From IMG/VR virus record IMGVR_UViG_3300029305_001557, positions 1 to 64,000 of that record: a DNA stretch of 64,000 nucleotides, one strand, 5' to 3'. The notes below the pieces were generated by a model. It ran no database searches and had not been told where the DNA came from. It saw only the letters and a program-made list of their open reading frames with translations. How positions within the stretch are numbered: position 1 is the first letter of the stretch; the number at the start of each line of letters is the position of its first letter. Made by a program: the position numbers and the translations under genes. Positions 1 to 64,000 of the stretch are shown piece by piece. The DNA is from a virus (lineage: Duplodnaviria; Caudoviricetes).

Positions 1-157
1 CATACAGGACGCTTACAGCGTCTACAGGGGCATACAGGACGCTTACAGCGTCTACAGGGGCATACAGGACGCTTACAGCGTCTACAGGGGCATACAGGAC
101 GCTTACAGCGTCTACAGGGGCATACAGGACGCTTACAGCGTCTACAGGGGCATACAG
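1..157. repeat. Perfect 30-bp tandem array (CATACAGGACGCTTACAGCGTCTACAGGGG x5 plus 7-bp partial), may continue left of the window
   Basis: Five identical units read directly at 1-150, then CATACAG. Each unit has an internal inverted repeat GACGCT-TAC-AGCGTC. Confidence 0.97.
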
Positions 158-403
158 TCAAAACACAGGAACAACAGACAGCAGGACTGTCCTCTTCACA
201 GGTGGGAGTTAAAGGCACACTCTCCGCACACGCTCACAGGTGTCCTCTCGCACACTGCTCACCACTCGTATGACTTGGTGTCACTCTCCACACTCACAAG
301 TCTTCCACACTCTTCTCACGCACCTCTTTTGCAAGAGTGCCACAAGTGGTGGAAATGAGAAAGACCCAAGCAGGGAGAGTGATACCTGCTCAGGTCATAG
401 TCC

Positions 404-862
404 TTATGTGTTAGGTGTAGTCTTAGTCCTTTGTATCTTACGAGGGACTATCTTACCTACCGTCCTCACCTCATTGGTAGGAGGTAGTGGACTTGCCGCC
501 ACTCCAACAGGAGTGACTGTCCTTACCTTTTTCTTTGCGTGGTGGTAAGGAGTGTCCTGCCTATTCTCTTTAAGTGCTTGTGCCACCACACCTCTTATGA
601 GGTCATTAAAGACTAAGTGTTTACCACTGCCATAGACCTTTTGTCTTTGAGTTAAAGTAGCAGGACTTACTCTACCACCGTCACTAAGACCACTAATTGC
701 TCTGTACACTCTGTCCTCCGTCTTATACTTACGGACATAGTGGTGTATAGTCCTCTTCATTGACTCTAAGTCACTGCCACACCCAATACAGTAATGAGTG
801 TCTTTAAGTATGAGGTTGTACCACTGAGGACTAACCTCTACAATATAAAACAAGTCATACAT
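404..862 (-). CDS. Hypothetical protein (152 aa)
   Basis: ORF with AGGAGGT RBS just upstream (871-877); no family recognised. Confidence 0.7.
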   Translation of the reverse strand: MYDLFYIVEVSPQWYNLILKDTHYCIGCGSDLESMKRTIHHYVRKYKTEDRVYRAISGLSDGGRVSPATLTQRQKVYGSGKHLVFNDLIRGVVAQALKENRQDTPYHHAKKKVRTVTPVGVAASPLPPTNEVRTVGKIVPRKIQRTKTTPNT

Positions 863-1259
863 AAGTATGTACCTCCTAATAGATATAGTAGTGTTTCACA
901 CCACGAGGACTATAAGTCCGAGTGAGTGTGGTGGTCTTATGACCACTGTAGATATAGTATATAGAGTGCCGTATATAGTAATAGATATAGTACTCCCTAT
1001 ATCTATTAGAGAGTTAGACACTTAAAGGTCTTTCTACCACAGTCTTCTATAAGTCAATAAGCCCTGATATTACAGTGTTCAGGTCTTATGAAAGAGCCGA
1101 GAGTAAAAGAGAGTTAAAGAGACCTAATAGATATAGAGTACGACACATAAAACACATTAAATGACCACTGTTGATGAGACAGAACAGGTCTTAAAGACCA
1201 CTGAAGTGGTGGTCTAAAAGAGTGTGCCGTGTAGTGAATAGGTCTCTTTAACTATCTAT

Positions 1260-1288
1260 ATTATATCACACCTGACTCTAAAAGTCAA
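1260..1288 (-). promoter_or_regulatory. SigA-type promoter TTGACT-17-TATAAT
   Basis: Hexamers and 17-bp spacer read directly; TG extended -10. Confidence 0.7.
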
Positions 1289-1552
1289 AACTCTAAATAA
1301 GTCCTCACCACTGTATTATCAGCACTTGTTGACTTATAATCCACCACTTCCTACCACTGCTTTCGCAGTCCTTTTGCAAAAGACCGTCCGAGGTACAGGT
1401 GTGTTACGAGCGTGTTGTAGTGTATTTTGAGTACCTGTGACAGTATTACTCTATCTACTATTAGTACTATATACACTATATCTATATCTATTTTAAGCCG
1501 ATACACTACTTTCTTCCCGCCGCTTTTCAAAATTTTTGTTATGAAAAGTGCT

Positions 1553-1888
1553 TTATTTGACCGTGAACTGTATATCTATATACTCCATAGGTGCAGTCAT
1601 ATTTATATCTACCTTTCTATTACTCTTATCTACTTTAATAAGAGCAACTTCTTTCCCGCCCTGTCTTACAGAGTACTTCTTATAGGGTAGGTAGTATAAC
1701 CACGACACTAAACAATTAAGGAACTCCGTATCTATGTTTTGGTCTTTAGGTACATTGATAACCTCTATGGTCTTCTCTCGCATAAAGTTGGTACACTTGT
1801 CTATTCCGTCTGCTTCTTTCTCGGTAAAGTACTCTCTGTACGGACAGACCTTTCTGTGTACGCACTTCTTACACCTGCTCTTCTTCAT
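1553..1888 (-). CDS. Hypothetical protein with N-terminal Cys cluster (CxxC-x4-CP...C)
   Basis: ORF overlapping the upstream gene's end; phage-type Cys motif. Confidence 0.65.
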   Translation of the reverse strand: MKKSRCKKCVHRKVCPYREYFTEKEADGIDKCTNFMREKTIEVINVPKDQNIDTEFLNCLVSWLYYLPYKKYSVRQGGKEVALIKVDKSNRKVDINMTAPMEYIDIQFTVK

Positions 1889-2192
1889 TCTCTTCTCCTT
1901 TCAGTCGAGAGGTAATTAAGCTCAAAACGGACTCAATCACCTTAGTCTCTTCAGAAGAGAAACGCTCAGACACTCCCTCTTCTTTCAGCAAGTCTCTTAC
2001 ATCACTGACAGACTCCCGAATACTTAAAGTCTTATCGTACTTCTTAAAGCACACTGCTCTTCCCTGCATAAAGAGTTCAAGAGGGTCTCCTTCGTGTATC
2101 TGTAGGGTTCTTCTTATCTCTTTGGGGATAACAACTCTGCCGAGGTCATCTATTCTTCTTACTATTCCTGTTGCTTTCATAGCTCTCACCAC
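1869..2192 (-). CDS. AbrB/SpoVT-family transcriptional regulator
   Basis: MKATGIVRRIDDLGRVVIPKEIRRTL...EGDPLE is the AbrB-type N-terminal domain, closest to the SpoVT N-terminus; the short C-terminus lacks the SpoVT GAF domain. Confidence 0.9.
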   Translation of the reverse strand: MVRAMKATGIVRRIDDLGRVVIPKEIRRTLQIHEGDPLELFMQGRAVCFKKYDKTLSIRESVSDVRDLLKEEGVSERFSSEETKVIESVLSLITSRLKGEENEEEQV

Positions 2193-2428
2193 CCTATCTC
2201 AATGGTTTCAATATCTATCGTTGCAAAGTTGGCATAGATAAAATCTATTACCTCAGTGTACTGCTCTATAGCAGGTTCATTGTTTTCCGCACGATTAAAT
2301 CTCTGCTCTACCATATCTTTAAGCTCTTTCAGACGGTCTTCGTTAGGCTCTACAAGATAAAAGGTGTCCTGTAGTCTATCTTCAAGGCTCACATCAGAGT
2401 CCACAATGTCTACACGAACAATCTTCAC
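2186..2428 (-). CDS. Hypothetical protein (80 aa)
   Basis: Coupled ORF in a minus-strand operon. Confidence 0.7.
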   Translation of the reverse strand: MKIVRVDIVDSDVSLEDRLQDTFYLVEPNEDRLKELKDMVEQRFNRAENNEPAIEQYTEVIDFIYANFATIDIETIEIGW

Positions 2429-2619
2429 TTACCCGTCACCACCTTGTTGACAAGCATAAGGATAGGAACAATGTCACACTCCTTTGGGGATAAAATCGTA
2501 AGAGCGTTTGCAATCATATTACGCTCCTGAACTGTCAAGGTGACTGTTATGTCACCTTGTAAATTCATACCGTTATCGTCATACACGCTTTTAAGCTTCT
2601 TCTCTGCCATTGTCTTCAC
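2425..2619 (-). CDS. Hypothetical protein (about 60 aa)
   Basis: Coupled ORF; start probably at the second Met. Confidence 0.6.
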   Translation of the reverse strand: MKTMAEKKLKSVYDDNGMNLQGDITVTLTVQERNMIANALTILSPKECDIVPILMLVNKVVTGK

Positions 2620-3097
2620 TCTCCTTATTACTTAATTCATAGAAATCAGGGGTCTTAATCACCGCCGCAGTACAGCAGTTAGCTACCATACCGAACATTA
2701 AATCTTCGGCTCGGGTCTTTGTAAGCTTCAGGGCAGGTTTACCCTTCTCACAGTAAAAAGTTTTGGTGGAATTATCAATCCTCGTGACATACTCAATAGA
2801 GTTGTCATTATGTAGAATTGCCACATAATAAGTGTACTTCACTTTGCTACCTTCTTTCTTTTCATCATCAAGTCGGAACTTCCTTCTTCTGCGTTGTGCT
2901 TCTTCAAAACGCTGTATATTTTCACGACCACACTCTACAGCATAATACGGACAACAATTCCCGGCACACTGTATGATGTCGTAGCCGTGTATGCGTTTAA
3001 GCTCGGCTCTTTTCTCCTTGCTTAAACACACGCACAAGCTCTTCTTAGCTTTACCATTCTTAAAGAACAACGCTTCTCTATCAATGTGATTTCCCAT
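2591..3097 (-). CDS. Hypothetical protein (168 aa)
   Basis: ORF tiling the operon. Confidence 0.65.
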   Translation of the reverse strand: MGNHIDREALFFKNGKAKKSLCVCLSKEKRAELKRIHGYDIIQCAGNCCPYYAVECGRENIQRFEEAQRRRRKFRLDDEKKEGSKVKYTYYVAILHNDNSIEYVTRIDNSTKTFYCEKGKPALKLTKTRAEDLMFGMVANCCTAAVIKTPDFYELSNKESEDNGREEA

Positions 3098-3102
3098 AAC
3101 GC

Positions 3103-3747
3103 TTACTTACACGCTTCCATAAGAGTACGATACTCGTCAAGCATACTCTTCAAAGTCGGGTCTTTCTCCGCAAGAGCTTCATAGAGAGCAAGCTCCTGAG
3201 CTTCACGAATACGCTGTTCCATATTACGCTTCAGCTCAACGGCTTTCTTCACGGCTTCCTTACGAGCAAAGAAATGAGAGAAGTCTACACGACATACAAT
3301 CTCACGACCACACTGTACTTTCTTCTTATCCTCTTCATTAGTAGACAGAGCTACAACTTTTGCAAGAGCAAAACCGTGATGACCTGTATTGACTACAACA
3401 GAGTCACCCTCTTTAATTTCAGAGTCATACAGAGCATAAGAATATACTCCTGTCTTCGGATTATCAAGGAACTCAACCTCAGCTACAACAAAATTATTAA
3501 ACATCTTAATTTCCTCACTTTCGTAATTGTTTTCAAAATTGATACTTGTTACTTCAAACCAAAACAAGCCTTTTCCACTACTTGCATTGGAATAATTATC
3601 AAGCTTCACGCCATACATAATATGGTTATGACGCTTAAAGGTCTGCTGTACTTCTCCCACTTCGTCTTTGTATTTACTTCGGTATTCGGAGCGTGGGAGA
3701 ACCACTACTCGGCAACCTACTTCATATTTAGGAGTCACATATCTCAC
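3103..3747 (-). CDS. Hypothetical phage protein (SH3/KOW-like beta segments plus C-terminal coiled coil)
   Basis: ORF with GAGGTGA RBS; C-terminal helical heptads. Confidence 0.7.
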   Translation of the reverse strand: MRYVTPKYEVGCRVVVLPRSEYRSKYKDEVGEVQQTFKRHNHIMYGVKLDNYSNASSGKGLFWFEVTSINFENNYESEEIKMFNNFVVAEVEFLDNPKTGVYSYALYDSEIKEGDSVVVNTGHHGFALAKVVALSTNEEDKKKVQCGREIVCRVDFSHFFARKEAVKKAVELKRNMEQRIREAQELALYEALAEKDPTLKSMLDEYRTLMEACK

Positions 3748-3750
3748 CTC

Positions 3751-4062
3751 CTAAATCTCGTATCTGACAAGCTCGTCTCTGCCAAACACATTAAGGGCTT
3801 CGGCAACAGTGCTACAGTCAACAGTAATATCCTCATCTCTGAGAATAACACTGAGACTCTTATCAAACCTTGCACAGATATAAGCTACTCTACCTGACTT
3901 GAAGTAGCACATAGCACTATGCAAATCGTCCTTGTTTCTGTTGCGAATTAAACGCTTCAACAATGCTTCAAGTTCCATACAGTTATCTCTCGCTTTCATA
4001 AGTATAGATTTTGTTTCCGTCTTTATCAAAGACTTCTGTAGTAAGCTTGCCGTTGTATTCAC
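3751..4062 (-). CDS. Hypothetical protein; true start probably near 3978 (MELEALLKRL)
   Basis: The 5' part overlaps the upstream gene, which stops at 3983. Confidence 0.55.
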   Translation of the reverse strand: MNTTASLLQKSLIKTETKSILMKARDNCMELEALLKRLIRNRNKDDLHSAMCYFKSGRVAYICARFDKSLSVILRDEDITVDCSTVAEALNVFGRDELVRYEI

Positions 4063-4222
4063 GGCTGACTACTTTAAGGACTTGTACAATACCACCGTCA
4101 TCTCTTTGGTAGATGTTTGTGGTCATACCTCCTTCTTTGTTTCGAGGACCGCCACCAAGCATAGTCTCACGACCCTCAATGTCAGCTTCTACATAGAAAT
4201 TTCTTACTGCCATATTTAACAC
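3983..4222 (-). CDS. Hypothetical phage protein (79 aa)
   Basis: First gene after the 4267-4295 promoter, with AGAGGAGAG RBS. Confidence 0.75.
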   Translation of the reverse strand: MLNMAVRNFYVEADIEGRETMLGGGPRNKEGGMTTNIYQRDDGGIVQVLKVVSREYNGKLTTEVFDKDGNKIYTYESER

Positions 4223-4266
4223 TCTCCTCTCTGAAGCTCTGATTTAGTGGGCTTCTTCATACTTAT

Positions 4267-4295
4267 ATTATAGCACAAAAGAGCTATGCAGTCAA
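4267..4295 (-). promoter_or_regulatory. SigA-type promoter TTGACT-17-TATAAT
   Basis: Read directly. Confidence 0.75.
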
Positions 4296-4315
4296 ATCCA
4301 CATAGCTCTTTCAGA

Positions 4316-5152
4316 TTACTCTGCCTTGCTACAGGCAGGACAGAAGTAACTTGGACTACCTTCGGGTAAGATAGCTCCGCAGTTAGCACAAGTGGCATTA
4401 GGGTACTTCCTCATAGATTTAGCAAGGGCAACTTCAAAACCATACTTCTGTTCAGCTTCTGACGGAGTATCAGTCTTTCGGCATTTTGCCACTTTATTTT
4501 CAATCTCTACAGGAATATACTGACGGAGAGAAGTCCACAGAGTCTCAAAGAGAGTGTCGAGATGAGGTGGACTCCAACAGTCACTTCTACAAATAAAGAT
4601 ATAATCAAAATCAAGCTCCTTTAGTTCTTCTACTGTGCAGAGCTTACACAGGGCTTTCTCACCACCGATAGTATCTTCATCACTGTCTTCACGCTTGACC
4701 CAAGAGTACTGCATATTCGGACGCTGTTCAAGCAAACTGTTAACCCAATTACCACAGTTGACTTCTTCACTGCCTGTCTTATAGTGGTACATATCGTGAT
4801 GAAAGTCCACATTGTAAAGCTCAAACTCTTCGTCCTCAGTCGTGCGTTGTAGCACAAACTCATAGCACCAACGATGACTTACAGTTATAAGCACTTCTCT
4901 ATGTGGATTTGCCACAAGACTGTTTACATACTTCATTGAAAACCGCTTAAAGATGTCAAACATTGTCTTAAAGTCTTCTTTGAGAACTCCGATATTGTGA
5001 AGCTCAGGGTAGCAAGCATAACGAGAGTTCCAAATAAAATCTTGCAGGTCGTAAGAGATATTCTCATTGCCACCGTCAGGGAATAGAGTATATCTTTGAT
5101 GTGCCGTAGCATTTACAAAATAGTCCCAATCAAGAGACAGTATTCTTTTCAT
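4316..5152 (-). CDS. UPF0489 / arginase-deacetylase-fold metallohydrolase with C-terminal Zn ribbon
   Basis: N-terminal LSLDWDYF, central NVDFHHD (DxHxD-type metal motif), NCGNW, and C-terminal CANC...CPAC. Confidence 0.65.
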   Translation of the reverse strand: MKRILSLDWDYFVNATAHQRYTLFPDGGNENISYDLQDFIWNSRYACYPELHNIGVLKEDFKTMFDIFKRFSMKYVNSLVANPHREVLITVSHRWCYEFVLQRTTEDEEFELYNVDFHHDMYHYKTGSEEVNCGNWVNSLLEQRPNMQYSWVKREDSDEDTIGGEKALCKLCTVEELKELDFDYIFICRSDCWSPPHLDTLFETLWTSLRQYIPVEIENKVAKCRKTDTPSEAEQKYGFEVALAKSMRKYPNATCANCGAILPEGSPSYFCPACSKAE

Positions 5153-5154
5153 AG

Positions 5155-5718
5155 TTATCTTCTTGTTAAACGGTCAAGCAGGTCGTTGTACATTCTCTCA
5201 TACATAACAGCTTTAGCCGCCTTTTCTTTAATAGTTTCATTCGCTTCCTTAGCGATAGCAAGCTCTTTCATCGTACAGTCCAAACGGTATTTAAGCTCTT
5301 TAATTTGAGCGTCCTTATCGTCAGGAGTAGTTGAAGTACTTACAGGAGTATTACCGTCAAAGAGGTAGTCAACACCTAAAGAGATAGTAAGTGCTTTATC
5401 AACTGCGTCCATAATGTCATCAGGAAGTCGGCACATAAAGTCGCCAACACGCCCCTTAGAGATTGTGGTAATCTGTTCACAAAGAATAGTTGAATTGATA
5501 CACTGTCCTCTGTCAACTTTAATGTGAGTAGGTAACGGCTTCTTCTCCTGAAGAGTAAGATAGCAAATCTCCACGCATTCGCTGTGTTCATTGTTGAGGT
5601 TATTACTAACCACTACAGCAGGTCTACCACTTCTCTGCTCACTACCTACTGTGTCATACTTTGAGGTTATGTAGAAAACTTCGCCCCGATTGATAATTAA
5701 GTCATTCGCTGTGTTCAT
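5155..5718 (-). CDS. mazF: PemK/MazF-family endoribonuclease-like protein with C-terminal coiled-coil extension
   Basis: RGEVFY...GSEQRSGRPAVVVSNN...THIKV...ILCEQITTISK..V..L...MDAVDKALTISLG is the MazF signature. Confidence 0.88.
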   Translation of the reverse strand: MNTANDLIINRGEVFYITSKYDTVGSEQRSGRPAVVVSNNLNNEHSECVEICYLTLQEKKPLPTHIKVDRGQCINSTILCEQITTISKGRVGDFMCRLPDDIMDAVDKALTISLGVDYLFDGNTPVSTSTTPDDKDAQIKELKYRLDCTMKELAIAKEANETIKEKAAKAVMYERMYNDLLDRLTRR

Positions 5719-5790
5719 TGTTGTTTATCTATCCTTTCATATTTATTCTGTCTCACTGAATATTTAATCATTCTCGATTGAGACAAGCTT

Positions 5791-5819
5791 ATTATATCAC
5801 AAAGCTTTTCAACTGTCAA
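5791..5819 (-). promoter_or_regulatory. SigA-type promoter TTGACA-17-TATAAT (TG-extended)
   Basis: Perfect consensus, read directly. Confidence 0.85.
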
Positions 5820-5943
5820 GAAGTGCCTGAAATCAGGCTTTCGCATTGCATACCTAATATAAAAATATGGATATTATATAATATAATAAATATACACATA
5901 ATATCCATATTACTATCACCTAAAGGTGATACGGCAAAGCCGA
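5818..5943. repeat. Structured AT-rich intergenic element, copy A (related to 31449-31572)
   Basis: AAGAAGTGCCT..TCAGG..GCATT..TACCTAATA core, 13-bp inverted repeat 5865-5877/5898-5910, then two short hairpins. Confidence 0.7.
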
Positions 5944-6837
5944 TTATTCAGTTAAAATATCTAATAGCTCGTACTTTACATATTCATAGACTTCCTCATA
6001 CTTCTTAGGGTCTACTTTCCGCACTTCTATACTGTACAGGTCTTCATCACAGAAAAGGCATTGAGCCGTGTATTCATTTAGGGAAGACCTGAATACAGGT
6101 CTTCCACACTTGGCACAGAGACAATTCGGGAGTAGAGGTTGCCCTTCTTTAGTCATAAATTGACCGTCATTCTTGACACCTACGAGTCTTTCATTTATTT
6201 GAGCAGTCTCGTCCTCGATGTAATTCTGCATTTGCGTTTTAGCTCTCATTACCGCTTCTTTAACAAGAGCTTCAACACTTTCTGCCATAGTATCATTAAG
6301 AGTTACTTTAACTCCAAGTCTTGTATTCATAAAGTCAGCAGTTATGGTTTTCATCTCGATAGGCTTCATCGGGTCTTCACCTAAGCTCAGAGGTTTCTGC
6401 GGAAGAATAGCTACCCTCGGGTTTCTTCGGCTTACCTGAACTACAGTAAGAGGGTCTATATGAGCCTTAAATTCTTCGCACTCAGAGCGAGCTTCTACCT
6501 GAATGTATAGCTTTTCTTCATCACAAACTGTATACAATCTCTTGTGCCGGAATAAAGACTCATACCACCACTTTGAGATATGGCGAGAAGCAGAACCAAA
6601 ATAGGATAAATTGAACACTCCCCTATCTGTTACAATTTTATCTTCAACTAATCGAACCTTGTTCAACAGGTCTATATTGATTACAGGCTCAGAGTGAAAG
6701 TCTTTAACCTCTCTCACGAGCTTGATTTTGGCGAGGAGAGCGTACCAAAAATGTTTGGTAAGGTATTTCTGCTTAAAGAGCTTAAACCGTCTCAGAGGGC
6801 TTCTGTGGGTCATTTTACGGTATGTCTTGCTATTCAC
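5944..6837 (-). CDS. Hypothetical protein with C-terminal CxxC...CxxC zinc ribbon
   Basis: 297-aa ORF; CAKC and CLFC. Confidence 0.7.
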   Translation of the reverse strand: MNSKTYRKMTHRSPLRRFKLFKQKYLTKHFWYALLAKIKLVREVKDFHSEPVINIDLLNKVRLVEDKIVTDRGVFNLSYFGSASRHISKWWYESLFRHKRLYTVCDEEKLYIQVEARSECEEFKAHIDPLTVVQVSRRNPRVAILPQKPLSLGEDPMKPIEMKTITADFMNTRLGVKVTLNDTMAESVEALVKEAVMRAKTQMQNYIEDETAQINERLVGVKNDGQFMTKEGQPLLPNCLCAKCGRPVFRSSLNEYTAQCLFCDEDLYSIEVRKVDPKKYEEVYEYVKYELLDILTE

Positions 6838-7281
6838 TTAAATCACCTCAATTACTTCTACCGCTTCTCTTAAAAACTCATTCAGGCGGTTTTTCAGTGC
6901 TTCATAGTCATCAAACTCTCCGCTAAGGTCAACCTCATTAAGGCAGGTGAGCCTGAATTTCATATTTTCTGTAGAACCTACAGTGGCGTATACAAAAGTC
7001 TCTATAATAAAATCATAGGAAGAAATTTTAACCCTCACAGCTTCTTGCTTTTCAGAATGATTTACAATGTAATGCTTTCTGCCTGTAGCTTTCTGCATAA
7101 AGCTAAAGACATCTCCCTCGTTGATTACAGTACAGCACTCGGCATATACGACCACAATTCTTACAGGGTCGTTCTGAACATACACGGTAGAGCCTGTCAG
7201 CCACTTTCTCAAATCGTTAGCTATCTTTATGTAGTTTCGGCAATCAAGACCTACTGTTCTTACATAAATGTTTTCTTGCAT
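6838..7281 (-). CDS. Hypothetical protein (147 aa)
   Basis: First gene after the 7314-7342 promoter. Confidence 0.7.
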   Translation of the reverse strand: MQENIYVRTVGLDCRNYIKIANDLRKWLTGSTVYVQNDPVRIVVVYAECCTVINEGDVFSFMQKATGRKHYIVNHSEKQEAVRVKISSYDFIIETFVYATVGSTENMKFRLTCLNEVDLSGEFDDYEALKNRLNEFLREAVEVIEVI

Positions 7282-7313
7282 AAGAATATCCTCACTTTCT
7301 TTATGATATTCAT

Positions 7314-7342
7314 ATTATAACACGATTTATGAAAATTTGCAA
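7314..7342 (-). promoter_or_regulatory. SigA-type promoter TTGCAA-17-TATAAT
   Basis: Read directly. Confidence 0.65.
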
Positions 7343-7345
7343 ATT

Positions 7346-7373
7346 AAAAGACTCCCGATTAAATTCGGGAGTC
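7346..7373 (-). terminator. Intrinsic terminator downstream of the dpdA-like gene
   Basis: GACTCCCGA/TCGGGAGTC stem followed by a U tract on the minus strand. Confidence 0.75.
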
Positions 7374-7379
7374 CTTGTA

Positions 7380-9470
7380 TTAGTCTTCATCTAAATTCTG
7401 ATAGCGTTCATTTTTCTTGCCGACTTCTTCAGCTTCGACTTCAATTATATCCTCTTTCTTTGGAGGGTCTTCTTGGGTCATATTACCGAAAAGTCTTTCA
7501 AGAATACCGCCACTTTGGGGGTTAGTGATTGAAGTGGTCTGCTCTTCAGAACCGTCTGCTCTGATAATTCGAGTCTGTCTGAGGACTTCAGGACTACCAA
7601 ACTCATACATCTGTTTCAACATCTGCATATAGCGAATATTGGTGTCCATAAGCTGTGTCGTAACAGGGTCAATAGTACCGTTCATTACTTCCATAACCAT
7701 AGCTCTTTGCATACGAGCCATATTATGCTCTACGATACCTTGTACGGCTTGAATAATATCAGCCATATCTCTCGTGTCAAAGCGGTTAAACATATCGTTA
7801 TAGGCACAGACATATCCTGCTTTATATTCAGGGCATTTCTGAGCCGCATAACAAGTGTCACAAGCATACTTCGGATATTTCTTAGAGTATACCTTTTTAG
7901 GCTTTCTGACAGCTTTCTGACCCTTGACAAACAAGCCCTTTTCATCAAACACAGGAACAATATCAGCTTTACGATAAATCTCCTCATCGAGCTTATCAAT
8001 CTCAGGAGCAGACTCCTCGTCTTTCGGGGAGGGAATTAGCCCTGCGAGTTTTAATCTCATCTCTTCAGGAGTTAAATCTACAAGCTCTTCCTCAGTGTCA
8101 TCAATATAGTGGTCACGCTCTTTAACAATACGGTCAAAATTAGTTCCCAAATGCAGTAGCTTATCGTTGCTACCTGACAAACACTCTCTAAAGAACGCTG
8201 TAAGGTCTGCGATTTTTTCTTGCTGAGACCCAACAATACGGTTGACATACATATCGTGAAGACCGTCAATAATCTCTTGGGAATAGTTCTGCCTTAAAGG
8301 AAGATACTCAGGGTCATTCCAATTAAGAAATACGGTCATATCACTTAAAGTATTAGCAAGCTCCTCTACAGGAAGCTCAGGATTGATGTTCATACTCCGA
8401 GCGTACTCTTTCATACTATCGGGGTCGGGTGAACTCTGAAACCAACGAATTGAGGGGAAGAAGTCTTCAGGAAGGTTATCCACATCTACTTTAACAGCTC
8501 GGGCTTTGAACCAATACATAAGAGACTTTAATCTCTCGTGGATAAACTTCTCTGCCTGAACAAACGCATAAGCATTGACCCTTATCATCTCTGTCTTATC
8601 TTCCTCACGAATGAGGTCAAAGTCAAATTTCAGGTCATACTTACTTATTAAAGGAAATGCCTTAGTCTCAAATTCGGTCTTCTTCACTCGGGTCATCTTA
8701 GTACCCGTCCACACGGAAATTTCTCCATACTTCAAACCAACATTCCAAGTAGTAGAGTCAACGGTGTAGAAAGGGTACTGAGTGAGCATACCTGTTCTTG
8801 TAGAAGCCATACCTTGAATAAGGGTATTGTACTTCTCCGCTATCTTAAATTTATTTCTTAACTCAGTCTCATCAATATTACCGTCCACATTCAAAGAAAT
8901 GCCAACATAGGGATAACGCTTACACATATATTCCCATTGGTCAAGTCCTTCTTCGTGGTATATAAAGCATACAGGTATTCCTGTTTCAAGCATAAACGGC
9001 TCAAAGTACTTCTTTCTCCACTCATAGACTTTCTCATTACCTACAAGATACTGTAAGTCAAGGTCAGCAATAGCAAAGATAGAGTCCTTATGCTTTCTCG
9101 CCCAATTAAGATACTCGTGTATCTGTTGCTCCCACTGCTCTACAGTGTAGCTTTCAAATTCGGGGTTAGTAATATAGGTATAAGCACCTGAGTCAATAAA
9201 CAAGTGCATATCGGGGTACTTCTTTATCTGTCCGTAACCTTTACCTTTCAAGTACTCATAAGACATCAGGAAATTTCTGATACCTAAATTGTACAGAATA
9301 TCAAGGTAGGACTCATACTCAACACCTGAATAAAAGATAGACAAGGGACGAGTATAGTCCATTACTTGTCTTAAATCAGTATACTTACGCTCCGTAGAGG
9401 TGGGAGTAAAAGAAGTCTCGGTCTGCATTTCCATATCAGGAAGCTTTACTCGCTTTACTTTGATACTCAT
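7380..9470 (-). CDS. dpdA: DpdA-like DNA 7-deazaguanine transglycosylase (TGT fold) with a long helical and Cys4 C-terminal extension
   Basis: LFIDSGAYT, AIADLD, PVCFIYH and YPFYTVDSTTW are TGT/DpdA-type motifs; adjacent to folE in a queC/E/D cluster; CDTC-x5-C-x8-C near the C-terminus. Confidence 0.78.
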   Translation of the reverse strand: MSIKVKRVKLPDMEMQTETSFTPTSTERKYTDLRQVMDYTRPLSIFYSGVEYESYLDILYNLGIRNFLMSYEYLKGKGYGQIKKYPDMHLFIDSGAYTYITNPEFESYTVEQWEQQIHEYLNWARKHKDSIFAIADLDLQYLVGNEKVYEWRKKYFEPFMLETGIPVCFIYHEEGLDQWEYMCKRYPYVGISLNVDGNIDETELRNKFKIAEKYNTLIQGMASTRTGMLTQYPFYTVDSTTWNVGLKYGEISVWTGTKMTRVKKTEFETKAFPLISKYDLKFDFDLIREEDKTEMIRVNAYAFVQAEKFIHERLKSLMYWFKARAVKVDVDNLPEDFFPSIRWFQSSPDPDSMKEYARSMNINPELPVEELANTLSDMTVFLNWNDPEYLPLRQNYSQEIIDGLHDMYVNRIVGSQQEKIADLTAFFRECLSGSNDKLLHLGTNFDRIVKERDHYIDDTEEELVDLTPEEMRLKLAGLIPSPKDEESAPEIDKLDEEIYRKADIVPVFDEKGLFVKGQKAVRKPKKVYSKKYPKYACDTCYAAQKCPEYKAGYVCAYNDMFNRFDTRDMADIIQAVQGIVEHNMARMQRAMVMEVMNGTIDPVTTQLMDTNIRYMQMLKQMYEFGSPEVLRQTRIIRADGSEEQTTSITNPQSGGILERLFGNMTQEDPPKKEDIIEVEAEEVGKKNERYQNLDED

Positions 9471-9991
9471 GTTTCACCTCCATACTCATACACTGTCGTG
9501 GTCTTACAAGGACTCTTAGCTCCTCTGATAGATACGCAGGTATGTGTTGCTACCATTCGTACACTTAAATATTCAGGGTCAATAACAGAAACAAGATACT
9601 CCCCAATTTCTGTAGTAAGTCTCTCCTGTAACTGTGGCTTCTTAGAGAAATAGTCAACTACTCTCGGGATTTTAGAAAGCCCGATAATTTTGTCTTTCGG
9701 GACATAAGTAACGACTACATTTCCCATAAAGGGAAGCCAATGGTGTTCACACGAACTGTTTACAGGTACTTCCACAGAGACAGGATTGTGATTTTCGGCA
9801 GGAAAGACCTTCATCTTAGCATTAAGCTCATTGAGGTGTCTGTTATTCCTGTTTCTAAATAACTCATTACAGTACATTTTCGCAACCCTGAGAGGAGTAT
9901 CTTTATTACTTTCTGTAATAGGAAGTCCAAGCAGGGAGGAAATAGCACTGATATGTCCTGCAATCTCTTTGATTAAATCTTTATCAGTCAC
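9467..9991 (-). CDS. folE: GTP cyclohydrolase I
   Basis: KDTPLRVAKMY, SSCEHHWLPF, IIGLSKIPRVVDYFSKKPQLQERLT, HTCVSIRG. Confidence 0.96.
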   Translation of the reverse strand: MTDKDLIKEIAGHISAISSLLGLPITESNKDTPLRVAKMYCNELFRNRNNRHLNELNAKMKVFPAENHNPVSVEVPVNSSCEHHWLPFMGNVVVTYVPKDKIIGLSKIPRVVDYFSKKPQLQERLTTEIGEYLVSVIDPEYLSVRMVATHTCVSIRGAKSPCKTTTVYEYGGET

Positions 9992-10013
9992 GGTTGTTCC
10001 TCCTCTCTTTGAT

Positions 10014-10244
10014 TTATCTCTTCATAGAACCTAACTTCATAATAGTAGCAGGGTTCTTTCTGCCGGGAATGGGTGGAGCGACTCTCTCACCTAAAGCGGC
10101 TTTACCTTGATTGATAGAGTCCTGAATACACTCTTTTGCTTTTCTCAGTCTTTCAGGGTCAGACTTGATTTTCTGATACCTTGCAATCGTCTCAGCGTCT
10201 TCTCTTGTCTCCCAATCGTACTGCTGTCTGTCTAAGTTCAACAT
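10014..10244 (-). CDS. Hypothetical phage protein (76 aa)
   Basis: AAAGGAG RBS; helical WETREDAETIARYQKI motif. Confidence 0.75.
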   Translation of the reverse strand: MLNLDRQQYDWETREDAETIARYQKIKSDPERLRKAKECIQDSINQGKAALGERVAPPIPGRKNPATIMKLGSMKR

Positions 10245-10266
10245 AGCACTTGTTCTCCTTTCTTCT

Positions 10267-10305
10267 AAAATGAAAACAACTCCGAGATAGCGAACTACCT
10301 CGGAG
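10267..10305 (-). terminator. Intrinsic terminator with UUCG loop after the 60-aa peptide gene
   Basis: CTCCGAG-GTAG-TTCG-CTAT-CTCGGAG followed by TTGTTTTCATTTT on the minus strand. Confidence 0.8.
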
Positions 10306-10326
10306 CGTTTGTGTCGAGGTTAGAGA

Positions 10327-10509
10327 TTATCTACCTCTTGTGGGACGGATTGTAGCTGCTCTACCACGAGTTCTGCCTGTAGCACCTAACGCAGATACAC
10401 CGTATCTACGGTAGTACTGAGACATAGAACGCATACCATTACCACGGGGCATACCCGCAGAAACAGTACCTCTGTTGCCAGCACCTCCGCTTGCGTAAGC
10501 CTTCATCAT
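10327..10509 (-). CDS. Small, highly basic Arg/Gly-rich peptide (60 aa, no Asp or Glu)
   Basis: Strong AAGGAGG RBS; has its own promoter and terminator; 11 Arg, 12 Gly. Confidence 0.8.
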   Translation of the reverse strand: MMKAYASGGAGNRGTVSAGMPRGNGMRSMSQYYRRYGVSALGATGRTRGRAATIRPTRGR

Positions 10510-10609
10510 TGACTTACACCTCCTTGCTTGTTAGACTATAGGAATGGGTGTTATAACGGCTATGTCCTACAAAACAAGCATAAACTTGGGACACAGCACC
10601 CTCCTACGC
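10510..10609 (-). promoter_or_regulatory. Structured 5' leader (nested hairpin) of the peptide gene
   Basis: TAGGAGGGTG/CACCCATTCCTA, GCTGTGTCC/GGACATAGC and CAAGT/GCTTG nested pairings. Confidence 0.55.
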
Positions 10610-10615
10610 ATTTAT

Positions 10616-10644
10616 AGTATAACCTATTTTGACCAAAAAAGCAA
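10616..10644 (-). promoter_or_regulatory. SigA-type promoter TTGCTT-17-TATACT
   Basis: Read directly. Confidence 0.6.
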
Positions 10645-10660
10645 GGGGTTTCGAGATAAA

Positions 10661-11428
10661 TTATTGAAATAAATTATTTTTAGGAAATTTCACACCTAAA
10701 TCTGTGAGTAAAGGGTCTTGCATATTGACAAGAGCGAACCCTTCTGCTCTACCTATACACGAGCTACAGTGGCAACAAGGAACATCTCCATTATTAAAAC
10801 ACGACCAACTCAGACTCATATTAGCCCCAACTTCAAGTCCTAACGAAATAATCTCGGGCTTTGATTTACTCATCAAGGGGGTAAGCACAGTAAACTTTCC
10901 GTTTAAGTGGTGCTTCATAACTGAACCCTCAGTTAAAGACTTAGCTACGGACTCTGCAAAGCGTGGGTGGGTGTCTACAAAACCGTCACGAGGTTTACCC
11001 AAAATGTTTTGACTACCATTTAGTCCTGTACAGATATATTTTATTTGTAAAGACTCAGCTAAAGACCCTGCTAAACCTAAAAGAATGTGGTTTCTTAAAG
11101 GGATATAGCTTTCGGGGTCTACAACTCCTCTTTTAATCTCTTCTACCCCTGTACTTCTAACTTCTCCTCCAACAATGGGGAGAGTCTTCAGCCAAGGAAG
11201 GTCAATACTAACACGGATAAGTTTGTGACCATAAAGGTCAGACATCTCTTGTGACATAGCCCATTCTTTTTCAAGAGCAGACTGTCCGTAGTCTACAAAG
11301 AGTTCTGTCACTTCAAATCCCGCCCAATGTAGTAATGCGTCACATACACAGGAGTCAAGACCTCCGCTTTGTAGTAGCACTACTTTCTTGTCGGGAAGAG
11401 CTTTGTATTTCTGCAATCTCTTCTCCAT
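10661..11428 (-). CDS. queC: 7-cyano-7-deazaguanine (preQ0) synthase
   Basis: VVLLQSGGLDS, VDYGQ, YIPLRNHIL, SWSCF, C(C)HCSSCIGR; no glutamine amidotransferase domain. Confidence 0.95.
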   Translation of the reverse strand: MEKRLQKYKALPDKKVVLLQSGGLDSCVCDALLHWAGFEVTELFVDYGQSALEKEWAMSQEMSDLYGHKLIRVSIDLPWLKTLPIVGGEVRSTGVEEIKRGVVDPESYIPLRNHILLGLAGSLAESLQIKYICTGLNGSQNILGKPRDGFVDTHPRFAESVAKSLTEGSVMKHHLNGKFTVLTPLMSKSKPEIISLGLEVGANMSLSWSCFNNGDVPCCHCSSCIGRAEGFALVNMQDPLLTDLGVKFPKNNLFQ

Positions 11429-11711
11429 TTGAATACTCCTTTTCTAACACAATTCGCAACTTATCTCTGTACTCCTTGTTATCACTTATACGAATAAGAC
11501 TAATAAGAAGATACCGAGATAAATGCTTTGGCACAATGCGACTATACGCTAACTTAGTGAGATATTTTGCCGTAGAAAACTTGGCAATATGGGTATGACC
11601 ATACTTAAAAGGTTTACGAGCATTAAGCACAACAAATCCGTTGCTGACTGCATACACTTTATAATGACGGTTACTGTACAGAGGTCTTCCCAAAGTTCCT
11701 AAACCAATCAA
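11355..11711 (-). CDS. Conserved hypothetical phage protein (GHTHI motif)
   Basis: KPFKYGHTHI...YLLISLIRIS resembles small Firmicutes phage proteins; start uncertain. Confidence 0.65.
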   Translation of the reverse strand: MIGLGTLGRPLYSNRHYKVYAVSNGFVVLNARKPFKYGHTHIAKFSTAKYLTKLAYSRIVPKHLSRYLLISLIRISDNKEYRDKLRIVLEKEYSNGEEIAEIQSSSRQESSATTKRRS

Positions 11712-12099
11712 AAGATAAATTGTACTTAGCCATTAACAGACTCTTCGCCATTTGCTCTAAAAGTGCGTGTTCGGAAATATCGTAATAAGCAACCTCAATA
11801 CTGTTGTAATCTCTCTCAACCCAATTATACTTACAGTGTAAAAGTTCGTGGATAAGGATTTCCTCAGCACAATACTTTAATATTCTGTCACCATAAAACT
11901 CGGGCTTTAAGATTTTAATAACACAGCTTTTCTGCTCAATACAAAAGATGTTCTCGCCACAAACTTCTTTTAAGTTCATATCGTCAGGCTCAACTAAGTT
12001 AATCTTTATAATCCAATCTTGCAGGAACAGTCTTTCCTGCCATTCTTGCAAGCACTTATATGCTTGCTCTATAGAGGTGAACTCCATAATAGGGGACAT
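11671..12099 (-). CDS. HExxH zinc-metallopeptidase-like protein
   Basis: EEILIHELLHC with a downstream Glu (EHALLE). Confidence 0.65.
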   Translation of the reverse strand: MSPIMEFTSIEQAYKCLQEWQERLFLQDWIIKINLVEPDDMNLKEVCGENIFCIEQKSCVIKILKPEFYGDRILKYCAEEILIHELLHCKYNWVERDYNSIEVAYYDISEHALLEQMAKSLLMAKYNLSFDWFRNFGKTSVQ

Positions 12100-12100
12100 A

Positions 12101-12739
12101 CTACTTCACTCCTATACATTTGTGCATTTGAATTTGAACCCTCGCATAGTAAAACTTGTCTTTAATAAGCCAATCAATTAACTGCTGTCCTATCATCGGC
12201 TTTCCTTTCTTGTCAAACATAGGGCTAAAAAGGATTTTTGCAGAAGTCGGATAAGACCGTAAAATTCTCTTTGCAAATTTATAGTCTTCCTCGTCTGCAA
12301 TGACAAACTTTACTTCATCGTGGGGCATTAAATTGCCGAGGTTGGTGAGGATATTTTTATCACTAACACCACTACTCGGGCATTTAATATCCATAACATA
12401 TTTATAGCTTCGGTTATAGCTACAGGGTTCTATAGGGACACAGCCGTTAGTTTCGATAGACACTTTGTACCCCTCACCTACAAGCTCGTAAATGACAGGG
12501 TAAACATCATCTTGAATTAAAGGCTCACCACCTGTAATACACACATAGGGGACACGGTATCTCTTTATCATCTGAATAAGGTTGCCGATAGATACCCTCT
12601 TGCGATTACAAGCTTTCTGAGGTTGGTCACAGTAGGTACATTTTACATTACACCCAAACAGTCTAACAAACACACAAGGGAGTCCTGCGTCAGTACTTTC
12701 TCCTTGTATGCTTACAAAGATTTCATCTAAGTATAACAT
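12101..12739 (-). CDS. queE: 7-carboxy-7-deazaguanine synthase (radical SAM)
   Basis: EIFVSIQGE, VFVRLFGCNVKCTYCD, ITGGEP, IETNG, DIKCPSSG; start set by the GGAGGTG RBS. Confidence 0.95.
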   Translation of the reverse strand: MLYLDEIFVSIQGESTDAGLPCVFVRLFGCNVKCTYCDQPQKACNRKRVSIGNLIQMIKRYRVPYVCITGGEPLIQDDVYPVIYELVGEGYKVSIETNGCVPIEPCSYNRSYKYVMDIKCPSSGVSDKNILTNLGNLMPHDEVKFVIADEEDYKFAKRILRSYPTSAKILFSPMFDKKGKPMIGQQLIDWLIKDKFYYARVQIQMHKCIGVK

Positions 12740-12743
12740 AAAC

Positions 12744-13106
12744 TCACCTCCTACATTCTGCAAAAGAACTTTCTGTCTCCCACAGTTTGACGGACTCTAA
12801 GGTAAGTCCCATATTAGAAAACTTATGGCTTAATTCTCTAAAAAAGCTCTGCACCATATTTTCTGCGGTAGGCTTCTTAAAGAAGTCATTGAGGTATTGG
12901 TGGTCATACCTGTTTACAATCTGCTCATTTACAACAGTCTTCAGAACTCCAAAGTCTACTATCATACCTGACATCTCATCAACAGAACCACTGACTGTTA
13001 CCTGTAATTTATATGAATGACCGTGAAGTCTATTACAAGCACCCTCATAATCAGGCAAGTGATGTGCCGCTTCAAAACCAAAGCATTTAGTAACGCTTAC
13101 TTTCAT
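12744..13106 (-). CDS. queD: 6-carboxy-5,6,7,8-tetrahydropterin synthase
   Basis: FEAAHHL...CNRLHGHSY...DFG...DHQYLN...PTAEN...LWET. Confidence 0.96.
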   Translation of the reverse strand: MKVSVTKCFGFEAAHHLPDYEGACNRLHGHSYKLQVTVSGSVDEMSGMIVDFGVLKTVVNEQIVNRYDHQYLNDFFKKPTAENMVQSFFRELSHKFSNMGLTLESVKLWETESSFAECRR

Positions 13107-13118
13107 AACAGCACCTCC

Positions 13119-13400
13119 TTACTGAATTACGATGTTTGCAATCATTACGGTCTTTTCTGTATCTTCGCCTTCAACAATCTCAGAAAAGCCCGGCTTGATT
13201 AACAAGTCTTTGCCCTTAGTGGCAAGTGTACCCCTCGCTACTGCGATACCCTTATACATCTGATTAACAGCAGAAGCACCGACAGCACGGACTTCTAAAG
13301 TGAACCCGTCTTCAATGCTCTTAACGATACTTCCGGCAAGCTGAGGAACAGGGGACTTGCCTGACACACGAATTTGCTTTACTTCTTTATTTACTGCCAT
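13119..13400 (-). CDS. spoVS: Stage V sporulation protein S homolog
   Basis: IRVSGKSPVPQLAGSI...EVRAVGASAVNQMYKGIAVARG...KPGF. Confidence 0.9.
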   Translation of the reverse strand: MAVNKEVKQIRVSGKSPVPQLAGSIVKSIEDGFTLEVRAVGASAVNQMYKGIAVARGTLATKGKDLLIKPGFSEIVEGEDTEKTVMIANIVIQ

Positions 13401-13758
13401 TGTCACACACTCCTTTCTTGTGAATAGTTAAAAGATATTGAGCCACAATTTTATCTCGTGAAACATAACCATACATACGACTGTCATAAGAATGGTCAGC
13501 ATTATCGCCCTCAAAAAAGAACTTGCCTGTAATGCTACTTATCTGAGTTAGACGCTTAATAACATACTTTTCTCCCACAGGTGGAGTGTAAATAAGCACA
13601 CTCCCTACTTTGTAGTCTTTAAGCAATCTACAGCCGAGAATTATGTCTCCGTCATTGAATGTGGGGTACATAGAGTCTCCGCACACTTGAATGACAGGAA
13701 AAGCATAAATTAAAAAGGCTATAACTAAAACGAGTATTGCAAGAACAAACCACAACAT
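13387..13758 (-). CDS. Signal peptidase I (S26 family), minimal form
   Basis: N-terminal TM helix, catalytic GDSM(YPT), VIKR, and GDN...SYDSRMYG. Confidence 0.9.
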   Translation of the reverse strand: MLWFVLAILVLVIAFLIYAFPVIQVCGDSMYPTFNDGDIILGCRLLKDYKVGSVLIYTPPVGEKYVIKRLTQISSITGKFFFEGDNADHSYDSRMYGYVSRDKIVAQYLLTIHKKGVCDNGSK

Positions 13759-13764
13759 AACTAC

Positions 13765-14214
13765 TCACCTTCCTCTTCTCTTAATGATAGAGTCTTTCGG
13801 CACAATTCTGAAGAAATCCTCTAAAGAGAGTGCTATGTAGTCTTTGGAAGTGCCGTGCTTATGAAAGATAACACACGGTACTTTACCTTTAGGACAATCA
13901 CTCTCAGCTTGTGCAAACCAAGCAGGAAGACTCCAAGTCTTTGCGTTCTTACATTCAATGTGGAGAACTAAATCCACATTCTCATCAAGGGCTACAATGT
14001 CACCTCTGAACTCATCGGCTTTAGTAGACTTCTTTGCAAAGCCGCCTGACTGTGGAGTACGAGTGAGTTCCTCGTCATAATGGTCTTTGAACTTTCTTGC
14101 AACTTCTCTTTCAAAGTTACTGCCTTTAGCTTTACTTCTTTTCCCGAGCTTCTTTCGTTGCTCTTTAGCTGACTCTAAGTTAGCTTCACCTTTAACTGTT
14201 ACTTTTAATGCCAC
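13765..14214 (-). CDS. Holliday junction resolvase (PD-(D/E)xK)
   Basis: SKAKGSNFEREVA...GDI...IECKN. Confidence 0.85.
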   Translation of the reverse strand: MALKVTVKGEANLESAKEQRKKLGKRSKAKGSNFEREVARKFKDHYDEELTRTPQSGGFAKKSTKADEFRGDIVALDENVDLVLHIECKNAKTWSLPAWFAQAESDCPKGKVPCVIFHKHGTSKDYIALSLEDFFRIVPKDSIIKRRGR

Positions 14215-14271
14215 TGTAAAATACCTCTTTTCTTTCTCAATTTATTGTACTGCTTACCTGAGTACAGCATT

Positions 14272-14300
14272 ATTATACCACTATTCACGAAAAAAAGCAA
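14272..14300 (-). promoter_or_regulatory. SigA-type promoter TTGCTT-17-TATAAT
   Basis: Read directly. Confidence 0.7.
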
Positions 14301-14347
14301 GAGGGAAGCAACTTCTTTTTACAGAAAGCTACTTCCCTCGTAACAAA

Positions 14348-15265
14348 TTACTTAGTTTCTTCCTGATGTCTTAAAAGTTGTTTCAGATACATAGCGTATG
14401 CCTTGTCTGCTACTACTTTCATATCAGGGTGCGGAGCACCTGTTGTACCAAGACTTCTAAGATTAAAGAAGTGGTCAAACTCTACACAATTTGCGGTCAT
14501 AATAATTTCCGTCTTCAGTGCATTAGGTAGAACTGCTCTTGCTTCCTGCGGAGAACGACCTCTTGCAAGCATACGCAAGTAGCTATCCTCAACTCTGTTA
14601 AGAGACTGCTCAAAATACAGCTTACTCTCACCGTCCCACTCATCATAGAAAGCAGGTTTGATACAGGTAATCTCGCCGCCAAATTTGTCTTTACTGTAAT
14701 TACAATAGCGAGTACTCTCCTGAGCATAGGACGCAGGACGATGACGGACAATTTCGTGAGTAACACCTCTATCACAAATAAAGTGGAAAGTAAAGTGTTT
14801 ATGGGCTTTATAAGCGTGTTCCTGAATATCAGGAATAGTGTCAATGTCTACAAGAGTCACACTGTCCTTAATCAGCTTAATCTGAACTCCACGCTCAGTA
14901 TATACCAACATCGGGTCAATATCGTATAGTACTGACAGCAATTCATCACAATCCGCTTCGTTAATAGCTCTCAGATTGGCAGATACAAGATAACGCTCTC
15001 TTCCGTCTGCAAGCTCTTCTACAGACCTATTAAAGAACTTTGCACTTCTCAGGTCACTGTACAGAGACTCCGATACTTCAAAGCAGAATACAGCGTGTTC
15101 AAGCATTGCCGTATGTCTGCGAGAGACAAGACTACTGTAAAACTTCTTAGCTGTCTCCTCGGTCATTTCGGAAGAAGACTTATAGCAGGTTCTACCCACT
15201 TTCTCAATCTTCATAAAAGGGTCTGCAATGTCGATTAAACTTACCGAACTTTCAATTAACTTCAT
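14348..15265 (-). CDS. thyX: FAD-dependent thymidylate synthase
   Basis: HTAMLEH; THEIVRHRPASYAQESTRYCNY; ARAVLPN. Confidence 0.96.
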   Translation of the reverse strand: MKLIESSVSLIDIADPFMKIEKVGRTCYKSSSEMTEETAKKFYSSLVSRRHTAMLEHAVFCFEVSESLYSDLRSAKFFNRSVEELADGRERYLVSANLRAINEADCDELLSVLYDIDPMLVYTERGVQIKLIKDSVTLVDIDTIPDIQEHAYKAHKHFTFHFICDRGVTHEIVRHRPASYAQESTRYCNYSKDKFGGEITCIKPAFYDEWDGESKLYFEQSLNRVEDSYLRMLARGRSPQEARAVLPNALKTEIIMTANCVEFDHFFNLRSLGTTGAPHPDMKVVADKAYAMYLKQLLRHQEETK

Positions 15266-15277
15266 AATGCTACCTCC

Positions 15278-15841
15278 TTATGCAAAACAAGTTTCACGAT
15301 AACTCTTAGACCTGACTTCTTCTTTAAGCTTTTCAAGTTCATCATAGGTTTTAGTCCTATTGAAAGGCAGGTCAATAAGCTCAGGCTTATTCTTATGCGT
15401 CCACACAGCACTAAGCATATTCCAAATGAACGCACGATTATGGGGTTCATCAGAGTCTCCTCTGAGACACTTCAGGTAATGTCTTACACCACTGTCAATA
15501 TAACAATGGAGATTTATACCTTTCTCCCAATTTCTCTCTTCATACTTCTTAGCACCGTCTTCATAATGCTTAGCTACTTCAAGAACAGCAGTACTTAAAT
15601 CCATATTAAACGCTTCACAGAAATACCTAACGGCTCTCAGCAAGTCTTGGGGATTTCCAAAGCGTACATACTCATTGATTGCTAACAGTACAGAGTCTCC
15701 TTCTATTGTAGCGTCCTCATTCAGCAGAATAGCAACTGCGTCAAGAGGGAGAAGGTCACAACGACCCTTTCCTTCTTGTATGTCTCTTACTGCTCCTGAC
15801 TCAAACTCTCTTCTTGCTCCACTGTCTTTTAACTCAGCCAT
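15278..15841 (-). CDS. dATP/dGTP diphosphohydrolase-domain protein (DUF5664-like)
   Basis: DSGARREFESGAVRD...GRCDLLP...GAKKY..RNWEKG...RHY...DEPH. Confidence 0.8.
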   Translation of the reverse strand: MAELKDSGARREFESGAVRDIQEGKGRCDLLPLDAVAILLNEDATIEGDSVLLAINEYVRFGNPQDLLRAVRYFCEAFNMDLSTAVLEVAKHYEDGAKKYEERNWEKGINLHCYIDSGVRHYLKCLRGDSDEPHNRAFIWNMLSAVWTHKNKPELIDLPFNRTKTYDELEKLKEEVRSKSYRETCFA

Positions 15842-16196
15842 TGCTATTTCCTCCTGCTTCTTCAAAGGGTATTCCACGACCACCCTCGTAATTTATGTGT
15901 TCAAGAATTTTCTCTTTTGTATATCGACCTTCAACAAGAAAATCAATAATCTTAAAGAGCTTATCAAAATCTCTGTCACAGCAGTCATTCCAAAGCATAT
16001 AAAGCTTTGCTCCGTAGATTTCAAGGGAGTCAAATACAAGAAGATACTTGACCACATCAATGTTCTTTTCAGCTTTCTTTAGAATACCACAAACACAGGT
16101 CATAGCACCGGGGTTGCCTTCACTAAGCTTGACAACAATGTCCTTGTTTGTATCTAAATGTGATAAACGATGAAAAGTAATTTTATAGTTATTCAT
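15834..16196 (-). CDS. Hypothetical protein (120 aa)
   Basis: Coupled ORF. Confidence 0.7.
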   Translation of the reverse strand: MNNYKITFHRLSHLDTNKDIVVKLSEGNPGAMTCVCGILKKAEKNIDVVKYLLVFDSLEIYGAKLYMLWNDCCDRDFDKLFKIIDFLVEGRYTKEKILEHINYEGGRGIPFEEAGGNSNG

Positions 16197-16750
16197 CAGC
16201 GTCCTCCTGTATTATATGCTCTTGACTCTTCGGCAAAATCACCTGTTCTTCGGGTCACTTCTCTACTGAGCATAAAGATAATGTCCTCGATATTAGCAAT
16301 GCTGATTTCAATAAGAGCGTACTTTTTCTTCATATCCACATACTCGTGGTAGTAGGGCTTAACCTGCTCATTAGCGTTGACAAGTCTATCCTTAGCTGTC
16401 TCACTCATTTTATCAAGAGAATATTTCCTATACACAGGGTCACTCACTTCAAAATAAGCTCGTCTTGCTTCCTCAACTAAAATGTCTGCTCTTCCTAACA
16501 AGGTTCTAAGATACACTTTCTGTTGTGTAAAGGCATTAAGGTACTCACCTAAATCCTTACTCGGCACATCAGTAATCTCGGCAGGAAGTGTTAAGAAGTC
16601 TTCCGCAATGTTTAATCTTCTCTCGTCAAAAAAGATTGCACCTTTCTTTTCTAAAGAAGCTTCCATTTTTTCAAGATAGGACTGTCTAATTGCTTTAGGG
16701 TCAATCTTTTCGCTTTTAGGTTCTACCTTAGTAGGCACATTAAATTTCAC
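16196..16750 (-). CDS. Hypothetical helical protein (184 aa)
   Basis: Coupled ORF with RBS. Confidence 0.75.
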   Translation of the reverse strand: MKFNVPTKVEPKSEKIDPKAIRQSYLEKMEASLEKKGAIFFDERRLNIAEDFLTLPAEITDVPSKDLGEYLNAFTQQKVYLRTLLGRADILVEEARRAYFEVSDPVYRKYSLDKMSETAKDRLVNANEQVKPYYHEYVDMKKKYALIEISIANIEDIIFMLSREVTRRTGDFAEESRAYNTGGR

Positions 16751-16768
16751 TTCAAATCGACCTCCTTC

Positions 16769-17674
16769 TTAGTTCCAACACTCGATAGCATAAGGACAGA
16801 AACGACATTCCATAGAAGACTTAGCTGTATAAGGTCGGGCAGGTACTTTTCCCTTCAGGACATACTCGTTAAGCTTTGCACAGTCCCCTAACACTTCGGT
16901 CATAACAGTCTGAGACTTTGCGTCCCGAGAGGAAACACAGTACTCTTTAAGCTCCTGATTGTCTTTATTCTCATAAAGGAAAATAACCTTAGTGATAGGA
17001 ACTTTTGTGTTCATCAAAATGGAGTCCATTTTATAGTGTAACTCACATTGAAACTGAATTTTCTCCTCACGAGTATGCTTACGACCACCTTTCAGGTGCT
17101 GATAGTGTTTTGCATACTCTTTCATAAGTTTAGCCTTATCTGCTTCAAAAGACTCAAAGTCAGGATAAAGCTCGTGCAACTCCTTGCGTCTCTCTTCGAC
17201 ACAATACACATAAGACAAACCTTGCTGTTTATGCTCTTCTTTTGCGTCTTTCAACTGAGAAAAACCGTTGGAGTTAATGGACTTAATTTCCAAAATAGCT
17301 TTCTCTACTTTAGAAATTGCAAGAAGACCGTCAGTATGACCTTGAATATTGTAATACTGATTAAGCACAGGAATTTCGTCCATAAGTAACATTCCCTGCT
17401 CAGCTAAATAAGCTTGCAGTCTTTCGTGAGTTTTTGTGCCGTTATCAAAAATACGGCGAGTACGAGCGTCAATAGCATTGCTATCTCTCTCAGCCTGTGT
17501 ACGAGCGTAAAAACGCTGTCTCAGGCATTTACCTATCTGTGAAGGGGCATTAACATCTATAGCTCTGTCATTGTCCTCTTCGTTAAGAGATAAAAGGTAT
17601 AAGTCAAGGTCTTTGATTATGTACCCTTCTCTCTTCATTGCATTAAATACACTTTTAAGTGCCACTTTGTTCAT
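16769..17674 (-). CDS. Cas4-like / PD-(D/E)xK exonuclease
   Basis: PSQIGKC, GTKTH, GHTDG, LEIKS and C-terminal CRFC-x5-C (4-Cys arrangement). Confidence 0.85.
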   Translation of the reverse strand: MNKVALKSVFNAMKREGYIIKDLDLYLLSLNEEDNDRAIDVNAPSQIGKCLRQRFYARTQAERDSNAIDARTRRIFDNGTKTHERLQAYLAEQGMLLMDEIPVLNQYYNIQGHTDGLLAISKVEKAILEIKSINSNGFSQLKDAKEEHKQQGLSYVYCVEERRKELHELYPDFESFEADKAKLMKEYAKHYQHLKGGRKHTREEKIQFQCELHYKMDSILMNTKVPITKVIFLYENKDNQELKEYCVSSRDAKSQTVMTEVLGDCAKLNEYVLKGKVPARPYTAKSSMECRFCPYAIECWN

Positions 17675-17897
17675 CTCCTTCTTTACAGCCTTTAATTACT
17701 ACAGGGATTGTAAACAGTATTTGTAAAACAAACATAACGATTACAACCCACTTAAACACACTCAGGGCTATTGCTTTGCTCCAAATGGAGACAAGTAAGT
17801 ATACGAGTCCTGCAAACAAAGCGTCACAAATTAAGAACACAAGTAACACCATAATTGTCGTGCAGGTAATTACAAAAAGCTTCTTTAAGCTCTTCAT
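17655..17897 (-). CDS. Small membrane protein (2 TM)
   Basis: Two hydrophobic helices; GGAGGAG RBS before MKSLKK. Confidence 0.7.
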   Translation of the reverse strand: MKSLKKLFVITCTTIMVLLVFLICDALFAGLVYLLVSIWSKAIALSVFKWVVIVMFVLQILFTIPVVIKGCKEGDEQSGT

Positions 17898-18385
17898 TGC
17901 TTCTCTCCTCCTTTCAGCATATATAAGAAATCGTCCCAATGAATGACAACAAAACAAGGTGTTTCACCTGACTTAGATTTATATGCAATCATTAAAACTC
18001 TTTCGGGACACTGAACCCTAAACGATTTTCTATCTGACCACACACAATCGGTATCAGCAGTACTGTCATAATACGACCTATAATGACGAAAATCTTTATC
18101 TTTGAACACTGCATATCTCTCTTGACCACCGTTCAGGTCAATACACATAACAGGAAGACGCAGACCGTCTCTGATAGCTTCTTTCTCTATCTTCTCCCAC
18201 ACTTGCATAGTCAAAGAATAAAAGCTCTTGTCAGTCGTTTTACACTCCACAAGAAGATTATCGTGACGAACATCACCTTTACTTCCCCACAAAGCTCCAC
18301 TTGCTACAACAGTTCGGGCATTAAGGTCTTTTGCAACGCTCTTCTCCTGTTTCTGAGATTTCTTCTTAACTTGCATTGTCATCAC
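17894..18385 (-). CDS. Second PD-(D/E)xK resolvase-like nuclease
   Basis: QEKSVAK...SGALW..KGDV...LVECKTT. Confidence 0.8.
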   Translation of the reverse strand: MMTMQVKKKSQKQEKSVAKDLNARTVVASGALWGSKGDVRHDNLLVECKTTDKSFYSLTMQVWEKIEKEAIRDGLRLPVMCIDLNGGQERYAVFKDKDFRHYRSYYDSTADTDCVWSDRKSFRVQCPERVLMIAYKSKSGETPCFVVIHWDDFLYMLKGGEKQ

Positions 18386-18732
18386 CTCTTCTTGAACAAT
18401 CCTTTAACAGACTTTGTGGGGCTGTTATTAGCTCTCTTAGCAAGCTCCCATTTTGTGCAGTAAATAGAAGTCTCTGTTACAACCATATCATACTTCAAGA
18501 CTTCGGGATTTTGACAAACTTCAGTTTTATCACCCACAGCTTGATAGTAATGCTCACAGTTAAAACAGGACATTGTGTATTTAGACCCTTTTTCTACACG
18601 CTGTCTCACTTCTCTGAACCCTCTGTTGAAGATAGGACTCTTCGGGGTAGGTTCAGGCTGAGAGGGTTTTTTCAGTTTTCCGTGAGACATTCTATTTACA
18701 ATATAGTCCTCATTGTCATCAAAATAGGACAT
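18382..18732 (-). CDS. Hypothetical protein with Cys motif (CxxC...C...C)
   Basis: Coupled ORF. Confidence 0.7.
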   Translation of the reverse strand: MSYFDDNEDYIVNRMSHGKLKKPSQPEPTPKSPIFNRGFREVRQRVEKGSKYTMSCFNCEHYYQAVGDKTEVCQNPEVLKYDMVVTETSIYCTKWELAKRANNSPTKSVKGLFKKR

Positions 18733-19844
18733 CAGTTATTCTTATGCACAATAAGCTTCAGAACTTCGCTCTTTAACTTCTGCACCATTTCAGGGTCAGA
18801 TTTAAGTGCATTTACAAGAGCAGTAAGACCTTGATACTTCTGACCAAAGCATACAAACCAAGAACCTGTACGCTCAATAATACCCCACTCGACACCACAC
18901 ATAACAATTTCTTTCTCATTGTCATTGTAGAACACAGGAACACCTGCATTGTTATCGGCAAAGTAAAAATCAAATTCGCCTGTCTGCATACGCTTAAAGG
19001 TCTTATTCTTCTCAATCTTGAATTTTACTACTTGTCCGACAATCTCTTTGTCGTTGCCAACACCTTCAGTAATCCAATCACCTCTACGAAGTCTGATGTC
19101 TACACTACAAGCAAAACCCTTAGCTCTCCCCCCGGGGGTGTATTCAGGGTCGCCATAAGCTCCAATCTTTTCTCTAAGCTGATTGATACCAATAAGGGTA
19201 AAAGGGGTCTTATTCTCTCGATTGAGACGGTTATTATTTGCCTGAAACTTACGGAAGAACTCTCCTAAAATCTGCTGAGGAATACCCATACGGATAGTGT
19301 CTTCCATAGCTGTCTCTTGCTCTTTATTTGGGGACATTGCCGCAATAGAGTCAAGGACGCACAGTTGTACTTCTCCACTCTTCTGCATATCGAGAATAAG
19401 CTGACACGCTTCTTCCATACCGTCAGGCTGAGAATAAAGCAAAGTGTTTACATCAACACCAAGAGCTTCAAGGAAAGCTTCATCGGTTGTTCCCTCAACA
19501 TCAACTAAAGCACAAATATATCCTTTCTTCTGAGCTTCACGAATGATATGCAAAGCCTGTGTAGTCTTTGTAGAAGAATAAGCTCCTGACAATTCAATAA
19601 AACGACCTTCAGGAATACCTCCACCGAGAGCAAGGTCAAGAGCAATACTACCTGTACTTAAACGCTCAATGGATTTGATGTTGCCCTCTTCATCTTTCGG
19701 AACACCAAGAGTGATACAATTTGCTCCGAACTTCTTATTGAGGTCGGACATAAGCTTTTCAAGCTCTGCTGACTTCCTTGTAGGCTTTGGTGCAGGTTCA
19801 GTCTCAACAGCTACACGCTTAACTTTGTTTTTCGCAACTGCCAT
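18732..19844 (-). CDS. recA: RecA/UvsX-like recombinase
   Basis: STGSIALDLALGGGIPEGR, GAYSSTKTT, VLDSIAAM, INQLREKIG, PGGRA. Confidence 0.95.
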   Translation of the reverse strand: MAVAKNKVKRVAVETEPAPKPTRKSAELEKLMSDLNKKFGANCITLGVPKDEEGNIKSIERLSTGSIALDLALGGGIPEGRFIELSGAYSSTKTTQALHIIREAQKKGYICALVDVEGTTDEAFLEALGVDVNTLLYSQPDGMEEACQLILDMQKSGEVQLCVLDSIAAMSPNKEQETAMEDTIRMGIPQQILGEFFRKFQANNNRLNRENKTPFTLIGINQLREKIGAYGDPEYTPGGRAKGFACSVDIRLRRGDWITEGVGNDKEIVGQVVKFKIEKNKTFKRMQTGEFDFYFADNNAGVPVFYNDNEKEIVMCGVEWGIIERTGSWFVCFGQKYQGLTALVNALKSDPEMVQKLKSEVLKLIVHKNN

Positions 19845-20016
19845 TTGTGTCTTCCTCCCATAAATCTCTGATTTCGTAATCTCCGTCATTCTCTAACTGA
19901 TTAAGAATGGCTCGATTGTAAAAGTCGGTTAAATTTTCACCTGACTTTTTTGTATGAGCTTGTACCCTCTCAGCTAATACATTGCTCATCATAATTGTGG
20001 TGCGTTCAAGTGCCAT
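19819..20016 (-). CDS. Small ribbon-helix-helix-like DNA-binding protein
   Basis: RTTIMM beta strand followed by two helices; first gene after its promoter. Confidence 0.5.
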   Translation of the reverse strand: MALERTTIMMSNVLAERVQAHTKKSGENLTDFYNRAILNQLENDGDYEIRDLWEEDTNGSCEKQS

Positions 20017-20050
20017 TTCATTACCTCCTATTCTTTTGCACTGTATGAAT

Positions 20051-20079
20051 ATCATACCACACTTTTATTTATTTGTCAA
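20051..20079 (-). promoter_or_regulatory. SigA-type promoter TTGACA-17-TATGAT
   Basis: Read directly. Confidence 0.75.
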
Positions 20080-20132
20080 GTATGAAATTCATACTTCTGA
20101 CAAGAATAGTATAACATAAAAAGACAGGGAAG

Positions 20133-20471
20133 TCAAATCCCTGTCTTGTCTACACAATATTTAATTATCCTTGCTGTCTCTAAAGGGTCAAGCTTCTTAT
20201 ACTCGTCCCACGGCTCAAAGAATTGGTGCTTATCAGTAATGTCGCCCGTAATGTCAAAAATGCGATTTCCAATCTTACAAGCAAAATGATTTCCAACTGC
20301 ATAGTACATAATCTGAGAGTCGGGGAAGCGAGTATGAAGAATAAAGGCAAACCAATAGCAGTAACCATTAGTAAAAGTTCGTGTTACTTCACCTGAGTCA
20401 AAACGCTTAAAATCTCGGATAAAACGCTGAACTCCTGCGTAGGTAGGTAATTGCTTTACTTTCATACTCAC
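20133..20471 (-). CDS. Conserved hypothetical phage protein (GYCYWFA...HF...DITG)
   Basis: ORF with RBS; Cys-His-Asp pattern suggests a papain-like mini-fold (inference). Confidence 0.7.
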   Translation of the reverse strand: MSMKVKQLPTYAGVQRFIRDFKRFDSGEVTRTFTNGYCYWFAFILHTRFPDSQIMYYAVGNHFACKIGNRIFDITGDITDKHQFFEPWDEYKKLDPLETARIIKYCVDKTGI

Positions 20472-20477
20472 ACCTCG

Positions 20478-22664
20478 TTACTTAGCGTCTTGGTAAGAGT
20501 CGCCAAAGTCTGCGTCTGCTCTGAGGGGCAGGTTAAGGGAAACATTGTCTCCAAAGGGGTGACTCATATAATGCTGTACTTTAGCAATACACTCTTCCAC
20601 AAGCTCTTCAGGACACTCAAATACAAGCTCATCGTGAACCTGCAACAGCATATATACACCGTTATCATAGAACCAAGGGTCGAAGCTTACTCTATTCTGA
20701 GCAGACATAGTTAAATCTGCGGCACTTCCTTGCACAGCACTATTAACAGAAAGACGCTCACAATATGCCTGAGCTTTGAAGTCACTGCTATTTATATCAG
20801 GCAGTCTCCTCTTTCGCTTCAGAACAGTGTACACATACCCATACTTATGAGCAAAACGCTTCTGATTACGAATGAACTTAGATACTCCTGAATATGTCTC
20901 AAAGTACTTATCAATATAAATCTGAGCTACATCAAGCCCACTTCTTACTTTATAAGCTTCAAGATACTCTTTGTCTCCTAAGTCTACAGGGTGTCCGTGG
21001 TCGCTCTTTAATTGCTCGTAGAGTCTTGACGCTCCACCACCATACATAAGCAGGAAGTTAAGAACTTTTGCCGCCTGTCGGAGATGAGGATATTTCTTCT
21101 TTACCTCTTCAGGAGTACAGTCAAGATTAAACATATTAACGGCAGTAGAACCGTGAGTATCAGAACCACTCTCAAACATTTCAAGCAAATTCTTATCTTC
21201 AGAGAAATGTGCCAACACACGCATTTCAAGGTTTGCAAAGTCAAGAGCTACAATTTTCTTACGCTTACCTGTGTTCTCATCTACACTACCGATAAACAAT
21301 GAGCGTATTTGATACTTGTCCTCTTCATCTGCTTTTGGTAACTGCTGTAAATTCGGGGACGAACAAGAAAGTCTACCTGAGTCAGTACCAATAATGTTAA
21401 ATGAGGGGTGGGCTTTACCGTCTTCATACAACTGCTCTCTGAGACCGTCAATAAAAGCACTACGGAGTTTTTCAAGCTTCTTATAGTCCAACATCAACTC
21501 ACACAGCTTAACACCTTCTTGCTTTCTCTTATCTTTGAAAGACATATTAGAAAGCTTCCAAAACACTTCAGCATTAGTCTGTGGAGCACCACTCGGGGTA
21601 GTAGTGATAACTCGGAAATTAAAAGACTTCTTACGGATTGCAGGATTGCCTGTCATCTTAAACAAAGCAGGTCTTCCATTGACATCATCAATATATAGAC
21701 CACGAGCGTTAAGGGACTCTTCGTCCCCTTCTTCAAACATTTTCTGAACTATCTTAGGCTCTTTCTCCAACTTAACTTCTTTCGGGGGAGCAGAATACCC
21801 AAAAAGCAATTCAGCTAACTGAGCATTACTTGAAAGACTGAACTCAACTCCGGCAAGCTCTGTAATCTGATACTGCAACTCTTCCATATCCTCGTTGATT
21901 TCTTCGCTCATCTCTTCAAGACGGTCAACATCAACGGTAACACCCTTATGCTCCATATCATAGATAGTACGGATAAAAGGCACATACACTTTGTTGTAAA
22001 TCTTATCCATTTTCTGTTCTTCAAGCTCATCGAGAAAGCCCTCATACAGCTTAAAAGTATAAAATGCGTCATCAAGAGCATAGGGAGCAGAGTCCTCAAT
22101 AAGAGTCATATCAAATGTAGCTTTACTGTTTGCTTTAAGCCCAAATCTCTTCTTGACTTCGGCAGGAACACTCTCAGTAACTTCCTTAAAGTGCGTTTGG
22201 TCAATACCAAGCTTTTCAGCAGAGTTCTCCTTCAAGCCGTTTGGGGTATTCTCATCACAAAGCCAAGAAGCTATCATTGTGTCAAACAAATCGGCAGTCT
22301 GAATATCAATACCCACTCGGGACATCGTGTGCATATCGAACTTTAGGTTATGCCCTATAATTCGTACATCAGTCCTCTCAAAAACAGGCTTCAGGTAATT
22401 GACCACTACATCAAGGTCAAGCTGTCTATCAAGGTCTTCATCACGAATGTGACCCACAGGTATGTAATAGTTATGGTATGCTCCCCACGAAATACTGATA
22501 CCTACAAGTCTAAAATCTTTATTATAGCCCAACACTCTTAAAGTATTGGTCTCAGTGTCAAATGCAAACTCCTCTAAGCGTTTCATTCGACTATACAATC
22601 TCTTCAGTTTTGGGAGAGAGTCAACAATCTCGCTCCTAATTCGTTTTGGTCGATAACTGAACAT
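20478..22664 (-). CDS. polA: Family A DNA polymerase with 3'-5' exonuclease
   Basis: FDTET, HNLKFD, YALDDA; TDSGRLSCSSPNLQQLP, DFANLEMR, RQAAKVLNF..MYG, QVHDE. Confidence 0.97.
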   Translation of the reverse strand: MFSYRPKRIRSEIVDSLPKLKRLYSRMKRLEEFAFDTETNTLRVLGYNKDFRLVGISISWGAYHNYYIPVGHIRDEDLDRQLDLDVVVNYLKPVFERTDVRIIGHNLKFDMHTMSRVGIDIQTADLFDTMIASWLCDENTPNGLKENSAEKLGIDQTHFKEVTESVPAEVKKRFGLKANSKATFDMTLIEDSAPYALDDAFYTFKLYEGFLDELEEQKMDKIYNKVYVPFIRTIYDMEHKGVTVDVDRLEEMSEEINEDMEELQYQITELAGVEFSLSSNAQLAELLFGYSAPPKEVKLEKEPKIVQKMFEEGDEESLNARGLYIDDVNGRPALFKMTGNPAIRKKSFNFRVITTTPSGAPQTNAEVFWKLSNMSFKDKRKQEGVKLCELMLDYKKLEKLRSAFIDGLREQLYEDGKAHPSFNIIGTDSGRLSCSSPNLQQLPKADEEDKYQIRSLFIGSVDENTGKRKKIVALDFANLEMRVLAHFSEDKNLLEMFESGSDTHGSTAVNMFNLDCTPEEVKKKYPHLRQAAKVLNFLLMYGGGASRLYEQLKSDHGHPVDLGDKEYLEAYKVRSGLDVAQIYIDKYFETYSGVSKFIRNQKRFAHKYGYVYTVLKRKRRLPDINSSDFKAQAYCERLSVNSAVQGSAADLTMSAQNRVSFDPWFYDNGVYMLLQVHDELVFECPEELVEECIAKVQHYMSHPFGDNVSLNLPLRADADFGDSYQDAK

Positions 22665-22695
22665 TATTTACCTCCTTAATTTCTGCAATATAACA

Positions 22696-22731
22696 GAAAG
22701 ACTGTACTACACTCTAAGTGTAGCACAGTCT
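22696..22731 (-). terminator. Hairpin terminator after the HU gene
   Basis: AGACTGT-(A)CTACACT / AGTGTAG-(C)ACAGTCT stem. Confidence 0.6.
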
Positions 22732-22754
22732 AATCTGTCGGTCAAATCCGTGAT

Positions 22755-23033
22755 TTAGGAGTTAAGCTTCTGCTTCAACAACTTGCCACACTTAATTCTA
22801 AGTCCTACACTTGCAGGAATAGTATGGTTCTCTTTTGTTGCAGGATTGCGACCAATACGCTCTTTTCTCTGCACAGTCTCAATAGTAAACTGACCGATAT
22901 ATGAAACACCGCCATTTTCGATAGCTTCTACAACAACACCTAAAGCGTTCTTCATAGTTGCTTCGGCTTCAGCAAGTGTTACACCGTGCTTCTGTGCATA
23001 GCTCTTTGCTAAGTCTTTAATACCTGAAATCAT
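22755..23033 (-). CDS. hup: HU-family DNA-binding protein
   Basis: GQFTI..RKERIGRNPAT.E...IPA. Confidence 0.92.
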   Translation of the reverse strand: MISGIKDLAKSYAQKHGVTLAEAEATMKNALGVVVEAIENGGVSYIGQFTIETVQRKERIGRNPATKENHTIPASVGLRIKCGKLLKQKLNS

Positions 23034-23057
23034 ACTTAACCTCCTTTCACAAATTGA

Positions 23058-23888
23058 TTAAAAGGGAATATCGTCCTGCTTCTTACGGAACATAGGCTTA
23101 ACGCTATTCTCCTTCGGCTTACTGCTCTTAAACATAGGAGCTTTCTTTTTAATGCCCGGAGTTGTAGCACGAGGAGCAGGAGCTTCTTCCTCTTCGTCAT
23201 CGTCATCGACTCCTACGAGGTTGCTTCTTTCTGCGTATTCTTCGTCATCGTCCTCGTCATTAGTACTACCACTGATAGAGTTAGAAAGACACTCTTCAAT
23301 GATAGAATACAGACTGTCAGCAGTACCGTTATAGAGTTCTCTCAACTTCTCAGGAAGCATATTCTTAATCTCTGCCTGAGTGAGCTTACCTTCTTCATCA
23401 CCCTTTTCGATAGTGTAAGTAGTACTTGTACCCTTACCTAAACGAACAATAGTAATGGTGCGGTTAGTAAGACCATACTTAGAAGAAATACGGTCAAGCT
23501 GAGAAAGCACTCTTGCACCCTGAACATAAAGTCTAAGCTGACCCTTACCTTTCTGCTTCTTACCGTCTTTATCTGTGTACTCATAAGGTCTCATATCCCA
23601 AATAAGGAAAGCACCCTTAAATGTAGGCTTGTCGCCACTTGCACACAGAGAGCAGTTGCTGTCTCCACTACATACGATTGTGTCATACACTTCTTTGCCG
23701 TTTCTCATACCCTTTACTGTATGCTCGTAAAAGGTTACAGGCTCTTCAGTAAGGAAGCGTACATCAGCTTCATCACCGTCATTTGACAAGAAAAATCTCC
23801 ACAGGTTCTTCCCCGCTTTTTCACGATTTTCGTCTTGTCTCTGCTTTTCTTCACGGACAGCAGTATATCCCTTTTTGAACATTCCCAT
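23058..23888 (-). CDS. Phage single-stranded DNA-binding protein (gp32-like)
   Basis: HTV...C...C..C motif, long acidic tract, C-terminal DDIPF. Confidence 0.75.
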   Translation of the reverse strand: MGMFKKGYTAVREEKQRQDENREKAGKNLWRFFLSNDGDEADVRFLTEEPVTFYEHTVKGMRNGKEVYDTIVCSGDSNCSLCASGDKPTFKGAFLIWDMRPYEYTDKDGKKQKGKGQLRLYVQGARVLSQLDRISSKYGLTNRTITIVRLGKGTSTTYTIEKGDEEGKLTQAEIKNMLPEKLRELYNGTADSLYSIIEECLSNSISGSTNDEDDDEEYAERSNLVGVDDDDEEEEAPAPRATTPGIKKKAPMFKSSKPKENSVKPMFRKKQDDIPF

Positions 23889-23980
23889 TCTAAAACCTCC
23901 TTAAATTATTTGATTTATTTTACCCTTCTATATAGTAGAAGAATGGGCGAATGTAAGTGTCCTCTGTTTAGGACAAGTAT

Positions 23981-24009
23981 ATTATAGCATAAGCTCTATG
24001 TATTGTCAA
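23981..24009 (-). promoter_or_regulatory. SigA-type promoter TTGACA-17-TATAAT
   Basis: Perfect consensus. Confidence 0.85.
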
Positions 24010-24019
24010 GTCCCTGAAA

Positions 24020-25045
24020 TCAGAGTCTCGGAAGCTTATGACTTGTAAGACCTGCTGACTCAATTACAGCATTAGTCTCCTCTTCTCCCCAATCTGAAGG
24101 GTCTTTACCAAAATCGGGATAATAATGAGGAACTAAATACATAACTCTATCACCAAGTCTCTTCTTAGCAATGTTACGAGCTATCTCTCCACCTTTATCG
24201 TGGTCAAAGAGGTCAATAAACTTACTGCACCTCTCTGCTATTTGGTCGGCTTGCTGTTTACTCATACCGTCTCCCATCATAGCTACAGTATTTTTATAGC
24301 CCCACTTTCGCAAAAGAATAGCGTCAAGCATTGACTCAACACCTATAATGGTATCGTCAGTAACTACAAGCTTGTCAAGAGGGTATATGAGACCCGCTTT
24401 CGGGAAGCCATAAATTCTAAAACGCATATTCTTAGGTCTACGAGGGTCAATGTAACGACCTATGATACCTGCAAGTGTTCCGTCTTCCCAAAAGGCAGGA
24501 ATAGTAACAGTCTCACTTTCAAGGTCTCGACCTATCATATACTCTTGCATATCTTTTTTAGTAAACCCTCTATCAAAGAAATACTTATAGGTTTCTTTTC
24601 CACTCTTAAACACTGCAAGCTTACTTCGGGGCATTTCATACCGCTTCTCAGCTTTCTCTTCAAGCTGTACAAAGTGTTCCTCGTATCTCTTTATATTCAG
24701 AAAGTCTACATCAAAGTCAAAACTAAACTCAATGTGATACCGTTCTTTTAAGAACTTCTCAGCTTCCTGAACATTCTTAAATCTATCAGGTAAGGACTTA
24801 TATACTAACCACGGAATAGACCCACTCGCTCCACAAGAAAAGCAATGAAACACTTGGTAATGAGAATTACTATCCTGTGGAACAAAGTCTATATCTATTC
24901 CGGCAGAGGGGTGAGACTCTCCGTGAACAGTACAACAGAACTGTATCTTAGTGTCTTTCCACGGCATTATCTTAGGAGAATGTAAGACATTTATTAAAAG
25001 GTCTTCCACTTGGTCTTTAGATAACCCTTTACTCAATCTCATCAA
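24020..25045 (-). CDS. DNA primase (Zn finger plus TOPRIM)
   Basis: CTVH.E.HPS...HCFSCG; VESMLDA; DHDKGG. Confidence 0.9.
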   Translation of the reverse strand: MMRLSKGLSKDQVEDLLINVLHSPKIMPWKDTKIQFCCTVHGESHPSAGIDIDFVPQDSNSHYQVFHCFSCGASGSIPWLVYKSLPDRFKNVQEAEKFLKERYHIEFSFDFDVDFLNIKRYEEHFVQLEEKAEKRYEMPRSKLAVFKSGKETYKYFFDRGFTKKDMQEYMIGRDLESETVTIPAFWEDGTLAGIIGRYIDPRRPKNMRFRIYGFPKAGLIYPLDKLVVTDDTIIGVESMLDAILLRKWGYKNTVAMMGDGMSKQQADQIAERCSKFIDLFDHDKGGEIARNIAKKRLGDRVMYLVPHYYPDFGKDPSDWGEEETNAVIESAGLTSHKLPRL

Positions 25046-26369
25046 CTCCTATCACATTATCTGCTTCGACAGGCTGACCGTCATCGGTGAAATTAGTGTC
25101 ATTAGTCTCAGCGTATATCTCAGAGAAATCCATTACATCAAAGTTCCAATTCATCATAACTTTACCTGTAACACCCTCACGCTGTTTTAACACTTTCAAA
25201 CACATTTCTCTATCACTCAGCATAACCTCATCTCTATACAGAGCGAGAATATCATCAGAGTCTTGACCAATAGCTTGTGTATACATAATAGACCCTAATT
25301 CGGGACCCGTCTTCTTAGAAGTATTCTTGTCTGCCTGAGTGTTAATAAAAATCGGGATTTTACACCTCTTCGCTAACTTCTTCAGGTCTCGGGTAATATG
25401 AGCTACACGCAACCAATCATCTTTAGCCCCTTGGTCATCTTCCATAAGGTAAACACCGTCAATAAGCACTACATCAGGCTTATGCTTGTCTATCTCAGCA
25501 GAAACACCCATAACACCGCTTGCTGTAGCAATAATTAAAGGCTCACAATTCGGCAGGTCATTCTCCAAGAACTCAAAATAACTCTTTTCTTGTTCAAGAG
25601 ATAAAGTGCCGCTTTTGAAAGCATTATAATTAAGCTCACCGTACATCATACTAAAGAGCATAGCTTCGTAACGGTCTCTCATAATATCCTCACTCATCTC
25701 AGTCACGAACTGTAACACTTTACAATTCTGAAGCTGACAATAAGCACCTATAAGAATTTCAAACCAAGTTTTACCTACACCTGTATTAGCAATAAGGGTA
25801 GTCAAAGTCTCTTTCTTCAAGCCCTTCGTTATATAGTCAAGGTGTTTAATACCGTAGGGAAGACCAAGCATACCTTTAGTCTCTTTTTTCTTCTTATAAG
25901 CTTCAATACGGTCTTCCGTATTTTTAGTAATATCACAAGAGGTCTGCTCTTCAACCTCACTCTCTATGTAGGCAATTTCTTTTTTCAAAAGAGAATAAGC
26001 GGTGTCCGTGTCAAAATCTTCAATCTTCTTGACAACCTCTTCCATAACTTCAGCTAAAGAATTATGCTTAACTTTCTTTCGTAGCTCATTGCACCAAAAC
26101 TTAATATTCTCTTCTGTGCCTACTACTTCAACACCGTCTCTGACAACAGTTTCAAGGTCATAATTCGGGAATTTTCTTTCAAAAACCCGAACAGTGGGAA
26201 CTTCACCGTCAGAAAGAACAGAGTCATATATAAATTGGAAAGCTCGTCTATGCTCCCCTGAAAAATATGTAGCTTTTATCTGAGCGTCTTTAATGCTAAG
26301 AATATCCTTAGTTTCAAGAAGCTTCGATATAAGCCCACACTCGACATTAAAAGGTTTATTGCCTGCCAT
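25029..26369 (-). CDS. dnaB: DnaB-like replicative helicase
   Basis: ANTGVGKT, TEMS, VLIDGVYLM, QDSD, KQREG. Confidence 0.93.
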   Translation of the reverse strand: MAGNKPFNVECGLISKLLETKDILSIKDAQIKATYFSGEHRRAFQFIYDSVLSDGEVPTVRVFERKFPNYDLETVVRDGVEVVGTEENIKFWCNELRKKVKHNSLAEVMEEVVKKIEDFDTDTAYSLLKKEIAYIESEVEEQTSCDITKNTEDRIEAYKKKKETKGMLGLPYGIKHLDYITKGLKKETLTTLIANTGVGKTWFEILIGAYCQLQNCKVLQFVTEMSEDIMRDRYEAMLFSMMYGELNYNAFKSGTLSLEQEKSYFEFLENDLPNCEPLIIATASGVMGVSAEIDKHKPDVVLIDGVYLMEDDQGAKDDWLRVAHITRDLKKLAKRCKIPIFINTQADKNTSKKTGPELGSIMYTQAIGQDSDDILALYRDEVMLSDREMCLKVLKQREGVTGKVMMNWNFDVMDFSEIYAETNDTNFTDDGQPVEADNVIGVDEIE

Positions 26370-26796
26370 TTTGAGACCTCCTTACATACTCATTTAATCG
26401 GCTTAAAGGGATTGCGTAAGAGCTATTGATAATGCTCCTGCGATAATCGTCTTCATCTACATATAAGGTAATATCACCTATAAGCAAACGCTGACTTATC
26501 TGAATGTCCTTTTCAACAACAACTATGCGACTAAAAGGTAGGTCTTCTAAGATATGTTTCATTTCCTCGGTATAATTCTCTCTGAGAACAACGAGGTCTA
26601 CCACATATTCAGTATGACGATAAAAGTACTCCATTGCACTTCGATATGTAGGGTCTATCTCTGCTCGGGATAGTTTACCTATAATGGCATTAAGTATTTT
26701 ATTCTTTACTCCTTCAGTCTTGTAGCGGATAAGGCTGTCTTCACAACGAAACGCTATAACCTTACCTACAGTGTTAGCTAAATCTCCGTGTCTCAT
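26356..26796 (-). CDS. Hypothetical protein (degenerate HAD-like)
   Basis: Coupled ORF in the replication operon. Confidence 0.7.
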   Translation of the reverse strand: MRHGDLANTVGKVIAFRCEDSLIRYKTEGVKNKILNAIIGKLSRAEIDPTYRSAMEYFYRHTEYVVDLVVLRENYTEEMKHILEDLPFSRIVVVEKDIQISQRLLIGDITLYVDEDDYRRSIINSSYAIPLSRLNEYVRRSQNGRQ

Positions 26797-26798
26797 AG

Positions 26799-27437
26799 CT
26801 ACACCTTCTTATCGTAATACTCTTTACGCTTGTCTATGCCCTCAATTTTTATTGGGGTCATATTTCCCTTCAAAAGAGAAGCGACACTTGCACCGTAACG
26901 ACTCTCAATATCTTTCGGGGATAAATTGGTACAGATAACAGTAACAAGCCCATTATCTTCTCTATACCTCAAAAGGTCTTCAAGGATAGGAGCTGACGCT
27001 TTGGAGTCTACTTCTTTTCCCACTTCTTCAAGAACAAGAAACTCCACAGCTTTGTAGTTATTAAAGAGGTCATCTTCTGCCGACTCTTTCTCATCAATAC
27101 TTCTCGCACTCCATACGAGCGTGTATCGAGACATATAGTCTACAAAAGTTACTCTCCGAGTAGAATAACGGTGCTTGTACGCTTCTTTAGCAACAATACA
27201 CGCTATCAAAGTCTTACCAACACCATTACTTCCAAATAAACACAATCCACCTAATTTGTCAAGAGACTGCCACCTCATATTAGAAATATAACGAGCAATG
27301 CAATCCTGCACTTCTTCAAGGTCGGAACTACCATAAGTCTTAAAGTTCTCTATAGTAACTTCGTGAAACTTTTTAGGAATACCAATAAGACTCAAACTTT
27401 TTGGGGATAGATATTTTCTCTCCGGTCTCATTCCCAA
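26799..27437 (-). CDS. DnaC/IstB-like ATPase (helicase loader)
   Basis: GSNGVGKT, FLVLEEVGKE, TVICTNL. Confidence 0.88.
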   Translation of the reverse strand: MGMRPERKYLSPKSLSLIGIPKKFHEVTIENFKTYGSSDLEEVQDCIARYISNMRWQSLDKLGGLCLFGSNGVGKTLIACIVAKEAYKHRYSTRRVTFVDYMSRYTLVWSARSIDEKESAEDDLFNNYKAVEFLVLEEVGKEVDSKASAPILEDLLRYREDNGLVTVICTNLSPKDIESRYGASVASLLKGNMTPIKIEGIDKRKEYYDKKV

Positions 27438-28015
27438 TCACCTACTTTCGCTTTATCAGTAGTTGTATCTCCTGACCACTCTCTCGTTACTTTCTGCTTT
27501 ACAGGTCGCACAGTCGGGTCATACTCATCATTAGCCCACAAAATACTGTCTCTATAAATTGTATTACACCAAGTACTTGATAAAACTGTGGGCTGAGTTA
27601 TATTTTTATCCAAGTAGTTCTGTTCACTGCAAAAGATAAACTCTATCATTAAGCAGATTTCCCTCGGCTCGTAATCAGTCTGCAACTTTTTGAAGATACC
27701 CAAATCTCTCTTCATATTTGCAATAACATATTTAACCCCTACTTCTCTTGCTTTCTCTCTGAAAAAGTACATCAAATCGTGGGTAGTAAAGCTGTCTACC
27801 GTATTCTCAATATCTTCATACTTTTTAAGAAAGGAAGAATACCTGTCTGAAGATACATTGCGTTTTCTACTCTCAGCATAGCCTGTCTTAAAAGGCTTTC
27901 GAGACTTATCCACACTTTCCACAGACTTTTCCACAGGGGTGACTAAACACTGTTTTCGGGACTCACGAAACGAATTAGCTAAGTCCATAACACTTTGTTT
28001 TCTCACGCTTTTCAC
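27428..28015 (-). CDS. Hypothetical protein, candidate replication initiator
   Basis: First gene of the loader-helicase-primase operon; contains DnaA-box-like 9-mers at 27906-27935. Confidence 0.65.
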   Translation of the reverse strand: MKSVRKQSVMDLANSFRESRKQCLVTPVEKSVESVDKSRKPFKTGYAESRKRNVSSDRYSSFLKKYEDIENTVDSFTTHDLMYFFREKAREVGVKYVIANMKRDLGIFKKLQTDYEPREICLMIEFIFCSEQNYLDKNITQPTVLSSTWCNTIYRDSILWANDEYDPTVRPVKQKVTREWSGDTTTDKAKVGDWE

Positions 28016-28044
28016 TCCCTTTAATATTATAAAGCTACAATTAC

Positions 28045-28073
28045 ATTATAGCATAAATTTCAAAATTAGGCAA
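28045..28073 (-). promoter_or_regulatory. SigA-type promoter TTGCCT-17-TATAAT
   Basis: Read directly. Confidence 0.65.
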
Positions 28074-28118
28074 ATAGAGAGGGAAGCACCGTAATAGTAC
28101 AACCCTCTCTACTCAATG

Positions 28119-28508
28119 TTAGTAGTCTTCACCTGCGGTAGCAAGTACCGACTCTTCAAGAACTTCATCAATGATAGCTTCAACACGAGCAAAAGCTTCC
28201 TTAACGGTTTCACCTTCGTGAACAGTATCAGATAACCAACAGTCTACTCTCAAAGACTCATAATTCTCCATATTCTTAGTACAGCCTTTCGACATTCCAA
28301 AAGTCTGCCCTACATAAGAGTCTATAGTCTTTTTCTTCGCTGTGGTCTGCTTTACTTCGTGGTCGAGAGGTTTACCCTTCTTAATGGTCTCATAGCCATT
28401 ACGAGCTGTACCTCTCTGAATAGTAGTATTTGCTCTTGCATTATCACGCAACTGCTCTTCCTGCTGTGACTTCAACTTTTTCAACTGAGAACTCAGTGAC
28501 TTCGCCAT
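28119..28508 (-). CDS. Hypothetical phage protein (NMENYESLRVD motif)
   Basis: GGAGG RBS. Confidence 0.75.
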   Translation of the reverse strand: MAKSLSSQLKKLKSQQEEQLRDNARANTTIQRGTARNGYETIKKGKPLDHEVKQTTAKKKTIDSYVGQTFGMSKGCTKNMENYESLRVDCWLSDTVHEGETVKEAFARVEAIIDEVLEESVLATAGEDY

Positions 28509-28528
28509 AATTACACCTCCTATATTCT

Positions 28529-28876
28529 TTAGATAATGCCGAATTTTTCATTGTCTTTGACAGTAATAACAATATCAAAATCCTCATTGGAAAGAGAAAT
28601 CTGACTCTTGTTACCCTTATCTGCAAAGGCATTTACAATGTAATTTCCTTCAGATAAATGGAACTCACGCTGAACACAATCGACAACGGACTCCATTTTC
28701 TTAATAGAAATCTCTTTGGACTTTGCTTCATCAGCTTCTGCCTGAGCAGTTAAAGCTTTCTTCTCTTCATCGTTAATATGAGGATTTTCTTCCTCCACAA
28801 CTTCGGGAGCAGACGCTTCTACTTCCTTAGATAAAGCTTCAACTTCGGCTTCTTTCTTACGCATTTTCAGTGCCAC
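28529..28876 (-). CDS. Hypothetical acidic protein (115 aa)
   Basis: GGAGG RBS, GTG start. Confidence 0.75.
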   Translation of the reverse strand: MALKMRKKEAEVEALSKEVEASAPEVVEEENPHINDEEKKALTAQAEADEAKSKEISIKKMESVVDCVQREFHLSEGNYIVNAFADKGNKSQISLSNEDFDIVITVKDNEKFGII

Positions 28877-28878
28877 AA

Positions 28879-29199
28879 TTACTTACCTCCATTAGCATAT
28901 TTATCTCGTAAAATTGCAAGCTCTTTATGTACCCAAGTACTAAAAGAGGTATTTGCAATCGAGAGACCTTGTTTAATTTTAGCTTTCTCAGCACAGCGAA
29001 CAATAGCATCAATCTGTTCCTGAGAATACAGTCTTCTTCCCCTTTCGTCTTTGAAACAAGGGTCGGGGATAACCCCTGCAATCTCCCACTTACGAATAGC
29101 ATTAGTAGAGCGTCCTAAAGCACTTGCAAGAGTGCCAATATAAAATAACTCTATCTTCTGACCGTTAGGGAGAACAAAGTCTTTCTTAACTGCCGGCAT
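28879..29199 (-). CDS. MerR-like helix-turn-helix protein
   Basis: FYIGTLASALGRSTNAIRKWE..GVIP...GRRLYS. Confidence 0.8.
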   Translation of the reverse strand: MPAVKKDFVLPNGQKIELFYIGTLASALGRSTNAIRKWEIAGVIPDPCFKDERGRRLYSQEQIDAIVRCAEKAKIKQGLSIANTSFSTWVHKELAILRDKYANGGK

Positions 29200-29696
29200 T
29201 ACTTCTTCCCTCCTTTGGGAACAAGACGAGACTTCTTAGAAGCCGCCATAGCGACTTCTGTCTGCTCAACTTCAGCCATTTCCTCCTTACGCTTTAAGTC
29301 AATAGCATAAGATACCTTAGTTGTTGTGATGTCTTCGAGGTCTTCAAAAGAAATGTCGCCTGTATTGATACGACCTTCAACAGCTTCTTCGTTAATGACT
29401 TCAACAGTCGTAATACAGTCATCATAACCGTGTTCTCTGAAATATGAGAGAGCTTTCTCCTGATTAAAGGAGACGGACTTCTTGCACTGCTTACCGTAGA
29501 TAAACTGCTCGTCTTCTGCATAGAACGACCCCTTGTCATCTTTGACACCAACCTTTTCAGCGTTAGCTTTAATTTGGTCTGCCAAATACTTCATTCGGTC
29601 TTCAATCTTTTTCTTCTGCTCCCTCAGCGAGTCATATTCGGATAACATTGCTCCAATAGGGAGAGAAATAACTGTTGCTTTACTTTTTGCGTTCAT
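29199..29696 (-). CDS. Hypothetical coiled-coil protein (Gam/Gp157-like shape)
   Basis: GAAAGGAG RBS before MNAKS; helical N-terminal half. Confidence 0.7.
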   Translation of the reverse strand: MNAKSKATVISLPIGAMLSEYDSLREQKKKIEDRMKYLADQIKANAEKVGVKDDKGSFYAEDEQFIYGKQCKKSVSFNQEKALSYFREHGYDDCITTVEVINEEAVEGRINTGDISFEDLEDITTTKVSYAIDLKRKEEMAEVEQTEVAMAASKKSRLVPKGGKK

Positions 29697-29746
29697 AACA
29701 CTTCTCCTTTCAGCATTGTTTGATTGTAACGCTTTTTGTAATAATA

Positions 29747-29775
29747 AGTATAGCACAAAAGAAGAAAATTGTCAA
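29747..29775 (-). promoter_or_regulatory. SigA-type promoter TTGACA-17-TATACT
   Basis: Read directly. Confidence 0.8.
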
Positions 29776-31364
29776 TATCCTCTTTTGAAAATGCTACGCT
29801 TTTGTTGAGGATTTTCGCCCTCAATAATAAACCCAAGTTTTTTATATCTACGGTCACGAGTAGCTCCGTGATTAGCTAAAGAATAAACATAAGGAACACG
29901 ATAGTCATATAGAACTGCCGTTGACAACTTATTAGACTCTTTAACTCTGCGAATACGACCTACAGCTTGTTCAGTGTTCTTTTCATTATTTATAGAAGAA
30001 ACAAGGAACTCAACTTCCCACTGCTTAACATTTGTACCCTCTGTAGCTTTAGCATAGGTAGTTAAAGTAACATAAGGTCTTTGCTTCTCCGCTTTTTCAA
30101 GAACAGACTTATTATCAGGGTTATCTCCATAGTATAAGCCAATAGACTCTTCAGGAATAAACTCTTTCAGAGCTTCAAAATATGACCGACACTGCTCTTT
30201 TTGAGTGAAAAACAAAATACAGCTATGTCCTCTATCATACTCAATAGCAACATCTCCACACACTTGTGCTTTATAGACTTCATCATTCACCACAAAATTA
30301 TCTACAACCTGATAGCTTAATGTAGGACGGTCTTTATATGGAATTTCAGAGATACGGACATAACCGTGTTTCATTTCTACTTCCGCAGGAGCGTATAAGT
30401 CAATGAGCTTATATACAGGGTGTTCATCTGTACCGATATTCTGAAAAAGAGGGTCAAAATACACAAAGGATTTTCTCTTAATCACCTTAACAGGGAGTAT
30501 GTCATTCTCTCCGTCTGTCTCTTTATCGTCCTCATACTTGAAAACAATAGAACCATAGTAAAGGTTCATAATGTGGTCAAGTCCGTCAGAACGCTCGGGA
30601 GTAGCAGTAAGTCCCAATCTGTAACGAGGTCTAAAATTAGAGACCACTGAGTAAGAGCTTGCAGGGCAATGGTGCATTTCATCTTGAATAACAAAACCAA
30701 AAGTGCTATATAGTTTTTTTAAGTCCTCTGCACTTAAACGATTTAAGGTCTGCACAGTAGCTATTGTGATAAAATGACCAATCTCTCGACTCTTTGCTTT
30801 TATTAGACCTGCGTGTACTTTATTATCAAAGGCAAGAGCTATATCTTTCTTCCACCCTTCTACAAGGTCATCTTTATGCACCACAATTAAAGTCTTACAC
30901 GATAATTGAGACGCAATATATAAGCCAAGAATAGATTTACCCTTACCTGTAGGCAACTGAATAATACTCTGAGGTGGAATAGAGTCCTTAACTGATAAAT
31001 AGTTTTCAGCCGCTTTCTCTTGGTCTTCTCTAAGAGTCAAAACAAAAGGTGCGTGGTCTACCTGTGAATACACTCTTTCATCAACGACTTCTAATCTGCC
31101 TGACACTACAGAAAAAATATCAAAACCTATCGGAACTTTTATACACGGCTCTCCGTTATAACGACCTTGCTCATAATACATAAGAGACGGTGGAATAGCT
31201 ACCCGACTATAACGAGAAAACCTAAGAGCGTTTCTATAAGCAGGGTTATCAAAAGTGAGCTTATTCTTTATTGCCGTAATCTCATCAGCAGAGGGACTAC
31301 ATAAAATCTGACCGTCAGCTATAATAAGCTTTCTACGATTTACTTTTTTAAGTACCACAAACAT
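29772..31364 (-). CDS. Superfamily 2 (DEAD/DEAH-like) helicase
   Basis: LREDQ, PTGKGKS, QDEMHH, GLTATPER, QAVGRIRR; start approximate. Confidence 0.92.
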   Translation of the reverse strand: MFVVLKKVNRRKLIIADGQILCSPSADEITAIKNKLTFDNPAYRNALRFSRYSRVAIPPSLMYYEQGRYNGEPCIKVPIGFDIFSVVSGRLEVVDERVYSQVDHAPFVLTLREDQEKAAENYLSVKDSIPPQSIIQLPTGKGKSILGLYIASQLSCKTLIVVHKDDLVEGWKKDIALAFDNKVHAGLIKAKSREIGHFITIATVQTLNRLSAEDLKKLYSTFGFVIQDEMHHCPASSYSVVSNFRPRYRLGLTATPERSDGLDHIMNLYYGSIVFKYEDDKETDGENDILPVKVIKRKSFVYFDPLFQNIGTDEHPVYKLIDLYAPAEVEMKHGYVRISEIPYKDRPTLSYQVVDNFVVNDEVYKAQVCGDVAIEYDRGHSCILFFTQKEQCRSYFEALKEFIPEESIGLYYGDNPDNKSVLEKAEKQRPYVTLTTYAKATEGTNVKQWEVEFLVSSINNEKNTEQAVGRIRRVKESNKLSTAVLYDYRVPYVYSLANHGATRDRRYKKLGFIIEGENPQQKRSIFKRGY

Positions 31365-31394
31365 TCTCCTTTCTTGTTTATTTGGTCTACGCTT

Positions 31395-31423
31395 ATTATA
31401 ACATAAATTGAAGCGTTTGTCAA
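31395..31423 (-). promoter_or_regulatory. SigA-type promoter TTGACA-17-TATAAT
   Basis: Perfect consensus. Confidence 0.85.
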
Positions 31424-31448
31424 AACTAAAAGGCACTCCCTCGATGTG

Positions 31449-31572
31449 AAGAAGTGCCTTGTTTCAGGGTCTGCATTATCTACCTAATACTACTTATATA
31501 AGCTATATAGTATATTATATAATATTACATAACTTAATAAATATTCCCATAGGGAATGTCGGCAAGCCGACA
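31449..31572. repeat. Structured AT-rich intergenic element, copy B (related to 5818-5943)
   Basis: AAGAAGTGCCT..TCAGG..GCATT..TACCTAATA, AT tract, ATTCCC/GGGAAT and TGTCGGC/GCCGACA hairpins. Confidence 0.7.
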
Positions 31573-31573
31573 A

Positions 31574-31936
31574 TCACTCTTTTTGGATTTCAGGAGATAA
31601 AGTCTGAGTAATTAAAATATTCGCTTTGTCATTAGATACTAACCAATTCTTCATCTGAGATACAGCGTCCTCAATTAGCTTATCAATCTGTTTCTCAGTA
31701 AAAAAGAACTTACACACCGCAGGTAACTTATCATACAGCCACGAAGTAACTGCGGCATATTTAAGTGTGCCTGTACCACCACCAAATTCAGCTTCTGCTT
31801 CACACACAAGGTAGAAGCAAATCTGCTTGGCATACTTAGTATAACCCTTCTTAATCAGCACCACAAGGGCAATGATGAAGAGTAAAACGACAAGAATAGA
31901 ACTCCAATGGAGCGTGATAAAATCAATGAAACTCAT
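31574..31936 (-). CDS. Holin (LL-H-like)
   Basis: N-terminal TM helix, LV.EAE..FG.GTG..K..V, next to the lysin. Confidence 0.75.
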   Translation of the reverse strand: MSFIDFITLHWSSILVVLLFIIALVVLIKKGYTKYAKQICFYLVCEAEAEFGGGTGTLKYAAVTSWLYDKLPAVCKFFFTEKQIDKLIEDAVSQMKNWLVSNDKANILITQTLSPEIQKE

Positions 31937-31951
31937 AACGATTTCCTCCGT

Positions 31952-33649
31952 TTATTTAAGCATTTGATTCACTCTGTTTTGAACAGCTTTCGGGTCATAG
32001 CCTGCCTGAGTCAACTTGGTAACTCTTGTAGCACCATTTCCCCACTTACCTTGAATTACCTCTTTGGCAATTTCATCAATGGATTTCAGTGAAGACTTAA
32101 CTGACTGAATACAGTCAATAGCAACCCAAGTATTGATACCTGCAAGTCGGGCAGTCGTACCCTTCTTTATTTTATACCCTAAAAGGACACACTTTTTACC
32201 GCCTTTAATTACTTCCTTACCGTTAGAGGTAGTAGCAGTAATAATATGGGTATAGTCATTCTTTACCCACGCAGGGATTTTAGCAGAAACAGGATTGTAC
32301 TTCTCACCCACGATTTTAACTTCATCTCCCACTTTGAAAGCAGGGGTAGGGTTAGAGGTAGAGGTCGAGGGTTTAACCGTTTCTGAGGGCTTCTGTGGGG
32401 TCTCAGTAGGGGTCGTGGACGGAACAACAGGAGCTTGGTTTACGGAAGTAAATCCATTAAGCTTTGCAGAACGAATAACTGTGGGGTAATCCTTATAGGC
32501 AATATCGAGGTCTACATTGCCGTTAATACCGTCAACCTTACCTGTAGACGAGTACTGCCACATACCTGTAATGGACTTATTTGCATAAGTACAAGCAGAA
32601 GCCCACTGAGCTACCCAATGGTCGAAACGAGTAAGCTTAGAGTCATCGAGAATATTCTTTAACCAATTCAGATTACTGTATAAAGAACACCAATAACCTG
32701 CTTTCTCAATGATGTCGCCGAAAGCAATCACCATATTGGTTAAAACAGTCTTTCCGAGAGCTTGCTGTTTCGGGTCTTCGAGGTCAAAAGAAATCGGGTA
32801 GGTGAACACACCCTTATACTTATTTAAGGTGTCTACAACAAACTGAGCTTCCTTCTTTGCCGCTTCAACAGACATAGCGTAGGAGTAGAAGTAGCAACCT
32901 ACATTTACACCTGCTTTAACAGCATTAACGACATTCTTGTGGAAGTAGGAGTCTACACCACACTGAGTACCGTCAGAAGAGCCATAGCCCAATCTAATCA
33001 TAGCAAACTTAATACCCGAAGCTTTTACTTTCGCCCAATCAATCTCTCCCTGCCACTTAGACACATCAATGCCCTTTACTTCAGTCTTTGAAGTAGTGGG
33101 GGCAATGTTGGAAGAAGTTTCATAGGTCACATAAGGAAGCTTACCGTGTTTAGTCCAATTTCTACGCTTATAACCTGACTTAGTGCAGTTGCAAGCAGTG
33201 ATTTGGACTTTGTTAGCCCACGCAGGAGTACATTCAACAGCAAGACCGTCTCCTACATACACACCTATGTGTCCGGGACACCATACTGCTTCACCCACTT
33301 CAATTTTATTGAAATCGGTAGAAAGATTAGAGCATTTCGTAATCATTGTGTCAGCACCGATGTCGGGAACACCATTAGACTGATATGTCGCCCCACCGTA
33401 TGTCTTTGAAGGGTCTGCAACGAACCCCCAAAGAACGCTCTTAATAAGGCATACACAGTCAAAAGCAAAGGTATCGTCAGTTGCCGCTTCGATGAATTTC
33501 ACTCTGTCAGGGTCGGTATTCCAAGAGTTTTTATAAGCTCTCTGTTTACCTTTTGCGTTTAAGGGATAGCCTATACCTCCCATAACATACAAAGTTTTTA
33601 CATTCTTAGCAATGTGTATCAACTTTGCCGCAAGTTCTTTATTTGTCAT
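31952..33649 (-). CDS. Endolysin: NlpC/P60-like domain, GH25 muramidase, SH3-like and CW_7-like binding domains
   Basis: FDCVCLIK...GHIGVYVG; GIDVSKWQG...FDLED...WQYSSTG.V.GING.VDLD; IDEIAKEVIQGKWGNG. Confidence 0.9.
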   Translation of the reverse strand: MTNKELAAKLIHIAKNVKTLYVMGGIGYPLNAKGKQRAYKNSWNTDPDRVKFIEAATDDTFAFDCVCLIKSVLWGFVADPSKTYGGATYQSNGVPDIGADTMITKCSNLSTDFNKIEVGEAVWCPGHIGVYVGDGLAVECTPAWANKVQITACNCTKSGYKRRNWTKHGKLPYVTYETSSNIAPTTSKTEVKGIDVSKWQGEIDWAKVKASGIKFAMIRLGYGSSDGTQCGVDSYFHKNVVNAVKAGVNVGCYFYSYAMSVEAAKKEAQFVVDTLNKYKGVFTYPISFDLEDPKQQALGKTVLTNMVIAFGDIIEKAGYWCSLYSNLNWLKNILDDSKLTRFDHWVAQWASACTYANKSITGMWQYSSTGKVDGINGNVDLDIAYKDYPTVIRSAKLNGFTSVNQAPVVPSTTPTETPQKPSETVKPSTSTSNPTPAFKVGDEVKIVGEKYNPVSAKIPAWVKNDYTHIITATTSNGKEVIKGGKKCVLLGYKIKKGTTARLAGINTWVAIDCIQSVKSSLKSIDEIAKEVIQGKWGNGATRVTKLTQAGYDPKAVQNRVNQMLK

Positions 33650-33663
33650 CTTAGCTACCTCCT

Positions 33664-34056
33664 TTAATAGCTTTGAATGTTAATATCTTCATTGACAGCT
33701 TCCTGCATAGTCATATCGACTTTTGAGTCAAGAGCTTCCTCTACAGAAGATATTTCTTTATCTATTAAACAAATCTCTTTAGGATTTTTCTTCGCCATTT
33801 TGATTTTATATTCTAAGAATGAAATCTTAAAGCGGAAGATGTTTTCCATTTTAGACTTGTTTAAGTAGAAAACGATAGTCGCTCCTGCTATACCTCCTGT
33901 TAAGGGGAGAACATACATAAATACTGATGTATCTCTCCCCTCATAGGAGAACCATATAGCAAGGGCTACAGTGATAACAAAGACAAGAACAGTAACCCAC
34001 AACACTTGCTTAGTAGTTGTAAAGTTCTTCTCTTTCTTTGTTTTTCGCTTAGCCAT
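33664..34056 (-). CDS. Two-TM membrane protein of the lysis module
   Basis: Two hydrophobic helices. Confidence 0.7.
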   Translation of the reverse strand: MAKRKTKKEKNFTTTKQVLWVTVLVFVITVALAIWFSYEGRDTSVFMYVLPLTGGIAGATIVFYLNKSKMENIFRFKISFLEYKIKMAKKNPKEICLIDKEISSVEEALDSKVDMTMQEAVNEDINIQSY

Positions 34057-34058
34057 AC

Positions 34059-34394
34059 TTACACACCACCTTGAATAACAAGTGCAAGAACAGCACCGAT
34101 AACTGCTCCAACAATGGTAGTGATAATACAGCTTATAATTGTTCGCTTGTAATGCTTAAAATCCTCCGCAGGAGCTTCTTTCAAGTTCTTAACATCAGCC
34201 TTTAACTCTTTCTGCTCTTCTACCATAGTGCTAACAGTAAGGGTTAAACGGTCAACGGAACGAGTCAAAGAGTTCATTGCTTCCTGCTGATTTTCACATT
34301 TTACAAGCCTATGCTCAATCTCTTCGATTTCGTGCTTAAAGTCACTATGCTCCAAGATAAGCTTTTCGTATTCTTTTTGGGTCAATTCGTGCAT
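34059..34394 (-). CDS. Coiled-coil protein with C-terminal TM (XhlA-like)
   Basis: Heptad repeats followed by a hydrophobic tail. Confidence 0.65.
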   Translation of the reverse strand: MHELTQKEYEKLILEHSDFKHEIEEIEHRLVKCENQQEAMNSLTRSVDRLTLTVSTMVEEQKELKADVKNLKEAPAEDFKHYKRTIISCIITTIVGAVIGAVLALVIQGGV

Positions 34395-34506
34395 ACCCTA
34401 CACTCCTTTCTGTAAGATTGGGTATTTTAGTACCCAATCTCCACAAAAAGTAGGCGGGTATCTACGGTTGTTTTTGCTTTTCTGCCACGACATTGTACAG
34501 GGACTA

Positions 34507-34635
34507 TTAGTCCACAATGAGGTCTGCAAGGTCAAGAGCAGTAAGCTCCTCAGCAACCTTAGCTTTGAGGGTAGCAGGAACTTGTGCATAAGTTCTTCTA
34601 CCTGCAATGATAAGAGCAACATAAACAGCGACCAT
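34507..34635 (-). CDS. CD1375/XkdX-like small protein (42 aa)
   Basis: MVAVYVALIIAGRRTYAQVPATLKAKV; GGAGG RBS. Confidence 0.75.
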   Translation of the reverse strand: MVAVYVALIIAGRRTYAQVPATLKAKVAEELTALDLADLIVD

Positions 34636-34681
34636 TTCATTTGTACCTCCTTTCAACAAGATTAGAAAACACAGGCGAATT

Positions 34682-34849
34682 TTAAGCCACATAAGGCTCA
34701 CCTGTAATCTCTTCATAGCGTTCAGGAGTGATATAGCCACGAGCAACATCATTCTTTAAGATAGATTTAACTTCTCTCTTTAAGCTGTCAGGTACTTGCG
34801 ACCAAGTTCTCTTTCCTGCATACAGCAATTCAACATAAACTTGTGCCAT
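34682..34849 (-). CDS. CD1375 plus XkdX-like small protein (55 aa), absent from the ORF track
   Basis: Translated by hand: MAQVYVELLYAGKRTWSQVPDSLKREVKSILKNDVARGYITPERYEEITGEPYVA. Confidence 0.75.
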   Translation of the reverse strand: MAQVYVELLYAGKRTWSQVPDSLKREVKSILKNDVARGYITPERYEEITGEPYVA

Positions 34850-34850
34850 A

Positions 34851-35138
34851 TTACACTACCTCCTCGTTGTAAAGGGTTTCATAAAGCTCGGCAAGACCTA
34901 CCATAGTAGTAAGATTTGTTTCCTCTAACTGAGCATTTTTCTCTTCAAGTCGAGTCATATACTCAGAATGAGTTAAAACTTCTTCATCATACTGCCAACA
35001 ATGCTTGCCGGGCATTTCTTCGGTATCAGGTTCGTCAATACGGACGATATTAGTCCTGATATAAGCGTGAAACTCGTCTCTCTCGAAAGGGAGAACAGTC
35101 TCGGCGGTGCTTTCAACACCTTTAATTAAGTCTGCCAT
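34851..35138 (-). CDS. XkdW-like tail-fibre assembly/chaperone protein
   Basis: YIRTNI...WQYDE...AQLEETNLTTMVGLAELYE; AAGGAGG RBS; typical position before xkdX. Confidence 0.65.
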   Translation of the reverse strand: MADLIKGVESTAETVLPFERDEFHAYIRTNIVRIDEPDTEEMPGKHCWQYDEEVLTHSEYMTRLEEKNAQLEETNLTTMVGLAELYETLYNEEVV

Positions 35139-36180
35139 TGAGAATAACCTCCTTATAAAATTTCTCAGCATACGGTTCTAAAGGAACAATATACTTTTGA
35201 GACAACCTATAGCTATCACAGTACATAAGCCAACCTTTATAAGAGTTTATAGAACACCACTGACTAAAGGTCATCTGACCCTTCGTCTCAATAGTCTTCC
35301 ATATTTCACGCACTCTTCGTTTCAGGTTCATAGCAGTGGACTTTCTGAGCAGAACATAGTCAGGGAAGATACGATAGCCTAAGAAATCAATTCCTCTATC
35401 TTTTACAGGGAAGACTTGATAATTCTGCTTCATCTTTAAGCCCTGAGTCGTTAAGTACTCTTCAATATCCTTCCGCAACTGATGTAGCTCTTCTTTGGTC
35501 TTTGCGAGAATAACCACATCGTCCATATATCTGTAATAGTGTTTCAATTTCTTCTTCTCTTTGCACCAATGGTCAAAATCAGAGAGGAAGAAGTTACCAC
35601 TCCACTGAGACATATAGTTTCCAATAGGAACACCTATATCTTCATCAGTACTGTCTACTATTTCATCTATCAACCACAATAAGTCAGCGTCCTTAAACAG
35701 CTTTCTATATTTCTCTTTCAAGAGGTCGTGCCTGATACTCGGATAATACTTAGTAATATCCATTTTGAAACAGTACTTAGTCCCTTCAGGGTCTTCTCGT
35801 ATAGCTCGTTTTATTCTCTTCAGAGCTAAATGAACGCCACGCTTAGGGATTGCGGAGTAAGTATCCGTGATAATAGTATTGATTAAGTAAGGTTCAATGA
35901 CCTGCAATAAAGCCCATTGAGCAATTCTGTCAGGAAAGTAAGGAAGTTTGAATATCTCCCTCTCCTTCTTGTAGTCTTTCTTTATAAAAGACTCATACTC
36001 AGAGGTATTATAGGTCTTGTTAATCAATAGCTCCTGTAACTTTTCAATGTACACCTGTAAATTTGCGTCTATCTGTACGACTTCTTTATACCACCCTTTA
36101 CCTTTTCGGGCATTTTTGTGGGCGGCTTCTAAGTTGCCTGTTTCGTAGATTTTAGGGTACAAATAACCGACTCTTTTCAA
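35122..36180 (-). CDS. DGR reverse transcriptase
   Basis: KREI...PDRIAQWA, KMDITKYYPSI, GVPIGNYMSQ (SQ motif of DGR RTs), YRYMDD; no maturase or endonuclease domain. Confidence 0.95.
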   Translation of the reverse strand: MKRVGYLYPKIYETGNLEAAHKNARKGKGWYKEVVQIDANLQVYIEKLQELLINKTYNTSEYESFIKKDYKKEREIFKLPYFPDRIAQWALLQVIEPYLINTIITDTYSAIPKRGVHLALKRIKRAIREDPEGTKYCFKMDITKYYPSIRHDLLKEKYRKLFKDADLLWLIDEIVDSTDEDIGVPIGNYMSQWSGNFFLSDFDHWCKEKKKLKHYYRYMDDVVILAKTKEELHQLRKDIEEYLTTQGLKMKQNYQVFPVKDRGIDFLGYRIFPDYVLLRKSTAMNLKRRVREIWKTIETKGQMTFSQWCSINSYKGWLMYCDSYRLSQKYIVPLEPYAEKFYKEVILNGRLN

Positions 36181-36409
36181 GGAGTCACAGCCTTTCTAAG
36201 CTGTTTGTGCTTTAGCAGAGCGTTCAATGAGCATTACCTCCTTACTAACACCACTTGCGTTTTCTATGTTTTGCCACCTTATAGGAAGCGTCCTGAGTAT
36301 GTCGGACACATTCAGGCGAATAATGAGCTTCCTATAAGGCTCTGAGGGGCAGGGTAACAAAGTGTACTTAACGGTGGTTTGGTATTTAACCTTACTATGA
36401 ATACTAATT

Positions 36410-36535
36410 GCACAAATAGTAAGTACCCGCTGATATTCCGATTACGATTACTCGAAGTATTATTCACATTACGAGAACACAATCCAACATTCGTACCATT
36501 ATTCCAATTACAATTACGATTTGACACATACCAAC
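36410..36535 (-). other. DGR template repeat (TR), 126 bp
   Basis: Ungapped match to 36624-36749 with 18 mismatches, all at TR adenines; 12 AAT codons. Confidence 0.97.
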
Positions 36536-36588
36536 AGCTTGTTACCCATAGAGATTTCACAATAGCTCTCTACAAACTATAATGCTTT

Positions 36589-38748
36589 TTACTCGCCCGT
36601 AACAGGAGTACCTTTAGGTTCAGGCACAAACAGTAAGAACCCGCCGAAATACCGATTACGATTACCCGAAGCATAAGCCACATTACGAGAACACAATCCA
36701 ACAGTCGCACCATAATACCAATAACAACTACGATCAGACACATACCAACCGTTATAGGTGTAGTTCTGATAGAAGTAGTCGTGGATAGGATAGCTTGAAG
36801 AACCTGTGGTCTTTGTTGCTAAGAAGCCCCAGTCAAAGTCTTCACTGTAGCCTACTCTGTTTACATAGCCATTTGCTTTTGCAAGAGAGAAGCCCGTAGA
36901 CTTGTAACCGTCAGCGTCTTTAGTGTTATCAGTGTAGATACCCGTATGAGAGAAGTAAGCGTCATTCTTACCCTTAGCTTCAATATTGAGACCTTCTTCC
37001 CAATACGAACCATTGCCCCAATTATTCTCTTCACCTCTGTAGGTAACAGAACGCTTACCTGCTGTACCTTCTGCTTCACCTGTAGCGTTACCTAAAGCAG
37101 AAGTGTCACCGTTCTTGTAAGCCATATTGGTAGCTCCGTCATCGGTTAAAGTAGATACACCCCTGCCGACTTTGTTATAAGCGTCAAGAGAGCAGTACTC
37201 AATCAAGAATAAATATGCAGTACACATATTTGCGGAAAGGTCTTTCTGTTGCCAACCAAAACCTTCCTTAAAACGAGACTGAGAAGTCTCAGGGTCAATG
37301 TTTCTGTTATTAGCAAGAACCGTTACATTCTTACGAGTGAGGTTCTGAGTAAGACCACTTGCAGGTTTAACTCCGGCAATCGAGCAAAGCAAGTCACCTG
37401 TACCTGCTGTGAAAGACGCTACCTGAGCATCATTCTCAATATAACCACCTGTACCTACCTGTGTCTTGTCGATGTCGCAAGTAACACCTGTGTTGTCGGT
37501 ATCGACAAACTCAACAGTATTTCTTGCACCCGAATTTTTACAAGTAAAGATTACTTCTGCTCCTGTACCTGCAACAAGCCACGAGTCAAAAGTTGTAGCT
37601 CTAATTCTCGAAGCAACCGCTTCAGGTGTGCTGTCAGAAGCTTCAAGAGCAATCTTTTTAGACTCACCGTACTTGTCAAGGACAATAGTGATATTACCTG
37701 CTGTGGTAACACCCTGAGTCACTGTTAAAGTGTTCTTCTCGACTACAACAGGGGAAACATCGAAGATACTTCCTCTGAAAGCAGGAAGATACGCTACATC
37801 AGCGTCAACAAGGGGAATACCTCTTTGGAACAGAGGATAAAGCTTAAAGCCTGTTCTCGGGGTGAGGGACACATAGTATCTTGCTTTAACAAGAGACCAA
37901 CCACTCTGATTGTTCTGCTTCTCCATTTTAACAGGAACGGTCTTATACCAAAACTTAGGCTGTTCGACCATAACCTGTACTTTAGTACCCGCAGGGTAAG
38001 TAACTCCGTCTTTAACAACAGAGTCAGCAAGGACACCTGTTTCAGAATAACCTGCGTCACCGTAGTAAGCAACTACAACACCTTCATCTGTGATGTTACA
38101 GCGTCTTCTGCCACCCCACGGAGCAAGAGCGTCAAAATCTGCACCCTGAGATAAACCAATGTTAGCACCGAGTCTTGTGTACTTTCTGTTCTCGTAGTCG
38201 ATTTCAACACCGTACACTTGCTCATCGTTGTAGCCCACAAAATCACAAAGCTCTTGGAAGTCTTCCAAGTGTTCATTAAAGGTTGCTACAGAAACAAGTC
38301 CCGCAGGGTCAACCGTGATATTAAGCTGAGTCAACGCACTGTGAATAAGGTAAAACATATAGTTCATTGTAACAGGAGTTACCGCAGGTAACGGCATAAT
38401 ATCTGCCGTGCCTTCATCACACTGAGCAATCATATAGAGGATTTCACCCATATCAGGGTGAGAAGCATAAACACCAATCTGATTGATGTTATAAGAAGCA
38501 GACAGGTTTGTATTAGTTACCTGCAATTCAAGGTTACTACCTGTACTCATTGTGGTAACTTTCGTCACCGACATTGTCTGCTTAATGGAACTTACCGCAG
38601 TCTGTGTAAAAAGATTTGCGGCGGCAACACGACCACTACCTGTTACAACTTTAGTAATGGTAAGCTGACCCACACCTGCCTGAACTTTAGATAAAAGCTC
38701 TTGACCTTTCTGAGTCAACATAATGTTGTTTGAAGACCAAACTGCCAT
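36589..38748 (-). CDS. Tail fibre / receptor-binding protein, DGR target (C-terminal C-type-lectin/Mtd-like fold)
   Basis: N-terminal baseplate-attachment region (MLTQKGQELL...ITKVVTGSG); YRGEENNWGN; VR at the C-terminus. Confidence 0.9.
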   Translation of the reverse strand: MAVWSSNNIMLTQKGQELLSKVQAGVGQLTITKVVTGSGRVAAANLFTQTAVSSIKQTMSVTKVTTMSTGSNLELQVTNTNLSASYNINQIGVYASHPDMGEILYMIAQCDEGTADIMPLPAVTPVTMNYMFYLIHSALTQLNITVDPAGLVSVATFNEHLEDFQELCDFVGYNDEQVYGVEIDYENRKYTRLGANIGLSQGADFDALAPWGGRRRCNITDEGVVVAYYGDAGYSETGVLADSVVKDGVTYPAGTKVQVMVEQPKFWYKTVPVKMEKQNNQSGWSLVKARYYVSLTPRTGFKLYPLFQRGIPLVDADVAYLPAFRGSIFDVSPVVVEKNTLTVTQGVTTAGNITIVLDKYGESKKIALEASDSTPEAVASRIRATTFDSWLVAGTGAEVIFTCKNSGARNTVEFVDTDNTGVTCDIDKTQVGTGGYIENDAQVASFTAGTGDLLCSIAGVKPASGLTQNLTRKNVTVLANNRNIDPETSQSRFKEGFGWQQKDLSANMCTAYLFLIEYCSLDAYNKVGRGVSTLTDDGATNMAYKNGDTSALGNATGEAEGTAGKRSVTYRGEENNWGNGSYWEEGLNIEAKGKNDAYFSHTGIYTDNTKDADGYKSTGFSLAKANGYVNRVGYSEDFDWGFLATKTTGSSSYPIHDYFYQNYTYNGWYVSDRSCYWYYGATVGLCSRNVAYASGNRNRYFGGFLLFVPEPKGTPVTGE
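36624..36749 (-). other. DGR variable repeat (VR) at the 3' end of the tail-fibre gene
   Basis: Encodes WYVSDRSCYWYYGATVGLCSRNVAYASGNRNRYFGGFLLFV, versus TR WYVSNRNCNWNNGTNVGLCSRNVNNTSSNRNRNISGYLLFV. Confidence 0.97.
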
Positions 38749-38763
38749 TTTGAGATTACCTCC

Positions 38764-39474
38764 TTAAATTATATTTGGAGTAAGTATTTGATGTTGAGCC
38801 ATACAAACACATACACCGACATTTGATACTGCTGAGAAAGAGTATTCTTTTTCTCTTTCAAAGGGATAGACCTGAGTGGTCATCTGAGAGCTTACAACGC
38901 AACCCTTATAGTCATTGGCACTAAGTACAGAAGTACTAATAAGAGCCGAAACTGAAGGAGTGATGTAAAAGGGTAACTGAGACTGAATAAACTGCTCAAT
39001 AACCTTAGCACTCGGGGTAACAGAGATAGCTTCCTCAATAGAGTTTACAAGAAATGCTACATTAAGAAATCTACCTATACACCCTCCCTCTTCATTATAC
39101 CGCCTTTCGTAAGATAAATCAACTTCAAAACCTGTTAAAGTCGATACGAGGTATCTAATGGCGGTTTTAGTACCTCTTCTCTTCATCAAAGCCCCGAGAT
39201 TGCTTAAAAACTTGCGGTGATACTCAACAGGAATATCCTGATAGTAAGCAAGACCGAAGCTTTCATAAAGATACGGAAAGAACTCCGCAGGGCATTTCTC
39301 AGGGTCTATCAAAGTTAGAAAGTTATTGCTGTCCTCAATGACTTGCTCAAAACCTCCTGCACAGAGACATTCAAGGTATCTGTACAAAGGGCTTCCTAAC
39401 TTTGAGTCTTCTTCTCTATAAACGGCAGGAAGCTTGTTATAAAGATAGCCGACATAACTGCGTTTATCAATCAT
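38764..39474 (-). CDS. Baseplate/tail protein (P2 gpI-like)
   Basis: LIDPEKCP..FFPYL...RRGTK; position after baseplate J. Confidence 0.75.
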   Translation of the reverse strand: MIDKRSYVGYLYNKLPAVYREEDSKLGSPLYRYLECLCAGGFEQVIEDSNNFLTLIDPEKCPAEFFPYLYESFGLAYYQDIPVEYHRKFLSNLGALMKRRGTKTAIRYLVSTLTGFEVDLSYERRYNEEGGCIGRFLNVAFLVNSIEEAISVTPSAKVIEQFIQSQLPFYITPSVSALISTSVLSANDYKGCVVSSQMTTQVYPFEREKEYSFSAVSNVGVCVCMAQHQILTPNII

Positions 39475-39491
39475 TGAAGACTACCTCCTTA

Positions 39492-40994
39492 TTAGTCTGC
39501 TATGCCACCTGTCATTTCAAAATTAAGATTGCCGAGAGTAAGTATTTGACTAACAGCAGGGCTGATTATCATATCTCCTTCCTGAGAAATACTACTCGTA
39601 ATTGACATTCGTATTGATTTAACTCCGTCACAGTTTTCTTTCACCATTGTTTCGAGGTCTGTGATAGAACACTCTTTACCGAAGTCATAGTCACCAATTT
39701 CAAAATAACTTGTGAACATTGCCGTAATTTCATCTCTAATGCTCCCTTGGGTATAACGGTCTTTCACTATGATAGACATACTTAAATCCAAAGGAACAAA
39801 TGTTGAGCTATTTGCAGGTATAAGATTGACCTGAGTTCCCACTAACTCTCTGTCTTCATACATCTGCATAATCTCTTCCCTAAGACTGTCAGAAAGCTCC
39901 GCATTATTTTGAAGCAGGATATACACATTAACAGTGTCTACCAAAGCTTCGCTTTTCTGTGAGCTTGATAAAGCTATTTGAGGGAAGAGTTCCTTAACTC
40001 TATCTGCATAATCTTCCTCAGTGAGACAAGCCCACTTCGTTCTGTAGGAGTTCGGAGCGTTAGTCTTTATCTCAGCTAAGGTCTCTTTATCATACCCTAA
40101 GTCAAAAGGCACATCAGGGTTAAATGTAGAGTCCACTTTAGACACATTTGTATCTAACTGAGTGATTTTATTTGCTCCAACATTTCCTTGTGAACCACCG
40201 CCTATGCGGTAAGTAGAAATAATGCCGTTAGAGAAAGCAGTAGGTATCTTGCCTGTGATGTTATTGCCAAAGATGATAACAGCTTCATCATTGTCAGTCA
40301 TCTCAACCTTGTAGTGCTTATCTGTCGGGGTACTATCAAGGAAGGACTCAACTCTCACCCACGGCTCAAATCCTGCTCCCTCGTTTACAAGTACGGCAAT
40401 ACTTGACGAGATAACAGGAGTGTAACCTAAAGTAAAGCGTTGGTCTTCAGTGCCGTTACTGCTTCCTACAATCTCACTTTGAATAGTAAGACCCTGAACT
40501 GCGGTAACAGCATACAGATAATTTCCCTGCTCATCTCTCTCATCTCCTAACTTCCCGGCAGGAATTTCGAGGTCATCTTCTGTTTCAAACATTACAGAAT
40601 ACTCCGTAGCACTTTCAACAGTTTTTACTCTTGTTCCCGCAGGAATGTAAGTAGAAGAGGGCTGAGCAGAAGCAAGAACAAACACCTGTTTAACTTTAGA
40701 GGGGATAGAGCTTCGGGGTATGTAGTCAAGTACATAACACCACTTCAAGGCATTAGCTCTTTGTTCCTCTGTAATTAAAAAGGCTTCATTGGCTTGCACA
40801 TCTTGATGAAAGCTAAGAATATCAAGACCCTTTGCTAACAGTTCAAGAATAACAATACCTGCGTCTGTCTGACTTCTATCTGTATATTCAGGCATTTTGA
40901 TACCTAACTGCTCAATCATATAGGCTCTAAAGGCTTCATAGTCCTTATTCGTATAGTCAATATTCGGAGTTGGAGTTATTGACATTCGCTTCAC
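39492..40994 (-). CDS. Baseplate J-like wedge protein
   Basis: IDYTNKDYE...DAGIVILEL...YRIGGGSQGNV...LTEEDY. Confidence 0.88.
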   Translation of the reverse strand: MKRMSITPTPNIDYTNKDYEAFRAYMIEQLGIKMPEYTDRSQTDAGIVILELLAKGLDILSFHQDVQANEAFLITEEQRANALKWCYVLDYIPRSSIPSKVKQVFVLASAQPSSTYIPAGTRVKTVESATEYSVMFETEDDLEIPAGKLGDERDEQGNYLYAVTAVQGLTIQSEIVGSSNGTEDQRFTLGYTPVISSSIAVLVNEGAGFEPWVRVESFLDSTPTDKHYKVEMTDNDEAVIIFGNNITGKIPTAFSNGIISTYRIGGGSQGNVGANKITQLDTNVSKVDSTFNPDVPFDLGYDKETLAEIKTNAPNSYRTKWACLTEEDYADRVKELFPQIALSSSQKSEALVDTVNVYILLQNNAELSDSLREEIMQMYEDRELVGTQVNLIPANSSTFVPLDLSMSIIVKDRYTQGSIRDEITAMFTSYFEIGDYDFGKECSITDLETMVKENCDGVKSIRMSITSSISQEGDMIISPAVSQILTLGNLNFEMTGGIAD

Positions 40995-41370
40995 CTACTT
41001 TCAGTTTACTTGTATATTCAGCATCGTAAGGAAGAGCCTTGAAACGAACTGTAGCATAGACAGCATTATTAGAGGAAGACACCTCTACATCTAATACTTC
41101 TATTCTCGGTTCTAATCTCGTCAAAGCGTCCTTTATTTGATACTGTAACAGAGTATGCGTGCTTATATCATTTGGCTCAAATATGTCCGTATCTACTTCA
41201 GAGTAAATGTGATACTCCATAGTACGCTCATATTGGAAAGTCCTCAGAATTTGCTTCATACTCTCTATAATATGGGGAACTTCTCTTGTGCTTGTTGTGG
41301 AGGTGACAACACCACCTTTCACACCTATGCGAAAAGGGAAGCTTATCCCTGTATAACCTTGTTCAGCCAT
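40957..41370 (-). CDS. gp25/gpW-like baseplate protein
   Basis: GISFPF...QIL.T...ER...LTRLEPRI. Confidence 0.85.
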   Translation of the reverse strand: MAEQGYTGISFPFRIGVKGGVVTSTTSTREVPHIIESMKQILRTFQYERTMEYHIYSEVDTDIFEPNDISTHTLLQYQIKDALTRLEPRIEVLDVEVSSSNNAVYATVRFKALPYDAEYTSKLKVGEANVNNSNSEY

Positions 41371-41382
41371 ACATATACCTCC

Positions 41383-41676
41383 TTAGTTTGCATAAACATT
41401 AGGACTGCCTTGTGCTACACTTCCTCCACACGATACAGCGTCATTAACTCTTGCTATAGGAAGTCCATTTACAAACACAGTGGAACTACCGCCTGAAATT
41501 TGACTTGTATGGGGATTAGGGTTTAACCCTCCTTTATTATGAGACGGATATGTGTCTGACTTTCTCCCACAAGCAATACCGTTAATGAACACATTAGAGC
41601 TACCCTTATTCAAGGCAACGGCAGGGTAGTTTCCGTGTCCTGTATTTTTATCTCCCTTACGGGTAACAGCAGACAT
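41383..41676 (-). CDS. PAAR-like spike tip protein
   Basis: GSSNVFING...GSSTVFVNGLPIARVNDAVSCG. Confidence 0.9.
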   Translation of the reverse strand: MSAVTRKGDKNTGHGNYPAVALNKGSSNVFINGIACGRKSDTYPSHNKGGLNPNPHTSQISGGSSTVFVNGLPIARVNDAVSCGGSVAQGSPNVYAN

Positions 41677-41685
41677 AATAACACC

Positions 41686-42144
41686 TCAATTCAAGTCAAT
41701 TCTATTGGCAACAGCTTTTATACTGTCCTCAGTGATAGTTAGCTTACTGCTACCTACTGTGATTTCAATAGTAGCTTTTGCCCCTGTCTTTGTATCTTTG
41801 CCCCACATCTTTATCTTACACCCATTCCATTCAATATAGCGTGTGCCGACATTGTAGTTCTTATCAGGAGAACCGTCTTTACACCACCACCCTCCTGTAT
41901 AAATGGGCTTATTGACATCTCCGGCTTCAAATTCTACCCACACAGTCTCTCCGACTTTGGGGATAGCAAAATCTCCACCAAAATTATATGCAACAGGTAC
42001 GCAAGGCTCGCACCAATTACTAACAGCTTCGCCCAAAACTTTCGGGCATAAAACACGAATACGACCTCTCTTTTCGGGGTCATCTACTTTTTGGACTTTT
42101 GCTCTATACTTCCCAAAGTATTGTACTTTCGCCATAAATATCAC
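41686..42144 (-). CDS. Baseplate spike (gp5/gpV OB-fold)
   Basis: GKYRAKV...DP..RGRIRV...PKVGETVWVEFEAGD. Confidence 0.88.
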   Translation of the reverse strand: MIFMAKVQYFGKYRAKVQKVDDPEKRGRIRVLCPKVLGEAVSNWCEPCVPVAYNFGGDFAIPKVGETVWVEFEAGDVNKPIYTGGWWCKDGSPDKNYNVGTRYIEWNGCKIKMWGKDTKTGAKATIEITVGSSKLTITEDSIKAVANRIDLN

Positions 42145-42145
42145 C

Positions 42146-42853
42146 TTACACTTTCTTTAAGAATTTCACATAAGTCCACGACCAAATTTCTTTTAGTCTC
42201 ACTCTCTTTCCGTCACTACTTACTCCGTCAACGGTATGCACTTTTTGAGTAACCCATTTGGGAACCCATACTCCTTCAGAAGCATTAGAATACCAATACT
42301 TTTTAGGAGCAATAGTAAGAAACATAACTTTATCTCCCACTTTGAAAGAAGTAGAAGGAGCAGGAGTAGCTTCCGCAGGTCTTTGTGCCGCAGAGGAAGA
42401 AGTGGTATTTGTGTCAACAACGACACTTTTAAGAGTAGAACCAAAGCCTGTTTTAATTACTGTTAAAGTATGAGAATACCCCTGACTGTTATCTATTGTT
42501 CGCTTAACAGCAGAGATATAATACAGACCTGAGAGGTATTTACCTATACCCTCTATCTTAATCGTCTGACCCGCTTTTAAGGCTATAGTCTTCTTACTTG
42601 CTATTAAAACAAGCTCACCTTCTAAGGTGTTAAATTCTATCTCTATATACTCACTGTCGGCTTCTGCCTGACTGTTGACTTTAGAGGAAGAGTCTACAGT
42701 GACAGACCCTCCATTTTGGGTGGAGGTAGAAAGAGAAGTGTCACTATCAGAACCTGAATAAGCAACAGGCTCCCAAACACCTGTTTTGGGGTTGTACTTA
42801 TATTCTACTGCACGAGCATTACTTTGCCCTGCAACATAGGTATCATTTGGCAC
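42146..42853 (-). CDS. Baseplate hub C-terminal half (late-control-D-like) fused to an SH3-like domain
   Basis: LKAGQTIKIEGIGKYLSGLYYISAVKRTI...Y; C-terminal FKVGDKV...PKWV...SW domain; GTG start with AAGGAGG RBS. Confidence 0.65.
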   Translation of the reverse strand: MPNDTYVAGQSNARAVEYKYNPKTGVWEPVAYSGSDSDTSLSTSTQNGGSVTVDSSSKVNSQAEADSEYIEIEFNTLEGELVLIASKKTIALKAGQTIKIEGIGKYLSGLYYISAVKRTIDNSQGYSHTLTVIKTGFGSTLKSVVVDTNTTSSSAAQRPAEATPAPSTSFKVGDKVMFLTIAPKKYWYSNASEGVWVPKWVTQKVHTVDGVSSDGKRVRLKEIWSWTYVKFLKKV

Positions 42854-42867
42854 TTCTCATTCCTCCT

Positions 42868-43707
42868 TTATTTTAGTGCTACTGAAATCCACTGACCTTT
42901 CTTCGGGTCATACTTATAGCCCTTGCTTGGAGTGGAAGTGGTCTGAACAGGCTCACCCTGAACTTCTCGTGCCGTAGTAGAGTCACTTGCAGTTGCAGAG
43001 TCAGTAGCCTTAGTATCTGTGTTAATATCAGCTTTATCAATGGACTCTTGACGAGTTTCCTTATTGATTTTAGGGGTAAAGCTGATTACATCAAAATCTC
43101 CCTTTTTGTACGAAACAGTAGCTTTCGGCTCTTCAAGAATACCCTTCTTCACATAATAGATTGTGTCACCAATAAGCTTACATTTATATAAATCACGCTC
43201 TTCTCCTGCGAGGTTTTCTATAAATTCTATATCAGTAACACCACTTTGCGAAATAGTGTCTTCTTTTGTTGAATTGTACCCTGATTGTATTACACACTTA
43301 AATCCGTACTCTGCCGCAATCTTCTTAACAACATCAGCTCTCGTGACATTATCCCAAGAGCGAGTTTTCTTCTTTCTGTTCATTATGTGGGAGTTATCCA
43401 AACAGAACACAGAAAGCTGAGGATAACCATTCTCAGGAAAGGATATATCAACAGCAGAGATATACCCAAAAAATGTGTCTCTGTGTGTTTCACCCCACCA
43501 ACCGAACTCTACATATACAGTAGCTTCTTCGATGAAGATTGCGTCCTCAATGTACTTAAATTCGGGGTCACTTACAACTAAGGTACAAGTATTAGAACCG
43601 TCATCTAACTCATCGAGGGTAATACTTTCAATACATTCCCTTCGGTCTACACTGATAGGATTGCCGTTAATGTGAACATTGTAGTAACAACTTAATACAT
43701 CACTCAC
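42868..43707 (-). CDS. Baseplate hub N-terminal half (late-control-D-like)
   Basis: ESITLDE...V.FGWWG...G.ISAVDISFPE.G.PQL...QSG.TD.EFI. Confidence 0.75.
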   Translation of the reverse strand: MSDVLSCYYNVHINGNPISVDRRECIESITLDELDDGSNTCTLVVSDPEFKYIEDAIFIEEATVYVEFGWWGETHRDTFFGYISAVDISFPENGYPQLSVFCLDNSHIMNRKKKTRSWDNVTRADVVKKIAAEYGFKCVIQSGYNSTKEDTISQSGVTDIEFIENLAGEERDLYKCKLIGDTIYYVKKGILEEPKATVSYKKGDFDVISFTPKINKETRQESIDKADINTDTKATDSATASDSTTAREVQGEPVQTTSTPSKGYKYDPKKGQWISVALK

Positions 43708-43990
43708 TTACCCTCACCACCTCTTCAAAGGGTGGAATACAGAGTATATCACCCGCTTTTATTTCAAGCTCGGACTGATACTGCGGATTTGCGTCCATAA
43801 TAGCCCACCAAAGCTGAGTGTTATTGTAATGCTTATAGGCAATACCGTCAATGGTATCACCTTGCACTACAGTATAGTAAGTAGCTTTAGCTAAGTTAAA
43901 GTGATTTCTGCTTCGTATGCCAAACACTAAGGAGTCCCCTCTCGGGTACATAGGTGTTTTAATGTATCGAGAACCTTTATATACTGCCAT
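43700..43990 (-). CDS. LysM / tail-X-like protein
   Basis: YTVVQGDTIDGIAYKHY....LWWAI.DANP. Confidence 0.85.
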   Translation of the reverse strand: MAVYKGSRYIKTPMYPRGDSLVFGIRSRNHFNLAKATYYTVVQGDTIDGIAYKHYNNTQLWWAIMDANPQYQSELEIKAGDILCIPPFEEVVRVSE

Positions 43991-44430
43991 TACACACCCA
44001 CCTGCCTTAATGTCAATGTGAAACGAGCCATTGTGGGTCTTCCCCACTCGTCATACTCTTCCATTTTGATTACTAAGTCTTCAAGAACACATCTTCGGAT
44101 AAAAGTACCATAACAGAAGAGCATTTCGGGCGGTTTCTTATAATTCGCTGAATTTGTCTCGGGGGTGAGAAAACCCCCAATAAAATTCATATAGCTATTG
44201 ATTACTCCTGTATAGGGCTTGTTAAAGAAGAAAAGCTCTACAGGAAATGACCTTGTGTTACCGTGAACGAATTGCGTATTGGGGTAAGACATTCCCGGTG
44301 CAACAATTTCAGCATAGGTAACACCACGAGAGTACTCAAAGGTCTCAGGGTTGTACTGAAATCTTTTGATAGCTCCTGTGTTAAGGTTTTTAATATAACC
44401 TTTAGTTCTTGCTCCAACTCTTGAACTCAC
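43990..44430 (-). CDS. Tail-tube initiator / CIS tube-like protein
   Basis: FQYNPE...QF..G.TR...PP..LF..G. Confidence 0.7.
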   Translation of the reverse strand: MSSRVGARTKGYIKNLNTGAIKRFQYNPETFEYSRGVTYAEIVAPGMSYPNTQFVHGNTRSFPVELFFFNKPYTGVINSYMNFIGGFLTPETNSANYKKPPEMLFCYGTFIRRCVLEDLVIKMEEYDEWGRPTMARFTLTLRQVGV

Positions 44431-44445
44431 AACATCTTACCTCCT

Positions 44446-47400
44446 TTACGCTCTTACTGCCATTGCTCTCAACTGCTGTTTACGAGCAATAATCTTCATA
44501 ATCTTCTCTGCCGCTTTTTCAAGCTCACTATCAGAAGCGTTTGCAAGCTGAATAACGATACTTCCTGCGGCAAAGGTAACACTGTAGTCATTCTTAGTTT
44601 CTCCTGTCTTCTCGACAATCTGAGGGGCAGGAGAGGTCTGTACAAAGTTCTGTGTATTAGTAACAAACGAAGAATTATTATTCACGCTTGCAACCGTTTC
44701 AGCAGGAACAGGAGCAACAGGAACAGCTTCCATAACAGTAGGATAAATGTTATTTAAGACTGCCTGCGGTTGAGTGATGTCTCTCGAAACACCATTAACA
44801 GTGTCACTGTCATACTTACCTAAGAAGTTCTGCAACCTCTTTGTAGTATCGTCATTGACAACAACTTCATTCGGGTGAAGAACAGCAAGACCTGTAGTCT
44901 TAACATAACCACCTGTATCAAGACCGATAAAGTTAGCTATGCTATCTCCAACACCTGATAACCAATCTCCTGCGGCATCTATACCGTTAGAGAAGAAGTC
45001 ACCGACAGAACTGATAGCGTCAGTAAGCCACGACAGCTTTTCACCAATCCAATTAAAGAAGGACATTGCACCTTCAGTAATGGACTCCCACACACCTGCA
45101 AAGAACTCTTTAACTCCGTTGAATACACCTGTGGTTGCGTCAGCCGCCGCAGTAAAGGCTTCAGAGAACCAATTAGTAACAGCAGTGATTTTCTCGTTTA
45201 TCCAATCAAACACTCCAATGATGAAGTCTCTGAAAGGAGTAAGAACATTCTCATTTATCCAAGTAAAGATAGAAGAGAAGAAGTCTCCGATTGCTTGTAA
45301 GCAACCTACAATCCAATCACGAACTGCTGTAAAGGCTGTCGTTATCCAATTTACTACAGGCATTACTACATTGTCTTTCACCCAATTAAAGATGAACGAG
45401 AAGAAGTCGCCAATAGCTTGTAACACAGGTTGTATCTTACTCCACAGCCACTGAAATGCAGAAACGATAGCATTGATTACTACCTTGACTACAGCGACTA
45501 TTGCGAGGAAGATAACACGGAAGAACTGATAAACTACATTGATAATAGACTTAATGATATTCGCCGCAGTTTTGATTATAGTCCACACGAGGTTGACTAC
45601 TTTCTTAATTACAGACCAAATACCTTGTACACAAGTGACTATGAAATTCACGAGTCCCTTAATGCAAGTCCATATCACACCTGCGATACCACTGATTGCA
45701 GACCAAATTACTTTTGCTACACCTGCGACAATCGTACCAACTAACTTGATAATGTTCCAAATAGTAGTTACGACTCCCTTGATGAAAGCCCAAATAGTCT
45801 GACCTACAGTGACAATACAGTTAAAGATACTCTGAGCAACCTTGATGACAGACTGTACAATCGGGTTATTCAAAATAGCCTGAACAATGTTAGCTACTAC
45901 TTGCTTCACAGCATTAAATATCTCTGCGACTTTCGTACCAAACCACGAACAGAACTCTTTTATCTTGCCCCACAACCATACAAAGAACTGACCTATCTCT
46001 TTACGGAAGATAATAACAAGAGCAATAACAGCAACGATAGCTACTATGATTGCTACTACCCAACCTACAGAGATACCTAAAGCTCCTGCAATCCAAGTCA
46101 AGGCACTCATAATGGCACTTCCTATAGCAGAGAAGAAAGCACCAATAGCTTTACCTGCGGAGAGTAACCAACCACCTAACTTAGTAAAAGCAGGTGCAAG
46201 TTTAGCTACCCAACCAAATACTTTTGCAAAGCCACCGCCTATCTTGGTAAAGAAAGCGGCGAGTTTAGGAAACCAAGCTCCCATAACTTCAAAGAAACCA
46301 AAGCCCTCTTTCATAAGAGCAATGGCGGCTCCCATATCTTTGAAGAAAGCAATAACAACAGGAGCTACTTTAATGAGAGGATTAAATATCCACTTCAAAA
46401 CACTCCACAAGCCTTTAGCAATTTTGCCGACAAAGCTAAATGCTTTTCCGACACCTACAACTACTTTATAGACACCCTTAAATGCGTTTGCAACAACAAT
46501 CAGAGTGATAAGGCTTGCTGTTAGCTGTCCTACAACTTCACCGATAGCCCTCCACTTATCTTCTGCACCTGCTTCAGTTAAGCTCTTTAAGAACTCACCA
46601 ACCGAAGCGGCAAGAGCATTGACATCAATACCCATAAGCTTCAGACCTTCAAGGGACTTAACTAAACCGTCAAAGAACCCTTTGAAACCTGCTGAGAAGC
46701 CTTCCGTGAAGAAGTCCCAATAGTACTTTAGCTGTAACAGACCTTCAACAAGAGGGAGTATTCCTAACTCTTTAGCTTTAACAAAATTCTCTTCAGAGAG
46801 AGTGTTATCGTTCCAAGCGTCACTTACAATAGAGAAGATAGTCCCTAAGTCATTCATAACACCTGTAGCGACATCACGAATACCAAATAGGTTATTCTTC
46901 CACGCAAAATACGCAACTGTCGCAAGTGCAACAAAAGGAAGTGCTTTACCAATAAGACTTGTAAATGCGACTCCAACTTTACTCAAAAGAGCAGGAAGAG
47001 ATTTGAGCATTGTAAGTCCCATAGTGGCAAACGCTATAGAGGATAACAGCTTTAACAGTGAACCACCGACTACAAGGAAAGCTCCTATAGCCGCTACTGT
47101 TATAAGGATATTCTTAGTTAATTTCGGGTGTTCTTGTATCCACGCTATGATAGCGTCACTGTTCTTAATCACCCAATCTAACATACTCTCTAACGGGGAA
47201 AGGATTGTGGTAATAGTGTCAGCAAGAACACCTGTTATTGTATTAAAGGTCTCTTCATTCTCTACAAGAGAGAACACCCAATTACTGAGCTTTTCTAACA
47301 GACCGCAATAAGCTTCAAAAACTCCGCTGTCTGCAATCTTAGACAGAGAGTTAAATAAAGCGTCTTGCATATTACTTAAACGCTGTGTAGGAGTTCCTGC

Positions 47401-48114
47401 TAAGTTAGCAGTATATCCCACGATATTGAGCTTTTCAACAAGGTCTGCTACCTGCTGAGTTCTCTCTTCAATAGAAGCACCTTTATCTTCGCCCAAAATG
47501 CCCGTAATATCGAGACCTGCACCTCTTTTAAGGGAAAGAGCATTACCTTCAGCAATGTATTCTTTGATAGCACCCATAGCGGCTTTAACACCTGTACCGT
47601 AAGTGTTACGCATATTGGGAACCATTGCGGCAATATCTGAAGCATAGTCAAGAAGCTTCTGAGTTGCGTTACCACTCGAAGTGGTCACTTCAGACATAGC
47701 TTCAATGCCTACGGCTTTCATCATTGTAACAGCAGGGATAAGAGATTGTATATCAAAGACCGAGGACATAGCATACTGCTTGATTTCATCAATCTTTGCT
47801 TCTCCTGCTTCAACGCTACCATACAGTGCAGATAACTGCATACGATAGCCTTGCATTTCCATACCTGTATCAATGACTTGCTGAGTGATACCTGCAAATA
47901 CACCTGTAATGGACTCACCGATAGAAACAAAAGTGTCTCCAACAGCACCTAAAGAAAGTGCTATTGAAGCTAACTCTGCCGCAGAAGCACTGACCGAGGA
48001 AGTCAAACTGTCTGCCGTTGCACTCATTCTCATAAAGTTATTTGTCGCCGTGTTCATACCCGAGGACGCATTATCTACGAAATTGAGTACAAGTCCTAAC
48101 CCAAAAGAGTTCAT
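44446..48114 (-). CDS. Tape measure protein
   Basis: 1222 aa, Ala/Gly-rich helical with regularly spaced Trp/Phe repeats. Confidence 0.92.
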   Translation of the reverse strand: MNSFGLGLVLNFVDNASSGMNTATNNFMRMSATADSLTSSVSASAAELASIALSLGAVGDTFVSIGESITGVFAGITQQVIDTGMEMQGYRMQLSALYGSVEAGEAKIDEIKQYAMSSVFDIQSLIPAVTMMKAVGIEAMSEVTTSSGNATQKLLDYASDIAAMVPNMRNTYGTGVKAAMGAIKEYIAEGNALSLKRGAGLDITGILGEDKGASIEERTQQVADLVEKLNIVGYTANLAGTPTQRLSNMQDALFNSLSKIADSGVFEAYCGLLEKLSNWVFSLVENEETFNTITGVLADTITTILSPLESMLDWVIKNSDAIIAWIQEHPKLTKNILITVAAIGAFLVVGGSLLKLLSSIAFATMGLTMLKSLPALLSKVGVAFTSLIGKALPFVALATVAYFAWKNNLFGIRDVATGVMNDLGTIFSIVSDAWNDNTLSEENFVKAKELGILPLVEGLLQLKYYWDFFTEGFSAGFKGFFDGLVKSLEGLKLMGIDVNALAASVGEFLKSLTEAGAEDKWRAIGEVVGQLTASLITLIVVANAFKGVYKVVVGVGKAFSFVGKIAKGLWSVLKWIFNPLIKVAPVVIAFFKDMGAAIALMKEGFGFFEVMGAWFPKLAAFFTKIGGGFAKVFGWVAKLAPAFTKLGGWLLSAGKAIGAFFSAIGSAIMSALTWIAGALGISVGWVVAIIVAIVAVIALVIIFRKEIGQFFVWLWGKIKEFCSWFGTKVAEIFNAVKQVVANIVQAILNNPIVQSVIKVAQSIFNCIVTVGQTIWAFIKGVVTTIWNIIKLVGTIVAGVAKVIWSAISGIAGVIWTCIKGLVNFIVTCVQGIWSVIKKVVNLVWTIIKTAANIIKSIINVVYQFFRVIFLAIVAVVKVVINAIVSAFQWLWSKIQPVLQAIGDFFSFIFNWVKDNVVMPVVNWITTAFTAVRDWIVGCLQAIGDFFSSIFTWINENVLTPFRDFIIGVFDWINEKITAVTNWFSEAFTAAADATTGVFNGVKEFFAGVWESITEGAMSFFNWIGEKLSWLTDAISSVGDFFSNGIDAAGDWLSGVGDSIANFIGLDTGGYVKTTGLAVLHPNEVVVNDDTTKRLQNFLGKYDSDTVNGVSRDITQPQAVLNNIYPTVMEAVPVAPVPAETVASVNNNSSFVTNTQNFVQTSPAPQIVEKTGETKNDYSVTFAAGSIVIQLANASDSELEKAAEKIMKIIARKQQLRAMAVRA

Positions 48115-48138
48115 TATAACCCTCCTTTCTACTTATTT

Positions 48139-48315
48139 TTAACTGCTTTCTTTATAAGTAGAAGATGAAGAGTTACCACTATTGTTAATCTGTTTTTGTT
48201 CAGCTTTTTTCTGCTCAACAACTAATTCTACCCACATTCTTCTCTCGTTTCGAGGAAGACTCCAAAGAGAATGGCTGTCCCAATGATAGGTGTAAGCTAA
48301 AATGTGCATTTCCAT
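48139..48315 (-). CDS. Tail assembly chaperone, frameshifted extension (gpT-like), absent from the ORF track
   Basis: Translated by hand: MEMHILAYTYHWDSHSLWSLPRNERRMWV...; the -1 frame is open from the slippery site A AAT TTT at 48375-48381. Confidence 0.75.
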   Translation of the reverse strand: MEMHILAYTYHWDSHSLWSLPRNERRMWVELVVEQKKAEQKQINNSGNSSSSTYKESS

Positions 48316-48368
48316 TTTAGTGTTCTCAAAGGAACAGCCATTTTGGAAGTCATCTTCAAAAAACGAGC

Positions 48369-49223
48369 TTAGATAAAATTTGTTGCGTTAAGATTGCCCT
48401 TAAAGTCTTCGCCACAGTTCGTACAGGTGACATCAATTTCAAGGTTAATGCCGAACAGGTTTTCCTGCAATACTTTCTGCAAATACTCTCTATCTCTTAC
48501 CGTTAAGTCTCTCATAACATCTTCAGTTACATAGAGACCGTCTTCAAACTTACATAAACGAGTCAGCATAAGAGTACTTGCCTGAGCAACATTCTTTCTC
48601 GCAATAGGAGTAAGGATTTCTCTATCCTGACCTGTAGGAAGTCTAAGTGTACCGTCTCTGTGAACAGTACCCTTCTTATCTTTGTAGCCTTTCGGTAAAG
48701 AGAACTGTACAACTCTCTCACCCTTAAAAGGCTCAACTTCAAGCTCGGACACATCGAGGATAGTCTTCAAGCTCTCCTTACAGTAGGGACAAGTATGAGT
48801 AACTTCAATCTCACCACCCATAGATAATTCTCTGAGCTTAATGAGCATAAAGTCTTGGTCTCCTACATACAAAGACTTAATAAGGTCTTTCCACTTCTCA
48901 TTGCCGACAGATTTGCGGGTAAGAGTACCGATACTCATTACACAGCGTTCAAGCAGTACAGAAACCAACTTAGAGGGGTTCTGCTTAACATCGGATTTAG
49001 AGATAGCTTCTTCATCACGACCTGTCATTTCTCTTAAAGTGAAAGTCTTGTGAACAACTCCCTCTTCATCTGTGTAACCTGCAAGAAGCTCAAACTGTTC
49101 GGTCTCACCGTCCTCGTTTACTTCAATGCGACTGTTATAAACAGGGGCTTTCTCTTCGGGTGTTAAAACCTCATCAAGTAATTCGTCACTTGCAACATTC
49201 TTTTTCAGCTTTGGTGTAGCCAT
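48369..49223 (-). CDS. Tail assembly chaperone (gpG-like)
   Basis: Between tube and tape measure; REMTGRDE, CPYC and CTNC. Confidence 0.8.
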   Translation of the reverse strand: MATPKLKKNVASDELLDEVLTPEEKAPVYNSRIEVNEDGETEQFELLAGYTDEEGVVHKTFTLREMTGRDEEAISKSDVKQNPSKLVSVLLERCVMSIGTLTRKSVGNEKWKDLIKSLYVGDQDFMLIKLRELSMGGEIEVTHTCPYCKESLKTILDVSELEVEPFKGERVVQFSLPKGYKDKKGTVHRDGTLRLPTGQDREILTPIARKNVAQASTLMLTRLCKFEDGLYVTEDVMRDLTVRDREYLQKVLQENLFGINLEIDVTCTNCGEDFKGNLNATNFI

Positions 49224-49273
49224 AATAAATTCCTCCTATAATTTTACTTTGGTGGTGTTGCAACCACACTACT

Positions 49274-49302
49274 ATTATACAATAAAACCCCGCAAATAGC
49301 AA
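49274..49302 (-). promoter_or_regulatory. SigA-type promoter TTGCTA-17-TATAAT overlapping the tube-gene terminator hairpin (49284-49318)
   Basis: Read directly. Confidence 0.6.
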
Positions 49303-49366
49303 GAGCTATCTACGGGGTCTCATAGAACAAGATAACCCTTAAATCAGACTCTTGTATGAGTTCCAA

Positions 49367-49798
49367 TTAGTCTAAGAAGTACTCGAACTGTAATGTCAGC
49401 TTTTCAATAGCCACATCATCAGAGGAAGCGTCTAAATCAGAACCCTCCCACTTGCTTACCCAAGCTTCTGCAAGCTTATAGGTACGCTTTGTATTACCAA
49501 AGCGGTCAAGAATTTCAATGATGACAGTATTACGGAGATTAGAGTCCGTAAGCACTTTCTTATACTGAGCTTCAAGTTCTTTTGTAGCATAAGAACCTCT
49601 TTCGAGGGTAACTTCACCGACTTTTTCTCTGCCGGGGAGTTTATGAGTGTACTGATAGAGACCCTCTAAGTACTCAACAACACCTACTTCTCTTGTCAAG
49701 CCACCGACTTTCTGAAAGCCTAAACCTGTAGGAAGCCCCGGTACTGTTACACGAAACATAAACTTCTGTAAAGGGTCATTAGCAATAGTTCTTGCCAT
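49367..49798 (-). CDS. Tail tube protein (T4 gp19-like)
   Basis: DPLQKFMFRV...GF..V.GL..E....EY.EG...KLPG...VTLERG...AWVSKW...L. Confidence 0.92.
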   Translation of the reverse strand: MARTIANDPLQKFMFRVTVPGLPTGLGFQKVGGLTREVGVVEYLEGLYQYTHKLPGREKVGEVTLERGSYATKELEAQYKKVLTDSNLRNTVIIEILDRFGNTKRTYKLAEAWVSKWEGSDLDASSDDVAIEKLTLQFEYFLD

Positions 49799-49816
49799 AG
49801 TTTAGTTCCTCCTCTC

Positions 49817-51244
49817 TTAATCGTTAGAAATGCTGTGAGCAATACGGATAATAACAAACTCCGCAGGCTTGTTAGGTGCATAGCCTACTTCGCAGATTAA
49901 CTTACCTGCATTTCTCACGCTTTCGGGGTTCAAGTCTTCGTCACACTTAACGAAGTATGCCTGTTCAGCTTTGTCGCCAAATAAGCCACCGTCTCTCCAC
50001 AAATTATCGAGGAAAGCTTCAATAGTGGTCTTTACTCTCGTCCAAAGCACACTATTGTTCGGCTCAAAAACAGCCCACTGAGTACCATTCTTAATGGACT
50101 CTTTAATGTTAGTCTCCAAGAGAACATCAGACACATACTTCATTGTGGCGTCAGGACTCATACTTCTTGCACCCCAAACAACAATGCCGTAGTTAGCTCT
50201 CGGCATAACTACATTGACACCGACAGGGTTCAGAACATCACAGTCGCCCTTAACTAACAGCTTAACGACTTCTACTGCACCTCTTACAGTTGCTTCAGTA
50301 CCCGCAGGTGCTTTCCACACACCACGCTCCTGAATAGTACGAGCATAGATACCCATAATGTGACCGCAAGTAGGACAGTCTCTTAACTTACCTGTCTTAG
50401 AGAGAGGGTCAGAAACTTTAATCCACGGATAATACAAAGCACCGTTCTTACAAGATAAAGACTTTCTAAAGGTCTTAATCGTTGCAACATCGGCAGACTT
50501 CGCACCGTCTACGATTGCGAAAACATTACCTCTATTCTCTGCATAAGAGAGAATTGCAGTGGTCATTGCTTCAGAAACCTGACCGGGAACACAGATAAGG
50601 TTTACATCGTCAACAGAGTCGAACAACTGTAAAGCTCCTGTATAGTCAGCGTCAGCAATATCGTCAATACCGTCTGCACCGCCTGTAAAGGCAACATCAG
50701 TAGCGGTAGCAGTTAAAGAGCCTGTAGCACAAGTGATGAAGTTACTATTGCCGATAACATCAAGCCAATAGTTCTCATCAGACGCTGTGTTAGACACATT
50801 AGTGAACTGCTCAACCTGCTCACCGTCGTACTTAACAGTAATATCAAAGTTTGCAGGAACATCGGTATTAGCCTTAACTGCAATCTTTAACTTATTACCC
50901 CAAGTACCTTCATCTTTAGCACTGAATGTTACACCGCCATTCGTACCTGTAGCTTTAGCCGCAGAGTCAGAAGCTGTACGAATGATGTAACATCTTGTAC
51001 CACCGTTCTGAAAGAAACCGTAAACAGAATAAGCGAGGTCACTGTTTACAAGGAAAGGGGTCTCCATTCCATAAGCAAAAGTATCAAGGAAGTTCTGCCA
51101 AGAAGTAACGAGTGTAGGAGTCTTCAAAACACCTCTCACTGCGATACCCACAAAACCACCTGTACTTGCACTGACTGCTTCGATAGGTGCATTAGCGTTG
51201 TTTACACTTTCCGCATATACACCGGGGGATAAATACTCAGCCAT
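49817..51244 (-). CDS. Tail sheath protein
   Basis: YLSPGVY.E, FGNGG/NGG, VWKAPAG, WGAR, PAEFV. Confidence 0.95.
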   Translation of the reverse strand: MAEYLSPGVYAESVNNANAPIEAVSASTGGFVGIAVRGVLKTPTLVTSWQNFLDTFAYGMETPFLVNSDLAYSVYGFFQNGGTRCYIIRTASDSAAKATGTNGGVTFSAKDEGTWGNKLKIAVKANTDVPANFDITVKYDGEQVEQFTNVSNTASDENYWLDVIGNSNFITCATGSLTATATDVAFTGGADGIDDIADADYTGALQLFDSVDDVNLICVPGQVSEAMTTAILSYAENRGNVFAIVDGAKSADVATIKTFRKSLSCKNGALYYPWIKVSDPLSKTGKLRDCPTCGHIMGIYARTIQERGVWKAPAGTEATVRGAVEVVKLLVKGDCDVLNPVGVNVVMPRANYGIVVWGARSMSPDATMKYVSDVLLETNIKESIKNGTQWAVFEPNNSVLWTRVKTTIEAFLDNLWRDGGLFGDKAEQAYFVKCDEDLNPESVRNAGKLICEVGYAPNKPAEFVIIRIAHSISND

Positions 51245-51468
51245 TATTTAGTACCTCCTTTAGTAGTTTTTGTCTCCTCAACTTCGACAGGCATTAAAAT
51301 GATGAAACCGCAATCTGCTTCTGCCTTAATCTCGGGAGAAACAAGCTTTTCATCAATGACCTTAGACTGTCTTGCGAACAGTCTCAAAGTCGTACCGTCT
51401 GCTTGGGTCAGGGTGTGAGGAAAACCCTGAGCTTCGATTACTTTAATCTTGCTCATAGTGGTAATCAA
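51244..51468 (-). CDS. Hypothetical protein (about 70 aa)
   Basis: GGAGG RBS; coupled to the sheath gene. Confidence 0.7.
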   Translation of the reverse strand: MITTMSKIKVIEAQGFPHTLTQADGTTLRLFARQSKVIDEKLVSPEIKAEADCGFIILMPVEVEETKTTKGGTK

Positions 51469-51483
51469 CCTCCATTTTAATTT

Positions 51484-51660
51484 TTACGAGGGTACTACAC
51501 TACTTATATACTTTTCAGAACTTTTCACCACATCTACTCGGTTACTCAGTAAAATGAAAGCGTGGCGGTTCATACCCTCTAACATAACAGTAAACACTGT
51601 AACATAAGCTCTCGGGGATTTGCGTTCTTCAAAATGCACACCCGGTCTTAATACTTCCAT
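51484..51660 (-). CDS. Small hypothetical protein (58 aa) with a sheath-like N-terminal arm, absent from the ORF track
   Basis: Translated by hand: MEVLRPGVHFEERKSPRAYVTVF...; TAAATG stop-start coupling with the upstream gene. Confidence 0.55.
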   Translation of the reverse strand: MEVLRPGVHFEERKSPRAYVTVFTVMLEGMNRHAFILLSNRVDVVKSSEKYISSVVPS

Positions 51661-52236
51661 TTAATCACCGTCACTTTCTTCGTTGACTTTGACATCAGGA
51701 GTATAAGTGACCATAGGAACAACATTCTGTACTCTTTCATCAAGCTCTACCTGTACTTTGTAAGTGCCAAAGCTGTGAAAAAGTCTTCTGCCATTCTGCA
51801 TTAAATCAGACTTGTTAAAATCATTTCGGGACAGAACAAAACAGCTTCTTGCTATATCCGACATATCAGACACATCAAGATTAAACCAAGACTTTGAAAA
51901 AGCCTTCCACTGTCTTGTCATACTGTTCATATCTGTTTGAAGTGTCGCCCAAAAGTCTATCTGATAAAATAAGTCAAACGGAAGAGCAGAGTCTTCTAAA
52001 ACAAGTGAATTAGCTTCCTCATTCTTAGAAACGACAATAGGCTCAGAACTATATCTTATCTTAGAAAACCTGTCGTAAAGGTTATATATCGAGACTAAAG
52101 GGTAGTCCTCAGTATTAAAATCTTCATCAGGTTTTCTTATAACAACTTTGACAGGCTTTCCGTCAATCTGAATGACTCTCTGTAACAGCTTCTTAAATGC
52201 AATATCGACTTGCTCAAACCATACACTCTCACTCAT
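51661..52236 (-). CDS. Tail terminator/completion protein
   Basis: Neck position; YPLVSIY...FDLFYQIDFW. Confidence 0.65.
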   Translation of the reverse strand: MSESVWFEQVDIAFKKLLQRVIQIDGKPVKVVIRKPDEDFNTEDYPLVSIYNLYDRFSKIRYSSEPIVVSKNEEANSLVLEDSALPFDLFYQIDFWATLQTDMNSMTRQWKAFSKSWFNLDVSDMSDIARSCFVLSRNDFNKSDLMQNGRRLFHSFGTYKVQVELDERVQNVVPMVTYTPDVKVNEESDGD

Positions 52237-52237
52237 A

Positions 52238-52726
52238 TTAACTACCTCCTGTCTCTATTAGTTTCTGTAACAACTCCCGCCAATTATTTTTGATAGTCGG
52301 CTCTACTTCTTCCCACGAAGGTCTTATTAAAGGTCTCGGTGGCATTTTATCTGTACCATACTCTAACCATATCATTAAATCACTGAACTTCACACCTGAT
52401 TGAGTGGTCTTCCACGCAGAAGCTCCCACGAACAGGGTCAACCCATTCTTAGGAGATTTAATGCGTCTTACTTCAAGGTTATCTTTAAGATACCCTGTCT
52501 CAACATAAATTGTTGTGTCTCCACCTTTAAGCTCAACAGTTCTGTCAGCAAGGGGAGTCCAATTAAGGTCTTGACGCTCTATGTGATTTATAACAGTGTC
52601 GAGTATTAGCTCACCGTCTTCTTGTAACTGAGCCTTAAATGCAGGGCAGAGGTTTACGGATAGTCCCTGTAACACTACTCCTGCTTTAGTCCAATCACCA
52701 AACTTACTAACATACACATTGCTCAC
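52238..52726 (-). CDS. Neck/tail-completion protein (HK97 gp10-like)
   Basis: LEYGT.KMPPRPLIRP. Confidence 0.75.
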   Translation of the reverse strand: MSNVYVSKFGDWTKAGVVLQGLSVNLCPAFKAQLQEDGELILDTVINHIERQDLNWTPLADRTVELKGGDTTIYVETGYLKDNLEVRRIKSPKNGLTLFVGASAWKTTQSGVKFSDLMIWLEYGTDKMPPRPLIRPSWEEVEPTIKNNWRELLQKLIETGGS

Positions 52727-53178
52727 CGCCTTACTTTAGGCTTCTCACAATAGAAGACATAAAATTGAAAGACATCATCAATGTTTACGATAGGTCTGAC
52801 CTGAACAATATTGTAGTCAACACCTTTGTAGCTAATCGCACCTTTCTTCAAGGTCTCATAGTTCTCAGGTGTAATATCTACATTCTTATCCAAAAGACTC
52901 TTTGTAGGAATGGTGGCTGTTACATAGTCCTGTATTCCTTCAACAACTTGTTCGCCCTGTTCCATAGAAAGAGCAAACTTGCCGACAAGCTGTATAGGGT
53001 CAAGGTAATTCTTTTGCGTTGTCTCCTCGTACACATTGGTGTCAGTGGAGTCCTCATCTAAGAGCTTTAAGAAGATTTGATTTGTCATCAAAGTAGAGTA
53101 CACTTCATAAATGCCCTCTAAAAACTCTTCATTAAGTCTCTTCTGAGCCACTGTCTTCACCTCCTGTAGTGGAAACAA
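52723..53178 (-). CDS. Head closure/stopper protein; start probably a GTG near 53157
   Basis: Position after the adaptor gene. Confidence 0.6.
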   Translation of the reverse strand: MFPLQEVKTVAQKRLNEEFLEGIYEVYSTLMTNQIFLKLLDEDSTDTNVYEETTQKNYLDPIQLVGKFALSMEQGEQVVEGIQDYVTATIPTKSLLDKNVDITPENYETLKKGAISYKGVDYNIVQVRPIVNIDDVFQFYVFYCEKPKVRR

Positions 53179-53923
53179 TCAATTCTGCTCTTCCGACAAG
53201 TGAAGATTTCTCAGTTGCAGACACCATTATATGATAAACGGTATCAGGGAGTAACCCTTCAATGCGACATTTATTTTGATGAACATTGGTTATCTTCGCC
53301 ACGAGCTTCGCTTTAGGCGAAATTTGCTCCGTAATAGCAAACTCATCATAAATTTGCTCATCGGAAACATAAACCTCATATTTATCAAAACGACTGAGCT
53401 GAACAGACCAAGACAGTTCAACTGTAGTATCTGTAACACCCACAACACGCAAAGAAAGGACAGGGACTCTTCCTTTCTCGTAATTCCGTCTTGTCGCATA
53501 TCTATCTGAGATAAGAACATCATACGAGGTTAGAGTGTTACGAGTCCCTGCCCCTCCGTCTTCATTGTATTGGTTATACTCATCATCAACAGCCGCTATG
53601 AGCTTCATATAATGCTCAAAGCGTTGACTCCTCTTGATTTGGTTGTTGTTATCAGCAGTCAAATCAATAAGAGGAGCGTCCATAGAAGCAAGTGTGTAAT
53701 ACAACTCTTTCTTCGCCAATAGGACAACAGGATAGATGTCCTCTGTGGGAATTAAATCGAGAGAGGGGACTTGTGGGAAGTCCCTCGTCAGAACGACATT
53801 CAGGTATAACTCAATGTCCTCGTCAGTCATACTCAGATAAGCGGTGTCTGTAACATCAGCATTTTGAATGTTGATATTTAACCTTAAATATCTAACAAGC
53901 TCAGCCTTAGTCATACTGAACAC
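53132..53923 (-). CDS. Head-tail adaptor with C-terminal FN3-like domain
   Basis: Helical N-terminal half; TDTTVELSW...LLPDTVYHI.VSA. Confidence 0.65.
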   Translation of the reverse strand: MFSMTKAELVRYLRLNINIQNADVTDTAYLSMTDEDIELYLNVVLTRDFPQVPSLDLIPTEDIYPVVLLAKKELYYTLASMDAPLIDLTADNNNQIKRSQRFEHYMKLIAAVDDEYNQYNEDGGAGTRNTLTSYDVLISDRYATRRNYEKGRVPVLSLRVVGVTDTTVELSWSVQLSRFDKYEVYVSDEQIYDEFAITEQISPKAKLVAKITNVHQNKCRIEGLLPDTVYHIMVSATEKSSLVGRAELIVSTTGGEDSGSEET

Positions 53924-53934
53924 CTCCTATTCGA

Positions 53935-54351
53935 TTAAAGAGGCTTCAACATTCCTTCTGCACTGTTGAGAATACGCTTTACATTTTCGGGAACTGTTAC
54001 CACTTGGTCTTTTGCGAAGTGATACCACTGACCGCCAATGCAACCGTCGTATTTCTTAGCAAGACGAACTTTCACCATTCTTTCGATAGGTTTCTTTTCA
54101 GTCTTTGCGGTAAAAGTAACTTCATCAGTAGATTTGTCCTCTACAGGAGCTTCAGGAGTTTCATCTTTAGCTTCCTCTTCAACAACAGTCTCAGAAGACG
54201 CTTTAGCAACTTCCTCATTCTCAGGAGCGACTACTGTTTCAACCTTGTCCTCTACAGGAGCTTCAGTCTCAACAGCTTCTTTGTTCTCAGTTACTTCCTC
54301 TTCAATAAGGTTAGAAGAAGCTCTCGGTGTGAACTTTTTATTTGCCGCCAT
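53935..54351 (-). CDS. Acidic hypothetical protein downstream of the capsid gene
   Basis: Glu-rich linker plus a small C-terminal beta domain. Confidence 0.75.
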   Translation of the reverse strand: MAANKKFTPRASSNLIEEEVTENKEAVETEAPVEDKVETVVAPENEEVAKASSETVVEEEAKDETPEAPVEDKSTDEVTFTAKTEKKPIERMVKVRLAKKYDGCIGGQWYHFAKDQVVTVPENVKRILNSAEGMLKPL

Positions 54352-54388
54352 AATTTTTACCTCACTTTCACTTATTCAAATTTTCAAA

Positions 54389-55408
54389 TTACGCAGTTTC
54401 GATAACTACACCGTACTCATCGTGGAGTCTGCCGACACCGAAGATTGCGTACCAAGCTAAGCTTCTCTTTCTACCGAAGTCTTCAACACCGTTGTCACGG
54501 AGTTCAACAGGTAAGGAAAAAGCAATACCGAAGTATGCGTCACCAAAGATAACTGCCTGATATACATTGGTATCAGCAGGAGCACCGTCAGCACCTGCCT
54601 TTAACTCTGCAACGAAAGCAGGGTCAGTAGCCGCACAAGCACCGTTACACATTAAAGTGGTCTCGATGAAACGAGTGTCATCAATTCTACCAATCTCGCC
54701 TGTGAATAACTGCTCGGGGGCACCATAGTTGCTTGCGTTAATCCAAGCACTGTCATCTCTCAAATCACGAGACTGATGAGGGTGTACAAAACAAATCCAA
54801 TTAGTATTCGCATACTTAGGAGCATTGTTTGTAGCAAGGATTTCAATAGCGTCCTTAATGGTAGCTACATCTAACTTATCGTTAGCAGTAAGGTTAGCTC
54901 TGCTTGCCTTACCACCTGCATAAACGATAAATGCAGTATTGCCTAAAGCGGCATCTCTTAACTCGCAGTCAACGACCATAGCATAGTCACGACCTAACAA
55001 GGTTGTGGTGGAAGCCATAATGTCATCGAAAGAAGACTGAATGAGTAACTCAGAAGCGGCAACCGCATTACCGTACTCCTGTACAGTAATCTGCTTAGTA
55101 GAACCACTTAATGCCTGAGTTGTCATAGAAGTCATCTCAGTTAAAGCACCACCTAAAGCAAGGTTGTCATAGGTGAGCATAGAAATAGTTAAGCCCGGTT
55201 CTGTGCCTAACTCTGTCTTAACAGTGGCGAACTGGAAAAATCTCATAACAGGGAGAGCCTTAAACTCAATCTCCTTAGAGTAAACCATTCTCACTGCGTC
55301 TGTGAACTTAACATTATCCCCGCCATTAACTACGGCAGTAGAGGTAGCCGCATAAGCACGGAGAGCGAAGGACTTAAAAACAGCCTTCAAAGAATTTTTC
55401 TTATTCAT
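54389..55408 (-). CDS. Major capsid protein (N4-gp56-like family)
   Basis: VYSKEI...FFQFA...G.LTE...EYGNAV...HP.Q..DL...GEIG..D..RFIET. Confidence 0.9.
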   Translation of the reverse strand: MNKKNSLKAVFKSFALRAYAATSTAVVNGGDNVKFTDAVRMVYSKEIEFKALPVMRFFQFATVKTELGTEPGLTISMLTYDNLALGGALTEMTSMTTQALSGSTKQITVQEYGNAVAASELLIQSSFDDIMASTTTLLGRDYAMVVDCELRDAALGNTAFIVYAGGKASRANLTANDKLDVATIKDAIEILATNNAPKYANTNWICFVHPHQSRDLRDDSAWINASNYGAPEQLFTGEIGRIDDTRFIETTLMCNGACAATDPAFVAELKAGADGAPADTNVYQAVIFGDAYFGIAFSLPVELRDNGVEDFGRKRSLAWYAIFGVGRLHDEYGVVIETA

Positions 55409-55440
55409 TTGGAATAACCTCCTAAATTTATTGTGGTCTT

Positions 55441-56247
55441 TTATCTAAGACCCATTTTCTTACGGAACTCTGCGTATTCAGGGGAGCGAGGGTCTAAACT
55501 CTGAACATAGTCCATATCAAACTTCTCGTCCTCTTCAGTACTCGGGTTAGCTACAGGGGGAGTAGTGGACTTCTTAGTGTCCTTCTTATCTTCCTTCTTA
55601 GAAGTAGTCTTCTTTGTTTCGACAGGATTGCCGTCCTCGTCAATAAGACCTAACTGCTTCTTTGTAGCAACAGTCTTTTCAACTGCCTTATCAAACGAAG
55701 CGTCAATCTCTTCTTTAGTAGCACCCTTAACTTCATCTGCAAAAACAGAAAGGATTTGTTCAGCACCTTCACTGAGCTTAGTCTGACGGTAAAGCTTTAC
55801 CTCATACTCTGCTTCAATCTTGGCTCTTAACTCTTCCTCCTTAGGAGTAGTCTCTTTGAGGGTCTTAATCTCAGCCTGTGCTGTTTCAAGCTGTGCTTTA
55901 AGGTCTTTAACGACCTGACTCTCACCATTGTTAGCTTTAAGCTCATCAAGTTCTTTCTGAGCAGTAGCCAACTTCATAAGATTGTCATTGTTGGTCTGCA
56001 CGAGTGCCTTGTTCTCGTCCTCCAACTTTTTAATGCGAGGATAAAGTTTCTCTTTCTCCTCCTTACGGGCATTTGCAATCAAAGTCTCGAAGTTAATCTG
56101 TGGGGAATTATCTCCGCTACCTCCATTGTCTCCTGCACCGTTGTCTCCCTCATCAGCAAAAGCTCTTAAAAGGAGACCTCTGTAAAGACCTCTCTGCTTG
56201 CTTAAATCGGTAGACTGTTTTGCGATAAAACCACTTTTTGTAAACAT
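55441..56247 (-). CDS. Capsid scaffolding protein
   Basis: Between portal and MCP; coiled coil, acidic; start set by the GGAGG RBS at MFTKSG. Confidence 0.8.
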   Translation of the reverse strand: MFTKSGFIAKQSTDLSKQRGLYRGLLLRAFADEGDNGAGDNGGSGDNSPQINFETLIANARKEEKEKLYPRIKKLEDENKALVQTNNDNLMKLATAQKELDELKANNGESQVVKDLKAQLETAQAEIKTLKETTPKEEELRAKIEAEYEVKLYRQTKLSEGAEQILSVFADEVKGATKEEIDASFDKAVEKTVATKKQLGLIDEDGNPVETKKTTSKKEDKKDTKKSTTPPVANPSTEEDEKFDMDYVQSLDPRSPEYAEFRKKMGLR

Positions 56248-56281
56248 TGCGTTCAACCTCCATTTTGTTTTTGGTATTATC

Positions 56282-56310
56282 ATTATATCACCACTTTGAA
56301 AATAAATCAA
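56282..56310 (-). promoter_or_regulatory. SigA-type promoter TTGATT-17-TATAAT driving scaffold and capsid
   Basis: Read directly. Confidence 0.7.
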
Positions 56311-56350
56311 GTGGTTTCATACAATAAATTATGAAAAGTAGAAAAGTTAC

Positions 56351-57886
56351 TTATTCTGCTCCTCCATTTTGACCTGTAGTCTCTACTCTGACTTGCTCAA
56401 TAGAGGTCTGACCGTTAGTCATACCACTGTTTAACTGAGCGTCATTGGGGTAGTGTCTCGGGTCATTGGGGTCAGAGTGACCATAGAAACAGGGGTTCTT
56501 TTCTAAGTCTGTGTCAATCTCAGTTAAAAGAGTATCAATATTTTCTTTGCCTACTCTCTTAGCCGCATTTTTACGAGACTCAATACCCATTTTCATTTCT
56601 TGCTGAATTTGCTGTAACTCTAACAGCATATCCTTCGGTAAGGTATCAGGAATAGAACACTCATTGTAGTAGAAATCCCTGTTAGTGACATCAGCAGGTT
56701 TTGTGATAAGTCCTTCCAATAAAGACACTAAAAGGACTAACTTATTCACTTCTTCAAGACCGTTCTCGGTGTTCATTCTCTTCACCCTCGTCTTTTCAAT
56801 AAGGGGTAAATTGATATACTGTAGAGCAACACCACTTGTGTTACTAATTGCTTGTGCTCCACCTAATACGGTCTCAGGCACACCACCTACTTCACACATC
56901 TGAAGCTTCAGATTTGCAATATGGGACTGACTTGCTCCTAAGTCACCTTTTAATTCAAGGTTCTCAACACGAGCGTCTTTTGCAAGACCACCCCACATCT
57001 TATTAGCACCTTTTTCAAGATTACCAACCTTAGCACCGTATACAATAGTAATCGGGGCGGCGTGATAGTCAATAATCTCCGATACATTAGACTCTTTAAG
57101 ATTTAACTCCACATTAAGAGGAATGATGTCATCGAGGTCACTGAAGCCCTCATTTCTTCCTGCAATAGTTAAATTCTTAATAAGGACAAAGGGAATAATT
57201 CCGTACTTATTCGGGAACTTCTCTTCTTTACCGTCATCTATGACTACGCACTCGTCATCAGTCCAAATCTGTTTATAAAGAACTTGCTTCTTAGTACTTC
57301 TGCCTAAGATACCTGTACGCACGATTTTCTCATAAGAGTACATAATTGTGACCCTTGTAAGACGGTCTCTGTCGTGAGGGTCAAACTCAGGGAATATCAC
57401 ACTTGACGGAATGAGCATAATTCTAACTCGTCCTTGTGGGTACTCATTGTAGGGGTCTCTCAACTCTGAGGGCTTAAAGTAGCGTACTTGTAACCACGCT
57501 TCACCTGTTACAGACTTCATCTGACCTAAATCAGTAGTAAGCTTGTATTGGTCGTTGTCTTCCCACACATCTTCAAGATACTCAAAAGCTGTTCTTCCGT
57601 CAGGGGTAATAGTAGCTTTCTCCATAGCTTTATGTGTAGACATAGTAAAAGACTTACCTAACTCAAATGCAACAAACTTATTTACAAAAGTTCGGCAGTA
57701 GTTAATAGTAAGTTCAGGGGTGTCCTGTTCGGGCATTTCTTCCCAATGGTAGCCCTCATAGAAGTTCCACGCTCTCTTCATTCTCTTCAAGCGTTCTATT
57801 TGCTTATTATCAAGCTCACCTTGAACTCCTATAAGGCTCGTATTAAAATAATCGTCAAAGTCTCTGCGTCTTTCAAAACCAATCAT
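56351..57886 (-). CDS. Portal protein (SPP1 gp6-like)
   Basis: WNFYEG, INYC, G.IPFV.I.N, SDLDDIIPL, SGVAL. Confidence 0.9.
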   Translation of the reverse strand: MIGFERRRDFDDYFNTSLIGVQGELDNKQIERLKRMKRAWNFYEGYHWEEMPEQDTPELTINYCRTFVNKFVAFELGKSFTMSTHKAMEKATITPDGRTAFEYLEDVWEDNDQYKLTTDLGQMKSVTGEAWLQVRYFKPSELRDPYNEYPQGRVRIMLIPSSVIFPEFDPHDRDRLTRVTIMYSYEKIVRTGILGRSTKKQVLYKQIWTDDECVVIDDGKEEKFPNKYGIIPFVLIKNLTIAGRNEGFSDLDDIIPLNVELNLKESNVSEIIDYHAAPITIVYGAKVGNLEKGANKMWGGLAKDARVENLELKGDLGASQSHIANLKLQMCEVGGVPETVLGGAQAISNTSGVALQYINLPLIEKTRVKRMNTENGLEEVNKLVLLVSLLEGLITKPADVTNRDFYYNECSIPDTLPKDMLLELQQIQQEMKMGIESRKNAAKRVGKENIDTLLTEIDTDLEKNPCFYGHSDPNDPRHYPNDAQLNSGMTNGQTSIEQVRVETTGQNGGAE

Positions 57887-57891
57887 TTACA

Positions 57892-59583
57892 TTACCTCCT
57901 TCTACTTGTTAATCTATTTCTTCTGCTATAATACCGCTTTTCGTTATTCGACTTCTCTGTAAATTTGTTTCTGTTGGTCTCTGTGTTATTTACTTCCCCG
58001 GCAAAACTGCAACCCCAAACAGCTAAAGCCCACGAGTCAGGGTAGTCATCGTGTGCCCCTCTTTCTTCAGGGTGACATACAACAAGGTTAGTGCCACTAT
58101 AGCCTTTCTGTAAATCCCCTAACTGCTGTAAGAAGTCATTATATTCTTTAGTAGCACGAGTCTTGTCCCCTGCACAGACTCTTGCTCTACCTGCCGCAAT
58201 TTCTTTTTCAAGGTGCTTATATAACTCCGACTTAGATTTAGTTGTAAAGATATAAGGAATAACCTCACACTTCAAATTAGCTCTAAGTCTATGAGAAATA
58301 GAAGCTTCCCTTGTTGCGTCACATACTACTCGAACAACCCAAAACATAGATAAATAATCTACAATTAAAGGGTACTGCTCCTCATAGTCAGGCTCATTAC
58401 TTATGCACAGCCAATCTTTTATATAAGTATTATAAGCCATATAGGTCACTTCTTCGCCTGTTTCATCATCAATTCGAGTCTCCATAATAACAGGCATATT
58501 CCAATCGACTTCACACATCGTAACTACAGTACTGTCATTCTTACCGCCAATATCAATACCTGCAATGTGAGTAGCTTGTCGGTCAGACATAACTCTTTCA
58601 AGACTTGTTTCTCCGTTTGCTTCTTCAAACTTGACTATATCAACGAACATACCACGCTCGATTATCCATTCAAGCTTGTAAGACATACGGAACTCATCAG
58701 AGTTTTCGCCAAGTCTCTTCTTTTCGCCCTCAACATACTTAGCGTACTTAGGGTTATACTTAGAAGCCACCGTATAGTCATACTCAAAATGGTTTCTAAT
58801 ATGAGAAGCCCTCATCTCAATCTCTCGTTTATTTCTCTGTATAGCGTCATAGAAATCGCCCTTAAAAGTCGTTGCTGTACCTATCTTAATGATAGAAGCA
58901 TTGTAAGCCGCACCCATAGGGTGAATAGACTTTCTAATCTTAAAGTTACTGATGTCCTGACACTCTTCACAGATAATAAGCTTAAAGGACTCACCCTCGA
59001 TATTACTACCGTCACTCGCTGAAATAGCTGTGGCAAAAGAACCATTCGTAAGAGCAACGGTCTGTCCGTTAGAGGTGCTAAACTCTAATCGGAACTCAGG
59101 GTCACTAAGTACCTCAATAGCGGTTTTACACTGCAATCGTGCTTTTAGTCTTCCGTAAGTTATCTGTGCTTGTCGTTGTGACGGAGCAAATATACCAACC
59201 CACAAACCGTCCTTAAACATTGTGAGTCTCGGGTCATCTGCAAACATCGGCATATTTGCAAGGACAGGAAGAATAATCATCATACCGCCGACTGTGATAG
59301 CGATAGTCTCTGATTTTCCTGACTGACGAGCAAATAGAGCTGTTATCTCAGCACCGTCATTCATCAACACGGAACGAATAACACGCTTTGAAAACTGCTC
59401 CTGATACGGAAACATTGTTCGTCCTGAGTATAACTCACAGAAGTTAAAAATGCGATTTACTAATTCAGTGGTAGGGACTCTCCCTGCGTCAGCTTTTCTT
59501 ACAAAAAGGTCTTTTACATAACTCCATAACAACAATAATAGCAACTTTATATCCAACAGTAAACCACTAAAACTCAAACGCAA
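57892..59583 (-). CDS. terL: Terminase large subunit
   Basis: YQE, RQSGKSET Walker A, ICEECQD Walker B-like, GIDIG, HDDYPDS. Confidence 0.92.
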   Translation of the reverse strand: MRLSFSGLLLDIKLLLLLLWSYVKDLFVRKADAGRVPTTELVNRIFNFCELYSGRTMFPYQEQFSKRVIRSVLMNDGAEITALFARQSGKSETIAITVGGMMIILPVLANMPMFADDPRLTMFKDGLWVGIFAPSQRQAQITYGRLKARLQCKTAIEVLSDPEFRLEFSTSNGQTVALTNGSFATAISASDGSNIEGESFKLIICEECQDISNFKIRKSIHPMGAAYNASIIKIGTATTFKGDFYDAIQRNKREIEMRASHIRNHFEYDYTVASKYNPKYAKYVEGEKKRLGENSDEFRMSYKLEWIIERGMFVDIVKFEEANGETSLERVMSDRQATHIAGIDIGGKNDSTVVTMCEVDWNMPVIMETRIDDETGEEVTYMAYNTYIKDWLCISNEPDYEEQYPLIVDYLSMFWVVRVVCDATREASISHRLRANLKCEVIPYIFTTKSKSELYKHLEKEIAAGRARVCAGDKTRATKEYNDFLQQLGDLQKGYSGTNLVVCHPEERGAHDDYPDSWALAVWGCSFAGEVNNTETNRNKFTEKSNNEKRYYSRRNRLTSRRR

Positions 59584-59602
59584 TTACCTCCTTTATATAA
59601 AA

Positions 59603-59637
59603 ATAAGGGTACAGACTCAAACAGTCTGTACCCTTAT
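59603..59637 (-). terminator. Hairpin terminator after the ligase gene
   Basis: 15-bp perfect stem ATAAGGGTACAGACT/AGTCTGTACCCTTAT. Confidence 0.8.
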
Positions 59638-59664
59638 TATACACTAATTTTTATGAAAAGTAAA
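59636..59664 (-). promoter_or_regulatory. SigA-type promoter TTTACT-17-TATAAT before terL
   Basis: Read directly. Confidence 0.55.
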
Positions 59665-59679
59665 GTACTTTCAAGTATT

Positions 59680-61419
59680 TCAGTCCGAAATGTGGTCTTT
59701 ATAAGTACACTCGGTAGGAGCTTTATCCTCTCTTATACGCAAGAAACGAGGGTGTCTGAGCTTTCCTGTGTCTTTGAATATCTCATTTGCTTTGACTTCA
59801 ATGACTTTTCCAATCCACGATTTTGGGTCTTCACTGAACATCTTTCGAGTCTCTTCATCAAAGCCACTACACTCACCTACTTCAAGGACAAGTACATCAT
59901 CTCCTTCAAGTATCATCTCCTCAATATTAAATTTCTTGTTCTTGGGGAGCTTCATCATCTCTTCAGGAGTGATTGTAACACCGAAACGGATAGTCCCTAC
60001 CCACCCATAACAGTAAAACTTAGAGACAGGTCTGCACTCTTCAGGATACCAATTCTTCGCAAACTGCTTACGCTGTTCAGGAGTATACCCTGACAGGTCT
60101 ACAAGGTCTCGCTCAGTAGTCTCCCAATAGTCCCACTTATCTACAGTCGGGAACTTACCCTTATACTCATCAGTCGGGTCTTCAAACCCCATAATGACTA
60201 CTTCTCGGGTTAAATACTTCTTTATCTTCTGATACTCTCGCCCACGCTTATGAAAATACTTTCCGTCATTGGGCTTTATCATAACACCCTCACCACCTGT
60301 AGCTACGATATACTCATAAAAAGCTCGGGGAGACAAATGCACTCTTCCTGTGTCTTCTTTATACTCAGCATACAAATGAGGGTAAGACTCGGCTCTGCCG
60401 GACTCTTCAAGACTTCTGCTTATTGTATAAGGAGTACCGTGAGTATCGTGATAAGGAGTGGTATCAATAAGACCTCCACAGGTCTGAGAGTCTACATACT
60501 TTACATACTCACTATTGAGTTTATCCACCACAATCTTCAGGTACACTTTTCTACGACTTAACGGCATTTTTCTGAGGTCAATACCCTTAAAGAAAAGAAT
60601 ATCGAAAGCGTGGAAAACAATATACCCAAGTTCTAACTGACGGTCAATAGCTTTATCCCACTTACAATTCAAAGTACTTGACACATCTTTGAAAGGTCTA
60701 TGAGGAATAAACATCTCTCCGTCAAGTATTGTTCCTGCAAGCTCAGGAACATTAAGCCCTCGCAACTGAGGTAAAGAGTCTGTATTCTCACAATACCATT
60801 TTGTCTTCTCACTTACTCTACGACTAAAGCAACGAGTATACCCTTTCTGTGGATAGTACTCTCCCGACTCAATCATCTGAGCAATTCTATCGGCAATATT
60901 TGACCAAGTATACAACTTATGCTGTCCGTTATCATACTCAATCTCATACCCTTTAGCATTGAACATAATATGTCCTTTGGTCTTATCAGGGTACAGAGCA
61001 GTTCCTCCACCAATTCCGTACTCTTTCTTCAAGAACTCAACTCTCTCCGAAACGGAACTATGTGAGATAAAGAACTCATAAATACGATGATAACCTCCGT
61101 GAGTATTACTGCCCGACTGAAGAGTGCTTCTAAGTAAGTATTCTTCTCGGCTCAGGTCTCTCTTAGACACCTTGTTAGGAGCTAAGAAATAAAGTAAAGC
61201 ACGAGTTCCGTCAAATTTCTCTTCGACTACATAAGAGCTATCGTTCAGAAAAGCGTCCTGCTGTTCTTCAGTCTCAATCTCTTTTGCAGTCATTGGAGCA
61301 TACCCTTTTAAGCCCACACGCTCATACATATCTGCTGAGGTGTAATGCTCAAAATGTGGAATAAAAATATGCTCCAAGTCTGTATCATAAAAGGAAGAGT
61401 CTTTTTTAACTATCTGCAT
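59680..61419 (-). CDS. ATP-dependent DNA ligase with an inserted domain of about 95 aa
   Basis: EEKFDG (motif I), ILDGE, FDIL, EGVMIK, KIK, LRHPRF.RIREDK. Confidence 0.93.
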   Translation of the reverse strand: MQIVKKDSSFYDTDLEHIFIPHFEHYTSADMYERVGLKGYAPMTAKEIETEEQQDAFLNDSSYVVEEKFDGTRALLYFLAPNKVSKRDLSREEYLLRSTLQSGSNTHGGYHRIYEFFISHSSVSERVEFLKKEYGIGGGTALYPDKTKGHIMFNAKGYEIEYDNGQHKLYTWSNIADRIAQMIESGEYYPQKGYTRCFSRRVSEKTKWYCENTDSLPQLRGLNVPELAGTILDGEMFIPHRPFKDVSSTLNCKWDKAIDRQLELGYIVFHAFDILFFKGIDLRKMPLSRRKVYLKIVVDKLNSEYVKYVDSQTCGGLIDTTPYHDTHGTPYTISRSLEESGRAESYPHLYAEYKEDTGRVHLSPRAFYEYIVATGGEGVMIKPNDGKYFHKRGREYQKIKKYLTREVVIMGFEDPTDEYKGKFPTVDKWDYWETTERDLVDLSGYTPEQRKQFAKNWYPEECRPVSKFYCYGWVGTIRFGVTITPEEMMKLPKNKKFNIEEMILEGDDVLVLEVGECSGFDEETRKMFSEDPKSWIGKVIEVKANEIFKDTGKLRHPRFLRIREDKAPTECTYKDHISD

Positions 61420-61753
61420 TGCTATCCTCCTCAGCATTTAGGGCTTTCACTGCTCCACTTGTTTTGACGGTACGAGTCACAAGCAACTCTTCAAGCCACT
61501 TAGCTGTTGCTTCATATAACTTCCCATTCTTAGGGTCTGCGGACATTCTCTTGTAATAAGAAATTGCCCTCTCCAAAGTGATAATCTTTAGGGTAGAGTC
61601 TTCTTGTACTGTAGCAGGAGACTCTTCACTGCCTTGTTCTTCAAGCTGTTTTAAGCGTATCATATCCCCCTGCTGTCTCTTGGGTTTATGTGTAATGTCT
61701 TGAACAGGAAAATTTGCTACACCTGCAACAGTAGTATTATTATAATCTTTCAT
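61406..61753 (-). CDS. Hypothetical protein (115 aa)
   Basis: Coupled ORF. Confidence 0.7.
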   Translation of the reverse strand: MKDYNNTTVAGVANFPVQDITHKPKRQQGDMIRLKQLEEQGSEESPATVQEDSTLKIITLERAISYYKRMSADPKNGKLYEATAKWLEELLVTRTVKTSGAVKALNAEEDSNADS

Positions 61754-61762
61754 TTAATTTCC

Positions 61763-62311
61763 TCACTTTCTGACAAGCACAAGAGACTCAGAAATCGTCT
61801 TCTGAAGCTCGTCCGATACTTTAAGGGTCTCAATAGGGATAAAGTGAAAACCACTCTTCAGGCTTATTTCTGTGTCTGTCAAGAGGTCTACAGATAGAAC
61901 AACATTAAACACAAGCACAAAGCTGTTAGAAGTCTCAACTGCCCCTACAGGATAACAAGTAGAATTACCTACAAGTCTGTATAAAGCTTTCTCATTATTC
62001 ACGCTAAAAGCGGAGTCGAGTAAATTCTTCCCGCACAGTAGCCCTGAGTCATTAGCAATAGTCGGGTACAACCCTCCTGCAAGAACAAGCTCAGGAATAT
62101 ATGAAATAGACGCAAACTTCCCTTCGTGAACAAGCACAAGGTTGTCTTTATCTGTCCTTACATACACTGCGAATAAAACGCTTTTAAGGTTTTCAGGGTT
62201 CTTTTCCCACTCGTCTTTAGGTCTAACACAAAGGTTTTGAACTACCTCAGTGTATAACTCTTTACTGAAGCTTTTTACAGAGCTTCCACACTTACTAACT
62301 AAAACGCTCAC
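61763..62311 (-). CDS. Hypothetical protein (possibly degenerate Nudix-like fold)
   Basis: GGAGG RBS, GTG start; no intact Nudix box. Confidence 0.65.
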   Translation of the reverse strand: MSVLVSKCGSSVKSFSKELYTEVVQNLCVRPKDEWEKNPENLKSVLFAVYVRTDKDNLVLVHEGKFASISYIPELVLAGGLYPTIANDSGLLCGKNLLDSAFSVNNEKALYRLVGNSTCYPVGAVETSNSFVLVFNVVLSVDLLTDTEISLKSGFHFIPIETLKVSDELQKTISESLVLVRK

Positions 62312-62376
62312 TCTAATTCACCTCCGAAAATAACAAGAGGGAGCAACTACTATGAGCTACTCCCTCTCGTGATATA

Positions 62377-63387
62377 TTATTCTTCTGCTTCGTACTCTTC
62401 TCCGCAATGTTCACAAATGAACATCTTGGTGTCCTCAGAGTAGTTAAGAACACGACCACAGCAAGCAGGTTCACCGTTCAAGGAGTAAGCTCCCTCTTCA
62501 ATGAGGTCGCCCTCGTCATCAACAAGTCTGCACACTGCGTCAATGTAAGTGTCGAGCAAGTCCTCATCAGACATATCACTCATATCGTCCTCAGTGTCGT
62601 AGAAAGACTGCAAGAACTCAACAAGGTCATCACGAGTCACATCACCCTTGCTAAACTGCTCACGGATTTCTTCGTCCTGAGCAAGAATAGCTTTCTTACG
62701 AGCTTCCGTCATAGCAGGATTGTCAATGTCGTTGGTGTTATCTTCTTCCTCTTCATCGGAGTCTTCAACAGGAGCTTCCTTAGCTACAGGAGCTTCAGCA
62801 ACTTCAGTCTCTTCCTCTTCGTCTTCATCATCAAAATCAAGAAGACCGTCTCTTACTGCCTGTACAACTTTTTCAATCAAAGCTTCACGCTTACCCTTTG
62901 CAGAGAGTCCGATGTCAACAAGTACATCAGCAATCTCCTCGTTGGTCATATCGGCAACTGCGTCTACAACCTTAGCATAAATGGGGTCGTTGTTCTTTTC
63001 GTCAACAGGAACTTCCTCGGGGGCTTCATTCTCAGCGGTTGCGGTCTCATCAGGAGTACAACCGAGAATACGATTTGTAATCTCTTCACGATTACCCACT
63101 GCGGAAATACCCATATCTTTTGCAAGCTTCTTAATGTTGTTGTAGGTCATACCGTCAAGCTGTTCACGAGTAACAGCAGGTACTTCCTTCACTTCATTTG
63201 CTGTAGGAGCTTCGGCAACAGTCTCTTCAGCCTGAATAGCTTTGCGTCTCTGCACACTCTTGCTCTCTACCTCGTTCTGCGTGGGAGTAGAAACAGTCTC
63301 AACAGACTGCTCATCTGCATAACCTTCAAGAATAAGGTCAATTCCTCCTCGTACAGCTTTAAGTCCTTCGATAATTTTTGCGTTCAT
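62377..63387 (-). CDS. Very acidic protein with SAP/HeH (Rho-N-like) repeats and a C-terminal Zn ribbon
   Basis: MTYNNIKKLAKDMGI..G.REEI; MTNEEIADVLVDIGL..G.REALIE; CC...CEHC. Confidence 0.8.
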   Translation of the reverse strand: MNAKIIEGLKAVRGGIDLILEGYADEQSVETVSTPTQNEVESKSVQRRKAIQAEETVAEAPTANEVKEVPAVTREQLDGMTYNNIKKLAKDMGISAVGNREEITNRILGCTPDETATAENEAPEEVPVDEKNNDPIYAKVVDAVADMTNEEIADVLVDIGLSAKGKREALIEKVVQAVRDGLLDFDDEDEEEETEVAEAPVAKEAPVEDSDEEEEDNTNDIDNPAMTEARKKAILAQDEEIREQFSKGDVTRDDLVEFLQSFYDTEDDMSDMSDEDLLDTYIDAVCRLVDDEGDLIEEGAYSLNGEPACCGRVLNYSEDTKMFICEHCGEEYEAEE

Positions 63388-63433
63388 AGCACTACCTCCA
63401 TAAATTTATTTAGTTTTCTTTTGGACTACATAT

Positions 63434-63462
63434 ATTATAGCACACAACTAAAAGACTGTCAA
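63434..63462 (-). promoter_or_regulatory. SigA-type promoter TTGACA-17-TATAAT
   Basis: Perfect consensus. Confidence 0.85.
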
Positions 63463-63472
63463 GTCCCTCGTA

Positions 63473-63781
63473 TCAGTCTTTCAGCTCTCTTTCTTTGATG
63501 ATTTCCACACACAAACAGGACTTCTCTTCAATCTTCATAAGCTCTGAATAAATGCCCTTTATGGTCTTCATCTCTTCGCTGTCTTCAGCTAACTGCTCTT
63601 CCTTGACTTTCTTTATCAGGTCATCTTTCATTTTAATGAAAGTCTGATACACACCGGCAAGGTGGTTCTTCAAACCCGACACATAGCCGAGGTCTTTGTC
63701 TTTGCAATGGTCTCTAAACTGCTCTGCTGTTCCGTCAATTAAGACTCCCAACTCTGTGGTATTCTCTGCTACAGACATCAC
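63473..63781 (-). CDS. Hypothetical helical protein (102 aa)
   Basis: GGAGGAAG RBS. Confidence 0.7.
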   Translation of the reverse strand: MMSVAENTTELGVLIDGTAEQFRDHCKDKDLGYVSGLKNHLAGVYQTFIKMKDDLIKKVKEEQLAEDSEEMKTIKGIYSELMKIEEKSCLCVEIIKERELKD

Positions 63782-63793
63782 ACTTCCTCCTCT

Positions 63794-64000
63794 CTACAAT
63801 ACTTTATTCAGATGAATGAATGTGTATATCCCTGCTAAGCATACAAGGGCTTCAAAGGGTCTCCCTGTAAACAGATATACAAAGAACAACACAAACAGCA
63901 CCGCAAATGAAAACAGAGTCGCAAGAGTCAACAGCTTCTTAACCGTAGACACTACAAAGGTCATAAGCTTGTCGAACCCTCGCTTGATAAAGGCAATCAT
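63794..64000 (-). CDS. Small membrane protein, possibly 5'-truncated by the window edge
   Basis: Two hydrophobic segments. Confidence 0.55.
   Translation of the reverse strand: MIAFIKRGFDKLMTFVVSTVKKLLTLATLFSFAVLFVLFFVYLFTGRPFEALVCLAGIYTFIHLNKVL

Follow-up and report, generated by a model that had tools for sequence, protein, structure and literature searches.

The window analysed here comprises 64,000 nucleotides of a Caudoviricetes genome (positions 1 to 64,000 of IMG/VR record IMGVR_UViG_3300029305_001557), and all genes and features described below lie on its minus strand. A single open reading frame (7380..9470) translates into a 696-aa protein in which a DpdA-type barrel is fused to a C-terminal module. 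Genes for 7-deazaguanine synthesis lie directly upstream of this fusion gene: FolE (GTP cyclohydrolase I; 9467..9991; phrog_2197, E 9e-46), whose end overlaps the start of dpdA, QueC (10661..11428; phrog_1550, E 2e-38), QueE (12101..12763; phrog_2076, E 7e-36) and a QueD-like protein (12744..13106) that matches the QueD region of Bacillus phage BCD7 (tblastn E 1e-23 to BCD7 gp028). The same order of FolE, QueC, QueE and QueD is repeated in at least ten related loci. The fusion gene has early or middle genes of nucleotide metabolism as its neighbours and lies 48 kb from the gene for the large terminase (terL), or 26 kb the other way round. TerL (57892..59583; phrog_2; PF03237 on the TerL cluster) is 56% identical to its BCD7 counterpart and is accompanied by the portal protein (56351..57886; phrog_64, E 1e-44). 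A preliminary description of this DNA had claimed that no recognisable small terminase (TerS) adjoins terL and that a ligase stands upstream instead. Indeed, the slot directly upstream of terL holds an ATP-dependent DNA ligase (59680..61437; phrog_114, E 2e-36; gap of 96 bp), and the two open reading frames upstream of the ligase in the window have no family assignment, to TerS or otherwise.

Residues 39–325 of the fusion protein (8496..9356) form a DpdA/TGT TIM barrel, as judged by Foldseek, a family alignment and phrog_887 ('queuine tRNA-ribosyltransferase'), which the protein matched over residues 39–674 in a profile search (E 1e-54). The AF2 model, with a pLDDT of around 90 over residues 40–440, has a TGT-type TIM-barrel fold that retrieved 91 TGT chains from the PDB at E <= 1e-3 by Foldseek (best match E 2.9e-5, TMt 0.52). 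Three aspartates, D93 (in DSGA), D138 and D238 (in VDSTTW), showed no variation across 28 homologues in the family alignment. They would be the one-to-one counterparts, in the same order, of the active-site aspartates D95, D130 and D256 of S. Montevideo DpdA (PMC10164549). From the barrel and these aspartates, the gene is predicted to encode a DpdA (DNA guanine transglycosylase) whose catalytic function is intact, and the base that it inserts is most likely preQ0 made by the adjoining FolE, QueD, QueE and QueC products. The structural Zn site that follows the barrel in canonical TGT and DpdA enzymes, CXCX2CX22H (PMC10164549), is absent from the fusion protein: C430 is the sole cysteine between 184 and 536, and the only cysteine cluster after the barrel is a CX2CX5CX8C at 537–555. 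Pfam TGT and NCBIfam models missed the whole protein, returning sub-threshold noise only (DDE_Tnp_1_6, E 0.019), and a megablast search of the phage collection gave zero matches to the query. The earlier claim of a DpdA-like transglycosylase with about 370 extra C-terminal residues was therefore upheld, as the reading frame is real and the phrog_887 match, the Foldseek TGT matches and the three aspartates agree.

In the C-terminal part, the preliminary description had read a helical region, a cysteine metal site, two long helices, a beta stretch, a GGILERLFG motif and an acidic tail, all of which agree with the alignment and the AF2 model. A middle helical domain (residues ~330–440, pLDDT 86–94) and an acidic linker (440–503, net charge -11; together 7971..8495) are confined to fused forms. 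They are followed by a basic arm recognized in the alignment (residues 504–536, FDEKGLFVKGQ...KPKKVYSKKYPKY, net charge +8; 7863..7961); K/R-rich stretches ahead of the Cys4 site are also present in stand-alone module proteins. The arm leads into a CX2CX5CX8C knuckle (C537, C540, C546 and C555; 7806..7862), a presumed Zn site whose four cysteines occur without exception in 65 module sequences. Next comes a long antiparallel helical hairpin (residues 569–624, pLDDT 92–97; 7599..7766) with helices at 569–597 and 602–624 in the model, then a predicted beta hairpin (residues ~629–649; 7524..7586) with strands at ~629–636 and 642–649. The GGILERLFG motif (residues 654–662; 7485..7511), a short helix in the model, follows the consensus G-I-L-x-x-L-F-G in fused and stand-alone forms and reads IIGxLFG beside terL. 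The protein ends in an acidic, low-confidence tail (residues 663–696, net charge -7; 7383..7484). Overall, it carries the module-family signature P-x3-C-x2-C-x5-C-P-x7-C followed by a helical hairpin of about 55 residues with R...R...E, the invariant residues in the family alignment being P533, C537, C540, C546, C555, R567, R586 and E594, and the module-family profile A2 scores the window reading frame at 217 bits. An HNH endonuclease reading of the Cys4 site was ruled out, since conserved His or Asn residues are missing from the module.

The module is a mobile unit that can be separated from the barrel. Among 1.8 billion cluster representatives, phmmer retrieved 339 matches to the query, and about 95 of the best 150 of these have the module without the DpdA barrel. 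It has no Pfam family, and a relative of solved structure was not found. Matches to phrog_887 that are limited to profile positions ~330–480 mark this module and not the enzyme, so annotators should treat the label 'queuine tRNA-ribosyltransferase' with caution. The source phage, Bacillus phage BCD7 and Streptomyces phage BRock all have the module fused to DpdA. Of six 'split' loci, five have it as a separate gene 0.8–6 kb downstream of a short dpdA, with dpdA preceding the module on a shared strand (L003, L005, L009, L010 and L017); in the two split loci with a measured distance, 13 and 19 kb separate the free module gene from terL. In metagenomic relatives a separate gene for a 273–290 aa module protein stands 0–1.1 kb upstream of terL (8 IMG/VR loci in the range L028, L032–L039, and 3 assembly contigs). 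In L028 the genes run ligase, an 81-aa reading frame, module, a 91-aa reading frame, TerL and portal, and in L039 the module and TerL reading frames share 4 nt. TerL, portal and capsid at these loci are homologous to those of the source phage (TerL 37% identical, E 7e-101; TerL HMM E 1e-147 to 1e-172). We found no DpdA within 8 kb upstream of the module at the terL-adjoining loci, nor elsewhere on their contigs, which are only 16–43% complete. A fourth setting is provided by 465-aa Gordonia phage proteins whose genes overlap terL and which are sometimes annotated as TerS. The module was thus found as a stand-alone gene beside terL, which the preliminary description had proposed to check, in two unrelated groups, the metagenomic relatives and the Gordonia phages. 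Each of six genomes, four of them 92–100% complete, holds one module copy.

Solved TerS proteins oligomerise through a helical-hairpin core, carry C-terminal strands that assemble into a barrel in the ring, and touch TerL with a flexible C-terminal tail. The same order of elements as in P22 gp3, Sf6 gp1, SF6/SPP1 G1P and T4-type gp16 is seen in the AF2 model of the module, and in monomer models the module's hairpin and strands are compatible with a helical ring core of 8–12 subunits. Solved TerS proteins also have an N-terminal helix-turn-helix, unlike the source phage's protein, in which no helix-turn-helix family was found; in its place the module is preceded by the barrel of DpdA and the basic arm, and in stand-alone module proteins by a K/R-rich, disordered N-terminus. 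To our knowledge, a Cys4 knuckle is not a feature of solved TerS proteins. No match between the module and a solved TerS was found in the PDB by sequence, by profile (A2, A6) or by fold, the best Foldseek hit having an E of 0.3 and a wide VIA-align search giving generic alpha hairpins only (Z ~9). The matches of Foldseek against BFVD included proteins annotated as TerS, from Gordonia phage Jumbo (E 6e-4), whose TerS name was given by position, and from Vibrio phage VAP7 (E 0.01). Complex models of module residues 529–696 with the window TerL, built with alignments for both and run without controls, scored 0.07 and 0.04, below the mark of 0.32, and count neither for nor against docking. The earlier proposal that the module resembles TerS is supported as to the predicted order of elements and the terL-adjoining homologues, and no solved TerS matched the module.

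We consider it likeliest, at about an even chance, that this module forms the small-terminase core of the lineage, the protein being either TerS itself or a tether of the modifying enzyme to the packaging-initiation complex. The hairpin and strands would mediate oligomerisation, the C-terminal GILxxLFG motif would dock a partner, and the DpdA barrel with the basic arm would stand in for the usual helix-turn-helix DNA-binding head. What the analysis shows is the domain anatomy, the homologies, where the genes lie and how many copies there are; we infer oligomerisation, metal binding, docking on TerL and any coupling of modification to packaging. This reading is partly supported, by gene position: it is favoured by the module standing free just upstream of terL in relatives, and by the single copy per genome together with the lack of another TerS signature. 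Family profile searches found no TerS signature elsewhere in the complete 76-kb genome, and Pfam Terminase_2, Terminase_4 and GP3_package gave zero matches across it; the separate terS that would have spoken against the proposal was thus not found in that genome. In the source phage, the fusion gene does not hold the TerS position immediately upstream of terL, and its location among nucleotide-metabolism genes, 26–48 kb from terL, counts against the TerS reading; in other phages that position is held by stand-alone homologues of the module and by Gordonia gp6/gp9. So do the unassigned reading frames, any of which could be an unrecognized TerS: two in the window, where the ligase abuts terL, and four small ones in BCD7, where they lie between ligase and terL. 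Base exchange during translocation would also be kinetically hard, a further point against.

Some of the same observations would suit a different role, in which the module is an accessory of DpdA, an oligomerising, DNA-gripping Zn/coiled-coil domain through which the barrel could work on duplex DNA, as the separate ATPase DpdB helps bacterial DpdA (PMC10164549). The real TerS would then be one of the small unassigned reading frames present near terL, and the terL-adjoining relatives would be a reused general DNA-binding module. We regard this as rather unlikely, although the module stays with dpdA, in conserved order, in both fused and split forms, the gene lies within the preQ0 cluster and far from terL, and an added Zn module could compensate for the missing structural Zn site of this DpdA subfamily. 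A free module gene near dpdA and 13–19 kb from terL is no less in keeping with a partner of DpdA than with a TerS. Against an accessory role stand the single module copy in six genomes, the failure to find a TerS family elsewhere in the complete genome, and the relatives with homologous TerL, portal and capsid that have the module directly before terL and no DpdA within the 8 kb upstream.

The Gordonia phages bear on both of these alternatives. A module-bearing protein overlaps terL in Woes (gp6), Monty (gp9) and Lizzo (gp9), and in Woes and Lizzo it is encoded by the opening gene of the late operon. Gordonia gp6 has the same CX2CX5CX8C and helical hairpin (HMM 40.5 bits; hhalign probability 95.5%, E 1.4e-8). 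Unlike the source phage's gene, the Gordonia genes occupy the classical TerS position; their proteins have no GILxxLFG motif, and their N-terminal 285 residues contain no recognisable DpdA. No QueC or other DpdA was found in these complete genomes, so the module would work there without an encoded preQ0 pathway, which weighs against a dedicated DpdA accessory and in favour of the TerS reading. PHROGs labels phrog_6902 and phrog_16015 'terminase small subunit', a name given by position, and the GenBank records of the Gordonia module protein are mostly hypothetical; phrog_6902, this TerS family named by position, is similar to the fusion protein at E 7e-4 to 7e-3. When the Gordonia gp6 N-domain was compared with DpdA, an HMM search gave no match and hhalign of the whole alignments aligned the module only, whereas local hhalign gave a weak match, colinear over 193 columns (E 0.0014, probability 17.6%); in the ESM Atlas the domain reached TIM-barrel-like clusters at 0.80, a value that noise also reaches. 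In actinophages, a decayed barrel may survive as the part of TerS that recognises DNA.

The stronger form of the small-terminase reading, in which the DpdA-module protein is itself TerS and a ring whose subunits all bear active barrels recognises the concatemer and passes it to TerL, physically coupling 7-deazaguanine insertion to the initiation of packaging, is one that we offer tentatively. In other 7-deazaguanine phages, queC and queF are found at or fused to terL, one relative having a QueF–TerL open frame. This placement, together with a possible decayed barrel in actinophages, would fit a DpdA-module protein that is the terminase subunit itself.

Two further readings concern single elements of the module. 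A conserved short motif between a flexible stretch and a disordered acidic tail, as seen here, is the usual form of a docking peptide, and packaging genes neighbour the module gene in some phages. The GILxxLFG and tail might thus be an address tag that docks DpdA on the portal or procapsid, or on some other factor of replication or packaging, concentrating it at phage DNA or packing it into the virion without its being a terminase. Around 130 folded residues are conserved, more than a peptide, and the Gordonia proteins keep the Cys4 and hairpin without GILxxLFG, and we therefore consider this improbable. Fainter still is the prospect, raised in the preliminary description, that the four invariant cysteines form a redox or Fe–S centre that chemically extends the inserted base: they lie in a small knuckle beside a coiled hairpin, other conserved residues of a catalytic type are absent, neither a radical-SAM nor a ferredoxin family was matched, and the module is present in Gordonia genomes that have neither DpdA nor QueC.

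No part of phage packaging motors is less conserved, or more often left unidentified, than the small terminase, and a Cys4-knuckle and hairpin family appears to fill the TerS slot across several phage lineages. That this module is fused to, or travels with, DpdA suggests that in some phages anti-restriction DNA modification is directed via the packaging apparatus. That would bear on how DpdA tells phage from host DNA and on the widely differing modification levels among DpdA subfamilies. A DpdA-module protein that is itself TerS would, if true, represent a new TerS family with a Zn knuckle and a new means of aiming modification at DNA about to be packaged.

Compared with known systems, the fusion protein has the TIM barrel and three aspartates of phage DpdA1–4 (PMC6884629, PMC10516641) and of bacterial DpdA, which requires a helper protein (PMC10164549), and its gene lies, like those of known phage DpdAs, beside folE, queD, queE and queC. 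It differs from them in the ~370 extra C-terminal residues and the missing canonical Zn site. The DpdA papers (PMC6884629, PMC10516641, PMC10164549) mention neither a terminase-related extension nor BCD7, and the literature that we searched contains no description of a link between a DpdA-module protein and terminase. The closest relative from a cultured phage, BCD7 being grown on B. cereus, is BCD7 gp021 (YP_007005872, 757 aa, 'queuine tRNA-ribosyltransferase'), which has the same three-part architecture and is 37% identical to the fusion protein over residues 42–674. BCD7 shares the preQ0 cluster as well as the closely related TerL noted above, has no annotated TerS, and provides a cultured system that carries the same fusion.

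The open reading frame at 7380–9470 (minus strand; 696 residues) encodes a DpdA barrel fused to a C-terminal module. In PHROGs, the protein belongs to phrog_887 ('queuine tRNA-ribosyltransferase'; E = 1e-54, residues 39–674), and residues 529–612 also faintly match phrog_6902 ('terminase small subunit'; E = 0.007). Sequence searches against Pfam, NCBIfam and the PDB yielded no match. An AF2 model based on 28 homologues has a pLDDT of around 90 across residues 40–440, and its Foldseek matches are tRNA-guanine transglycosylases (TGTs; best E = 2.9e-5). Residues D93, D138 and D238 are invariant across these homologues, and their order along the chain is that of the three aspartates invariant in bacterial DpdA (PMC10164549). 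Whereas the structural Zn site CXCX2CX22H is reported to be conserved in the DpdA family and TGTs of known structure (PMC10164549), it is absent from the window DpdA (8496–9356, minus strand) and its subfamily in our family alignment, A1. The neighbouring genes encode FolE, QueC, QueE and QueD. The nearest cultured relative, Bacillus phage BCD7, has a DpdA of the same architecture (37% identical) and a TerL that is 56% identical.

A second AF2 model, covering residues 485–696 and built from 65 diverse sequences (mean pLDDT 76; 92–97 in the helical hairpin), shows the module as a small Cys4 knuckle formed by the sole Cys cluster of the protein (CX2CX5CX8C, residues 537–555), two long antiparallel helices (569–597 and 602–624), a β-hairpin (approximately 629–649), a short helix over GGILERLFG (654–662) and a disordered acidic tail. 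Ahead of the knuckle lies a basic arm (residues 504–536, net charge +8). Between barrel and module, a confidently folded helical domain (approximately 330–440) and an acidic linker are seen only in fused proteins.

The module is a mobile unit. Searching residues 331–696 against 1.8 billion cluster representatives with phmmer returned 339 matches; among the best 150, about 48 have a DpdA barrel and about 95 lack one. Many barrel-less proteins are complete (150–470 aa), with a K/R-rich disordered N terminus preceding the module. Their matches are confined to the C-terminal part of phrog_887, with none in Pfam. For stand-alone proteins, including those next to terL, the match spans only phrog_887 positions of around 330–480, such that automatic annotation would mislabel them 'queuine tRNA-ribosyltransferase'.

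The preliminary description had proposed that the module may be a small terminase (TerS), and stand-alone module genes were indeed found beside terL in two sets of other phages. In the first (group B: L028, L029, one JGI contig and the eight IMG/VR loci L032–L039), a 273–290-aa module protein (P0204- and P0249-like) is encoded 0–1.1 kb upstream of terL, with zero to three small, non-conserved ORFs in between; in L039 there is a 4-nt overlap between the module stop and the TerL start, and in L028 the order runs ligase, 81-aa ORF, module, 91-aa ORF, TerL, portal. This group's TerL, portal and major capsid proteins are homologous to those of the window (TerL, 37% identity, E = 7e-101; HMM E as low as 1e-172), and the upstream 8 kb on these contigs, which are genome fragments, contains no DpdA barrel. 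Many homologues of the window TerL (P0311, P0406–P0410; L034, L035, L039) are 716–947 aa long or interrupted in the contig, the long ones carrying intein or Hint and LAGLIDADG-type Pfam domains; the window TerL (561–563 aa) has no such insertion.

In the second set (group C), comprising the Gordonia phages Woes, Lizzo and Monty, the late operon opens with a gene that overlaps terL and encodes a protein of 465 aa. At residues 290–390 this protein carries CX2CX5CX8C and the helical hairpin, as in the window module (HMM, 40.5 bits; hhalign E = 1.4e-8, probability 95.5%). The protein is phrog_6902, shares this region with a second 'TerS' family, phrog_16015, and is recorded as terminase small subunit in some entries and hypothetical in most. 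These complete genomes lack QueC and any further DpdA-like sequence, so in this group the module works although no 7-deazaguanine pathway is encoded. Residues 1–285 of Woes gp6 (L019:4922–6319) show a weak but colinear alignment to the DpdA barrel (E = 0.0014 and probability 17.6% in local hhalign), with the DSG and DST positions altered; this domain may be a decayed transglycosylase.

Where DpdA is present, the fused forms and a further group (group A: L003, L005, L009, L010 and L017; P0197-like) show that the module gene tends to occur together with dpdA. In this group it lies 0.8–6 kb downstream of a short DpdA (367–420 aa) on the same strand, often close to FolE, QueE and QueD, and 13 kb (genome G001) or 19 kb (G003) from terL. 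In such phages other genes occupy the slot before terL: the ligase in the window, and QueC and QueF in both G001 and G003. In G001, a single open frame of 809 aa covers both QueF and TerL (L023:838–3267, plus strand; IMGVR_UViG_3300020577_012390); its QueF-like part has CLCPxTGQPDF and ESKSLKLY motifs, and a QueC-like ORF lies immediately upstream. In a second relative (L026:270–1432), QueC and a free-standing QueF of 162 aa abut TerL. Genes for 7-deazaguanine synthesis thus fill the slot before terL in these two relatives.

In the window, whose full genome is a complete virus record of 76,395 bp, terL (57892–59583) has portal and capsid genes downstream and an ATP-dependent ligase 96 bp upstream. 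The ligase (59680–61437, minus strand) has around 200 extra N-terminal residues that the BCD7 ligase lacks, with weak matches only (phrog_38613; Zincin-like, E = 0.003). Three genes further upstream, a 336-aa protein (62377–63387, minus strand) without a PHROG family has SAP DNA-binding motifs (E = 2e-6) and, at its C terminus, a weak Zn-ribbon match; as a DNA-binding candidate it could serve in other roles, packaging included. The first and last ~37 bases of the record are repeats of each other (window 1–40; genome 76358–76395) and are classed in IMG/VR as direct terminal repeats; they are most likely a circular assembly overlap.

Exactly one module copy is present in each of six genomes, that of the window and five relatives with fused or split forms; four of these six are 92–100% complete. 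Terminase_2, Terminase_4 and GP3_package have no match in the window genome, and PHROGs or Pfam assigned no TerS family to any of 14 unassigned ORFs that lie upstream of the ligase or in the final 12 kb. The module resembles the conserved core of a TerS family in its position, including the terL overlap, in being single-copy, and in the order of its structural elements. The simplest account, to which we give even odds, is that the TerS core of the window's lineage became linked, and in the window fused, to DpdA. Its main rival, possible but distinctly less probable, is that the module serves as a general oligomerisation domain that grips DNA and assists DpdA, consistent with its travelling with dpdA, and that the true TerS is an unrecognised small ORF; BCD7, which has no annotated TerS, has four small unassigned ORFs before terL. 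Against this rival, the Gordonia phages carry the module without the pathway. Were the TerS core fused to DpdA, base exchange might be mechanistically coupled to packaging, a coupling that we wholly infer.

Neither the DpdA papers PMC6884629, PMC10516641 and PMC10164549 nor full-text literature searches on DpdA and terminase revealed a description of such an extension or fusion. Fold and profile searches of the module against solved structures gave nothing specific. Solved TerS proteins have a helical hairpin, strands and a flexible C-terminal tail. Although no fold match links the two, the order of elements in the module recalls theirs.

Follow-up and report, generated by a model that had tools for sequence, protein, structure and literature searches.

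The major capsid protein, the scaffold and a basic peptide of 60 residues encoded by the phage studied here carry a common motif close to their N-termini, and to judge from their homologues these three motifs are the C-terminal ends of genuine N-terminal propeptides (leaders) that are found clade-wide. On balance, the phage's own miniature signal peptidase of the S26 type is the probable agent that cuts the leaders, after a small-x-Ala sequence.

Leaders on the capsid protein, the scaffold and a basic peptide

The window, that is the whole stretch of DNA that was analyzed, comprises 64,000 nucleotides, and all coordinates refer to it; the source phage is an uncultured relative of Bacillus phage BCD7. 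The major capsid protein (MCP; 339 residues, 54389-55408, minus strand) was assigned from Pfam and NCBIfam matches and from its alignment with the MCP of BCD7: it reaches 141.5 bits against NCBIfam TIGR04387 (cut-off 60), which places it in the N4-gp56 family, it matches the Pfam entries Phage_capsid_3/4 (PF13252, PF25209), and it is 57% identical to its BCD7 counterpart in an alignment that runs from residue 21 onward. Residue 21 is also where the mature MCP is predicted to start, the putative leader comprising residues 1-20 (55349-55408, minus strand) and ending in LRAYA (nucleotides 55349-55363). The longest uncharged run in this leader is of four residues, and by our reading of the sequence it is predicted to be amphipathic.

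The scaffold gene (55441-56247, minus strand) is the only one between those for the portal and the MCP, and the initial annotation was right to remark that no prohead protease lies there. The protein has 268 residues when translation begins at the ATG of position 56247, 8 nt downstream of a GGAGGT ribosome-binding site; a longer, TTG-started reading frame was considered and is not the likely form. It is 32% identical to gp101 of BCD7 and has no match in Pfam, PHROG or NCBIfam. Its putative leader, residues 1-31 (56155-56247, minus strand), ends in LRAFA (nucleotides 56155-56169) and is followed by Asp-Glu.

The third protein is a Gly/Arg/Ser-rich peptide of 60 residues with a pI of 12 (10327-10509, minus strand), encoded inside a 7-deazaguanine DNA-modification cluster; a search of the Protein Atlas with it found nothing. 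The gene has a strong AAGGAGG site upstream of its start and is directly followed by a hairpin resembling an intrinsic terminator (10279-10306, minus strand; a 12-bp stem with 6 G-C pairs, then a T run), for which shuffled sequence gave a mean of 0.3 such sites. The putative leader is residues 1-6, ending in MKAYA (nucleotides 10492-10506).

Leaders of 20, 31 and 6 residues would thus precede capsid, scaffold and peptide, and the motif [LM][RK]A[YF]A for which the initial annotation had singled out these proteins is present in all three (LRAYA at residues 16-20, LRAFA at 27-31, MKAYA at 2-6). A loosened form of the pattern matched seven times when all six frames of the complete genome (76,395 bp) were scanned; the only matches that fall within real genes are the three N-terminal ones.

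Conservation across homologues, named as a check when the motif was first noted, could be followed in 121 distinct capsid leader ends, about 45 scaffolds and 14 of 16 peptides. The capsid ends were drawn from 163 homologues. Position -1 is Ala in 121/121, position -3 is Ala in 105, Val in 15 and Glu in one, and position -2 is free: Tyr (38), His (34), Phe (32) or another residue (17), the minority comprising Ser, Asn, Lys, Arg, Leu and Gln in about 14% of the distinct ends. Lys or Arg stands at -4 in 92 of the 121 and Leu, Met, Ile or Val at -5 in 109, giving a consensus of a hydrophobic residue, Lys/Arg, Ala or Val, any residue, and Ala. The A-x-A ending first noticed in this one phage is in this way a case of a small-x-Ala (-3,-1) rule that the capsid leader ends obey. 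The scaffolds of about 45 relatives bear the same leader end as the capsids; a position matrix derived from the capsids finds a single site in each relative's scaffold, at which +1 is always Asp or Glu and, in most relatives, +2 is Glu.

For the peptide, a matrix was used whose input was only capsid and scaffold leader ends. Its MKAYA end scores 13.3 bits, above all of 594 internal control windows (maximum 12.8, 99th percentile 7.9), and no other open reading frame of this genome scores as high. The A-Y-A end is kept in 14 of 16 peptide homologues, after a lead-in of 3-4 residues that is not always Met/Leu-Lys/Arg; the two others are leaderless. Positional orthologues lie between queC and folE in 8/8 whole relatives examined, BCD7 included, and in each of these the leader end is like that of the phage's own capsid and scaffold. 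Comparison of the homologues supports placing the peptide in the same leader set as the other two proteins.

Capsid relatives at 52% identity or less are without a leader, as are more distant ones, and the leaderless homologues start at about residue 21-23 of the MCP considered here. As far as sequence comparison goes, leaders are shared by a large clade of contractile-tailed, BCD7-like phages of Bacillota and neighboring phyla.

Register of the putative cut

The tail tube protein of this phage (49367-49798, minus strand; PHROG tail tube, 4.5e-26) is leaderless. In an alignment, the tail tubes of five closer relatives and of BCD7 carry a leader of 10-17 residues ending in small-x-Ala, and the protein found here starts, after its Met, at the residue that follows the leader Ala in four of those relatives. 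The register of the leaderless tail tube and capsids favors a cut after the Ala, not before it, and we propose that the mature capsid protein begins with ATSTAVV, the mature scaffold with DEGDNG and the mature peptide with SGGAGN. The leader ends of unrelated proteins agree better within a genome than between genomes (P = 0.0002, permutation); BCD7, for example, has Asn/Thr-Val-x-Ala on five proteins.

Were the leaders to stay uncut, they could serve as a shared tag for folding, chaperone binding, membrane targeting or co-assembly, a reading which we hold to be highly improbable. The predicted amphipathic nature of the capsid leader would suit it, and assembly of 80alpha requires the scaffold leader but not its cleavage (PMC5744158). 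Against it, the combination of an unvarying Ala at -1, a small -3 residue and no constraint at -2 is the signature of a cleavage site rather than of a binding helix, and the six-residue leader of the peptide is too short for a targeting helix. Moreover, leaderless versions occur naturally, in the tail tube of this phage, in two peptide homologues and in distant capsids, so that the mature proteins evidently work without the tag.

The pattern of the leader ends, with fixed small residues at P3 and P1 and any residue at P2, is the known (-3,-1) rule of S26 peptidases. Type I signal peptidases cut after A-x-A, and cleavage after Ala is known as well from the cytoplasmic S24 enzymes, which are related to S26. 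The residue at -2 is aromatic or His in 86% of the capsid ends, with a hydrophobic residue four places earlier, which loosely recalls the site of the host L27 protease Prp, Leu-Gln-Phe-Phe followed by the cut and Ala. Prp might accordingly be thought to remove the leaders, cutting between the -2 residue and Ala as in 80alpha, with the S26 enzyme otherwise employed. Several observations speak for this: the leader-bearing clade infects phyla that contain Prp (the host of BCD7 is Bacillus cereus, and the metagenome-assembled genome (MAG) bins with relatives are of Clostridia, Bacillota and Thermosipho); Prp is encoded next to a long L27 in three of the four MAG bins, to which the membership of the phage contigs is uncertain; Tyr, Phe and His predominate at -2, with Ala always following; and the capsid leader of one relative (G017, loci L041 and L042) ends in NLQTFA, which is clearly L27-like and almost the L27 motif itself. 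In 80alpha, too, capsid and scaffold share a leader that the host cuts, and a tail protein of phi13 has the same motif (PMC5744158).

We nevertheless regard cutting by Prp, the main rival to the S26 reading, as unlikely. The L27 leaders of candidate hosts are canonical and end in IQLFA, whereas the phage leaders in the same bins end quite differently, and one published account describes a high specificity of Prp for the motif of its own L27, MLxx(D/N)LQ(F/L)F'A, the C. difficile enzyme failing to cut the S. aureus peptide (PMC9405229). The minority residues at -2 would put Ser, Asn, Lys, Arg, Leu or Gln at P1 in some 14% of capsid ends, and the leaderless orthologues speak for a cut on the other side of the Ala. 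In one MAG bin, for which the assignment is weak and the GC content merely compatible, L27 is leaderless and Prp gave no match.

A miniature S26 peptidase and its distribution

The preferred candidate for cutting after small-x-Ala, the S26 enzyme of the phage, is a signal peptidase I-like Ser/Lys peptidase of 123 residues with an N-terminal hydrophobic helix (13387-13758, minus strand). It belongs to the S26 family by its profile scores, its catalytic boxes and its catalytic-core fold: it scores 51.2 bits against Pfam PF10502 (1.8e-13; threshold 22.9) and 62.2 bits against TIGR02227 (cut-off 47), finds signal peptidase I among PDB profiles at 9.5e-17, and also touches PF00717. Four boxes were considered, G-x-S-M-x-P with the Ser, K-R with the Lys, GDN, and S-x-DSR. 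Ser29, Lys68, Gly84-Asp85-Asn86, Ser90, Asp92 and Arg94 are invariant both in 14 and in 45 homologues, and Ser93 does not vary in the 14 and is kept in at least 90% of the 45; by this conservation the catalytic dyad is intact. An AlphaFold model (pLDDT 91) is matched by Foldseek to SipA (4n31, TM 0.69), SpsB (4wvh), SEC11, LepB and the C-domains of LexA.

The S26 gene is among roughly 36 of 116 genes with BLAST matches in at least seven of the eight whole relatives, and its end is overlapped by a SpoVS-family gene (13119-13406, minus strand; Pfam PF04232, 8.8e-19), a conserved neighbor present in 7/8 whole relatives and adjoining the S26 gene in most of them. Every leader-bearing relative with a record that extends over this region has an S26 protein of 112-148 residues: it was found in this genome, in BCD7, in ten relatives from IMG/VR and in each of the four MAG bins with leader-bearing relatives, in two of which it lies, to judge by the contig number, on the contig of the capsid locus. 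Six leaderless relatives, of which two are 90-100% complete, do not have it. Ten leader-bearing fragments had no match to S26 and also none to the conserved neighbor RusA; the S26 region is therefore absent from these records, and they are not counter-examples. A tblastn search of 50,697 phage records returned only BCD7 as having a homologue, and no independent phage lineage with the miniature S26 gene. The expected co-occurrence of motif and S26 gene holds in every informative relative; since the correlation amounts to one evolutionary event, in a single clade with many other genes in common, it is suggestive and not a statistical proof.

Other proteases were looked for in several ways. The families S78, S77 and ClpP gave no match anywhere in the genome, even with E values of up to 1 allowed, nor did the Prp family match; no head-maturation-protease PHROG appeared among about 40 open reading frames, and PHROG and Pfam screens of about 45 open reading frames returned no other protease. 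The initial annotation had named the S26 enzyme together with an HExxH protein (11671-12099) as possible processing enzymes for a set of tagged proteins. The leader set and its co-occurrence with S26 are supported; a role for the HExxH protein is not, since it is present in only 4/19 relatives and absent from BCD7 and three complete leader-bearing genomes. It has no match in Pfam, PHROG or NCBIfam and is SprT-like at best.

That the leaders are removed by some other enzyme, either an unrecognized phage protease or a host small-x-Ala peptidase such as a type I signal peptidase acting on membrane-associated precursors, seems to us quite unlikely. Core open reading frames without a family match do exist (16196-16750, 26356-26796, 27428-28015 and 51661-52236), and none of the unannotated ones has a protease-like signature. 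As for a host signal peptidase, 14 of 93 capsid leaders of relatives have uncharged runs of at least 12 residues and resemble true signal peptides. Most leaders, however, are not of the Sec type (in this phage the run in the capsid leader is of only four residues, and the leaders of scaffold and peptide are without a hydrophobic core), and export of capsid subunits would be incompatible with assembly in the cytoplasm. Among the candidate substrates considered for the S26 enzyme itself (capsid, scaffold, tail tube and basic peptide), likewise, only the c-region rule of the n-, h- and c-regions of exported preproteins was found.

The orientation of the S26 enzyme in the membrane bears directly on its reach, for with an outward-facing domain the capsid proteins would be out of reach. 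Its helix is predicted at residues 2-19 and is without a charged N-terminal flank. The 15 residues that follow are net acidic in 77 close homologues (44 Lys/Arg vs. 226 Asp/Glu), a composition that does not favor a cytoplasm-facing domain; in distant homologues the same stretch carries Lys/Arg. A reversed charge bias in 14 diverse sequences, which would have predicted a cytoplasm-facing domain, was not borne out by the 77 close homologues.

Under cutting by S26, the leaders would be made on capsid, scaffold and basic peptide, and in relatives also on the tail tube; the catalytic domain of the enzyme would reach these substrates in the cytoplasm and, by its Ser/Lys dyad, cut after the last Ala; and the basic peptide would become associated with the packaged DNA or with the particle during its assembly. 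It may be, and this fuller picture we advance more tentatively than the cut itself, that the miniature S26 peptidase is a new class of virion maturation protease, acting on the cytoplasmic side and perhaps at the membrane, which trims capsid, scaffold, tail tube and a protamine-like peptide, the latter then being packaged with the genome or condensing it.

Comparison with known systems

Trimming of tailed-phage heads is, to our knowledge, achieved in two ways, by one of a few families of prohead protease or, in 80alpha, by host Prp, and a full-text search of the literature found no phage signal peptidase described in capsid maturation. If the proposal is true, it adds a protease family to virion maturation, and it explains why an odd S26 gene has been kept across a clade of phages of spore-forming and gut Bacillota. 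The leader would also serve as a sequence tag that predicts particle proteins, singling out a tiny, very basic protein whose connection with the virion no annotation would suggest. Since BCD7 is in culture, each step is directly testable.

The 80alpha system is the closest in outline. There the protease Prp (family C108) likewise acts on a short N-terminal leader of capsid and scaffold, and possibly of tail proteins (PMC5744158, PMC9405229); both cases concern a phage without a prohead protease, hosts among the Firmicutes and a protease that acts, or would act, outside the prohead. They differ in that the leaders described here are not copies of the host L27 leader and have fixed -1 and -3 positions, with no invariant P1 Phe cut before Ala; the cut is inferred to fall after the Ala. 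The candidate peptidase is borne by the phage and is of the Ser/Lys clan SF rather than Cys/His, and a basic peptide is tagged as well. That the leader is distinct from the L27/Prp motif, as initially suggested, is supported by the LRAYA, LRAFA and MKAYA ends and the spread of the leader through the clade.

A single motif marking several head proteins is familiar from phage T4, in which the prohead protease gp21 recognizes it on the capsid, the core of the scaffold and small internal proteins that accompany the DNA. The early view of the peptide as a part of the head corresponds to this model. In the present phage the motif is different and there is no S77 match, and because the tail tube is tagged in relatives, a protease confined to the prohead would not reach all of the putative substrates.

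The phage enzyme resembles the bacterial signal peptidases LepB, SipS and SpsB (MEROPS S26) in its fold, in its Ser/Lys dyad motifs and in having a membrane helix at the N-terminus, and the small-x-Ala rule would be common to both. Unlike them, it is encoded by a phage and has only 112-148 residues, and its proposed clients are cytoplasmic, with leaders that mostly have no hydrophobic core; the classical viral client of host signal peptidase is the procoat of filamentous phages. The S24 repressors LexA, lambda CI and UmuD are, like this enzyme, of clan SF with a Ser/Lys dyad; they are cytoplasmic and cut after Ala, the cut that is proposed for the phage enzyme, and they differ in being self-cleaving and without a membrane helix.

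Acting in trans on cytoplasmic clients, the enzyme would come nearest to SodX, the maturation protease of the cytoplasmic nickel superoxide dismutase (NiSOD). SodX is described as an S26-type protease that trims an N-terminal leader from SodN (PMC3919588, PMC8346466). The phage protein matches the NiSOD maturation protease profile TIGR02754 at 4e-12 over its full length, with 46.4 bits, below the cut-off of 63.25; by this score it is not a SodX equivalog, and the resemblance is one of working principle, not of membership. In both cases a miniature S26 enzyme trims, or would trim, a short N-terminal leader from specific, non-secreted clients, which for SodX is SodN and for the phage enzyme would be proteins of the virion.

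Leader-tagged proteins of the phage and its relatives

All three proteins in which the initial annotation had recognized a shared N-terminal motif carry it: LRAYA at residues 16-20 of the major capsid protein (MCP; 54389-55408), LRAFA at residues 27-31 of the scaffold, counted from an ATG at 56247 with a GGAGGT ribosome-binding site, and MKAYA at residues 2-6 of the 60-aa basic peptide (10327-10509). When all six frames of the complete genome were searched with a relaxed version of the pattern, seven matches came up; just three belong to real genes, namely these N-terminal sites.

The complete IMG/VR record has 76,395 bp with direct terminal repeats, the window being its first 64 kb; almost every gene is encoded on the minus strand, and the head module runs from the large terminase through an SPP1-type portal (56351-57886), scaffold and MCP to neck and contractile-tail genes. 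Among cultured phages, BCD7 of Bacillus cereus is the nearest relative (MCP identity 57%); the presence of a SpoVS gene and the sources of the relatives indicate a Bacillota host. A promoter-like element immediately ahead of the scaffold gene (TTGATT, 17-nt spacer, TG-n-TATAAT; 56282-56310, minus strand) suggests that a host-type sigma factor reads the late genes. Also encoded on the minus strand are a MazF-like growth inhibitor (5155-5718; PHROG, 2.4e-35), a Cas4-domain exonuclease (16769-17674; 7.7e-37) and, two genes downstream of the capsid gene, a 263-aa protein with a fibronectin type III domain (53132-53923).

The N-termini of all ORFs in nine whole genomes were scored with a matrix covering leader positions -5 to +1, where -1 is the last leader residue; the peptide was left out of matrix building, and for control windows inside proteins the 99th percentile lay at 7.9 bits and the highest score was 12.8. 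Three ORFs alone stand out in the window genome: MCP (18.0 bits), scaffold (17.6) and peptide (13.3). The peptide can be placed in the same leader set as capsid and scaffold, as had been proposed, and 14 of its 16 sequence homologues keep the leader (the other two start Met-Ala-Ser). The tail tube of relatives is also leader-bearing, and apart from G008 and G019 all relatives encode, invariably between queC and folE, one or two small basic proteins that are rich in Gly/Ser/Arg/Asn and begin with a short leader; BCD7 has them as a tandem pair. Leader ends of unrelated proteins are more alike within one genome than expected (P = 0.0002, genome labels permuted within protein classes). These comparisons confirm, at the level of predicted proteins, a leader-tagged virion protein set extending clade-wide.

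The surrounding cluster (RusA, S26, SpoVS, QueD, QueE, QueC, peptide, FolE, DpdA; 7380-14214, minus strand) includes a signal peptidase I-like peptidase, S26, and its order is largely kept through to BCD7; in some relatives individual genes are absent or out of place. The core gene SpoVS overlaps or directly adjoins S26 in most relatives. Within this modification cluster, the peptide gene appears to form a transcription unit by itself (10279-10660, minus strand): it has a 151-bp gap upstream and a strong AAGGAGG site ahead, and its stop codon is followed at once by a strong terminator-like hairpin with a 12-bp stem. In BCD7, a 114-aa protein encoded just after SpoVS and S26 (L149:16078-16422, minus strand) begins with a 14-residue leader ending Ala-His-Ala, then Glu-Glu, and could be an additional client that the window lacks.

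Conservation and register of the leader

Conservation of the motif held across homologous capsids and scaffolds. Sampling 163 MCP homologues of 57-99% identity gave 121 distinct leader ends, with Ala at -1 in every one; position -3 is Ala (105), Val (15) or Glu (1), and -2 is Tyr (38), His (34) or Phe (32), the other 17 being Ser, Asn, Lys, Arg, Leu or Gln. Lys or Arg occupies -4 in 92 ends and an aliphatic residue -5 in 109, and the leader is followed mostly by Ala, Asp or Glu. Scored with a matrix derived solely from the MCP leader ends, the scaffolds of about 45 relatives each showed one site, followed without exception by Asp or Glu.

No leader is present on the MCP of relatives at 52% identity or less, of Streptomyces phage BRock or of Bacteroides phage BS162P1, and these capsid proteins begin at about residue 21-23 of the window MCP; the leader is thus an add-on of one clade. 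In one relative (G017; L041, L042) the capsid body is 67% identical, and the first ~40 residues differ and include a leader ending NLQTFA, almost the motif of the ribosomal protein L27 leader cut by the host protease Prp. This N-terminus looks like a swapped module; the scaffold, tail tube and basic peptide of G017 retain the leader type of the clade, and S26 is still present.

The window tail tube has no leader and, after Met, begins at the residue that comes next after small-x-Ala in four orthologues, window protein and orthologues alike reading Ala-Arg-Thr. Together, the leaderless tail tube and capsids place the boundary after Ala, which argues for a predicted cut there; an S26-type enzyme would cut at this point, whereas a Prp-type cut (Phe|Ala) would fall one residue earlier.

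Candidate processing enzymes

The scaffold alone lies between portal and MCP, and family searches of the phage genome found neither a classical prohead protease nor a phage Prp, bearing out the earlier remark that no HK97-type enzyme is encoded between portal and MCP; about 45 ORFs screened against PHROG and Pfam yielded no other peptidase. The HExxH protein put forward as a possible cutting enzyme was rejected, being SprT-like at best and present in no more than 4 of 19 relatives. This 142-aa protein (11671-12099, minus strand) is encoded between queC and queE, and the Atlas clusters closest to it are viral "SprT-like" ones (score 0.96); given its place in a 7-deazaguanine DNA-modification cluster beside the DpdA transglycosylase, removal of protein-DNA adducts is conceivable.

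The proposed co-occurrence of motif and peptidase genes failed for the HExxH protein and held for S26 in all covered leader-bearing relatives. A short S26 is present in the window genome, ten IMG/VR relatives, BCD7 and all four MAG bins with leader-bearing relatives, in two of which it shares a same-numbered contig with the capsid locus (contig identity inferred); none was found in six leaderless relatives, of which two are 90-100% complete. On the ten leader-bearing fragments where S26 gave no match, the neighbouring core gene RusA is missing as well, so these fragments simply do not cover that region. S26 is one of ~36 genes, out of 116, that BLAST matched in seven or more of the eight whole relatives, and a homologue search of 50,697 phage records found it in BCD7 only; the association comes from one clade and probably from a single origin.

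Host Prp is the serious rival as the enzyme that cuts the leaders: the hosts fall in Prp-bearing phyla, -2 is as a rule aromatic or His, and the G017 capsid leader is L27-like (NLQTFA). However, about 14% of leader ends are non-aromatic at the would-be P1, the register favours a cut after Ala, and L27 leaders of candidate hosts are ordinary (ending IQLFA), the phage leaders not being copies of them. Prp is also reported to have high specificity for its own L27 motif (PMC9405229). Finally, a Clostridia MAG with an 86-kb relative of the phage (G027, locus L111) has an L27 without N-terminal extension and no Prp match, which is unusual for Clostridia provided the bin is correct, its GC content being only compatible with that assignment.

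S26 and known leader peptidases

S26 (123 aa; 13387-13758) matches PF10502 (1.8e-13), TIGR02227 (62.2 bits; cut-off 47) and solved signal peptidases (9.5e-17), and its catalytic Ser and Lys, together with two downstream boxes, show no or almost no variation across 45 homologues (112-148 aa). The predicted model (pLDDT 91) combines a single N-terminal helix with a clan SF core, with SipA, SpsB, LexA, SEC11 and LepB as best fold matches. The sequence opens directly with the hydrophobic helix, and the following 15 residues are net acidic in 77 close homologues, so that a cytoplasm-facing domain is not predicted from sequence.

Leaders have a median length of 19 residues and an uncharged run of at least 12 in 14 of 93 (4 in the window MCP); they are mostly not Sec-type, making export unlikely as their role. 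The main inference of the initial annotation, that the phage S26 acts on the small-x-Ala leader and that the peptide is part of the set, is the reading with the best support, and we give it slightly better than even chances. A full-text literature search found no paper on such a leader/S26 system. S26 also matches the NiSOD maturation protease model (4e-12), under the cut-off of that model. That protease, SodX, removes the N-terminal leader of SodN (PMC3919588, PMC8346466) and offers a precedent for a mini S26 having dedicated non-secreted clients.
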